A program made the translations under genes and the position numbers. Source: an uncultured Lachnospiraceae bacterium (GTDB lineage: Bacteria; Bacillota; Clostridia; Lachnospirales; Lachnospiraceae). From it: DNA of 32,000 nucleotides. The notes under the pieces were generated by a model. It was not told where the DNA came from. It did no database searches and saw only the letters and a list, made by a program, of their open reading frames with translations. The stretch lies in NCBI GenBank assembly GCA_910579865.1, contig CAJTXA010000001.1:161852-193851 (forward strand), given 5' to 3'. Within the stretch, counting starts at the first letter, position 1, and each line of letters starts with the position of its first letter. This document shows, in pieces, positions 1-32,000 of this stretch.

Positions 1-715
1 TCTTCTGATATACTAAAAAAGTAATCGTTAATAAAATTCCTACTATTCCAAGCATAATATAAAGAAAATTTTCATAATCTTCTTTTAAAAGTATCATACA
101 AACAATATAAAAGACAATACTAATTCCAAGCAGTACAACCGCCCATTCAACTGCTTTTTTTGCAACTGTTTTTTTTGACTGCAATTCATCTTTTTCATAA
201 CGAATCGATGTCTTTTCTGCTTCTAAATGCCGCATATCTTGCTCTAATACATGTGCATACTTCTCTTCTTCATCTAGTTGAGCCATCATCGGACGAATTG
301 ATTCTCCATATTCTTCCATTTTTTGGTACTGCTTTTCACTAATCTTGCTTTCTGTACTTTGAAATTTCTTTCGCTCTTTATTAATCTCATCAATCCGTGT
401 TGCAGCATCTAACAGTTCTTGGCGATCTTTTTCCTGAATTTCTTCAATTTTTACAACATCATTCAATACACTTCCAATCCTTGCATATTCTTCTTTTAAC
501 TCAGAAAGTTGCCTTTTTGCTACTTTTTTCTGCTCATTTAAATGTTTAATATATTCAAAACATTCCTCCTCACTCTCCAATCGATAGGCTTTTTGTATTT
601 CTAGTTTTGCATAACCAGTTTTGTTTTCACCATCAGCACCTAGATATTCCTGAATTGTCGGTTTTCCCTCCAAAGAAGCCTTTTTTCTTTTAAAAAGTTT
701 TTTCCAAAATCCCAT
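1..715 (-). CDS. hypothetical coiled-coil membrane protein (partial; 3' end runs off the window)
   Basis: Manual minus-strand translation from the ATG at 713-715 gives MGFWKKLFKRKKASLEGKPTIQEYLGADGENKTGYAKLEIQKAYRLESEEE.... It stays open for 238 codons down to position 2. It is absent from the ORF track because there is no stop in the window. A long K/E/Q-rich helical (coiled-coil-like) region is followed by two hydrophobic helices (WAVVLLGISIVFYIVCMILL and LYIMLGIVGILLTITFLVY). The start is 6 nt after the stop of the upstream gene. Confidence 0.7.
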   Translation of the reverse strand, partial: MGFWKKLFKRKKASLEGKPTIQEYLGADGENKTGYAKLEIQKAYRLESEEECFEYIKHLNEQKKVAKRQLSELKEEYARIGSVLNDVVKIEEIQEKDRQELLDAATRIDEINKERKKFQSTESKISEKQYQKMEEYGESIRPMMAQLDEEEKYAHVLEQDMRHLEAEKTSIRYEKDELQSKKTVAKKAVEWAVVLLGISIVFYIVCMILLKEDYENFLYIMLGIVGILLTITFLVYQK

Positions 716-721
716 ATTTCA

Positions 722-2866
722 TCAACCTTCCATCTCATACCGATACTCTTCCATCCATTCTTGCAGTTGCTTTTTTGCATACTCCTCAAACTGACCTAGT
801 TTTCCTTGTCTGCGACAACTCAACGCTTCCGCTGCCAAATAATTTCTATCATCTTGTATTGCTTCCTCTTCTTGTTTTTGCCACTCTCTTTCCCATTGTA
901 TGACCTGCTCTTTTTTTGTCTTTTTCTTCCACTCGGTATAGTCTACCTCCATACCAGCCATTTGCAATGTAAGTAAAAGTTTTTTTAAAATCTCATCCTG
1001 CGGCATATACTCGTATGCCTGTTTTAAAAATTCAGATGCTTCTTCAAAATAAAACAGTTCCATATAAAGTACACCAATATTGTGATATACCATACCAAAA
1101 AATTCCCTTGATTCCCCAGAAGCAGCTTCTAACTTTAATAATAATTGATACTGATTTCTAGCCTGAACATATTGTCGTTCCGTCAAATACATATCTCCTA
1201 ACAGCTTCAATCGTTCTTCCCTGCTTTGTGTTCCAAAATAAGCTAATTTCTCTTTCATCCTTTTCCACTCTACTCCCCTATAATAACCTGTACTCTCCAT
1301 CACAATTGTAATTAGCTCCCCTAGTGGAGCTTTTTTCTTTTTCGCATATTCTAACTTATCTGCCAAAAGATTCATTTCCAAATTATTTCTGATAAAATCC
1401 ATTAATTTTTGACTAAAAAATGTTTCTTCTAATAGATAATTATTATGATAAAGAAAATAACAAAGTTCATCAATTGAATACAATGCCTGTCTACTTTCTT
1501 CTATTTCAAATGGATAACGACTTCTTTTGCTGCCGCACAAAAGAAACCGACCAGTTGCTTCTGGTTCTTCTTTTTCTACAATACCTGAAAGAAGTTCCTC
1601 CACTTTTAGCTTTTTTTGAATTACAGTTCCACTACTTTCTGCATACTGTCCAAATCCTAAATCTGTAGCTTGAAGAATTGCTTCTTCTTCGGATAGAAAA
1701 GAAAGCGACACTTCCACTCGGGTCATTCTTGGTTCCCGATAAGGAAATTCAGAAAGCGGAAGCCGATACTCTAATTTCCCTAAAACTCCCTGCCTTGTAA
1801 TTACAAAAGAAAGCTCTGTAATCTCATCTAAAATTCCTTCTATCTGTGCTTTTGCATGATACCAATATTTTCCCTCTTTTACCAAATTCAGCAGCTTTTT
1901 CTCTTCTCGATAAAAAACACAAATTCCAATACTAACGGAAATGCAGCCTTTCATTCGCATTGTAACAGAATCCATCAACCGTCCAGTAATATGATCAAAT
2001 GCACTTAAACTGGCTCCTTTTGTATATAAATTCATCCCTAAAAATACACGTTTCCTGCTGCAAAGATATTTGAACGTCCGAACAGCCCAATTTTCTTTTT
2101 GGCAAAACCCTTCTCCTATCAGATAGACACAACTGACAGGAGGCCTTACAATCTGCTGCATGAGCAATTCCAAAAAACTTTGATCTGCCTGCTGCCTGCC
2201 TTCCTCTGATTCTAATAAAGAAATTGGAAACAATTCCGAATAATCAATTTCTTCCATTTCTAAAATAATCTTCTCTGCTTTTTGATTTCGATGCAGTTTT
2301 TTCATAATAAAATGTTCCTGTGAAAAATCAAAAAACAACACATCCTGCTTCCAAAGCTCCTTTGGTCTGCTTAATGCATAACAGGCAGCACTTTCTTGCT
2401 CACTCATAGCAAAAATACAATTTTCTTTTATTCCAAGCCGCATCAGACAACGAAATAAAACATCCAATAAAAGGCCATTCTGCTCCCAAAGAGAAATCGC
2501 AACTGCATCTACTTCCCGTCCAATCATCTCCACTCCCGGAATAAAAAGCAGAGTTTCTCTAAGAAAAATTTCAAGCAATTCTTCTGCCGAATATCCATCT
2601 AATACTTCCATTTCCTGATGAAGAACACGCAAAATAAGCTGATCTACTACGATACCTGTCTGTTCAAACTGTGCTGTCAATGCCTCCTCTCCAACTACCC
2701 ATCCCTGTTCCGTCTTAGCTACCAGACAGGGAATTTCATAATCAATTTGGCTGGCAAGAGGACTGACTGACTCCGCATCTTCTCGATCTTCAATATAAAA
2801 GCTAAGTTGTACCTTATTTTTTTGGATATCATAACCTGCTACCAGTTTCTTTTCCAACTTCTCCAC
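722..2866 (-). CDS. uncharacterised Hsp70/actin-fold-like protein with degenerate nucleotide-binding motifs and a C-terminal TPR-like region (possibly Pfam DUF5716, from memory)
   Basis: 714-aa ORF. The N-terminal ~290 aa are collinear with the DnaK NBD. An SBD-beta-like segment includes RVEVSLSFLSEEEAILQATDLGFG. The C-terminal helical repeats include ARNQYQLLLKLEAASGESREFFGMVYHNIGVLYMELFYFEEASEFLKQAYEY. The GTG start at 2864-2866 is 1 nt after the upstream stop, and a TTG 9 nt further in is an alternative start. Confidence 0.85.
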   Translation of the reverse strand: MEKLEKKLVAGYDIQKNKVQLSFYIEDREDAESVSPLASQIDYEIPCLVAKTEQGWVVGEEALTAQFEQTGIVVDQLILRVLHQEMEVLDGYSAEELLEIFLRETLLFIPGVEMIGREVDAVAISLWEQNGLLLDVLFRCLMRLGIKENCIFAMSEQESAACYALSRPKELWKQDVLFFDFSQEHFIMKKLHRNQKAEKIILEMEEIDYSELFPISLLESEEGRQQADQSFLELLMQQIVRPPVSCVYLIGEGFCQKENWAVRTFKYLCSRKRVFLGMNLYTKGASLSAFDHITGRLMDSVTMRMKGCISVSIGICVFYREEKKLLNLVKEGKYWYHAKAQIEGILDEITELSFVITRQGVLGKLEYRLPLSEFPYREPRMTRVEVSLSFLSEEEAILQATDLGFGQYAESSGTVIQKKLKVEELLSGIVEKEEPEATGRFLLCGSKRSRYPFEIEESRQALYSIDELCYFLYHNNYLLEETFFSQKLMDFIRNNLEMNLLADKLEYAKKKKAPLGELITIVMESTGYYRGVEWKRMKEKLAYFGTQSREERLKLLGDMYLTERQYVQARNQYQLLLKLEAASGESREFFGMVYHNIGVLYMELFYFEEASEFLKQAYEYMPQDEILKKLLLTLQMAGMEVDYTEWKKKTKKEQVIQWEREWQKQEEEAIQDDRNYLAAEALSCRRQGKLGQFEEYAKKQLQEWMEEYRYEMEG

Positions 2867-2867
2867 C

Positions 2868-5800
2868 TCACATTAGTGTACTGTTCTTCTCAACCAGTTT
2901 CTGTTTCCTTAAATAAAGCTCCATCTGCTCTGCTAATGTTTGCTCATCTTGCATTTCAATAGAAGCACACATATCATTTAAAATATCATATCGGCTCTCT
3001 CCATAGACGCTGTTCCAATGATGAATTTGAATTACATCGCTTTCATTCAAACCACTCTCTCCCTCTTTTTCTTCCGAAATATAATACTGCAATTTCTCTC
3101 CATAAAACAAAATCATCTGTTTTCCATAAATTCCTTCATAGATATGTTCCATCTTTTCCATACGATACTTAAGCCGTTCTTTCTTTTCTACATCCAGACT
3201 ATAGTGCAGATATACTTTACTACCTGGTTCTGTTCGATATTCCAAAATTGTTTTATCCCGTAAAGCAAATGGCAAAATAATTCGTTCTGCTAAACTTTGA
3301 TAAAAAGAGAAATACGTGCCATTTAAAGAAAGCAATTCTAAAATCTGTCCTGCTATCTCTTTTTCTACCTCTGTATTTTTTTCTTTTCCTGCTAACCAAG
3401 AAAGAAGTGCCATTTGGCAAATTGGAAGAAGTGTCTTTTGTAACTGATATTCTCGTATCAAATATTGAAAAATCTTTTCATCAATTACAATATCTTGTAC
3501 AAAATACAGATAAGACTGCCAAGCAAGATATGCCTCCTTTACCATCTGATTTCTGCCATCCTTATAATAAGATGAAAAAATTTCTGGCATAAGCACAGCT
3601 TTTGTAAACAATGCTTGTACTAAAATTCGTTCTTCTAACTCTGTTGTATCCATCTCAAAATCAATTGCTGATTTCCAAAGATGGCACATTTCTTTTGTTG
3701 TATTATTATAATATTGTACCAAATATTTTAAAATAGTTTCTTCATATTTTCCTTTTTGATAAACACTTGCACATAATTTTACTAGCTTCTCATTTTCTGC
3801 CATCTGTAATTGATGAATCTGATGAATACAAAGACGCAATAAACGATTGGAAGTAATCCCTTCAAATCCATACTTTTCTATCATTTCCCATGCCTCTTCA
3901 TACCGATTGCGAATAATAAAAAGTTCAATCACCTGTCTACTCTCTCTTATCTCAAGTGATTCCTTATAGACCGAATCTAAATATTGTTCTAACTGTTCTC
4001 CTTCATAATTTTCCATATAGTAATCCAAAATATGTTGGATAATCTCACTTTGATAGGCTTTTTTCAAAAGTGGAAAACTCATTGTTTCTTTAAAAAATCC
4101 CATTCTATCATTTTCTTCTGCTAAATATCCTGCTTCATGTTCCCCCATATAAAGCCATAGCCAAACATCCCCATTTACTAAATTTTTACAATCCTTTATC
4201 AGCCCTTTTTCTTCTATTAAATCCTCAATCTGATACTTTGTATGATTTAAAAAACGTCTCCCTTTTCTATCTTCAAATACAATCACACAATCTGAGGTAT
4301 ATACTGGAAAATAAACCTCTCCCTGTTCTAAAGGCAATTTCCATTCACAGTCCATCTCTTTATGCCGAACAATTACAAAGCTCACCTTTTGATCCCAACA
4401 TTGTAATCGTTTCGTAAGAAGAATGGCTGGCAATTTTTCTGCAACTGCTTCATCTAAAATTGCCGATGAAAGAATCCCCCGATAAATACAAGCTAATTTT
4501 TTACTAATATGTCCTTTTTTTAACTGTTCTTCTGCAAACTGTTCAATGGCTGGCAAATAATTTCGCAACATAACTGGATTTTCTGCACCATAAGAAACAA
4601 TATTACTATAAAGCAGTTCTTTTCGTTCTTCATCTAATGCCTGATCATAGATAAAGTATAATTGAATTGACTTTGGCAGCTCCCCTTGAAATGTATAAGG
4701 AAGTGTATTCATATATGCTTCATATAATCCTGTCATTGTAATTTGCCGCTGCACTCCCTCTTGAAACCAAATAAAATTTTTTTGTTCTAAACGAAAATTT
4801 CGAATTAATTGTGATAACAATGCCTCTAATGCAGTTTTACTTCGATAACTTTGATAAATAACTTTTAAAATCTGAACCAAAAGCGGCTGATAGCTTTGTT
4901 CTGCTAATGCCTGATCTGCAATCTGCAAAGCTGCTTTTTCATTTAATATCCCACGTGAAATTCCCCACCATGCTGTTCGAAGTTCAAATCGATCCAATAC
5001 TCGAATTAATGTAGGCAGTTCATTCATAATCATACATGCTTCATAATACAAAAATGAACTATTGCTTCCTGTAAAAGACTGTTCTTTAATCTTTGTTAAA
5101 CGAAGACTTTTATTTATGGCACATTCTTCATCTAAATACAAAATTACCCACAACATCCTGCCATCTTTGGGATATTTTTCATATAATTCCTTTACTTGTA
5201 TTGCCGCATCTTTTGCAAATAAACTATCCCTTGTTAAAAGTGTATAAACATAGAGATAATAGCTATATAAAAATGGCTCTTCTTCCCGACTTGAAGTAAT
5301 CCACTCTGCTATCACTGACAATTTCTTTGCGGCTTCTTGATTGCGCCGCATTGTAATCCATACTTGTATTTCTAATAGTTGAATAAAAATATCTTTTGAC
5401 TGTAATTGTTTCATTTTAGAAATGGTTTCTAAAGAATCCCGACACCAGATATCCGTTGTAATTTCATGTAACCGAAATGCAAAATAAAGTTTGGCAAGCC
5501 GACAAATTCCTTTTTTCCACTCTAATGTACAATTCTCTTTTTCTACATAGCGATAGACCAAAAGCTCATATTCTAAACTTTGATAAGGCGTTTCGATATA
5601 AATTTTTCCAAGATTATACCCAGCATGTATCTTACTTTCTTCAATCTGATAAGACAAGGTAAAACTATTTCCAGCGAATTCTTCTGTTGTAAACTGACTT
5701 CGTTCCAAAAGAATAAAATCCCCATCGGTATAAACCTCAATTTCCATATATCCCCAAGTATCTTTTTTTATCTCCAACTGATCCCCTATTGTCTGTGTAA

Positions 5801-6413
5801 AATCCAAATACTCTTGCCGATCTTGTTCTAATAATAATACAATACGACTTTTCTTATTTACACAAACAAGGAATTCCTCCATTGCTGTATTTGGAGAAAT
5901 CCCATAGCATAATGTTTCATATATTGTCTGTTCTCTAGGTAGCCCTGCTAATAATACTCTGGAAAATTCAGGAGAAAAGAATAATGTCAATGCTTCTTCA
6001 TAATGATTTTTAACCAGATTTGTAAAATGAAACAAATTTTTTATCTTTCCCATAGAACTATTGATATACATTTCTTCTACAATAATCTCATATGGAATTG
6101 CTAATTCTCCCGCATCAGAAACAACTTGAATCAATCCTTTTAACCGTTTTCCTGGTTTTATCCCTCTTGCATGTGCTTCATAATGAATCGTTGTATGTTT
6201 TCCAATAAAGCTACTTTCTTTTAGCACTAGATAAGCACTGTCAGAATAAAGTAACCCACGAGCATCAATTCCATTTTGACTATCAATTGAAAAATTTCCC
6301 AATAAAATTCCTTCTGTCGGAAGTAAAATCTGAATGATTTCTACAGAAACAGTTAGTTCTGGAATGGTTTTATCAAATATTCCTTTTGCCAGTTTGCTTA
6401 TCTTTGTCCTCAT
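2868..6413 (-). CDS. uncharacterised 1181-aa protein with apparent beta-rich modules and helical repeats (possibly Pfam DUF5717, from memory)
   Basis: Long uninterrupted ORF. The ATG at 6411-6413 is preceded by AGGCGG about 8 nt upstream. The N-terminal ~110 aa look beta-rich (GNFSIDSQNGIDARGLLYSDS...GLIQVVSDAGELAIPYEIIVEE). Further beta-rich segments lie near aa 205-290, 680-730 and 1060-1130, separated by long helical stretches. I found no Walker A, HD, HxxH or other catalytic motif. Confidence 0.9.
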   Translation of the reverse strand: MRTKISKLAKGIFDKTIPELTVSVEIIQILLPTEGILLGNFSIDSQNGIDARGLLYSDSAYLVLKESSFIGKHTTIHYEAHARGIKPGKRLKGLIQVVSDAGELAIPYEIIVEEMYINSSMGKIKNLFHFTNLVKNHYEEALTLFFSPEFSRVLLAGLPREQTIYETLCYGISPNTAMEEFLVCVNKKSRIVLLLEQDRQEYLDFTQTIGDQLEIKKDTWGYMEIEVYTDGDFILLERSQFTTEEFAGNSFTLSYQIEESKIHAGYNLGKIYIETPYQSLEYELLVYRYVEKENCTLEWKKGICRLAKLYFAFRLHEITTDIWCRDSLETISKMKQLQSKDIFIQLLEIQVWITMRRNQEAAKKLSVIAEWITSSREEEPFLYSYYLYVYTLLTRDSLFAKDAAIQVKELYEKYPKDGRMLWVILYLDEECAINKSLRLTKIKEQSFTGSNSSFLYYEACMIMNELPTLIRVLDRFELRTAWWGISRGILNEKAALQIADQALAEQSYQPLLVQILKVIYQSYRSKTALEALLSQLIRNFRLEQKNFIWFQEGVQRQITMTGLYEAYMNTLPYTFQGELPKSIQLYFIYDQALDEERKELLYSNIVSYGAENPVMLRNYLPAIEQFAEEQLKKGHISKKLACIYRGILSSAILDEAVAEKLPAILLTKRLQCWDQKVSFVIVRHKEMDCEWKLPLEQGEVYFPVYTSDCVIVFEDRKGRRFLNHTKYQIEDLIEEKGLIKDCKNLVNGDVWLWLYMGEHEAGYLAEENDRMGFFKETMSFPLLKKAYQSEIIQHILDYYMENYEGEQLEQYLDSVYKESLEIRESRQVIELFIIRNRYEEAWEMIEKYGFEGITSNRLLRLCIHQIHQLQMAENEKLVKLCASVYQKGKYEETILKYLVQYYNNTTKEMCHLWKSAIDFEMDTTELEERILVQALFTKAVLMPEIFSSYYKDGRNQMVKEAYLAWQSYLYFVQDIVIDEKIFQYLIREYQLQKTLLPICQMALLSWLAGKEKNTEVEKEIAGQILELLSLNGTYFSFYQSLAERIILPFALRDKTILEYRTEPGSKVYLHYSLDVEKKERLKYRMEKMEHIYEGIYGKQMILFYGEKLQYYISEEKEGESGLNESDVIQIHHWNSVYGESRYDILNDMCASIEMQDEQTLAEQMELYLRKQKLVEKNSTLM

Positions 6414-6447
6414 ATGTTTTACCGCCTGTTTCGATTTTTATTAGGCT

Positions 6448-6477
6448 ATTATACCACGATCCCCCTTCTTACGGCAA
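6448..6477 (-). promoter_or_regulatory. sigma-A-type promoter with extended -10 for the three-gene operon
   Basis: The minus strand reads TTGCCG, then an 18-nt spacer ending in TGG, then TATAAT (the TGnTATAAT form). It lies about 30 nt upstream of the ATG at 6413 and only 8 nt downstream of the xer stop codon. Confidence 0.55.
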
Positions 6478-6484
6478 GCAGTTC

Positions 6485-7315
6485 TTACAAATACATCTGT
6501 GTGGTCTGTATATCAGAATGTCCCATCATCTGCTGTACCACATGAATATTCGTTCCATTTTCAATTAAATGAGCTGCAAAAGAATGGCGTAGTGTATGAG
6601 GTGTAATCTCTTTTTTAATTCCTGCCTGATTTCCATATTGTTTCATTAATTTCCAAAATCCCTGCCGACTCATCGCTTCTCCAGAACAATTAATAAAAAA
6701 ATAATCCGATTCTCTCCCTTTTAACAATTCTGTTCGTGCATGTTTCAAATATTCCTCTAATGCCTGTTTCGCCTTTTTATGAAAAGATACAATTCGTTCC
6801 TTTTCTCCTTGTCGTAAAACACAAAACCCCAACTGCATATTAATGTCCATCATAGTAAGTCTTAACAACTCAGAAACCCGTATTCCGGTTGCATACAAAA
6901 GTTCTAACATTGCTCTGTCACGAATTCCTTTTTTATTTTCTTTGGATGGTTGTTCTAACAAATAATTTACCTCTTCCACTGTCAATATTTCAGGCAGCTT
7001 CCGTTCTACTTTTGGTGCCTTTAAATTCCAAGAAGGATCGTTTCGAATGATCTCTTTGTAATATAAATAATGAAAAAATGACTTAATTGATGCAATATTT
7101 CTTGAAATAGAAGATGCTGCACTCTGACTTTTCTCTAAATAAAGTACATAGGCATTTAGCCAAGTTTCTGTTACCTCCTCTACTTTTTGAATATCCTGTC
7201 CCTTTAAATAAAGTTCTAACTTCTTTAAATCTCTTTTATAAGAAATCTCTGTATTTGAAGATGCATGTTTTTCTTGTAATAGATATGCAGAAAACTGCTC
7301 AATTTCCCTCTCCAT
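6485..7315 (-). CDS. xerD: tyrosine site-specific recombinase, XerD/XerC family (short C-terminus)
   Basis: SAM-like N-domain (SNTEISYKRDLKKLELYL). Catalytic set present: ATGIRVSEL (Arg), HTLRHSFAAHL (HxxR), MGHSD (His) and TTQMY (Tyr). I prefer the start at M27 of the track ORF (MEREIEQFSAYLL, GTGGAGG just upstream). The longer track start overlaps the upstream gene and has no RBS. Synteny with spoIIM and nudF resembles the B. subtilis ripX region. Confidence 0.75.
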   Translation of the reverse strand: MEREIEQFSAYLLQEKHASSNTEISYKRDLKKLELYLKGQDIQKVEEVTETWLNAYVLYLEKSQSAASSISRNIASIKSFFHYLYYKEIIRNDPSWNLKAPKVERKLPEILTVEEVNYLLEQPSKENKKGIRDRAMLELLYATGIRVSELLRLTMMDINMQLGFCVLRQGEKERIVSFHKKAKQALEEYLKHARTELLKGRESDYFFINCSGEAMSRQGFWKLMKQYGNQAGIKKEITPHTLRHSFAAHLIENGTNIHVVQQMMGHSDIQTTQMYL

Positions 7316-7367
7316 ATAGCCTCCACTCTGCCCTATTCTTCTTTTTAAACCGTTTTTCTTATATTCA

Positions 7368-7943
7368 TTATCGGACAAGTGTAATAAATTCATAATACTT
7401 TTGTAAAATTGCTGTATTAAAATAAGCCTCCACTATTACACCAATAAAAAAAATTAACAAAATTTTGAAAGCTAAAACTCCTTTTCTCTCTTTTCTTACA
7501 AATCCTTGCATCCCTTTCCAATCCAATCCATAGAAAAAATAGTGTGGAAATAAAAGTAAAATAAACTCTAAAACACCAAGTATTCCTCTTTGATGACACA
7601 GAGCAGATTGTAAAATTCCTGCTGATAACCCATAATAAAGTGCAAAGAAAAAACGAACTTGTTTTTGAAAACGTGTCATCTCACAAAACCACAATAACAA
7701 AAATCGCTTCCCTCGTCTTTCTAAAATATACCATAGTAATCTACCATGCAAAATTTTAACCTGCTGATAGCCCATCTGTGACAAATTCATCGCAATTAAA
7801 AACTGTTCGGTATAACGTCCTCCATGAAAATTAAAAATCAACGTACCTGCTAAAATTCCTACTAAAAACCAAATTGCATAGATTCCCTCACTTTTTTGCA
7901 AAGCTGTATATGGAATTTGTTTTCTTTTTTCCACTGCTTCCAT
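7368..7943 (-). CDS. spoIIM: polytopic membrane protein, stage II sporulation protein M-like
   Basis: 191 aa with 4-5 hydrophobic helices. Its position between a NUDIX gene and the xer gene matches the B. subtilis nudF-spoIIM-xerD neighbourhood. The family call rests on topology and synteny, not on a search. Confidence 0.5.
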   Translation of the reverse strand: MEAVEKRKQIPYTALQKSEGIYAIWFLVGILAGTLIFNFHGGRYTEQFLIAMNLSQMGYQQVKILHGRLLWYILERRGKRFLLLWFCEMTRFQKQVRFFFALYYGLSAGILQSALCHQRGILGVLEFILLLFPHYFFYGLDWKGMQGFVRKERKGVLAFKILLIFFIGVIVEAYFNTAILQKYYEFITLVR

Positions 7944-8024
7944 ATTCTTAAACCTTCTTTTTTCTTTTACTAGGATATATGTTAGCTTGTACGCATCTAT
8001 TCCTATATTTTCTTTCTATTCTTT

Positions 8025-8564
8025 TTATTTTTGCAAATATTTCGCTTTATAAGCCATCAATCCTGCAATTGTTTTTGCATCTCTTATTTTTCCAGAAAAA
8101 ATCATTTCTTCTAACTGTTCCATTTCCCATTCTTCTACATCAATAAATTCATCTTCGTCCAAATGCTGTCTAGAAGAAACTAATCTTGTTGCTACATATA
8201 CATCAATTCGCTCATCACAAAATGCTACCCAGCTGTCCAATGTAATAAGATGTTCTAATTTCTCACAGCGATATCCTGTCTCTTCTTCTAACTCTCTTTG
8301 TACGCACACTGCTGGATCTTCCTTACCATCTCGCTTTCCTGCTGGAATTTCAAGTGTCTCTCGATTAACAGCATTGCGATCTTGCCGTACCATTAGAATT
8401 TTTCCTTCTTCTGTCACTGGAACAACTGCAGCAGCTCCATTATGTTTAATAAAATCATATTCTACTACCTTTCCATCTGGCAGTTTAATTGTATCTTGAT
8501 ACACCCCAATAATTTTTCCCTGATAAATTAATTTTCGATTTAATCGTTCCTGTTTCATTTTCAC
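8025..8564 (-). CDS. nudF: NUDIX hydrolase, ADP-ribose pyrophosphatase-like
   Basis: Nudix box GKRDGKEDPAVCVQRELEEETGY. About 179 aa, the typical NudF size. The start abuts the proC stop. Confidence 0.8.
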   Translation of the reverse strand: MKMKQERLNRKLIYQGKIIGVYQDTIKLPDGKVVEYDFIKHNGAAAVVPVTEEGKILMVRQDRNAVNRETLEIPAGKRDGKEDPAVCVQRELEEETGYRCEKLEHLITLDSWVAFCDERIDVYVATRLVSSRQHLDEDEFIDVEEWEMEQLEEMIFSGKIRDAKTIAGLMAYKAKYLQK

Positions 8565-9365
8565 CTATTCTCCTTTTAATTCATTTGCCTTCTTATAACA
8601 AGCATCCGATGCTTTTAATATTGCATTGCGAAGCCCATATTCCTCACAAGCAGCAACTCCAGCAATTGTCGTTCCGCCAGGAGAACATACTCGATCCTTT
8701 AATACACCAGGATGCTCTTTTGTTTCTAAAACCATTTTCGCTGCTCCAAGTACAGTCTGCGCTGCCATTTCATAAGCAATTTCTCTTGAAAGCCCATATT
8801 TTACTCCACTGTCTGCCAAAGCTTCAATCAATAAATATACATACGCTGGTGCACTTCCACTTACACAAATTACCGTATTCATCAGATGTTCCTCTACCTT
8901 TTTTACTCGGCCAAATGAGGAAAATATTGCTTCTATTGTCTGTTGTTCTTCCAAAGAAAATTCTTCTTCTTGATAACTAATTCCTGTCATTCCTTCACCT
9001 AAAAGTGCTGGTGTATTTGGCATAGCACGTACCACTCGGACTTTCCCAAGCTCTTTACAAATCTTACTTCGTTCTATCCCTGCTGCAATTGATATCACAA
9101 CTTTATCTGAATCCATAGCAGGACGAATTTCTTTTAACACAGTAGAAAAATACTGTGGTTTAATTGCTAAAATAATATATTTTGCTGCTTTTGCACAGGA
9201 AAAATTATCATTTGCCCCTTCAATATTTGTTTCTTTTGTAAATTGTTCTCTCTTTTTTGCATCCTTTCTAGAAAAAATAATTTCTTCTTTTTTAAAAATG
9301 GTAATCATTCCTTTTAGCATAGCAGTTGCCATATTTCCCATTCCAATTATTGCTACTTTTTTCAT
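8565..9365 (-). CDS. proC: pyrroline-5-carboxylate reductase
   Basis: N-terminal Rossmann motif KVAIIGMGNMATAM. P5CR-like core RAMPNTPALLGEGMTG and C-terminal SPGGTTIAG. AAGGAGAAACG RBS before the ATG. Confidence 0.9.
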   Translation of the reverse strand: MKKVAIIGMGNMATAMLKGMITIFKKEEIIFSRKDAKKREQFTKETNIEGANDNFSCAKAAKYIILAIKPQYFSTVLKEIRPAMDSDKVVISIAAGIERSKICKELGKVRVVRAMPNTPALLGEGMTGISYQEEEFSLEEQQTIEAIFSSFGRVKKVEEHLMNTVICVSGSAPAYVYLLIEALADSGVKYGLSREIAYEMAAQTVLGAAKMVLETKEHPGVLKDRVCSPGGTTIAGVAACEEYGLRNAILKASDACYKKANELKGE

Positions 9366-9377
9366 CGTTTCTCCTTT

Positions 9378-9415
9378 AAATAAAACCGTCTGCCTTTCTA
9401 AAACAAACGGTTTTT
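9378..9415 (-). terminator. putative intrinsic terminator after the aminotransferase gene
   Basis: The minus strand reads AAAACCGT, a 17-nt loop, ACGGTTTT, then ATTT. The stem is only 8 bp and the loop is large, so support is moderate. Confidence 0.45.
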
Positions 9416-9423
9416 AAAAATAA

Positions 9424-10713
9424 TTATTTCTGTGTTAATATTTTTTCTATACTCACTAATTTTACACACAATGCAAACAATTTTGCTGTCTTTTTTATCT
9501 CCTCTAATGTAGGAAAAGTAGGAGCAATACGAATATTCGTATCCTTTGGATCGTTTCCATAAGGATATGTTGCTCCTGCCTGTGTCATTGTTACGCCTGC
9601 CTCCTTACACTTTGCAACAATCGCTTTTGCACACCCTTCCATCGCCTCAAAGCTAATAAAATATCCACCAAGTGGTTTTGTCCAAAAGCCAATTTCCAAA
9701 TCACCTAACTCTGTTTCTAAAATTTTTAGTACTGCTTCAAATTTTGGTCGAATTAATTCTGCATGGATCGCCATTTGTCTATGAATTCCTTCTAAATTTT
9801 TAAAATAGCGCACATGTCTTAGCTGATTTATCTTATCATATCCAATTGTCATAATTTTTAATTGCTTTCGAATCTCTTCTAGATTTGCAAAGGAAGCAGC
9901 CATTGCTGCAATTCCAGCACCTGAAAAACTAATTTTTGAAGTGGATGCAAACTCATAAACCAGATCTGGATTTCCTGCTTTCTCACACTCAGAAAGAATA
10001 TCTAAAATTTCAGTTGGCCTTTCTGGATCGAAATCGTGAACTGCATAAGCATTGTCCCAATAAATTCTAAAATCTGCTGCCTTTGGTTTTAAAGCAGCCA
10101 TTCTTTTTACTGTCTGATCGGAATAATTAATTCCCTGTGGATTAGAATATTTTGGTACACACCAAATGCCTTTGATACTTTCATCTTCTGCTACAAGCTG
10201 TTCAATTTGATCCATATCTGGTCCATCTTCTCTCATAGGAATTACAATCATCTCTATACCAAACCGTTCTGTAATCGCAAAATGTCTGTCATACCCCGGT
10301 GCTGGACAAAGCCATTTCACTTTTTCTAAGCAACACCAAGGTGTACTACCAGGCATAACTCCATGTGTATAACAACGAGAAATTGAATCATACATAATGC
10401 TTAAACTAGAATTTCCATAGACAACAACCTTTTCTGGCACTGTTCCCATAATATCCGCCATCAATCTTTTTGCTTCTATAATTCCATCCATCGCACCATA
10501 ATTTCTGCTGTCAAATCCCTCTTCTGTCTGGTAATCTGATTGACTATCTAAAACATCCATCATCCCCATAACACGGTTTAATTGTGATATTCCTGGTTTT
10601 CCTCTAGACATATCCAGTTTTAACCCCATCTTTTTTATTTCTTGATATTGTTGTTCTAATTTAGATTGTAATTCTATTAGTTCTTCCTTTGTTTGGTTGG
10701 TATATGCTTTCAT
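9424..10713 (-). CDS. PLP-dependent aminotransferase (class I/II fold; aspartate-aminotransferase-like family)
   Basis: About 430 aa. LDMSRGKP N-terminal motif, and a PLP-lysine context of FASTSKISFSGAGIA. I prefer the start at M15 of the track ORF (MKAYTNQTKEEL) because GGAGGAAG lies just upstream. Confidence 0.8.
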   Translation of the reverse strand: MKAYTNQTKEELIELQSKLEQQYQEIKKMGLKLDMSRGKPGISQLNRVMGMMDVLDSQSDYQTEEGFDSRNYGAMDGIIEAKRLMADIMGTVPEKVVVYGNSSLSIMYDSISRCYTHGVMPGSTPWCCLEKVKWLCPAPGYDRHFAITERFGIEMIVIPMREDGPDMDQIEQLVAEDESIKGIWCVPKYSNPQGINYSDQTVKRMAALKPKAADFRIYWDNAYAVHDFDPERPTEILDILSECEKAGNPDLVYEFASTSKISFSGAGIAAMAASFANLEEIRKQLKIMTIGYDKINQLRHVRYFKNLEGIHRQMAIHAELIRPKFEAVLKILETELGDLEIGFWTKPLGGYFISFEAMEGCAKAIVAKCKEAGVTMTQAGATYPYGNDPKDTNIRIAPTFPTLEEIKKTAKLFALCVKLVSIEKILTQK

Positions 10714-10797
10714 AATCTTCCTCCATTTTCCCAGAAAATCAGTTTGTTTTTGCAAGTTTGTTGATATAAAATTTCATTTTTATAGAAAACTGCTTTA

Positions 10798-10827
10798 CAT
10801 TTTATGGGATTATGGAGAATTTGTCAA
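10798..10827 (-). promoter_or_regulatory. sigma-A-type promoter for the aminotransferase gene
   Basis: The minus strand reads TTGACA, then 17-18 nt, then TAAAAAT. It lies about 85 nt upstream of the preferred start. Confidence 0.45.
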
Positions 10828-10848
10828 TATCAAATTGCAAAATTTGTT

Positions 10849-11814
10849 TTAGGATTCCTCTTTAGAAAACAATTCAGGATAAAGCATCTTGGCAATCTCC
10901 TCAATTGCATCTACATTCCGATCACACTGTCGATTTAACAAATTTTCATCTATTGTATAAACTCGTCCTTCTTTTACTGCCCGAAGTTCCGAATAAGGCG
11001 CTAATTCAATAAATCCTGCATAATCTCTTTCTGAAACAAGAATTACATCTGGGTCATCCTCTAAAAGCTGTTCTACTGAATAAGACCAGCCTTTGCTTTC
11101 TTCTGCTACATTTTTTCCACCTGCAGCCGTTAAAATCTGATGGATAAAGGTATCTCCTCCTGCTGTAAAATCTCCTCCCTCACCATAACTAACCACATAA
11201 TAAATCGAAACTGGCGACATCTGTTGGACTTTTTCTGTTACAGCAGCAATTCGCTTTTGCATATCTTCTACAATCTCTAAAGATCTTTTTTCCCGATTTA
11301 AAACAGTTCCCAATGTAGTAATAATCTGATAAACTCCTTCTAATTTTGTTTCTTCATGAAAAACCAATACTGAAATTCCCATGTCTTCTAACTGTTTTTT
11401 TGATTCCTCTAAAAAAAGAGTCGAAGCAATTACCAAATCTGGTTCCAAACTAAGAATTTTTTCTATATCTGGTGTATACAGCGTTCCAATTGTATCTACA
11501 GAAAGAACCTCTTCTGGATAATCACAATATTCCGTTCTTCCAACTAACTTTTCTTGCGCTCCAAGCGAATAAATCAATTCTGTTATATTTGGTCCTACCG
11601 AAACTACTCGCAAAGGTTCCTGTTCTATCTTAACTTCCTCTCCATTTGCACCTTCTACTACAACTGGATAGGAAACTTTCTCTGTGTTTTTTTCCTCGTT
11701 TAAATTCTCTCTTGTTTCTTCTGTTTCAATTATTGTTGTTTCTTTTGGTTTCTCACCACAGCCAACTAACGCAATTAAAATAAAAAATAACAGTAACTTT
11801 GTCACTTTTTTCAT
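10849..11814 (-). CDS. ABC-transporter substrate-binding lipoprotein, BtuF/FhuD (Peripla_BP_2)-like
   Basis: Signal peptide with lipobox LIALVGC. Motif LRVVSVGPNITELIYSLGAQEKLVGRTEYCDYPEE is typical of cobalamin/siderophore binding proteins. Strong RBS AAGGAGGAG. The gene starts 21 nt after the parC-like stop. Confidence 0.8.
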   Translation of the reverse strand: MKKVTKLLLFFILIALVGCGEKPKETTIIETEETRENLNEEKNTEKVSYPVVVEGANGEEVKIEQEPLRVVSVGPNITELIYSLGAQEKLVGRTEYCDYPEEVLSVDTIGTLYTPDIEKILSLEPDLVIASTLFLEESKKQLEDMGISVLVFHEETKLEGVYQIITTLGTVLNREKRSLEIVEDMQKRIAAVTEKVQQMSPVSIYYVVSYGEGGDFTAGGDTFIHQILTAAGGKNVAEESKGWSYSVEQLLEDDPDVILVSERDYAGFIELAPYSELRAVKEGRVYTIDENLLNRQCDRNVDAIEEIAKMLYPELFSKEES

Positions 11815-11835
11815 AATCGTATCTCCTCCTTCTTA

Positions 11836-14079
11836 TTACAAACGCAGCTTTGTTCCCTTTTCATCTCGTTTCATCTCTTTTACTCTTGAAACAGCTACTT
11901 TATTATTTCGATAGGTAAACATTTCCTGTTCATTCTCTAACAAAAATGCTTGTTCAATATAATCCTTTTCTGCTAGTTTCATTCCTCGTACACCAATCGC
12001 ACTTTTCTTTTTTTCTGATACTTCCTCCAAAGAAAAACGTAACATATATCCTCCATGAGAAGATAATAACACTTCCGTTTCATTTTCTAAAACAGGACAA
12101 ACACAGACAACCTTATCAAATTCTTCTAATTTGGTTGCCATTACCGTTTTTCGATTGACGTCAAACTCAGATGCATCTACTAGTTTTACCATTCCTTTTG
12201 TGGTAGCAAAAAAAAGTTTTCTTTCTCGAATATAAGAAAAAGTAAAAATCCCAACAATTGCTTCCCCTGCACTAGAATAATTTCCTAAGTTATCAATTGG
12301 TCGTCCTTTATCCCGCAGCTTTCCAAAAGGAATATCTAACATTTTAATCTGATGCATATTTCCAGTATCTGTAAAAATACAGATTCGATCCGTATTCATA
12401 CAACGAAATACATATTTATTCTCATGTTCTATTGTCTCTGTATTTCTTTCATAAGTAGAAAGATCCATTGTCTTTGCATATCCAAATCGATCCATTGTAA
12501 AGACAATCTCCTGCTCTGCAATTGGTGCTTCCTCGTAGACTGCTGCCTGCGCATTTAAAATTTCTGTTCTTCGTTCCAATGAAAATTCTTTTCGAATTGC
12601 CTCTAAATCTTTTTGAATTACACGCAGCATAGAGGAATGATTTTCCAAAATATCTGTATATTGTGCAATATTTTTTAAAATCTCTTTATATTCCTTTTCT
12701 AATGCTTGTATCTCTAATCCAACTAACTTTTGCAATCGAAGCTCCAAAATAGCAGTCGCTTGTGCTTCTGTAAAATTTAACTTTGCCGCTGCCTTTTGTG
12801 AAGTTTGTTTTTTAAATTGAATCTTACTTGTCTCTCCACTTATTAAACACTTTTTAACCTCTTTTATCGAACGACTTCCTCTTATAATTTCAATAATTAA
12901 ATCTAAACAGTCATAAGCTCTCATTAGTCCTTCTTTTATTTCTTTTTTTTCCAATTCCTTTTTTAAAAGATATTGATATTTTCTGGAAACCAAATCAATT
13001 TGAAAGTCCAAATAGTGACGAATAATATCTCGAATTCCAAGTTTTTCTGGCTTTCCATTTATAATTGTCAGCATATTTACCCCAAAAGTATCTTCTAATT
13101 TTGTCTTTTTATAAAGCAAATTGGACAATTTTTCAATATCTGCATTTTTTCTTAATTCCAGTACAATCCGAATTCCTTCTTTTGAACTCTGATTTAAAAT
13201 ATCTACAATATCTGTTGTTTTTTTCGCCTCTACCAAACCTGCAATATCAGCTAAAAGTTTTCCAAGATTACTTCCAATCAAAGTATAAGGAATCTCTGTA
13301 ATAACTAACTTATCTCGTTCATTTTTCTTTTTTGCTGGTTCAAATTCTAACTTTCCACGTACCTTAATTTTTCCGCTACCAGTCCTATAAATTTCTTCTA
13401 ATTCACTTTGATTAATTACAATTCCACCTGTTGGAAAATCTGGACCTTTTATATATTCCATTAATTCTTTTGTACTGATCTCTTCTTTTTCAATAAAAGC
13501 TTCTACTGCCAAAATTACCTCTCCAAGATTATGTGGCGGAATCGATGTAACCATTCCAACTGCTATTCCATCTGCTCCATTCACCAAAATATTAGGAACC
13601 CGAACAGGCAAAACTTCTGGTTCTTGTTCTGTTTCATCAAAGTTTGATAAAAAGTTAATTACATTTTTGTCTAAATCTTTTAGATAGACTTCCTGTGTAA
13701 ATTTTTTCAATCTAGCTTCTGTATACCGCATTGCAGCTGGAGAATCTCCCTCTATTGAACCAAAATTTCCATGTCCATCTACTAGTGCCATTCCTTTCTT
13801 AAAATCCTGCTCCATTACAACAAGTGCTTCATAAATAGAACTATCTCCATGTGGATGATACTTTCCCATTGTATCTCCAACAATTCTAGCCGACTTTCGA
13901 TGGGGCTTATCAAAATTTAACCCTAATTCATGCATTGCATATAAAACTCGACGCTGTACTGGTTTTAATCCATCTCGTACATCTGGCACTGCTCGAGAAG
14001 TAATTACACTCATTGCATAATCCACAAAACTTTTCTGCATTACATCAGCAAATTCTGTACTAATAATCTGCTCCGCCAT
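11836..14079 (-). CDS. parC: type IIA DNA topoisomerase subunit A, ParC-like (topoisomerase IV subunit A or second GyrA paralog)
   Basis: VPDVRDGLKPVQRRVLYAM motif. QRDR-type HPHGDSSIYEALV. Catalytic Tyr context AAMRYTEARL. It is only 747 aa and I found no GyrA-box (QRRGGKG-like) in the C-terminal domain. Confidence 0.7.
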   Translation of the reverse strand: MAEQIISTEFADVMQKSFVDYAMSVITSRAVPDVRDGLKPVQRRVLYAMHELGLNFDKPHRKSARIVGDTMGKYHPHGDSSIYEALVVMEQDFKKGMALVDGHGNFGSIEGDSPAAMRYTEARLKKFTQEVYLKDLDKNVINFLSNFDETEQEPEVLPVRVPNILVNGADGIAVGMVTSIPPHNLGEVILAVEAFIEKEEISTKELMEYIKGPDFPTGGIVINQSELEEIYRTGSGKIKVRGKLEFEPAKKKNERDKLVITEIPYTLIGSNLGKLLADIAGLVEAKKTTDIVDILNQSSKEGIRIVLELRKNADIEKLSNLLYKKTKLEDTFGVNMLTIINGKPEKLGIRDIIRHYLDFQIDLVSRKYQYLLKKELEKKEIKEGLMRAYDCLDLIIEIIRGSRSIKEVKKCLISGETSKIQFKKQTSQKAAAKLNFTEAQATAILELRLQKLVGLEIQALEKEYKEILKNIAQYTDILENHSSMLRVIQKDLEAIRKEFSLERRTEILNAQAAVYEEAPIAEQEIVFTMDRFGYAKTMDLSTYERNTETIEHENKYVFRCMNTDRICIFTDTGNMHQIKMLDIPFGKLRDKGRPIDNLGNYSSAGEAIVGIFTFSYIRERKLFFATTKGMVKLVDASEFDVNRKTVMATKLEEFDKVVCVCPVLENETEVLLSSHGGYMLRFSLEEVSEKKKSAIGVRGMKLAEKDYIEQAFLLENEQEMFTYRNNKVAVSRVKEMKRDEKGTKLRL

Positions 14080-14127
14080 AATACTCTTCCTTTCTATCTC
14101 AAATTCTTATCACAATCCTTCTCTTTT

Positions 14128-16047
14128 CTATGCATCAATCTCAGCCTCTTTTGCATGGTTATAAATAAATTCCCGTCGAAGTAGCACATCACTTCCCATT
14201 AAAATAGAAGTCACATCAGAAGCCATCTTTCCATCTTCAATTTCTACCCGTTTTAACATCCGAGTTTCTGGATTTAAAGTCGTTTCCCAAAGTTGGGCTG
14301 CATCCATCTCTCCAAGTCCTTTATAACGCTGTAAAATAAAATTTTTATGTGTTTTTCGATATTTTTCTAGTGCCTTATCATCATACAGATACTCTTCTGC
14401 TCCCCGCTTAGGTATTGCTTTATAAAGCGGTGGCATAGCAATATAGACATGTCCCTCGTAGATTAACTCTGGCATAAATCGATAAAATAACGTTAAAAGT
14501 AAAGTACTAATATGTGCTCCATCGACATCTGCATCTGCCATAATAATAATTTTATGATAGCGCAGCTTCGAAATATCAAAATCATTTCCATATCCCTCTG
14601 AAAAGCCACAGCCAAACGCTAGTATCATAGTCTGAATTTCTGCATTTGCCAGTACTTTATCCATTGTCGCTTTTTCTACATTTAGTATCTTTCCACGAAT
14701 TGGCAAAATCGCTTGATAGAGTCGATTTCTTGCCATCTTAGCAGATCCCCCTGCTGAATCCCCTTCTACAATAAAAATTTCACATTTAGAAGCATCCCGA
14801 CTTTCACAATTTGCCAATTTCCCATTCGAATCAAATGAAAATTTAGGTTTTGTCAACATATTCGTTCGGGCTTTCTCTTCCGCTTTTCGAATCTTAGCTG
14901 ACTTCTCTGCACATCCAATTACATTTTTTAAAATTTCCAAATTTTTATCAAAAAATAGCTGTAATTCTTCATTTGTAATTTGTGAAGTTGCTTTTGTTGC
15001 ATCTGGATTATCCAATTTCGTTTTCGTCTGTCCCTCAAACCGAGGATCTGGATGTTTGATTGATACGACTGCTGTCATCCCATTTCGGACATCTGCTCCA
15101 GTAAAGTTTGTATCCTTCTCTTTTAAAATTCCAAGTTCTCGTGCATAACTATTGATTACCGTTGTAAAACTGGTTTTAAATCCTGTTAGATGTGTTCCTC
15201 CCTCTTGGGTATAAATATTATTGCAAAATCCCAAAACATTTTCTTGAAAATCATTGATGTACTGGAACGCTACATCTATCACAATTTGATCCAATTCTCC
15301 ATGGAAGGCAATTACATCATGTATGGTTTCTTTTCCTTCATTTAAAGCACGTACAAAACCTCGAATCCCTTCTTTTTCATGAAATACAACCTTTTCTTCC
15401 TCTCCAAAACGCTTATTTTCAAAATAAATCGTAAGTTCTGGATTTAAGTAGGCTGTCTCATGTAAACGGCTTTTTACTGCATCTGCTTTAAAATGAATTT
15501 GATCAAAAATTTCTTCATCTGGTAAAAAATTAATTCTTGTTCCTGTCTGTCTTGTCTTTCCAATAATAGGAAGCAACCCATCCACTAATTCAACAACTGG
15601 AACTCCTCTTTCATAGCGATCATGATGAATTCCACCATCTTTTGAAATTTGAATATCCATATAAGTTGACAATGCATTTACTACAGAAGAACCCACACCA
15701 TGCAAACCACCACTTGTTTTATAAGCGCCATCTCCAAACTTTCCTCCTGCATGAAGCGTAGTATAAACAATTCGTGCTGCTGGAAGTCCTTTTGGATGCA
15801 TATCCACTGGAACACCTCGTCCATTATCTTTTATTGTAGCAGAACCATCTTGTTCCAATGTTACCCAAATTGAATCACAATATCCATTTAAATGCTCATC
15901 TACTGCATTATCTACTATCTCATAGATTAGATGATTCAATCCCTTTACTGATACGCTTCCAATATACATTCCTGGTCGTTTTCTTACTGCTTCCAGTCCC
16001 TCCAACACGGTAATATTTTGCGCATTGTAAGTATCCTTCGCTCCCAC
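14128..16047 (-). CDS. parE: type IIA DNA topoisomerase subunit B, ParE-like
   Basis: LEGLEAVRKRPGMYIGS motif. Toprim motifs IVEGDSAGGSAK and PIRGKILNVEKA, plus IMADADVDGAHI. 639 aa. GTG start with AAGGAAG upstream. It lies directly upstream of the ParC-like gene. Confidence 0.7.
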   Translation of the reverse strand: MGAKDTYNAQNITVLEGLEAVRKRPGMYIGSVSVKGLNHLIYEIVDNAVDEHLNGYCDSIWVTLEQDGSATIKDNGRGVPVDMHPKGLPAARIVYTTLHAGGKFGDGAYKTSGGLHGVGSSVVNALSTYMDIQISKDGGIHHDRYERGVPVVELVDGLLPIIGKTRQTGTRINFLPDEEIFDQIHFKADAVKSRLHETAYLNPELTIYFENKRFGEEEKVVFHEKEGIRGFVRALNEGKETIHDVIAFHGELDQIVIDVAFQYINDFQENVLGFCNNIYTQEGGTHLTGFKTSFTTVINSYARELGILKEKDTNFTGADVRNGMTAVVSIKHPDPRFEGQTKTKLDNPDATKATSQITNEELQLFFDKNLEILKNVIGCAEKSAKIRKAEEKARTNMLTKPKFSFDSNGKLANCESRDASKCEIFIVEGDSAGGSAKMARNRLYQAILPIRGKILNVEKATMDKVLANAEIQTMILAFGCGFSEGYGNDFDISKLRYHKIIIMADADVDGAHISTLLLTLFYRFMPELIYEGHVYIAMPPLYKAIPKRGAEEYLYDDKALEKYRKTHKNFILQRYKGLGEMDAAQLWETTLNPETRMLKRVEIEDGKMASDVTSILMGSDVLLRREFIYNHAKEAEIDA

Positions 16048-16292
16048 TTTCCCATCTTCCTTTCTTTTTTCTCCTATCCTTCCATTTTGTCAAAAGGATA
16101 TTTCTAACCTACTCTACCACAACCTTTTCTTTTTTTCCAGTGAATTTACGATATTTTAATAATTTTTTCGACCATTTGTTCGAATCAAGACTTTTTTCTT
16201 CTCTCCCTATCCGCAAAACATATACATACTACCATAATGCTTCCTACTTTTCTATACCCTTTTCCTAAATTAGATTATTTTATATTTAATTT

Positions 16293-16341
16293 AAAAAGTT
16301 CTGAAAACAGCGGATTTCTCCGCATATTTTCAGAACTTTTT
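16293..16341 (-). terminator. intrinsic (bidirectional-looking) terminator after the HD-GYP gene
   Basis: AAAAAGTTCTGAAAA ... TTTTCAGAACTTTTT forms a 15-nt inverted repeat enclosing an inner GCGGA/TCCGC stem. It is flanked by A and T runs and lies about 26 nt downstream of the stop at 16367. Confidence 0.7.
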
Positions 16342-16366
16342 AAGATATTCTTTCTATGTATTCTCT

Positions 16367-17080
16367 TTATTTCCACCAAGCACAACTTCCCCCCTGAAAA
16401 GCGGCTTTAAATGCAGTACTCACATAGGGATCATAACGTGTAGAACGTACAATATAATACAGAGAATCCTGTACACTACTTTTTGTATGATAGGGACGAC
16501 TAGAAGTCAATGCATCAAATGTATCACAAATTGCAAGTATTCTAGCACACAATGGTATCTGCTCCCCATTATAATTTAGTGGATATCCCCCTCCACAAAA
16601 TCGTTCATGATGCATCAACACACCAAATAAAATATCGGAATCCTTCTCAACCTCAGAAAGAAGTCGGTATGCATAGATTGGATGCTTACGAATCTGAATC
16701 ATTTCTTTTTCGGAAACGCCGCATGGCTTTCTTAAAATATCGGTTCCCACCATTACTTTTCCGATATCATGAAGTACGCCAGCTATTACAATTTTTTCAA
16801 ACTCAGCGTCATTTAAATCTAATTTTTTTGCCGTAATTCCTGCAAGTAACCCCACGCCGATTAAATGATAAAAAGTCTCCCCATCAAACTCTCTTACCGT
16901 TTCGATAAGATACGCATATTTCCCATACTTTTCATCTTCTTTTTCTGCTCCTAAAATCTTACGAAGCAGATTTGTTACCGGTTCTAGCAATTCTGGATCA
17001 AAATCAATTTCATATTCAGAAACCACTATATTCAGAGCACGAAGCCTGCTGTCTTTTGGTGTAATTTTCATTTGTTCCAT
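16367..17080 (-). CDS. HD-GYP domain protein (putative cyclic-di-GMP phosphodiesterase), no receiver or sensor domain
   Basis: HDIGK and HHERFCGGGYP motifs, plus ICDTFDALTSSRPY. 237 aa. RBS AAAGGAGAAG. Confidence 0.8.
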   Translation of the reverse strand: MEQMKITPKDSRLRALNIVVSEYEIDFDPELLEPVTNLLRKILGAEKEDEKYGKYAYLIETVREFDGETFYHLIGVGLLAGITAKKLDLNDAEFEKIVIAGVLHDIGKVMVGTDILRKPCGVSEKEMIQIRKHPIYAYRLLSEVEKDSDILFGVLMHHERFCGGGYPLNYNGEQIPLCARILAICDTFDALTSSRPYHTKSSVQDSLYYIVRSTRYDPYVSTAFKAAFQGGSCAWWK

Positions 17081-17215
17081 AATTCTTCTCCTTTCTTACG
17101 CATATCCTAAAACAATTTCAAAATACCTCCCATTAAAGTTATTGTACCACAATTTTTAAAAGAAAGAAATATTTATTAAAATTTTATTTCTATATTTATA
17201 AAACAACAAATACTC

Positions 17216-17437
17216 CTATAATCTAATAGGAGCACTTCTTAAATTTCTAACAAAACTCTCATCATCTGAAATTTTTATATTAAGTTTGTACCATTTCATG
17301 TCAACTTCATAAATTAAATGATCAAACATAGTAGCATTCATAATAAGCTGGTAAGGGGGTATTCCCAAATTATTACTTACGATAATCGACATACAATTTT
17401 CTTCTAATAACCCCTTTCCACCTATCCATACTGGCAT
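17216..17437 (-). CDS. small hypothetical protein (73 aa)
   Basis: AAGGTG RBS 6 nt before the ATG. A TTGTCT-17-TATATT promoter-like element lies upstream, and a CTCCTAT/ATAGGAG hairpin plus a T-rich tract overlaps the stop. I recognise no family. Confidence 0.4.
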   Translation of the reverse strand: MPVWIGGKGLLEENCMSIIVSNNLGIPPYQLIMNATMFDHLIYEVDMKWYKLNIKISDDESFVRNLRSAPIRL

Positions 17438-17471
17438 AAAAGCACCTTATACCATTACAAATATACAAGTT

Positions 17472-17513
17472 AAATAGAAAATAGACAATCACTCATAAAA
17501 GAATGATTGTCTA
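17472..17513 (-). terminator. intrinsic terminator after prfA
   Basis: The minus strand reads TAGACAATCA, a 12-nt loop, TGATTGTCTA, then TTTTCTATTT. It lies about 50 nt downstream of the prfA stop. Confidence 0.7.
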
Positions 17514-17566
17514 CAATCTGATATATTTTTTACCAAACCAGCAAGAATTTAGCAACAATCCGCCTT

Positions 17567-18643
17567 TTAAGTCTCTTCATTCAATTTACTTAAGCGGATT
17601 GCCTGATCCGCAGCAATACAAGCATCTATAATTTCCTGAATATCACCATCTAGTATTTTATCTAACTTATAAAGCGTTAAATTAATCCGATGATCGGTCA
17701 CACGCCCTTGTGGAAAATTATAAGTACGAATTTTTTCTGACCGATCCCCTGTTCCAATTTGACTTCGCCGTAATTCTGCCTCTGCATCATGTGCCTTTTG
17801 CTGTTCTATATCATATAATTTCGCCCGCAGCAGTGCAAAAGCTTTTGCTTTATTTTGAAGTTGTGATTTTTCTGTCTGGCTATATACCACAATTCCAGTT
17901 GGATAATGTGTTAAACGAACGGCTGAATCTGTTGTATTGACACATTGTCCTCCATTTCCAGAAGCTCTCATTACATCAATTCGAATATCCTTTTCATCAA
18001 TTACAATATCCACATCTTCTACCTCTGGCATTACTGCTACCGTAACAGTAGAAGTATGAATCCGTCCGCCTGATTCCGTTTCTGGTACACGCTGTACACG
18101 ATGCACACCACTTTCATATTTTAATTTTGAATATGCACCCTGTCCGCTAATCATAAAATTCACTTCTTTCATTCCGCCGATTCCTGTCTCGTCCACTCCA
18201 ACCAATTCTACACGCCAACGATGACTTTCTGCATAATGCACATACATCCGATAAATTTCTGCTGCAAATAAGGCAGCTTCTTCTCCTCCAGCACCTGCAC
18301 GAATCTCTACAATTACATTTTTATCATCATTTGGATCTTTTGGAAGCAGCAAAACCTTTAACTTTTGTTCTAATTCTTCCATTGTTGTCTTTGCATTTGA
18401 AAACTCTTCTTTTAACAGTGCCCGCATCTCTTCCTCTTTTTCTTCCTCTAACATAGCTACACTGTCGTCCATTGTTTCTTTCGCTTTTTTATATTCTATA
18501 TAAGTTTCCACTAATGGAGTTAAATCACTTTGTTCCTTCATCAATTTACGAAAACGATTTTGATCATTTGCAACATCTGGACAATTCAGTTCTTCCATAA
18601 TTTCATGATAACGCAAAACTAACATTTCTAACTTATCAAACAT
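17567..18643 (-). CDS. prfA: peptide chain release factor 1
   Basis: GGQ motif ([16 protein letters not shown]). RF1-type PxT tripeptide (VPETES). 358 aa. No frameshift site, as expected for prfA rather than prfB. Confidence 0.95.
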
Positions 18644-19535
18644 GCTCTATACACCCTTTCTTTTTTTCTTTTCCCTTCCATATTCCAAAACAGATCCGAT
18701 CAAGTCCTGCTAAGTCCTTCTTTACTTGTACTTTTAAAAATCCATTCTCTTTTAAAAGGGCAGATACCTTCTCTCCTTGATCCGATCCAATCTCCAAATA
18801 TAACATTCCCCCAGAATTTAAATAATTTCCTGCCTCTTTTGCTAATATCCGATAAAAAAAAAGTCCATCTTCTTTTCCATCTAGTGCAGAAAAAGGCTCA
18901 TATTCCTTTACTTCTTCTGTTAACGTTTCTATGATTGTAGTAGCAATATAAGGAGGATTGGAAACAATGCAGTCAAATTTTTCTTCTATCTGCTCAAACA
19001 TATCTGTACAAATCCATTCTACTGCTTTTGTCCCTTTTTTAAGAAATCCACCTTTATATAACATTTCTTCATTTTTTTTTGCAACCTTTAATGCTTCTAA
19101 AGAAAAATCAGCTCCAACTGCCAAAAAAGGAGTACAAAAATGCACTAAACTCAAAAGAATACATCCAGAACCTGTACACATATCCAACACTTTTTTTCCT
19201 GGTTTTAGATTTTTTCTTACTTCTTCTACCAAAACTTCTGTATCTTGTCTAGGAATTAGTACATGAGAATTTACCAAAAAAGGTAGCCCCATAAATACCT
19301 GCTCCCCAGTTAAATACTGTAAAGGAACATGTTTCATTCGTCTTTCAATCAGCTTTTGATACTGTTCTATCTGCTCCTCTTTACAAATCCTTTCTCTATC
19401 ACTAAAATAAATCGTACGATTTATTCCTGTTACATATTCTAGCAGACACCAAGCATCCCAATCCGCATTTTCAATCTTTGCTTCTTTTAACTTTTCTATT
19501 CCCTGCAGCAATACTTCACTGATCGTCAGCTTCAT
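18636..19535 (-). CDS. prmC: release-factor glutamine N5-methyltransferase
   Basis: NPPY motif (IVSNPPYI). SAM-binding motif [11 protein letters not shown]. It overlaps the prfA start by 8 nt. I prefer the ATG at 19533-19535 (MKLTISEV) with GAGGAAGGG upstream, rather than the track's GTG extension. Confidence 0.9.
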
Positions 19536-20514
19536 AAAACTCAAACCCTTCCTCTGCACGCATAATATCTGCTTCCTCTTTTGAAAGATAACCTTGTTCT
19601 ACTTGCCAAGTTTTCCAATCAAATACTGCTTCTACTGCCTGAATTGCCACTTCTATCATACTGTCATCTGGTTCCTTTGTTGTCAGCTTCTGCATCCACA
19701 TTCCAGGCTTACTCAACCATTCCACTAAAACAGAATCACTATTTCCTGCAAATCGAATAAATTCATAAGATACTCCAGCAATCACTGGAATTAAAAGCAG
19801 CCGGATTACTACACGCATAACTGGACTACTTGTTTGAATAAAGAAAAAAAACACCATACTAATAATCATAACAATTAGTAAAAAACTAGTTCCACACCGC
19901 CTATGCTGCTTTGAACTTACCCGTACATTCTCTATAGTAAGAGGAAGTCCTGATTCAATACAATTAATACACTTATGTTCTGCTCCATGATACATAAAAG
20001 TTCTGCGAATATCTTTCATACAAGATATTAATAAAATATATCCAATAAAAATAGTAATTCGAATTACTCCTTCTATCAAAGCCATTAATTTTGTTGAAAT
20101 AACATAAGGTGCTAAAAAGTCAGAAATCAAGTAAGGTAAAATCATAAATAGTGCTACTGCTGCCACTATAGAAAAGCACACAGTAGCTCCCATAACTACA
20201 GCTTCTGCTTTTTCCTTAAATAATTGATTTAATGCTTGATCCGCTTTTGATGGCTTGCTGTTCTCATCTTCTTCATAAAAAGATGCTGAAAATGTCAATG
20301 TTTTCATTCCTAATACCAAAGAATCAATAAAACTTAGTACTCCTCTTACGATTGGAAAATTTCTTACCATTTTATTTTTTACAATTCCCTGATAATTTTT
20401 AATATCTATCGCAATCTCTTGATCTGGCTTACGAACAGCTACTGCATACTGTTCCTGATTTTTCATCATAATCCCTTCAATCACAGCCTGACCACCAATT
20501 CCCGATGATTTCAT
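19516..20514 (-). CDS. DUF1385-like membrane protein (YqhQ-like)
   Basis: MKSSGIGGQAVIEGIMM N-terminus and HGAEHK motif, with several TM helices. The usual position between rpmE and prmC. I prefer the start at M29 of the track ORF, with AAAGGAAAG upstream. Confidence 0.8.
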   Translation of the reverse strand: MKSSGIGGQAVIEGIMMKNQEQYAVAVRKPDQEIAIDIKNYQGIVKNKMVRNFPIVRGVLSFIDSLVLGMKTLTFSASFYEEDENSKPSKADQALNQLFKEKAEAVVMGATVCFSIVAAVALFMILPYLISDFLAPYVISTKLMALIEGVIRITIFIGYILLISCMKDIRRTFMYHGAEHKCINCIESGLPLTIENVRVSSKQHRRCGTSFLLIVMIISMVFFFFIQTSSPVMRVVIRLLLIPVIAGVSYEFIRFAGNSDSVLVEWLSKPGMWMQKLTTKEPDDSMIEVAIQAVEAVFDWKTWQVEQGYLSKEEADIMRAEEGFEFYEADDQ

Positions 20515-20604
20515 ATTGTTCTTTCCTTTCTTTTTATTGCCTCTCTTTGTACATAAAAAATTAGGTTGAGATTCGAAAACCTCAACCCACATCCCCATTC
20601 TTTC

Positions 20605-20814
20605 TTAGTTATTGTTTGAAAAGCCATATTTTTTGTTAAACTTATCCACACGTCCACGAGCGATATTTGCCTTTTGCTGACCTGTATAGAAAGAATGACA
20701 TTTCGAACAAATTTCTACATGGATATCCTTCTTTGTCGATCCTGTTACAAATTCATTTCCACAGTTACAAACGACTTTTGCCTGATAATATGCTGGATGG
20801 ATTCCTTCTCTCAT
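20605..20814 (-). CDS. rpmE: 50S ribosomal protein L31 (zinc-ribbon type)
   Basis: [11 protein letters not shown]-terminus. CNCG...CSKCH cysteine pairs. 69 aa. GAGGTGA RBS. Confidence 0.95.
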
Positions 20815-20901
20815 GTTTATTCACCTCACAAAAATATTTTGCAGTTTTAACTGCATTTTAAATTGGCACAACCAATCTTTTTTCTCATAAACAGCTTTTT
20901 T

Positions 20902-20930
20902 ACTATACCATAAAAAACCTTAAAATGCAA
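20902..20930 (-). promoter_or_regulatory. sigma-A-type promoter for rpmE
   Basis: The minus strand reads TTGCAT, then a 17-nt spacer ending in TGG, then TATAGT. It lies about 90 nt upstream of the rpmE ATG. Confidence 0.55.
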
Positions 20931-20957
20931 GTACGAATTTTCTTTTTTCCTACTTTT

Positions 20958-22595
20958 CTATAGGCGCATCCGCTTTACTTGCTGTACAAACTCAATATTA
21001 TCCTTTGTTTTTGCAAACATATCAATAATCTGCTCCACTGCTTCATCTGCACGCATCCCGCTGGTCGCTTTTCGGATAATCTCCATTGCTTCTTGTTCTT
21101 GTGCAGTTAAAAGTAAATCATCCCTTCTTGTACTCGACTTTAAAATATCAATTGCTGGGAAAATTCGCTTTTCTTGCAGTTTCCGATTTAATGTCAATTC
21201 CATATTTCCAGTTCCTTTAAATTCCTCATAAATTACATCATCCATTTTACTTCCTGTTTCAATCAAAGCAGTTGCCAATACAGTAAGGCTTCCACCTTCC
21301 CGCATATTACGAGCAGCTCCAAAAAACCGCTTTGGCATATGAAGTGCAGCAGGATCTAAACCACCAGAAAGTGTTCTTCCACTTGGAGGAACCACTAAGT
21401 TATAGGCTCTTGCCAAACGGGTAATACTATCTAATAAAATCACTACATCCTGCTTATACTCTACTAAACGCTTTGCCCGTTCTAAAACCATCTCTGAAAC
21501 ACGCTTATGATGCTCTGGTAATTCATCAAATGTAGAATATACCACTTCCACATTTCGCCCTTCAATCGATTCCCGAATATCCGTTACTTCCTCTGGACGC
21601 TCATCAATCAAAAGAATAATCAAATAAACATCTCTATGATTTTTTGTAATTGATTTTGCAATTTCTTTTAATAAAGTTGTTTTTCCTGCCTTTGGCGGAG
21701 CTACAATCATACCACGCTGCCCTTTTCCCACTGGAGACATCATATCTACAATACGCATAGAAACATTTTTCGTATCTGTCGCCATATGCAATCGTTCATT
21801 TGGAAAAATTGGCGTTAATTCTTCAAAATTTGGTCTTTTTGTTGCATCTTCTGGATGCATCCCATTAATGCTTTTTACATAAAGTAATGCAGCAAACTTC
21901 TCATTTTGATTTCTTACACGCAAGTTTCCAACTACAATATCTCCTGTTTTTAAATTCAATTTACGAATTTGTGCTGGTGAAACATAAACATCATTATCCC
22001 CTGGCATATAATTATTACTTCGAATAAATCCAAACCCATCTGTCATTACTTCTAATACACCACTTGCAACAATTCCACTATCTAATTGAGCCAACTCTTC
22101 TTGAGATTTTACCTGAATTACAGTGCCATCTTCCATTTTTCCTGCATTGACTAATCCTTCCCGATTTTCTACGGAAAACACTGGTCGCTTTCCTATATCT
22201 TGCACACGCCTTTGTGTATTTCCATTTTGAAAGGATCGCTGCTGTTTTTCCCCACCTTCTCGAACTCCCTCTTTCCCTTCTTTATTATTTATATTACTTT
22301 CTTTTGCAGAATTTACTTTAAAATTATTTTCTTTTTCTTTATTGTAATAAGTATGTTCTACTCCTTCTTTTAAAGATACAGGTGCTTTTTTTACAATTAT
22401 TTTTTCTTCGAATCCTTGTTTTTGTTCTATAATAGGCAGTTGTGCTGATATTGACACTTTTTCTTCCTGTTTTTTATCTTTTTCATTCATTAGTAACGCA
22501 AGCAGTTCCGATTTTCTCATCGCAGTTGTTCCTTTCAGCCCCATTTTCTTCGCTGCTGCTCTTAATTCCACTAAAGACATCTCTTCGTAATTCAT
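20958..22595 (-). CDS. rho: transcription termination factor Rho with a long N-terminal insertion
   Basis: Rho_N helix ([16 protein letters not shown]). CSD RNA-binding motif (DGFGFIRS). Walker A (APPKAGKT). C-terminal RecA-like core. I prefer the start at MNYEEMSL, with GGAAAGGTGAG upstream. Confidence 0.95.
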
Positions 22596-22830
22596 AATCT
22601 CACCTTTCCATGTCATGTATTATAAAATTGTATAACGGGATTTTTTTGACTTCATAATTTCATATTGATAGACATATTTAGAATCATCATTGTCAATATC
22701 TGGCTCTCTAATAAAATTGATTATACAACATATTTTTGAAAATAGAAAGTACTTTTTTATATTTCCACCTCTTTTCACCTTTATTTTTATTTATTCTATC
22801 AATCATTCACCTATCCTATAAAAAAATCTA

Positions 22831-22860
22831 TTGATCTATTTTCTTTCTCTATGCTACAAT
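22831..22860 (+). promoter_or_regulatory. sigma-A-type promoter for the malic enzyme operon
   Basis: TTGATC, then an 18-nt spacer ending in TGC, then TACAAT. It lies about 65 nt upstream of the ATG at 22926. Confidence 0.5.
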
Positions 22861-22925
22861 AAAGACCGATAAGCTCTACTAAAATAATTCTTATTTTAAT
22901 TTAAATGAAAGATGGGAGAAAACAA

Positions 22926-24077
22926 ATGACCACAAGTGAAAAAGCTCTATTATTACATGAAAAATGGAAAGGTAAAATCGAAACTACCCCAAAATGTGCG
23001 ATTCAATCTAGAGAAGATCTGGCATTAGCCTATACACCAGGAGTAGCAGAACCTTGTAAAGTAATCGCACAAAAAAAAGAAGCCGCCTATCAATATACAC
23101 TAAAAGCCAACACTGTAGCAGTTGTATCTGATGGCAGTGCTGTTTTAGGACTTGGCAATATCGGGGCTTATGCTGCTATGCCAGTTATGGAAGGAAAAGC
23201 TGCTTTATTTAAAGCATTTGGTGGTATTAATGCCTTTCCAATCTGTTTAGATACACAAGATACCGAAGAAATTATCCAAACAATTGTTCATATTGCTCCT
23301 GCTTTTGGAGGTATTAACTTAGAAGATATCTCTGCTCCTCGCTGTTTTGAAATTGAAGAACGTTTAAAAAAGCTCTTAGATATTCCAGTTTTTCATGACG
23401 ATCAGCATGGAACTGCTATTGTTGTTCTTGCTGGTATTATTAATGCACTAAAAGTCGTTGGTAAAGAAAAAAAACAATGTAAAATTGTAGTAAATGGCGC
23501 TGGCTCTGCTGGTATTGCTATCACCAAATTACTCCTTACTTATGGCTTCCCTTTTATTACTATGTGTGATAAATCTGGAATTTTGTCTAAAACAACAGAA
23601 AACCTAAACTGGATGCAGAAACAAATGGTAGAACTCACAAACCTAGAAGGAAAAACTGGCTCTTTAGCAGATGCTCTAAAAGGTGCAGATATTTTTATTG
23701 GTGTATCTGCTCCTAATATTGTTACAAAAGAAATGGTTTCTTCTATGAATCAGGATGCAATTCTTTTTGCAATGGCAAATCCTATTCCAGAAATTATGCC
23801 TGATATTGCCAAAGCCGCTGGAGCAAGAGTAGTTGGCACAGGCCGATCGGATTTTCCAAATCAAGTCAACAATGTAGTTGCTTTTCCTGGTATCTTTAAA
23901 GGCGCATTAGAAGGACGTGCAAAGCAGATTACAGAAGAGATGAAACTAGCAGCAGCAACTGCAATTGCAAGTCTTGTTTCTGATGAAGAATTAAGTGATG
24001 AAAATATTATGCCGCAAGCTTTTGATCCTCGTGTTGCTGAAATAGTCAGCAATGCAGTAAAAAGCCATATAAACTAA
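22926..24077 (+). CDS. NAD(P)-dependent malic enzyme (short form)
   Basis: Motifs YTPGVAEPC, VVSDGSAVLGLGNIGAYAAMPVMEGKAALFK and NGAGSAGIAI. I prefer the start at the second ATG (MTTSEKALLLHEKWKGKIE), which has GGGAGA 7 nt upstream. The track's start at 22905 has no RBS. Confidence 0.9.
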   Translation: MTTSEKALLLHEKWKGKIETTPKCAIQSREDLALAYTPGVAEPCKVIAQKKEAAYQYTLKANTVAVVSDGSAVLGLGNIGAYAAMPVMEGKAALFKAFGGINAFPICLDTQDTEEIIQTIVHIAPAFGGINLEDISAPRCFEIEERLKKLLDIPVFHDDQHGTAIVVLAGIINALKVVGKEKKQCKIVVNGAGSAGIAITKLLLTYGFPFITMCDKSGILSKTTENLNWMQKQMVELTNLEGKTGSLADALKGADIFIGVSAPNIVTKEMVSSMNQDAILFAMANPIPEIMPDIAKAAGARVVGTGRSDFPNQVNNVVAFPGIFKGALEGRAKQITEEMKLAAATAIASLVSDEELSDENIMPQAFDPRVAEIVSNAVKSHIN

Positions 24078-24078
24078 T

Positions 24079-25014
24079 ATGGACTGGAACCAAAAACCTT
24101 ATTATTCTTTAGATTTTTATTTAAAACAAACCTATGGAGAAAAAATCTATCGGCTTGCTTTAAATGGTGGTATGAACTGTCCAAATCGGGATGGTATGGT
24201 TGGAACAGGAGGCTGTATTTTTTGCAGTGCTGGTGGTTCTGGCGACTTTGCTGCCTCCCATCTGCTCTCCATTACCGAACAAATTGAACAGGAAAAGAAA
24301 AAAATTCAAAAAAAACGGCATTGTAACCATTATATCGCTTATTTTCAAGCCTATACAAATACCTATGCACCAGTTGAAACCTTACGTCTTCTTTTTACAG
24401 AAGCAATTTCTCATCCAGATATTGTAATTCTTTCCATTGCTACACGCCCGGACTGTTTAGGAAAACCCGTTTTAGACCTATTAGAAGAACTCAACCAAAT
24501 CAAACCTGTATGGATTGAATTAGGTTTGCAAACAATGCATAATAAAACTGCTGACTTTATCCATCGTGGCTATCCACTTTTTGTATATGAAGATGCTGTC
24601 ATGCAGCTTAAAAAACGGCATCTTACTGTAATTACACATATTATTTTAGGACTTCCCTATGAAACAAATGCAGATATGCTTTCTACAATTTCCTATCTTA
24701 ATCAAATTGGCTGTGATGGAATTAAGTTGCAGCTTCTGCATATTTTACGTGGCACACAACTTGCAGAACTTTATCAAAAACAACTTTTTTCTGTTCTTAC
24801 ACAAGAGGAATACCTTTCTATTCTTATTCAATGTATTGAACAATTATCACCAGATATCGTTATTCATCGTGTTACTGGAGATGGGCCAAAAGACTTACTT
24901 TTAGCTCCTCTATGGAGTCAAAATAAACGTGGTGTATTAAATTCACTTCATCGAGAAATGAAACTGCGTGGTGCCTATCAGGGAAGGAGCCTACTATGTC
25001 AACAGAAGTACTGA
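24079..25014 (+). CDS. radical SAM protein, TIGR01212/YhcC-like (function unknown)
   Basis: CPNRDGMVGTGGCIFC cluster-binding region near the N-terminus. About 311 aa. The ATG is 1 nt after the malic enzyme stop. Confidence 0.8.
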   Translation: MDWNQKPYYSLDFYLKQTYGEKIYRLALNGGMNCPNRDGMVGTGGCIFCSAGGSGDFAASHLLSITEQIEQEKKKIQKKRHCNHYIAYFQAYTNTYAPVETLRLLFTEAISHPDIVILSIATRPDCLGKPVLDLLEELNQIKPVWIELGLQTMHNKTADFIHRGYPLFVYEDAVMQLKKRHLTVITHIILGLPYETNADMLSTISYLNQIGCDGIKLQLLHILRGTQLAELYQKQLFSVLTQEEYLSILIQCIEQLSPDIVIHRVTGDGPKDLLLAPLWSQNKRGVLNSLHREMKLRGAYQGRSLLCQQKY

Positions 25015-25520
25015 CTCTATACAAATTAATGGTATTATATATGTTAAGTAAGGTTAATTTTCCTCTTACTAATGCACAAATCTCCAATTTTATACTAGGA
25101 AAAGAATATACCAATTACTTTACCTTACAGCGAATCTTATCTGAGCTCTTAGATGTAGCTCTTATTAGTACAAAAACCATTCGTCATACCACTTATTACT
25201 TAATGACTTCACAAGGAGAAGAAACCCTTCGTTTTTTTGGAAATAAAGTATCTGACTTGATTAAAGAAGAAATCGATGCCTATTTAATTGAAAACAAATA
25301 TGAACTTCGCAATGAAGTTGGAACCATTGCTGATTATTATAAATCGACAAATAAGGATTATATTGTTCACTGTCAGGTTAAAGAAGGTTCCTCTACTCTA
25401 ATTGAGTTAAATATTGCTGTACCAACGGAAGAATATGCGGAACGAATGTGTTTTAATTGGCGGGATAACAGTCAAGATATTTACTCTTACATTATGACTG
25501 CGCTTAATCATAAGGCATAA
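24996..25520 (+). CDS. DUF4364-like small protein (predicted winged-helix)
   Basis: 174 aa. N-terminus LTLYKLMVLYMLSKVNFPLTNAQISNFIL. GGAAGGAG RBS 7 nt before the ATG. It overlaps the radical SAM gene by 19 nt. Confidence 0.7.
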   Translation: MSTEVLTLYKLMVLYMLSKVNFPLTNAQISNFILGKEYTNYFTLQRILSELLDVALISTKTIRHTTYYLMTSQGEETLRFFGNKVSDLIKEEIDAYLIENKYELRNEVGTIADYYKSTNKDYIVHCQVKEGSSTLIELNIAVPTEEYAERMCFNWRDNSQDIYSYIMTALNHKA

Positions 25521-25524
25521 AAAG

Positions 25525-25563
25525 GCTGCTGCATTTGTAATCTTTTTTTACTGATGCAGCAGC
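25525..25563. terminator. putative shared terminator hairpin between convergent genes
   Basis: GCTGCTGCAT, a 19-nt loop, then ATGCAGCAGC (10-bp stem). It lies between the DUF4364-like stop (25520) and the spoVFB stop (25575). The flanking T-tracts are poor. Confidence 0.45.
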
Positions 25564-25574
25564 TTAAGCTTTGC

Positions 25575-26180
25575 TTAACGTCCAAAACACTGATGAATTG
25601 GACTAAGAATTACTGGTTGTATCTGTTTTCCTTCTAATGCTTCTTCTAATGTTGTAAGAATTAAATCCGTATGCGCAATCATTGAATTTGGTTTTCCTAC
25701 ACAGCTATCCTGTCCAAATGGGACAAAATATACATGTTTTGTATTCATCAATAATCCAATATTTTTTAAATTCATACTAAGTGAATCATTACTAGATAAC
25801 GAAATTACCAATGGCCGATTATTTCTTAGATGTGATTTTGCTGCCATTAATACAGGAGTATCTGTAATTCCATTTGCAAATTTCGCCAGTGTATTTCCAG
25901 TACAAGGAGCAATCAATAAAATATCAAAAAGATTTTTTGGCCCAATTGGTTCTGCTTCTGGTATTGTAAGAATTGGGGTATTTCCAGTAATCTCTTCTGC
26001 CTTTTTTAAAAAATCCTCTGCCTTTCCAAAACGAGAATCTATACTTTTCGCATGATTTGAAAAAATGGGTGTTACTTTTGCTCCTTCTTCTACTAAGTGT
26101 TTCATCTCCGTATAAATTTTCTCATACATACAAAAGGAACCGGTCAAAGCCATTCCTATTCTTTTATCATATAACCTCAT
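25575..26180 (-). CDS. spoVFB: dipicolinate synthase subunit B (flavoprotein)
   Basis: Collinear with B. subtilis SpoVFB: KRIGMALTGSFC, AEPIGPK, APCTGNTLAKFANGITDTPVLMAAK, NNRPLV and FVPFGQD..GKPNSM. I prefer the start at MRLYDKRIG, with GAGGGA upstream. Confidence 0.9.
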   Translation of the reverse strand: MRLYDKRIGMALTGSFCMYEKIYTEMKHLVEEGAKVTPIFSNHAKSIDSRFGKAEDFLKKAEEITGNTPILTIPEAEPIGPKNLFDILLIAPCTGNTLAKFANGITDTPVLMAAKSHLRNNRPLVISLSSNDSLSMNLKNIGLLMNTKHVYFVPFGQDSCVGKPNSMIAHTDLILTTLEEALEGKQIQPVILSPIHQCFGR

Positions 26181-26239
26181 AAGGAATCCCTCTTTTCCTA
26201 TCCTGGTACAAGACTTCTGTAACTTTGCTAAATGGTTGT

Positions 26240-26968
26240 TCATTCCTCTTGTGCCAGTAAAATTTCACATAATTTTTTAGCGGAAGATTTCGCAGCAAAA
26301 CGTCCAGGAATTCTTAAAATTTGAACTGCTTTTATCTGATGAGTTTTTGCTGCCTTATAATCAATTCCTCCTTCTTTCGATGCAATATCAATTAAGATCA
26401 CATCCTTCCTTAGTTTTTCCAAAACGTTATCTGTAACAAGTACGGCAGGAACTGTATTAAAAAGATAATAAAATTCTTTTGCTTTTTCTACAAGCTCCTC
26501 AACCCAAATCACTTGATGCCCCTCTTTTTCGGCAGCTTTTGCCGCTTCTTCTCTTCTTACTACTACAGTTGTTTTGGCTCCTAATGCCTTACATTTTTCT
26601 GCCAGCACACGACCACAAGTTCCAAATCCTAAAATACATACAGAACTACCTTCTAGATTCCATGGACTCATTAGTATAGCATGTGCAATAGCCCCTTCTG
26701 CTGTAGCAATTGCATTAAAATTTTTACATCTTTTATCTGTCAGCATATGAAAAAAAACTGCCCCTTTCTCTTTCAGAGCAGTTTCTATTTCTTGTGGTAT
26801 TCTTCCGACTACACAAACCGTTTTTTTCCCCTGTTCAATCGGGTAACGTTCCAAAGTCTCTATCTCTAATTCTTTCTGAATATACATTACCTGTTTTCCC
26901 TTTTGCTTTAACATCTTATAAAGTTCCTCTAATCGTTTATCCTGACCAATTAAAAGATAAGCCGTCAT
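26240..26968 (-). CDS. spoVFA: dipicolinate synthase subunit A
   Basis: ATAEGAIAHAIL...GSSVCILGFGTCGRVLAEKCKALGAKTTVVVRR is collinear with the B. subtilis SpoVFA NAD-binding region. It lies directly upstream of spoVFB. The N-terminal domain is shorter than in B. subtilis. Confidence 0.85.
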   Translation of the reverse strand: MTAYLLIGQDKRLEELYKMLKQKGKQVMYIQKELEIETLERYPIEQGKKTVCVVGRIPQEIETALKEKGAVFFHMLTDKRCKNFNAIATAEGAIAHAILMSPWNLEGSSVCILGFGTCGRVLAEKCKALGAKTTVVVRREEAAKAAEKEGHQVIWVEELVEKAKEFYYLFNTVPAVLVTDNVLEKLRKDVILIDIASKEGGIDYKAAKTHQIKAVQILRIPGRFAAKSSAKKLCEILLAQEE

Positions 26969-27005
26969 ATTCTTTTCCTTTCAGAACAATTTTGTTCTTA
27001 CACTA

Positions 27006-27033
27006 TATCATATGTAAAAAAGAAGGCAGAGGT
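27006..27033 (-). promoter_or_regulatory. mother-cell sigma (sigma-K/sigma-E)-type promoter candidate for spoVFAB
   Basis: The minus strand reads AC, then 17 nt, then CATATGATA. This matches the sigma-K pattern AC-16/17-CATAnnnTA. It lies about 40 nt upstream of the spoVFA ATG. Confidence 0.45.
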
Positions 27034-27046
27034 TCCTTATCTGCCT
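27015..27046 (-). terminator. intrinsic terminator after the AraC-family gene
   Basis: The minus strand reads AGGCAGA, a 9-nt loop, TCTGCCT, then TCTTTTTT. It lies about 17 nt downstream of the stop at 27063. Confidence 0.65.
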
Positions 27047-27062
27047 ATCTGATTCTAGAATA

Positions 27063-27896
27063 CTATAAAATCCCTTTATTCTTACGATATTGATGTGGTG
27101 ATATGCCTTTGGCTTTTTTAAATACATCTCCAAAATAATTACTATCATTAAATCCACATTCAAGTGCAATTTCTGTAATGCTCTTTTTCGTCTGAAGCAA
27201 TCGCTTCTCTGCCTCCTTTAGTCGAATATTACAAAGGTACTCTTTAAACCCAAACCCCGTTACTCGCTTAAATTTTCTAGAAAAATACGTTGGACTCATA
27301 TTTGCTCGTTTCGCTGCATCTTCTAAACTAATCGCTATATTATAATTTCCACTAATATACTTTGCTACATTTTGAATCGCTTCATCAATTTCATCTAACT
27401 CTTCTATTCCTGTCTCTTGTATCCTCTGATAACGTAAGAAAAATACTAATAATTCATGTAAATATCCCTTTATTAATAGATTGGAATATTCATCCTTATT
27501 TTTATACTCTGTTTCCATCCGTTCAAATAGATTTAAAATATATTCCCTTCGATTGATTGGAATTTTAATATGTGGTCTTTGAAAGCATCTTTGAATAAAT
27601 TCTTTTCCATAAAGTTCTTGAAAACTGGTCATATACTCCTCTGTAAAACAAATCACATATCTTTCATGTGATAGTGCGTTTTCCTGTGTATAAGTAGAAC
27701 GATGAATATTCCCCTTTTCAATTAATAAGACATCTCCTTTTTCTAATGTATATAAGGTATGTTCTAGAAAAAAACGTCTTTTTCCTGTTAATAAAAAATA
27801 TATTTCATAAGAATTTACATGAATATGCGGATCTTTCATTGAAAAATAAGCTTCTCTTTTTATTTTTGTTATCTTAAAATTCTCTATATTATTCAT
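27063..27896 (-). CDS. AraC-family transcriptional regulator (cupin N-domain plus dual HTH)
   Basis: The C-terminal AraC HTH region reads SLEDAAKRANMSPTYFSRKFKRVTGFGFKEYLCNIRL...ITEIALECGFNDSNYFGDVFKKAKGISPHQYR. The N-terminal half is cupin-like. I prefer the start at MNNIENFK, with AGGAG 7 nt upstream. Confidence 0.85.
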   Translation of the reverse strand: MNNIENFKITKIKREAYFSMKDPHIHVNSYEIYFLLTGKRRFFLEHTLYTLEKGDVLLIEKGNIHRSTYTQENALSHERYVICFTEEYMTSFQELYGKEFIQRCFQRPHIKIPINRREYILNLFERMETEYKNKDEYSNLLIKGYLHELLVFFLRYQRIQETGIEELDEIDEAIQNVAKYISGNYNIAISLEDAAKRANMSPTYFSRKFKRVTGFGFKEYLCNIRLKEAEKRLLQTKKSITEIALECGFNDSNYFGDVFKKAKGISPHQYRKNKGIL

Positions 27897-28202
27897 TCTC
27901 TTTCTCCTGCTTTCCTTTGTATTTGCTAAAGTCATATCAAATAAGTTCTTTTTCTTAGTTTAGCATATTTTTTTCTATTATTCATTATTAAATAAAAATT
28001 TAACCCTATCCCCTACCCACTATCCACATAATTCTACAAAAAGAGCAAAAAATCTGTGATTCATTGTCGTTTAAACATTTTTTTCGTAGATTATTTTTTG
28101 ATTTTATTATATTATAATTATGCTTTGATATGAATTGAGACATTTAGAGCAAAGCAAACTAAAATGTGCTTTTATCGAATTTTCGTTTAAGACCATTTCC
28201 CC

Positions 28203-28226
28203 ATTGTTTTGATTTTTCAAAACAAT
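28203..28226. repeat. perfect 24-bp palindrome (10-bp arms, 4-nt spacer)
   Basis: ATTGTTTTGA-TTTT-TCAAAACAAT, read directly from the sequence. It sits in non-coding DNA. Confidence 0.8.
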
Positions 28227-28305
28227 ATTGGTCTGGTCAAGTTTTTGACCATATATCCCCTAATAAGTCCGCAGATAGTTCCCCCTGTCTGCGGACTTTC
28301 CCGTT

Positions 28306-28330
28306 AAAATTATTCTATCAAAATTATTCT
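28306..28330. repeat. tandem direct repeat, 2 x 11 nt with a 14-nt period
   Basis: AAAATTATTCT-ATC-AAAATTATTCT, read directly from the sequence. It sits in non-coding DNA. Confidence 0.75.
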
Positions 28331-28387
28331 TTTTTCTTAAATTGGTTTTATATAATCTAGTTACTATAATTTTTATAAATTAAACTC

Positions 28388-28425
28388 AAAAAAGTCCATA
28401 AACCTACGGTTTACAGACTTTTTTT
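28388..28425 (-). terminator. intrinsic terminator immediately after tRNA-Asn
   Basis: The minus strand reads GTCTGTAAACC-GTA-GGTTTATGGAC (11 bp including two G-U pairs), followed by TTTTTT. It starts 3 nt after the tRNA. Confidence 0.7.
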
Positions 28426-28427
28426 AA

Positions 28428-28499
28428 CTCCCCGAGCAGGGCTCGAACCTGCAACAACTCGGTTAACAGCCGAGTGCTCTACCATTGAGCTATCGAGGA
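28428..28499 (-). tRNA. tRNA-Asn (anticodon GTT), CCA not encoded
   Basis: The minus strand reads TCCTCGATAGCTCAATGGTAGAGCACTCGGCTGTTAACCGAGTTGTTGCAGGTTCGAGCCCTGCTCGGGGAG. It folds into a cloverleaf with a 7-bp acceptor stem, D arm GCTC/GAGC, anticodon stem CTCGG/CCGAG with loop CTGTTAA, and T arm GCAGG-TTCGAGC-CCTGC. Confidence 0.9.
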
Positions 28500-28515
28500 A
28501 AATCTATCTTTTCTT

Positions 28516-28543
28516 ATTATACTTATCTTTTCTAAAATGTCAA
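28516..28543 (-). promoter_or_regulatory. near-consensus sigma-A promoter for tRNA-Asn
   Basis: The minus strand reads TTGACA, then 16 nt, then TATAAT. It ends about 17 nt upstream of the tRNA 5' end. Confidence 0.6.
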
Positions 28544-28577
28544 GTATTTTTATAAAAAATATTTTAACTTTTCTAAA

Positions 28578-28602
28578 CCCCCGAATCCTCACTAATCGGG
28601 GG
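28578..28602 (-). terminator. putative (weak) terminator hairpin after rplT
   Basis: The minus strand reads CCCCCGA, an 11-nt loop, TCGGGGG, then TTTAG. The stem is GC-rich but the U-tract is short. Confidence 0.45.
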
Positions 28603-28623
28603 TAAGAAAGCTATTTTTTATCA

Positions 28624-28980
28624 TTAAGCCAATTTACTTTTTGCCAATTCTGCTAATGTAGCAAAACCTTCTGCATCATTAATTGCCAATTCGGATAACA
28701 TCTTCCGGTTCATATCAACTCCAGCTAGTTTCAATCCATACATCAATTTACTATAAGATAAACCATTCATTCTAGCTGCTGCATTAATACGTGCAATCCA
28801 CAATTGGCGGAATTGTCTTTTTCTCTCTTTTCTTCCTACATAAGAGCTTGCTAACGCTCTCATAACAGACTGCTTTGCAACCCGGTACTGTTTTGATCTT
28901 GCTCCTCTATATCCTTTTGCTAATTTCAATATCTTTTTATGTCTTCTTTTTGCGTTTAAACCGCCTTTTACTCTTGCCAT
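28624..28980 (-). CDS. rplT: 50S ribosomal protein L20
   Basis: [31 protein letters not shown]-terminus. 118 aa. Last gene of the infC-rpmI-rplT operon. Confidence 0.95.
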
Positions 28981-29105
28981 TCTTAAATCCTGCTACTAAA
29001 CATCAAATCCCGACTCATCGGTAATTCCTGTAATGATCTAAATAGCTTTTCCTTTCTTTATATTCTTCATTCTCTCTGTCTCTAGAAATTCAAATTTCCT
29101 CTATT

Positions 29106-29303
29106 TTATAAATAAGGTAAAATCTTCTTCATATTCTTAACATTACTTGCATCTGTTATTGTTGCTTTTCTTAAATTTCTCTTTCTCTTTGCAGATTTCT
29201 TTGTTAATATATGAGATTTATAAGCTTTCATTCTTTTTAATTTACCAGTACCAGTCTTCTTAAAACGTTTTGCAGCTCCTCTACATGTCTTTACCTTTGG
29301 CAT
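29106..29303 (-). CDS. rpmI: 50S ribosomal protein L35
   Basis: [25 protein letters not shown]-terminus. 65 aa. AAGGAGGAAA RBS. Confidence 0.95.
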
Positions 29304-29335
29304 ATTCTATTTCCTCCTTAATCAATCTTTACTCT

Positions 29336-29842
29336 CTACTTCTTTTCAGCTAATGTCATCTGCATACTTCTTCCTTCCAGTTTAGCTGGTTTCTCGACTA
29401 CCGCAATATCCTTTAACTTCTCAGCAAAAACATCCAGAATTACTTTACTGTTAGCCATATGTGCCATCTCTCTGCCTCGGAACTTTAAAGTAACCTTTAC
29501 TTTATCTCCTTTTGTGATAAATTTCTTTGCTGCATTTACTTTTGTATTTAAATCATTCTCATCAATATTGGGAGATAAACGAATTTCCTTTACATCGATG
29601 ACTTTTTGTTTTTTCTTAGCCTCTTTCTCTTTTCTTGCAAGTTCATAACGGTATTTTCCATAATCTACAATTTTACATACCGGTGGTTTGGCTGTAGGCG
29701 CAATCTTTACCAAATCAAGATCGGCCTCCCTTGCTATCTTAAGGGCATCTCTGGCTGACATAATCCCTAACTGTTCTCCGTCTTCACCTATCAGACGTAT
29801 CTCTTTATCTCTGATCTGTTCGTTAATCATTAAATCGCTAAT
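29336..29842 (-). CDS. infC: translation initiation factor IF-3 (probable ATT start)
   Basis: INEQIRDKEIRLIGEDGEQLGIMSARDALKIAREADLDLVKIAPTAKPPVCKIVDYGKYRYE matches IF-3. GGAGGTG lies 7-9 nt upstream of an in-frame ATT at 29840-29842, and a non-AUG start is a known infC hallmark. The nearest ATG (29830) is about 20 nt from the RBS. The track's longer N-terminus covers the leader terminator. Confidence 0.85.
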   Translation of the reverse strand: MSDLMINEQIRDKEIRLIGEDGEQLGIMSARDALKIAREADLDLVKIAPTAKPPVCKIVDYGKYRYELARKEKEAKKKQKVIDVKEIRLSPNIDENDLNTKVNAAKKFITKGDKVKVTLKFRGREMAHMANSKVILDVFAEKLKDIAVVEKPAKLEGRSMQMTLAEKK

Positions 29843-30060
29843 AACTGTGCACCTCCATAACATATTTCGATAAAAATTTATCCGCGAAAAAAAGTGGATA
29901 GATCGACTATCCACTCAAAATTCTCATCTATCGAACAAGATAACAATTTCTGTTATCTGCACATACTAAGATCTCTGATTAACCTGAGTCGCCATTGCGC
30001 TGAGGTGAGAGTGGATACTCTACTTTATTGTTCTTTTTGTGTTTTTTACACAACTCTTGT
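29843..30060 (-). promoter_or_regulatory. L20-type ribosomal-protein leader (transcription attenuator) of the infC operon
   Basis: The 5' UTR is about 215 nt. A terminator at 29887-29916 reads GAGTGGATAG-TCGAT-CTATCCAC followed by T7. An upstream segment, TATCCACTC (plus-strand coordinates 30009-30017), is complementary to the terminator's 5' arm and can act as an antiterminator. This arrangement matches the known Firmicute L20 leader. Confidence 0.65.
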
Positions 30061-30089
30061 AGTTTAACATGATATTTTCTTTTTGTCAA
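30061..30089 (-). promoter_or_regulatory. sigma-A-type promoter for the infC leader
   Basis: The minus strand reads TTGACA, then a 17-nt spacer ending in TGT, then TAAACT. Confidence 0.55.
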
Positions 30090-30111
30090 GATAAATATTT
30101 TCTCTTATAAA
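30083..30111 (+). promoter_or_regulatory. sigma-A-type promoter for the 239-aa orphan gene
   Basis: The plus strand reads TTGTCA, then 17 nt, then TATAAA. It lies about 80 nt upstream of the ATG at 30193. Confidence 0.45.
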
Positions 30112-30192
30112 ACTGAACTACAAAACCGATATAGAAAATAACAAGAACGATTCTATCAATCAAAATAATAAGAATATAAGGAGGACTTTACT

Positions 30193-30912
30193 ATGTTATC
30201 AGCAGAAATTATTGAAAACAGCGCACAAGCTAATGCTGTTCACGAAACTTATCAAAAATCCAAAAAAAGTAATTCCTATGGAAAAACGATTGGTAAACCA
30301 GAATTAAGCGAAAAAGCTTCTGAATATTACCAAAAATTAAAGAAAAAATTCTCCAATATGGACTTTATCCTAGTCAGCAATGAAATGAAAGAAACCGCAA
30401 AATCCCAAGCTGGAAGCTATGCAAATCCTTACAAAATGGTTGTTTTAATTGATGAGGAAAAATTAGAAAGAATGGCCACCGATGAAGCATACCGAAAGCA
30501 ATATGAAGGAATTATTCAAAATGCTACTACCAAACTTCCAGAATTAAAATCTAGTCTTGGAAACAATGCTTCTTCTGTAAAAGGTTTTGGTATGCAAGTA
30601 GACAATAATGGAACCGCTTCTTTCTTTGCGGTTGTCGATCGCTCTTTAGCTGCCCAGAAAAAACGAATTGAAAAAAATGCAGAAAAAAAAGCGGAACAAA
30701 AGAAAGCAAATGACAAAAGAGATGCCAAAAAAGCAGAGGAAGAAAAAAAGGCGGAACATGCCACGTCAAAAGAAGATCTTGTAACAGTTACTGCTTCTTC
30801 TATTCAAGAACTATTGAAAAAAATAGAAGAGATTACCTACTCTACAAAAAGTGATTTTGTACAGACAGAACAGGAAAAAGCAGTTGGCCAGCATATCGAT
30901 TTCCGAGGATAA
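30193..30912 (+). CDS. hypothetical hydrophilic K/E-rich protein (possibly DUF6033-like, from memory)
   Basis: Strong RBS TAAGGAGG 8 nt before the ATG. 239 aa with no signal peptide or TM helix. A central lysine/glutamate/alanine-rich tract reads KKRIEKNAEKKAEQKKANDKRDAKKAEEEKKAE. It has its own promoter-like element and terminator. Confidence 0.8.
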   Translation: MLSAEIIENSAQANAVHETYQKSKKSNSYGKTIGKPELSEKASEYYQKLKKKFSNMDFILVSNEMKETAKSQAGSYANPYKMVVLIDEEKLERMATDEAYRKQYEGIIQNATTKLPELKSSLGNNASSVKGFGMQVDNNGTASFFAVVDRSLAAQKKRIEKNAEKKAEQKKANDKRDAKKAEEEKKAEHATSKEDLVTVTASSIQELLKKIEEITYSTKSDFVQTEQEKAVGQHIDFRG

Positions 30913-30940
30913 TAAAATAAAAAAATTTAGATTAACTATA

Positions 30941-30985
30941 AAAAAGAACACTTTCCGATTTTATTCCTGAAAGTGTTCTTTTTTA
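30941..30985. terminator. bidirectional intrinsic terminator between convergent genes
   Basis: AAAAAGAACACTTTC, a 13-nt loop, then GAAAGTGTTCTTTTT. An A-run lies on one side and a T-run on the other. Confidence 0.8.
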
Positions 30986-31019
30986 TTAGGGGAGTTTTTT
31001 TAAGTCCCTTTCTATCTTC

Positions 31020-31346
31020 TTACCGACACCCGCAAGTGCACTGAAAGCTGGCACACCGTGTTTCATCACAACAGGTTGCATTGGTTCCAGCAATTCCAAT
31101 ATGCTCTGCATGACATTCATTATCACTATTAAATCGGCAATGATGTGCTTCACAATCCACCTGAAGTTTCGTATCTGGGGATTCATATTGATTGCGATAA
31201 GAATCTTCTTCTCTTTCATAATAACTAGCACAGCAGGTAGCATTCGAATCTTTTGCCTCTGCTCCTTCAATTAAAATATTGCCCTTACAGCAACGTTCAT
31301 TCGCATTATGAATACAACTAGTCACATTACAATCCAATACTGGCAT
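31020..31346 (-). CDS. cysteine-rich protein with two DUF1540-like repeats
   Basis: Two repeats: LDCNVTSCIHNANERCCKGNILIEGAEAKDSNATCCASY and VDCEAHHCRFNSDNECHAEHIGIAGTNATCCDETRCASF. I prefer the start at MPVLDC (ATG 31344-31346), with AGGAGGAAT 5 nt upstream. The track's upstream extension lacks an RBS. Confidence 0.8.
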   Translation of the reverse strand: MPVLDCNVTSCIHNANERCCKGNILIEGAEAKDSNATCCASYYEREEDSYRNQYESPDTKLQVDCEAHHCRFNSDNECHAEHIGIAGTNATCCDETRCASFQCTCGCR

Positions 31347-31399
31347 CTTAAATTCCTCCTTATTAAGCATCATTATCACTTCATAAGGTAGTATACCCA

Positions 31400-32000
31400 T
31401 TACCTCTTTCTATATTCATTGATATCCGTTATAATTTCCTTTATCCCATCTGTAAGCGGCTCAAATACACCTGCATGAAACAATTCAATTAAAATCACAC
31501 CTACTGGAACTGCTAAAATCATACCAGCAATTCCCTTTATTTTAAATCCAATATACATAAAAAATAAAGTAGACAATGGATCAAGCCCCATACTATCTCC
31601 TACAATCTTAGGCTGAATAATCTGACGTACCACTTGGCTAATCAGATAAATTATAATTAATCCAATCGCTGTTCCATAATCGCCTGCTAAAAACAATACA
31701 ACTGCCCATGGAATCAATGCCGTTCCTGTTCCAAAAAAAGGAAGAAAATCCAAAAATGCAATCAAAGCAGCAAATAAAATTGCATATCGCACTCGCAAAA
31801 GTAAGAACCCTATAAACAAAATTAATGCCACAATTCCCATAATCTTAAACTGTGCTGCAAAATATCCGCCAATTAATTTCTTAATTTGTGCATAAATGCG
31901 ATCACAATGCTGCATAACCGATTTTGGCATAATCCTACGTACGGTTCCTACAATTCTTTCCCGATCGGCTATAAAAAAATAAGCAGACATCATTGTTACT
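31400..32000 (-). CDS. AI-2E family transporter / sporulation integral membrane protein YtvI-like (partial; 5' end outside the window)
   Basis: The frame stays open to the window edge. The TM-rich C-terminal half reads FLDFLPFFGTGTALIPWAV and QPKIVGDSMGLDPLSTLFFMYIG, typical of the PerM/YtvI family. Confidence 0.75.
   Translation of the reverse strand, partial: VTMMSAYFFIADRERIVGTVRRIMPKSVMQHCDRIYAQIKKLIGGYFAAQFKIMGIVALILFIGFLLLRVRYAILFAALIAFLDFLPFFGTGTALIPWAVVLFLAGDYGTAIGLIIIYLISQVVRQIIQPKIVGDSMGLDPLSTLFFMYIGFKIKGIAGMILAVPVGVILIELFHAGVFEPLTDGIKEIITDINEYRKR

Follow-up and report, generated by a model that had tools for sequence, protein, structure and literature searches.

The window, that is, the whole stretch of 32,000 nucleotides analysed here from an uncultured Lachnospiraceae bacterium, begins with a predicted operon whose products may form a non-enzymatic assembly or adaptor, anchored on the cytoplasmic side of the membrane and organized around a pseudo-Hsp70 clamp. 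We put the probability of this reading at about one half. The parts of the assembly would be a large scaffold protein (A), a degenerate Hsp70-like protein (B), a TPR protein (C, fused to B in this genome) and a membrane-anchored coiled-coil protein (D). They are encoded as follows:

6448..6477, minus strand, promoter-like site of the sigma-70 type (TTGCCG, 18 nt, TGgTATAAT)
2868..6413, minus strand, gene A, open reading frame for the DUF5717 scaffold protein of 1181 aa, stop included
722..2866, minus strand, gene B-C, open reading frame with a GTG start for the fusion protein of 714 aa, stop included
1..715, minus strand, first 238 of the 395 codons of gene D, the remainder lying past the window edge

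A previous interpretation of this DNA (the sequence-only reading) had described the genes as a tightly packed operon, and the same stops, starts and spacings of 1 and 6 nt were recovered. The junction between A and B-C reads ATG TGA g GTG, the TGA (2868-2870) being one base from the GTG (2864-2866), and the TGA of B-C (722-724) is followed six bases on (tgaaat) by the ATG of D (713-715). A promoter had been placed at 6448-6477, after the xer stop. The site is present there, within the 71 nt that separate the xer stop from the operon, and it has the best score in positions 1-8200 (10/12 matches plus an extended -10). In the scan overall, promoter-like sites were found at chance frequency (33 found versus 31.4 expected), and the site is a plausible rather than a proven promoter of the operon.

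Eighty species-level loci related to the module were retrieved. Four of them lack a gene, and as all four stop at a contig edge, 76 loci were assessable. In all 76 the gene order is DUF5717 protein, DUF5716 protein of about 420 aa, separate TPR protein of about 275 aa and two-TM coiled-coil protein of about 395 aa, with median intergenic gaps of 13, 17 and 11 nt (about 10-17 nt). Part C is a separate gene of that size, located between the genes of the Hsp70-like and the membrane protein, in 77 of the 80 loci, and a DUF5717 relative is encoded in at least 558 species genomes. The conserved co-occurrence and order expected in the sequence-only reading were thus borne out. Its three-gene operon held with respect to packing and order but not to gene number: the comparison indicates that the ancestral unit is four genes and that the 714-aa protein arose by lineage-specific fusion of B and C, four parts being found in three genes here because the second and the third are fused. 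Fusions of about 700-737 aa account for eight of the best 150 DUF5716 cluster representatives, and since the relatives closest to them in the tree are unfused, fusion arose several times independently. In the closest unfused relatives (L009 and L010) the B and C reading frames overlap by 4 nt. The pairwise identity matrices of A, B, C and D correlate at 0.75-0.85 with one another and at 0.55-0.80 with those of PurB and HtpG, and the divergence patterns of the four proteins parallel each other. The module is chromosomal, mainly vertically inherited and spread across the Lachnospiraceae.

Gene A passes the Pfam gathering threshold for two models that together cover the whole protein, DUF5717_N (PF18984; E 6.5e-261, 868.4 bits versus a cutoff of 25, residues 1-870) and DUF5717 (PF18983; E 4e-93, 312.4 bits versus 25, residues 875-1176), which confirms the earlier assignment. 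In the AF2 model (mean pLDDT 87.0) the following segments were distinguished:

6375..6410, minus strand, residues 2-13, conserved basic amphipathic N-terminal helix, M-[RK]-x-K-I-x-[KR]-L-A-[KR]-G-I-F
5550..6356, minus strand, residues 20-288, Ig/ASH-like beta-sandwiches (20-124 and 193-288) with a small helical bundle (127-184) between them
3285..5534, minus strand, residues 294-1043, TPR-like alpha-solenoids (294-665 and 738-1043) with a small beta domain (667-731) between them
2874..3254, minus strand, residues 1054-1180, C-terminal beta-sandwich (1054-1129) and helical hairpin (1141-1180)

The N-terminal helix, whose pattern is taken from the column frequencies of 62 homologues, is modelled by AF2 at residues 2-9 and has a hydrophobic moment of 0.62; it may bind the membrane or a partner. 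The most conserved motif of the family, NLFHFTNLV, opens the helical bundle at 127-184. Residues 20-288 gave fold matches to ASH-domain proteins of the ciliary central apparatus, CEP192 SPD-2, PDB 2qsv and BACON/Ig-domain proteins, the solenoids matched Naa15, an IFT-A subunit, Ski3 and Ctr9-type TPR solenoids, and residues 1054-1180 correspond to most of the Pfam DUF5717 C-terminal family. Single domains of A match folds of IFT-A subunits, Naa15, Ski3, Ctr9, Hydin and CEP192. In contrast to a true counterpart among alpha-solenoid and beta-sandwich scaffolds, however, the likeness is limited to the domain level: the query TM-score does not exceed 0.15, so there is no whole-protein analogue, and a fold search of the PDB and of a viral structure library returned no protein with this domain order. 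According to the model, Ig/ASH-like beta-sandwiches and TPR-like solenoids are the only building blocks of A, in agreement with the alternation of beta-rich and helical-repeat segments described earlier.

The fusion protein consists of two parts:

1604..2866, minus strand, part B, residues 1-421 of B-C, degenerate lid-less Hsp70
725..1549, minus strand, part C, residues 440-714 of B-C, TPR-containing helical domain

It matches DUF5716_C (PF18980; E 1.7e-75, 254.2 bits versus a cutoff of 34.7, residues 122-421), the second family that had been named earlier. In the AF2 model (mean pLDDT 86.9, pTM 0.72) part B comprises an actin-fold nucleotide-binding domain (about 1-296) followed by an SBD-beta-like sandwich (301-421), the same two-domain order as in DnaK. 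When the B-C model was compared with the PDB by Foldseek, all of the best 50 matches were Hsp70s, including Ssz1 and Hsp110/Sse1. The best DnaK match (7kru_A) had an E of 6.2e-16 over about 554 aligned columns, and the DnaK alignments span both domains of B. Sequence support for the relationship is marginal: a B profile searched against the PDB ranked DnaK first, but only at E 0.089, aligning the first strand (GxDL, or GxDLG) and the last strands of the sandwich, the probability by hhalign was 3%, the identity to DnaK is only about 12%, and the HSP70 model (PF00012) gave no match to B in Pfam or NCBIfam at E up to 0.1. Mainly from the predicted structure, B is thus a remote Hsp70 relative, with homology at the level of the fold and faintly visible in sequence. 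This homology makes it a descendant of a characterised superfamily, though one that fails the superfamily's defining features.

B differs from DnaK at several sites of the nucleotide-binding domain. Lobe IIB is reduced to a single helix (215-239 in the model). Among 151 representatives the GTT and GGG phosphate loops are absent, the equivalent of the catalytic lysine-70 is not conserved (it is Q in the window protein), and E158 and D180 are present in only 72% and 66%, respectively. Other cleft residues are kept, namely G11 (94%), D13 (88%), an acidic residue at 180 (85%), G251 (100%) and G253 (80%). Thus, while the Hsp70 shape proposed in the sequence-only reading was recovered by Foldseek, the nucleotide motifs, which it had called dead, are degenerate rather than erased, and the conserved cleft could still bind a nucleotide or another ligand. 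The most conserved motif of B, D-x-G-F-G (98-99%), lies at the end of the beta-sandwich and adjoins the TPR joining point. Most DUF5716 members stop directly after the sandwich, at about 420 aa, without the helical lid of DnaK.

In the AF2 model paired helices extend across residues 465-714 of B-C. Pfam matches of the single sequence remained below threshold (TPR_2, 22.9 bits versus 27). With the C-family profile, E ranged from 7e-42 to 1e-14 for consensus TPR proteins and was 7e-8 or weaker for natural TPRs, in support of the TPR-like tail noted before. Weak matches of the profile to SGTA, Tah1, FKBP51 and Hop, among many other TPRs, are best taken as generic TPR similarity and not as evidence of orthology. 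In the fusion, C is joined exactly at the position where the Hsp70 lid starts, so that a helical domain follows the sandwich as it does in DnaK; unlike the DnaK lid, this domain is a TPR, in most cases encoded as a protein of its own. A TPR protein paired with an Hsp70-type protein is also reminiscent of Hop/Sti1, CHIP, SGTA, Tom70 and Tah1. In these eukaryotic co-chaperones the TPRs bind the EEVD tail at the C-terminus of a complete Hsp70, whereas C is encoded directly after, or fused to, the sandwich of B, and no EEVD-like tail is visible.

The complete gene D, which in the window is cut by the edge, was obtained from identical metagenome contigs (L001:12152-13339) and encodes 395 aa. The protein starts with a basic peptide (MGFWKKLFKRKK) followed by a coiled coil of about 170 residues, and a conserved helical domain at its C-terminus is encoded past the edge of the window. 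Between them is the predicted membrane anchor:

8..145, minus strand, two-helix TM hairpin of D, about residues 191-236

A hydrophobic stretch of about 50 residues, with room for two TM helices, is present in 73 of 73 members of the D family, in accordance with the earlier description of a coiled-coil protein anchored by two TM helices. A and B-C contain no TM helices, and their N-termini, read by eye, are not signal-peptide-like. The localisation of these partners and a weak positive-inside signal suggest that both ends of D are cytoplasmic.

None of the products matched a catalytic family in Pfam, NCBIfam, PADLOC or PHROGs, consistent with the absence of catalytic signatures reported in the sequence-only reading. 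Its further claim, that the proteins fall outside functionally characterised families, holds for every member by sequence but has to be modified for B at the level of the fold. A and B-C are clear members of DUF5717_N/DUF5717 and DUF5716_C, Pfam entries that are placeholders without an assigned function; the N-terminal 120 residues of B, protein C and protein D fall into no Pfam or NCBIfam family. Pfam records neither the four-gene module nor the Hsp70 relationship nor the fusions, and in the literature searched we found no paper on DUF5717 or DUF5716 and none describing the operon.

In the proposed assembly B and C would together make up a 'split pseudo-Hsp70', in which the sandwich of B clamps a peptide and C covers the clamp in the position of the lid. 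The clamped peptide could be the N-terminal peptide of A or that of D, both of which are conserved, hydrophobic and basic and similar to Hsp70-binding motifs; the idea of a peptide clamp derives solely from the likeness of these two short motifs to motifs of Hsp70 clients. A would present an extensive surface of repeats to one or several clients, and D would keep the whole assembly at the membrane. With clamp and lid arranged in this way, the Hsp70 fold would serve as a stable adaptor, as in yeast Ssz1, and not as an ATP-cycling foldase, and the complex might assemble or organise something at the cell envelope. The combination of scaffold, chaperone-shaped adaptor and membrane anchor put forward earlier fits the predicted structures. 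Ssz1, a subunit of the ribosome-associated complex, and Hsp110/Sse1 are examples of an Hsp70 fold used as a non-cycling structural or regulatory partner, the role envisaged for B. Both are eukaryotic. Ssz1 retains ATP binding and works at the ribosome together with the J-protein Zuotin, whereas nothing in the module points to ribosomes, and the partners of B would be the TPR protein, the 1181-aa scaffold and the membrane protein. A fuller version of this model, which we consider tentative and rather doubtful, is a Lachnospiraceae-specific machine of bacterial cell biology, in which an Hsp70 descendant without ATP cycling would serve as a permanent peptide clamp with a TPR lid in trans and would couple the 1181-aa Ig/TPR superhelical platform to the hairpin-anchored coiled coil at the inner membrane face. 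If true, this would be the first bacterial pseudo-Hsp70 scaffold, and since an alpha-solenoid/beta-sandwich platform, a membrane tether and an Hsp70-type partner would be combined in it, it could be a membrane-organising or coat-like assembly.

An active, specialised Hsp70 machine appears unlikely, although it is the best of the alternatives. B would still bind and hydrolyse ATP, perhaps with the help of housekeeping DnaJ and GrpE or of C and D as non-canonical cofactors, and would cyclically fold, unfold or insert a dedicated client at the membrane, A being the client-selecting platform. The canonical position of the beta-sandwich and the conserved cleft residues listed above are in its favour, as are the well-established eukaryotic TPR-Hsp70 partnerships (Hop, CHIP, Tom70). 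HtpG is encoded about 3.8 kb upstream of the module in 31 of the 80 loci, but this linkage is no stronger than that of purB and therefore looks like regional synteny. In canonical Hsp70s the lobe lost here, IIB, supplies half of the adenine pocket as well as the site where GrpE docks, and the loss of both glycine-rich phosphate loops and of the catalytic lysine, like the failure of B to match the Pfam HSP70 family, also argues against ATP-driven cycling. Moreover, in contrast to the DnaK-DnaJ-GrpE system, the module proteins include neither a J-domain (no conserved HPD motif) nor a nucleotide-exchange factor of the GrpE family, and no CIRCE or CtsR heat-shock operator was found upstream of the module in 75 loci. 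The actin fold of the nucleotide-binding domain, compact without lobe IIB, could instead indicate a cytoskeletal or division element in which B polymerises like MreB, FtsA or ParM, D is the membrane tether, and A and C bundle or regulate the filaments. Conservation of the module throughout the family would be expected of cell-biology genes, and the amphipathic basic N-terminal peptides of A and D resemble membrane-targeting helices. PilM is tethered by PilN and FtsA by a membrane-targeting helix, and here, too, a cytoplasmic actin-fold protein is encoded near a membrane-anchored coiled-coil protein, whose short N-terminal peptide is conserved and probably cytoplasmic. However, the best structural matches of B are all Hsp70s, with the Hsp70-specific sandwich included, and none is MreB, FtsA, ParM or PilM; polymerisation driven by nucleotide requires phosphate-binding loops, which are degenerate in B; D combines a two-helix hairpin with a large C-terminal domain, whereas PilN is bitopic; no pilus genes are linked to the module, and no linkage to division or cell-wall genes (dcw, mre) was seen in 80 loci. 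We regard this explanation as improbable.

Slightly less probable still is an anti-phage or conflict system, in which A with its Ig and TPR domains would sense an invader protein, B-C would be the switch and D a two-TM, membrane-disrupting effector of abortive infection. Large TPR/Ig sensors combined with small two-TM effectors are a common design of defence systems, one of the 73 D homologues has a weak SLATT_4 match, and the module proteins share only 32-44% identity in comparisons of genomes in which HtpG and PurB share 79-85%. Between close relatives, however, the module diverges no faster than neighbouring genes, its divergence tracks that of housekeeping genes, and it has the same order in every related genome examined. 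No effector was recognised among the module proteins: in PADLOC-DB v2, A and B-C had no match and D had only weak coiled-coil matches to SMC-like models (E >= 0.0017), and PHROGs gave nothing beyond coiled-coil noise. None of 72,556 plasmids matched the module, and the GC content is uniform (0.32-0.36 throughout the window). The neighbours encode Xer recombinase, NUDIX, ProC, aspartate aminotransferase, type II topoisomerase subunits, RF1, PrmC and Rho, housekeeping and not defence-island genes, which upholds the earlier view of ordinary core surroundings and not a mobile island. The four matches in 'phage' databases are contigs from the gut that are unverified as phage; RarA and ValS are encoded next to the module in the one examined, which is therefore bacterial chromosome. 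The Xer recombinase adjoining the operon is conserved only in close relatives.

Three minus-strand genes occupy the left end of the window, and the ORF list together with the junction sequences confirmed the coordinates and junctions given for them by the sequence-only reading. They encode A, a DUF5717 protein; B-C, in which an Hsp70-like DUF5716 part (B) is joined to a TPR part (C); and D, a coiled-coil protein with two TM helices. The features located in the window were:

722-2866, minus strand: B-C, ORF call, 714 aa, GTG start
2868-6413, minus strand: A, ORF call, 1181 aa, ATG start
6477-6448, minus strand: promoter-like TTGCCG, 18 nt, TG-g-TATAAT, in the 71-nt interval between the xer stop and A
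6485-7393, minus strand: Xer-type recombinase, its start overlapped by 26 nt by the gene of the 191-aa membrane protein
7368-7943, minus strand: 191-aa multi-pass membrane protein, no Pfam, PHROG or precomputed family match
28427-28500, minus strand: tRNA-Asn (GTT), the sole RNA family detected in the window

A single base separates the stop of A from the start of B-C (...ATG TGA g GTG...), and six bases separate B-C from D (...GGT TGA tgaaat ATG...). D exits the window after 238 codons; on public metagenome contigs encoding an identical 714-aa B-C it is complete at 395 aa and is followed by about 770 nt of non-coding DNA. In the related contig L001 an inverted repeat and then a T-rich run, recognized by eye, lie 3' of D and are likely to be a terminator. 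The DNA 3' of D varies between strains with identical operons (L001:13340-15750 versus L002/L003:13340-15143), one variant carrying a small ORF, a tyrosine recombinase, CsrA, flagellin and glycosyltransferases and the other hexapeptide-repeat and unknown ORFs, which shows that the operon adjoins a strain-variable region just past the left edge of the window.

The proposed promoter at 6477-6448 stood with respect to its sequence and position, and it had the top promoter-like score within the first 8.2 kb, but in the same scan matches to the consensus occurred overall at chance frequency (33 found, 31.4 expected); the site is thus a plausible, putative promoter. In a 75%-identical relative (L008:5270-6237) the gap between xer and the DUF5717 gene is about 970 nt, compared with 71 nt in the window. 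No riboswitch or other RNA family was found near the operon.

A scan with one genome per species detected a DUF5717 relative in at least 558 genomes. ORFs were called in the best 80 of these loci, nearly all from Lachnospiraceae or unclassified Clostridia, and searched with the proteins of the window. Every one of the 80 loci had the same order on a single strand: the DUF5717 gene, a DUF5716 gene of about 420 aa, a gene of about 275 aa homologous to residues 426-714 of B-C, and a homologue of D of about 395 aa, with median intergenic gaps of 13, 17 and 11 nt. A gene was missing only from L007, L025, L035 and L073, all of which stop at a contig edge. Conserved order and co-occurrence were thereby confirmed, whereas the notion of a three-gene unit holds for the window but not for the related loci, where the module has four parts. 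Among the 80 loci, genes 2 and 3 are fused solely in the lineage of the window (L001-L008). In its nearest unfused relatives, L009 and L010, the B and C ORFs overlap by 4 nt, so the loss of a stop codon suffices for fusion. Kineothrix alysoides (L053) is among the genomes with separate B and C genes.

An exhaustive profile search with the B part yielded 1,891 clusters (50% identity, E up to 0.001), most of them about 420 aa long; proteins of fused length (about 703-737 aa) made up 8 of 150 among the top clusters. In a neighbour-joining tree the fused forms were scattered and had unfused nearest neighbours, which indicates that the B-C fusion arose several times. Repeated fusion is good evidence that the B and C products work in physical contact.

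Six contigs carrying the module (L014, L051, L060, L069, L071 and L083) came from metagenome-assembled genomes labelled Alistipes, Muribaculum, Bacteroides, Odoribacter, Bacteroidales and Bacteroidaceae. Presence in Bacteroidota, as implied by the labels of L069, L071 and L083, was rejected as bin contamination because their DUF5717 proteins are 94-98% identical to that of the Lachnospiraceae contig L068. For L014, L051 and L060 the best DUF5717 matches were only 36-71%.

The suggestion that the two large proteins belong to Pfam DUF5717 and DUF5716 proved correct: A matched DUF5717_N (E 6.5e-261) and DUF5717 (E 4e-93), and B-C matched DUF5716_C over residues 122-421 (E 1.7e-75), with sub-threshold TPR matches at 555-624. 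Both Pfam entries are placeholders, and no paper on either family was found in the searchable literature. Pfam, NCBIfam, PADLOC and PHROGs contained no other family for A, B-C or D (D gave coiled-coil noise only) and no catalytic match, in agreement with the earlier impression that the products lack a catalytic signature. All 73 members of the D family, compared with Pfam, gave only weak matches in the TM region (DUF2207_C in 19 of 73) and no family. Two of the module's four parts are absent from protein-family databases. Single-sequence searches of the PDB returned nothing useful beyond TPR noise, profile searches with A and with D gave no meaningful match, and when the word-indexed search was repeated with the alignment of DUF5716 proteins, it recovered the same 23 proteins with no additions.

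The AlphaFold2 model of B-C, built with 23 homologues (mean pLDDT 86.9, pTM 0.72), consists of an actin-type nucleotide-binding fold (1 to about 296), a beta-sandwich (301-421) and paired helices (465-714). The top 50 Foldseek matches of this model in the PDB were all Hsp70s, which bears out the description of the product as Hsp70-shaped; DnaK came first (E 6.2e-16, about 554 aligned columns), followed by Hsc70, BiP, mortalin, Ssb, Ssz1 and Hsp110. The DUF5716 family profile also ranked Geobacillus DnaK first in the PDB, with an E of only 0.089, the alignment covering the first strand (GxDL versus GIDLG) and the sandwich's final strands (family LPxRPxxxTRv...DLG). Between the DUF5716 profile and an E. 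coli DnaK sequence, hhalign gave a collinear but insignificant alignment (probability 3%, E 0.014), to which no weight is attached; none of the loci retrieved contained dnaK. The TPR-like tail was likewise upheld, the profile of the separate C proteins strongly matching consensus TPR proteins (E 7e-42 to 1e-14), with weaker matches to natural TPRs.

The nucleotide-binding domain of B is about 90 residues shorter than that of DnaK, and a single helix (215-239) occupies in the model the place expected of lobe IIB. The claim that the nucleotide motifs are dead was right in part. A GTT or GGG phosphate loop is absent in the 151 DUF5716 representatives, and the position aligned with the catalytic Lys70 is variable (Q in the window protein), but G11 (94%), D13 (88%), G251 (100%) and G253 (80%) persist, and E158 is retained in 72% and D180 in 66% (with E in a further 19%). 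The most invariant motif, D402-x-G-F-G (98-99%), terminates the sandwich; an Hsp70 would be expected to begin its helical lid here, and in the fused forms the TPR part is joined at this point. No J-domain or GrpE-like family was found in any module protein. Judged from the model, B is a descendant of Hsp70 without the features that define the ATP-driven cycle; it is not classed as an Hsp70 because it lacks a match to the family's sequence model as well as lobe IIB, the phosphate loops, the lid and the cofactors.

A was modelled by AlphaFold2 with 62 homologues (mean pLDDT 87.0, pTM 0.60). The predicted parts, in residues, were:

2-9: short basic amphipathic helix
20-124: first Ig-like sandwich
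127-184: small helical bundle
193-288: second sandwich
294-665: long alpha-solenoid
667-731: small beta domain
738-1043: second solenoid
1054-1129: third sandwich
1141-1180: helical hairpin

Foldseek matches to A were at the level of domains only (query TM-score at most 0.15), with no catalytic fold among them: the sandwiches resembled ASH/Ig-domain proteins (ciliary central apparatus, CEP192), and the solenoids resembled the TPR solenoids of Naa15, IFT-A, Ski3 and Ctr9. D starts with a conserved basic peptide (M-G-[LF]-F-K-K-L-F-x-K-K), after which comes a coiled coil about 170 residues long; 73 of 73 homologues share a hydrophobic stretch of some 50 residues, with room for two TM helices, as had been read from the incomplete gene, and conservation is highest in a helical domain of about 160 residues at the C-terminus. 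Neither A nor B-C has a TM helix, and their N-termini, judged by eye, do not resemble signal peptides, which makes the cytoplasm the simplest location for the soluble parts of D.

The gene set is real, co-inherited and tightly packed, and its products are protein-interaction folds plus a membrane anchor. We envisage that A, B, C and D form one complex on the inner face of the membrane, in which B and C would constitute a split pseudo-Hsp70 with the beta-sandwich as clamp and the TPR part in the lid position, A would be a platform for a client or partner, and D would serve as the membrane tether. The conserved hydrophobic/basic peptides at the N-termini of A and D resemble motifs bound by Hsp70, or else helices that target proteins to membranes, and, speculatively, could be ligands of the clamp. 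No linkage of the module to division, sporulation, motility or secretion genes was found. With these corrections, the interpretation offered by the sequence-only reading is supported.

The main rival, in which the module is an active, specialised Hsp70 machine, draws on the conservation of several cleft residues; set beside the loss of the phosphate loops and of Lys70, it seems unlikely. A cytoskeletal role is less probable than that. Defence is the most doubtful of the three, and an origin in defence or phage was rejected: PADLOC and PHROG gave no support, with A, the viral structure library returned generic Ig/BACON matches only, and no PLSDB plasmid carried the module.

Four records named 'UNVERIFIED: Bacteriophage sp.' contain the module (MT835486.1, our L087, MT835988.1, MT837190.1 and MT835719.1); in GenBank they are unverified human faecal (gut) metagenome contigs. 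In MT835486 the genes around the full module are those of RarA, a polysaccharide deacetylase, valyl-tRNA synthetase (ValS) and glycosyltransferases, so at least that part is bacterial chromosome and not phage. The valyl-tRNA synthetase of L087 is split into two adjacent ORFs of 404 and 437 aa (12287-14920), which points to a frameshift or to faulty sequencing of the contig.

The split pseudo-Hsp70 arrangement would have its nearest functional analogies in eukaryotes: Ssz1 and Hsp110, atypical Hsp70s serving as stable subunits, for B, and the TPR co-chaperones Hop, CHIP and SGTA for the pairing with a TPR protein. No bacterial system of the same composition was found in the libraries and literature searched. 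The DUF5717 and DUF5716 gene families were already catalogued; the four-part module, its descent from Hsp70 in B, the recurrent fusion of B with C and the two partners outside the catalogues were undescribed. The system falls outside known kinds by its absent functional assignment, not by a demonstrated new mechanism. At the core of this solid, well-delimited, widespread and uncharacterised system is an unusual Hsp70 derivative. The Lachnospiraceae rank with the most abundant bacteria in the mammalian gut and with those most relevant to health, and to our knowledge their cell biology is almost unstudied. Since the module costs them about 2,300 codons and its gene order was unchanged in all related genomes examined, it is probably important to them. 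If borne out, a natural Hsp70 without lobe IIB, phosphate loops and lid would interest the chaperone field, and with a TPR protein in the lid position, sometimes separate and sometimes fused, reuse of the Hsp70 fold as an adaptor becomes testable. The practical gain would be a concrete four-protein candidate complex for modelling, purification and deletion.

The surroundings are ordinary core genes and not a mobile island, as had been noted: the other genes of the window encode the Xer-type recombinase, the 191-aa membrane protein, NUDIX, ProC, aspartate aminotransferase, a periplasmic binding protein, two type II topoisomerase subunits, an HD-domain protein, RF1, PrmC, DUF1385 and Rho, and the GC content is 0.32-0.36 throughout. 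The order NUDIX/membrane protein/xer is reminiscent of the nudF/spoIIM/xerD region of Bacillus; Pfam did not support SpoIIM membership of the 191-aa protein. Elsewhere the module is flanked by different housekeeping genes, among them purB (44 of the 80 loci), purF, purC, ABC transporters, HtpG (31), a PrsA-like PPIase (23) and RarA (18). Neighbour clustering revealed no conserved fifth gene, only lineage-specific housekeeping genes. In many divergent genomes the HtpG (Hsp90) gene precedes the module by one or two genes on the same strand, about 3.8 kb upstream from the DUF5717 gene (e.g. L068:3849-5960), and the PPIase lies about 5 kb upstream. Since the linkage of HtpG is no stronger than that of purB, its proximity may be regional synteny; a neighbourhood of Hsp90, TPR and Hsp70-like proteins is still noteworthy. 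Heat-shock control was rejected: upstream of A, 75 loci showed no CIRCE operator and a single, poor match of CtsR type.

Pairwise-identity matrices of the four module proteins correlated at 0.75-0.85 with one another and at 0.55-0.80 with PurB and HtpG (PurB versus HtpG, 0.79), a pattern that fits vertical descent and co-evolution. The module evolves faster than very conserved enzymes (32-44% identity where HtpG has 79% and PurB 85%); among close relatives its divergence is no faster than that of the genes beside it (75-84% versus 74-88%). The GC skew of the plus strand is strongly negative, about -0.3, over most of the window, and the minus strand carries most of the genes, which fits co-orientation with replication; the skew is weaker around 22-26 kb, the site of three plus-strand genes.

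Follow-up and report, generated by a model that had tools for sequence, protein, structure and literature searches.

What is left of the ATP-driven chaperone in a protein with Hsp70 architecture that sits in an operon of scaffold and membrane proteins, and what could such a protein do there? This question is raised by an open reading frame in a 32,000-nucleotide stretch of DNA from an uncultured Lachnospiraceae bacterium (the whole stretch is called the window below; all features described are on its minus strand). Hsp70s are among the best-studied proteins. Nearly all of the known bacterial members (DnaK, HscA, HscC) are canonical ATP-driven chaperones working with J-protein and exchange-factor partners. 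Lachnospiraceae are one of the dominant families in the gut and rumen of mammals.

The open reading frame (722..2866) encodes 714 amino acids. It is real, and a protein identical to its product is present in public data. Two starts are possible, a GTG (714 residues) or a TTG nine bases downstream (711 residues). The protein is clearly a member of the DUF5716 family (PF18980), as its match to DUF5716_C scores 254.2 bits, above the gathering threshold of 34.7 (E = 1.7e-75, residues 122-421). The model begins at residue 122, which leaves the phosphate-1 region outside its reach. DUF5716 and DUF5717 (PF18984/PF18983), the family of the neighbouring protein, are Pfam placeholders without described function. 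In the literature, the names DUF5716 and DUF5717 are mentioned by one unrelated cancer study only, the accessions PF18980, PF18984 and PF18983 are cited by no paper, and no NCBIfam model matches the DUF5717 protein or the 714-residue protein. An earlier, sequence-only reading of this DNA contained neither the two Pfam identities nor the operon of four modules found here. We call these modules A (the DUF5717 protein), B and C (the Hsp70-like part and the C-terminal extension of the 714-residue protein) and D (a membrane protein).

The DUF5716-family protein is a deeply diverged Hsp70 paralogue. The sequence-only reading had proposed an Hsp70 architecture, with Foldseek as a check. An ASKHA fold is indeed predicted (AF2 model, pLDDT 86.9, pTM 0.72). 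The top 50 Foldseek matches of this model in the PDB are all Hsp70s with a nucleotide-binding domain (NBD) and a substrate-binding domain (SBD), among them DnaK, Hsc70 and BiP (best E = 6.2e-16, well beyond a chance resemblance), and the alignments extend over both domains. Identity to canonical Hsp70/DnaK is about 12%. With the single sequence, Pfam HSP70 (PF00012) gave no match at E <= 1 and a PDB search returned no Hsp70 but weak matches, mostly designed TPRs, so that a family profile was needed. The profile of 65 members reached DnaK in the PDB with HMMER at E = 5e-7 and 2e-6 over profile positions 1-199, and nearly all 21 weak matches of the family profile are Hsp70s (DnaK/Ssb/BiP). Aligned with DnaK by hhalign, the family gave a probability of 63%, the global alignment being unreliable across the deleted subdomain IIB, exactly where it breaks down. 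The profiles support homology to Hsp70, yet at a distance beyond the reach of the curated PF00012 model.

The predicted domain order is an ASKHA NBD without subdomain IIB, a linker and an Hsp70-type beta-sandwich SBD without helical lid. The order NBD, linker, SBD is that of canonical Hsp70/DnaK (PF00012; E. coli DnaK, PDB 4B9Q, 7KRU, 2V7Y). Collinear motifs comprise the G-x-D hairpin (D13, DnaK D8), IPT/W..G.EA (TPS/LVGQPA), viTv (VITVPA), D180 (D194), VSIGI (LSLGI) and P.R....R.E....F (PRGMPQIEVTF), as well as, placed by the order of secondary structures, G251 (G341) and G284-A285 (G374-A375). Given the structural and profile matches, the collinear DnaK alignment that had been drawn by eye reflects true homology. 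Five of its eight segments (residues 9-17, 46-60, 121-129, 151-165 and 176-185) recur residue for residue in the hhalign and HMMER profile alignments to DnaK.

Because the ASKHA fold is common to bacterial actins, one may ask whether the protein is a cytomotive filament protein of the actin-like kind (as MreB, FtsA or ParM) and no relative of Hsp70, with A and D as scaffold and membrane partners. The NBD, having lost subdomain IIB, is more compact, and D has an N-terminus similar to membrane-targeting amphipathic helices. However, no actin is found among the top structural matches, all of which are Hsp70s with both domains, the sequence-profile matches are limited to DnaK/Ssb/BiP, and an Hsp70-specific beta-sandwich with collinear motifs lies downstream of the NBD. 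We consider the actin-like reading very improbable.

The NBD of module B (residues 1-300, 1967..2866) was characterised with AF2, Foldseek, the family profile, hhalign and column counts. The sequence-only reading held that every nucleotide-binding motif is replaced and that the Asp residues are lost. The column counts contradict this. D13, equivalent to the Mg-coordinating D8 of DnaK, is Asp in 62 of the 65 family members (95%), and D180, equivalent to the Mg-coordinating D194, is Asp in 50 (77%) and Glu in seven (11%). In the adenosine motif, G251 is Gly in all 65 members (100%) and G253 in 58 (89%), and G284-A285 of the C-terminal NBD helix are 98% and 94% conserved; the placement of these residues rests on secondary-structure order, with E = 0.34 for the sub-alignment alone. 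The two corresponding segments of the by-eye alignment (residues 247-253 and 274-289) recur in the same register, with support at the level of the fold only. D13, D180 and G251/G253 rank among the best-conserved positions of the family. With the Asp pair and the adenosine glycines retained, module B could still bind nucleotide.

The rest of the active site is different. Besides D8 and D194, retained as D13 and D180, none of the catalytic and phosphate residues of DnaK (D8, G10-T11-T12, K70, E171, D194, G196-G198, T199, D201) is kept. The phosphate-1 GTT is replaced by Q-K-N (C/S-D-D in the family) and the phosphate-2 GGGT by S-Q-E-H. The K70 position corresponds to D75/L77, where the family has no conserved Lys, the E171 position to M154/S155 and the D201 position to I187. 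Profile alignments and column counts over the 65 members reveal no conserved equivalent of K70, E171, T199, D201 or the Gly/Thr phosphate loops. The phosphate-loop hairpins are unchanged in length in the AF2 secondary structure. Subdomain IIB is predicted to have shrunk to about 30 residues (214-243, two helices) between the lobe-IIA strands, where DnaK has about 110. In DnaK, this subdomain (about 83 residues) is the nucleotide clamp and the exchange-factor binding lobe. Its loss had been missed by the sequence-only reading.

As judged from these alignments, the catalytic machinery is degenerate, which makes a non-hydrolysing binding or adaptor role the most reasonable reading, and module B is plausibly a pseudo-Hsp70. 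The earlier proposal of a non-catalytic pseudo-Hsp70 adaptor, to be checked by aligning the catalytic residues, thus stands in part. The loss of the Gly/Thr loops and of the K70, E171, T199 and D201 equivalents backs a non-hydrolysing adaptor; the conserved Asp pair counts against the claim and, with the glycines, leaves room for nucleotide binding.

The same residues may be read otherwise. Module B could be an ATPase with non-canonical residues, for instance the conserved E158/H156 in place of E171/K70, within an active specialised chaperone machine. B might then be stimulated by A or C, with C serving as TPR co-chaperone and A and D bringing in specific clients, for example proteins of the membrane or envelope. 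The conserved Mg-binding Asp pair and adenosine Gly, the kept hairpin lengths and a hydrophobic interdomain linker conserved in the family fit this possibility. We rate it as unlikely all the same, as the K70, E171, T199 and D201 equivalents and the Gly-rich loops are missing, and neither the lid nor subdomain IIB, where exchange factors bind, is present. Further evidence on both sides comes from the SBD, the partners and the gene neighbourhood.

The interdomain linker and SBD beta-sandwich (residues 301-425, 1592..1966) were assigned with AF2, Foldseek and hhalign. AF2 predicts eight beta-strands at residues 301-421. A sub-region hhalign against DnaK 385-520 (E = 0.006) aligns VSIGI with LSLGI, G..WY with NTTIP and PYREPRMTRVEVSLSF with PAPRGMPQIEVTFDI, and reproduces the SBD segment of the by-eye alignment (residues 383-406). 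D402-x-G404-F405-G406 is the most conserved motif of the family. The family consensus of the linker, [YF][LIV][FL][LV], aligns with 389-VLLL-392 of DnaK. Unlike this hydrophobic consensus, the linker of the present protein and its clade is V-T-M-R, and the allostery of this clade may depart from the family norm. Unfused homologues stop directly after the last SBD strand and have no helical lid. In the present protein, the alpha-helical lid (SBD-alpha) and the disordered C-terminal tail are absent and fused module C follows the SBD. No acidic, EEVD-like tail is found at the C-termini of the homologues, which speaks against an active chaperone.

Homology indicates that the C-terminal extension is the product of the next operon gene, fused to B in the present lineage. 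A fusion linker (residues 426-438, 1553..1591), absent from unfused homologues and of lower pLDDT, precedes module C (residues 439-714, 725..1552), which was delimited by homology to the separate gene and AF2 secondary structure. In unfused loci, B terminates and C begins with its own Met. Module C matches the separate 278-residue gene of these loci (BLASTP E = 3e-27), and stand-alone family members of ~276 residues exist. The C gene is separate from B in 77 of 79 related loci, and a length of at least 665 residues, as in the fused form, is found in 32 of the best 150 representative clusters; most DUF5716 members do not carry the fusion. At its N-terminus, module C has the conserved hydrophobic strand GRFLLCGSKR; its other parts are a small beta-meander, a helical region, TPR-like repeats at about residues 549-647 (nt 926-1222) and C-terminal helices. 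The sequence-only reading had seen some 160 TPR-like C-terminal residues in place of the Hsp70 lid. The extension is about 285 residues long, is TPR-like in the above repeats only, and results from a gene fusion.

A Pfam TPR_2 match at residues 593-624 is below threshold, and the module C family profile reaches consensus (designed) TPR proteins at E = 4e-29. It also reaches TPR co-chaperones of the Hop/STI1, CHIP, FKBP51 and Tom70 kind, at E of about 1e-4 to 1e-5. Like these, module C has TPRs and is coupled to an Hsp70-like protein, genetically and here covalently, and TPR partners are classic Hsp70 co-chaperones, as an active chaperone machine would have. Unlike in Hop or CHIP, the similarity is of a generic TPR kind, with designed consensus TPRs scoring far better, an invariant Asp follows the first TPR Gly, Val is found in the second repeat, and the partner has no EEVD. 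We rejected an EEVD-clamp TPR co-chaperone on this alignment, as an Asn of the three-TPR carboxylate clamp (Lys/Asn/Asn/Lys/Arg) is replaced (invariant G-D instead of G-N) and the tail of module B is not EEVD; both points also weigh against an active chaperone.

Module A (2868..6413), a DUF5717 protein of 1181 residues, was identified with Pfam (DUF5717_N, E = 6.5e-261; DUF5717, E = 4e-93), AF2 and Foldseek. Its AF2 model (pLDDT 87.5) contains four Ig-like beta-sandwiches (residues 20-124, 193-288, 667-731 and 1054-1129) and two TPR-like alpha-solenoids (residues 294-665 and 738-1043). The Foldseek matches are ASH/Ig-like tandem domains (7sqc, 9ijj, 9fh8, 2qsv) and TPR solenoids (Ctr9, Ski3, IFT-A), with no enzyme fold or J-domain among them. 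As modelled, module A is a non-enzymatic scaffold.

The 5' part of the module D gene occupies 1..715 (first 238 codons, by translation and homology), the gene then leaving the window. The protein has an N-terminal MGFWKKLFKRKK, a coiled coil and a TM hairpin, and its N-terminal motif is conserved among relatives. Full length is about 396 residues in relatives; module D is 84% identical to the 396-residue downstream gene of one related locus (L001) and homologous to the 404-residue gene of unfused loci (E = 8e-61). Its profile retrieved nothing in the PDB or Pfam. No enzyme was found among the operon partners, A being Ig-like and TPR, C TPR and D an orphan coiled-coil/TM protein. Foldseek detected no J-domain or GrpE-like fold in A or B-C, and no J-protein or GrpE gene lies nearby; the J-domain missing from A and C is a further argument against an active chaperone.

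The genes are spaced by 1 nt (A to B) and 6 nt (B stop to D ATG), which indicates translational coupling. Related loci were collected with the DUF5717 alignment, as the DUF5716 alignment had no stretch conserved enough. All 80 Lachnospiraceae loci show the collinear order A-B-C-D, with modules missing only at contig ends, and the operon is found in at least 580 species genomes, almost all of Lachnospiraceae. This invariant synteny strongly backs the partnership with the 1181-residue neighbour that the sequence-only reading had guessed. A sigma-A-type promoter with an extended -10 (6448..6477; TTGCCG-N18-TATAAT, 10/12 in a consensus scan, plus a TG directly before the -10 hexamer) lies about 35 nt 5' of the DUF5717 start. 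Many related loci have a similar TTGC..-TGnTATAAT site about 40 nt 5' of the homologous gene. The operon is a four-part, uncharacterised unit with its own sigma-A-type promoter, conserved in Lachnospiraceae.

A htpG gene with a prsA-like gene (about 26 of 80 loci) or clpB (about 12 of 80) lies upstream on the same strand, a few genes away. This proximity would suit an active chaperone, but may be mere lineage synteny. No CIRCE/CtsR operator was detected within 400 nt upstream of module A in 58 loci, although CIRCE was readily detected at the neighbouring htpG/clpB genes, which served as positive control. A stress-regulon idea was rejected on this basis, and the missing operator is another point against an active chaperone. 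Recurrent flanking clusters in the 80 loci (HtpG, ClpB, RarA, ABC transporters, PurB/F) are of housekeeping type, and the operon lies among core genes (xerD, proC, type IIA topoisomerase, rho, prfA). Its function looks housekeeping in character and not heat-shock regulated.

Degenerate Hsp70-like domains joined to helical repeats have been described in defence systems. CnuD/CnuCD of type III CoCoNuT has an Hsp70-like NBD/SBD with degenerate nucleotide motifs joined to alpha-helical repeats (Bell et al. 2024, PMC11090510). Its authors predict that CnuD binds ATP and barely hydrolyses it; it has HEAT-like repeats and is tied to defence islands and to GTPase-nuclease modules of the McrB/McrC type (PMC11090510). 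By analogy with CnuD of CoCoNuT type IV restriction systems, the present operon could be an anti-phage or conflict system in which D, a coiled-coil membrane protein without assigned function, would be a membrane-disrupting effector. Compared with CnuD by description only, the present system has no McrBC, has TPR repeats, and has DUF5717 and a membrane protein as partners; its distribution is family-wide and housekeeping-like. No association with a McrB-like GTPase or McrC/DUF2357 appears in the recurrent flanks of the 80 loci, which also have no nuclease or other effector gene. PADLOC gave no defence model for A, B-C, C or D, only D showing noise-level coiled-coil matches. The operon is single-copy, strictly ordered and diverges with its host family in the at least 580 species, and its core-gene setting and housekeeping-type promoter do not suggest defence either. 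A defence role is highly improbable.

Hsp70 paralogues may serve as stable structural or regulatory subunits and not as cycling foldases, as do Ssz1 of the ribosome-associated complex and Hsp110/Sse1. Ssz1 binds ATP, hydrolysis is not required, and its SBD is truncated. Non-canonical eukaryotic Hsp70s are among the Foldseek matches (6sr6, 5mb9, 2qxl). Unlike module B, Ssz1 and Hsp110/Sse1 are eukaryotic, keep subdomain IIB and most nucleotide contacts, and have J-proteins or other Hsp70s as partners. Module B differs from DnaK in having no GTT/GGGT loops, helical lid or C-terminal tail and almost no subdomain IIB; its gene, without CIRCE control, is embedded in a scaffold/membrane operon away from J-protein and GrpE genes.

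We infer that module B is best read as a clamp for peptides, or an adaptor, within a scaffold complex that is tethered to the membrane, with a probability of roughly one half. Module B would not be a general ATP-driven foldase; the catalytic Lys, Glu and Thr, the Gly-rich loops, the exchange-factor lobe and the lid are all gone. It would instead be a non-hydrolysing or extremely slow clamp, whose SBD would grip a hydrophobic-basic peptide that is conserved in a partner. Two candidate peptides are the N-terminus of module C (G-[LIV][LIV]-L-C-x-G-K/R) and that of module D (MGFFKKLFKRK), both conserved. Clamping would assemble or regulate a cytoplasmic A+B+C scaffold, tethered to the membrane via D. 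Nucleotide binding may still set the clamp conformation, to judge from the Asp pair and adenosine glycines that are kept and from the hydrophobic interdomain linker of the family.

The DUF5716 family is lidless, IIB-less and catalytically degenerate, and is firmly tied to a TPR protein (with which it is sometimes fused), a 1200-residue Ig/TPR scaffold and a membrane anchor. Two Pfam domains without known function, DUF5716 and DUF5717, are given a fold and a working model that can be tested. The family also offers a natural experiment on which Hsp70 parts are needed for peptide clamping and which for the ATPase cycle, and directs attention to a conserved, so far uncharacterised machine in the cells of organisms where genetics only now becomes feasible. 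A bolder version, which we hold to be quite doubtful, is a hitherto unrecognised, Lachnospiraceae-wide membrane-tethered machine whose Hsp70 paralogue has become a permanent structural clamp, constitutively gripping a pseudo-substrate peptide of its partner, with nucleotide as conformational switch. If true, a bacterial Hsp70 would have been repurposed as an assembly module for a large Ig/TPR scaffold that has its own dedicated role in the cell, for instance in envelope, division or organelle-like organisation.

Several observations count against the peptide-clamp interpretation. Conservation of the Asp pair and glycines could reflect a genuine, perhaps partner-stimulated, ATPase. In many loci htpG, clpB and prsA-like genes lie close by, which hints at proteostasis more than at a purely structural role. 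The N-terminal motif of D would be no less typical of an amphipathic helix that binds membranes. As to residues 440-444 as a pseudo-substrate in the SBD cleft, the secondary structure fits a small beta-meander inside module C just as well, and the predicted 440-443 strand may belong to this meander together with residues 453-454 and 461-462. Apart from these points, spoIIM-like, xerD and dpaAB neighbours in the window hint at sporulation; flanks vary between lineages and the promoter is sigma-A-like. Finally, the N-terminal G-LLLC-G-K strand of module C resembles the DnaK model substrate NRLLLTG.

The likeness of the 714-aa window protein to Hsp70 is one of homology, not chance. Its AlphaFold2 model, computed with 23 homologues as input, is confident (mean pLDDT 86.9, pTM 0.72). 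Search of the PDB using Foldseek returned only Hsp70s with both a nucleotide-binding domain (NBD) and a beta-sandwich substrate-binding domain (SBD) among the top 50 hits, including DnaK, Hsc70, BiP, mortalin, Ssb, Ssz1 and Hsp110 (best E-value 6.2e-16, about 12% identity). Structure prediction thus bears out the Hsp70 architecture proposed by eye in the sequence-only reading, and the same hits make an actin-like filament protein very improbable. As a single sequence the protein gives no match to the Pfam HSP70 model. A family profile of 65 sequences, covering the N-terminal 430 aa, does find Geobacillus DnaK (E=5.1e-7) and, over profile positions 1-199, Mycoplasma DnaK (E=2.2e-6); nearly all of its 21 weak matches are Hsp70s. 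With hhalign, columns 10-247 were aligned to E. coli DnaK with a probability of 63%. Alignment of the sub-region aa 296-430 showed that it is collinear with DnaK 385-520 (E=0.006). The linker SVTMR is aligned there with DnaK DVLLL and, within the SBD, VSIGI with LSLGI, G332..W335-Y336 with N415-TT-I-P419, L-D347 with E-D431 and PYREPRMTRVEVSLSF...D with PAPRGMPQIEVTFDI...D.

The gene is a 714-codon ORF on the minus strand (722..2866), and public metagenome data contain a protein identical to its product (P0001). The listed start is a GTG at 2864-2866, with the stop of the upstream gene one base before. A TTG nine bases downstream (2855-2857) appears equally plausible because the product would begin 'MEKKLV...', like that of many homologues, and GAGGTG lies six bases before the TTG; the start is best regarded as ambiguous. 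In Pfam, aa 122-421 match DUF5716_C (PF18980, E=1.7e-75) and aa 593-624 give a sub-threshold TPR_2 match. NCBIfam has no model for this protein or for the 1181-aa protein encoded upstream.

Nucleotide-binding motifs were compared using DnaK numbering checked against the actual E. coli sequence, and residues were counted by family column over the 65 sequences. Profile alignments show the earlier by-eye motif table to be essentially correct. The conclusion drawn from it, that every motif is replaced and the Asp residues lost, went too far. G11 (DnaK G6; Gly in 61/65), D13 (DnaK D8; Asp in 62/65) and D180 (DnaK D194; Asp in 50/65, Glu in 7/65) are retained. Also retained are G251 (DnaK G341; 65/65), the next adenosine glycine, G253 (58/65), and G284-A285 (DnaK G374-A375; 64/65 and 61/65), all three placed by a sub-alignment that is weak alone (E=0.34). 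DnaK G10-T11-T12 is replaced by Q-K-N (C/S-D/N-D in the family), G196-G197-G198-T199 by S-Q-E-H (S/T-K/E-E/K-G) and D201 by I187, at a variable position. K70 corresponds to D75 or L77 and E171 to M154 or S155, both candidates being given where two profile alignments differ by one or two residues; the family has no conserved Lys or Glu at these positions. In the model, both phosphate-loop beta-hairpins are DnaK-like in length (strands 8-14/18-25 and 175-181/186-194). Of the catalytic Asp/Gly-rich loops, the Asp pair is therefore conserved and the GTT and GGGT stretches are not. From these residues, ATP hydrolysis appears unlikely and nucleotide binding is possible.

NBD subdomain IIB is the lobe that clamps the adenine and binds exchange factors. 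In the window protein it is essentially gone, the region with its flanking helices comprising about 30 aa (214-243) versus about 110 aa in DnaK. Comparison of C-termini revealed neither a helical lid nor an EEVD-like tail in unfused family members, since these stop directly past the last SBD strand. By column counts, the best-conserved motif of the family sits in the SBD (D402-x-G404-F405-G406-E/D). The interdomain linker of the family is hydrophobic, [YF][LIV][FL][LV], like DnaK VLLL. It reads V-T-M-R in the fused clade of the window (aa 301-304; nt 1955-1966), where other consensus residues are also changed (H156, F160, Y162, G185, P378, E407). The altered linker and consensus residues suggest relaxed or altered constraints after fusion.

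The C-terminal part of the protein is the product of a neighbour gene that has become fused. An unfused locus (L004) encodes, in order, a DUF5717 protein (1194 aa), a DUF5716 protein (424 aa), a 278-aa protein and a 404-aa protein. The 278-aa protein is homologous to aa 433-714 of the window protein (E=3e-27), and exhaustive search also found stand-alone homologues of about 276 aa. The sequence-only reading had described a TPR-like region in place of the lid. The TPR repeats are confirmed, as the family profile of this part, module C, matches consensus TPR proteins (E=4e-29); what had been taken for a lid replacement is the fused homologue. The genes of the Hsp70-like module B and of module C are separate in 77/79 related genome loci and fused in the two closest relatives. 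Among the best 150 representative clusters, 32 have proteins of at least 665 aa (22-29% identity), so B-C fusions are not unique to the window's clade. Across the related loci (L009-L086), module C begins with a strongly conserved M-x-G-[LIV][LIV]-L-C-x-G-K/R, a hydrophobic strand that is short and in which the Cys is near-invariant. In the window fusion this motif is GRFLLCGSKR (aa 439-448; window 1523-1552), and the strand recalls NRLLLTG, a model substrate of DnaK. A small beta-meander, helices, the TPR repeats and C-terminal helices follow. Alignment revealed no EEVD-type carboxylate clamp in the TPR: the G-N of clamp TPRs is an invariant G-D here.

These genes belong to an operon whose order, A-B-C-D, is the same in 80/80 retrieved loci, modules being missing only at contig ends. 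A scan with a DUF5717 alignment as query, one genome per species, found it in at least 580 species genomes, almost all Lachnospiraceae among the matches listed; genera include Butyrivibrio, Roseburia, Lachnospira, Acetatifactor, Suilimivivens, Waltera and Anaerosacchariphilus. Lachnospiraceae-type A-B-C-D loci with Firmicute-like flanks also occur in bins labelled Alistipes, Muribaculum, Bacteroides, Odoribacter or Bacteroidales (L014, L050, L058, L066, L068, L083). These are probably mis-binned contigs and not horizontal transfer.

Module A (1181 aa, upstream of the Hsp70-like gene) consists of DUF5717_N and DUF5717 in Pfam. In its AlphaFold2 model (pLDDT 87.5), four Ig-like beta-sandwiches are combined with two long alpha-solenoids. 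Foldseek revealed similarity to ASH/Ig-like tandem domains (ciliary central-pair proteins, the CEP192 SPD-2 domain, 2qsv) and to the TPR scaffolds Ctr9, Ski3 and IFT-A; neither an enzyme fold nor a J-domain was found. The degenerate NBD is therefore the sole potentially catalytic element of the operon.

The module D gene starts six bases past the B-C stop (ATG 713-715, minus strand) and runs off the window (1-715). It shares 84% identity with a 396-aa protein of a relative (L001:12150-13340), and the 404-aa gene of unfused loci is a homologue (E=8e-61). The 396-aa protein is composed of a conserved hydrophobic-basic N-terminus (MGFWKKLFKRKK; MG[FL][FW]x[KR][LF]F..KKK in the family) followed by an acidic stretch, a coiled coil of about 150 aa, a TM hairpin and a highly conserved helical C-domain (LQNKVKIRYVNN..., EMVEIRH). 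The N-terminal peptide looks like an amphipathic helix for membrane targeting and equally like a motif that binds Hsp70. No relatives of module D were found in Pfam or the PDB.

The operon flanks vary by lineage. Clustering of flanking ORFs in 80 loci revealed two recurring contexts upstream of A: PrsA-like, HtpG, (PG-binding protein), A in about 26 loci, and ClpB, ..., RarA, A in about 12-16. In L009-L086, the prsA-like and htpG genes, or clpB, lie on the same strand as the DUF5717 gene, 1-6 kb upstream. This recurrence hints at proteostasis; the proximity may also be inherited synteny. Together with the retained D13, D180 and adenosine-motif glycines (G251 and G253 being weakly placed, E=0.34), it would fit a genuine specialised ATP-driven chaperone. 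We consider this unlikely: the GTT and GGGT loops and the equivalents of K70, E171 and D201 are replaced, IIB and lid are absent, A has no J-domain and the TPR no carboxylate clamp. Upstream of A, the window and many relatives have a promoter of the sigma-A type whose -10 is extended. The operators, too, speak against the chaperone reading: perfect CIRCE (HrcA) sites precede htpG/clpB in L009-L086, but in 58 loci the 400 nt before A contain none, nor was a CtsR box found upstream of A; the operon thus lies outside the classical heat-shock regulons.

The window protein is thus a diverged paralogue of Hsp70 that lacks both lid and IIB and whose catalytic residues are degenerate. It is fused to its TPR partner, and the invariant four-module operon also encodes the non-enzymatic scaffold (A) and the membrane anchor (D). 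Its inferred role is that of an adaptor or peptide clamp, perhaps switched by nucleotide, which would assemble a complex tethered to the membrane. Candidate ligands of its SBD are the conserved peptides at the N-termini of C or D. A precedent for joining degenerate bacterial Hsp70-like units to helical repeats is CoCoNuT CnuD (PMC11090510), in a different genomic and functional setting. PADLOC gave no relationship to defence systems, and a CnuD-like defence module is hardly to be expected here. The family is catalogued solely as DUF5716/DUF5717, and literature search found no paper describing its function.

The window is core chromosome, with xerD, a weak SpoIIM-like gene, NUDIX and proC, a type IIA topoisomerase pair, prfA, prmC, rho and dpaB. 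The listed XerD ORF (302 aa, 6485-7393, minus strand) shares 26 nt with the upstream SpoIIM-like ORF. Its true start is probably a later ATG, because XerD of close relatives has 280 aa. The SpoIIM-like ORF (7368-7943, minus strand) encodes a 191-aa membrane protein with a weak, below-cutoff Pfam match (E=0.0016). The topoisomerase B/A pair (11836-16047, minus strand) has scores that lie between those of the gyrase and topoisomerase IV models. Its A subunit misses the equivalog cutoffs of both gyrA and parC, and Pfam matches only one C-terminal beta-propeller blade in it. The pair may be a second, ParE/ParC-like topoisomerase. In region 25575-26968 (minus strand), a clear NCBIfam equivalog match identifies dpaB, the gene for dipicolinate synthase subunit B. 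The dpaA-like ORF beside it has only 242 aa and covers model positions 93-284 of 297 with a score below cutoff; it is therefore N-terminally short, mis-started or decayed. The organism is presumably a spore-former, present or past. The sole plus-strand block of the otherwise minus-strand window (22905-25520; GC skew about 0) carries genes for malic enzyme, a radical SAM protein with Radical_SAM_C and DUF4364.
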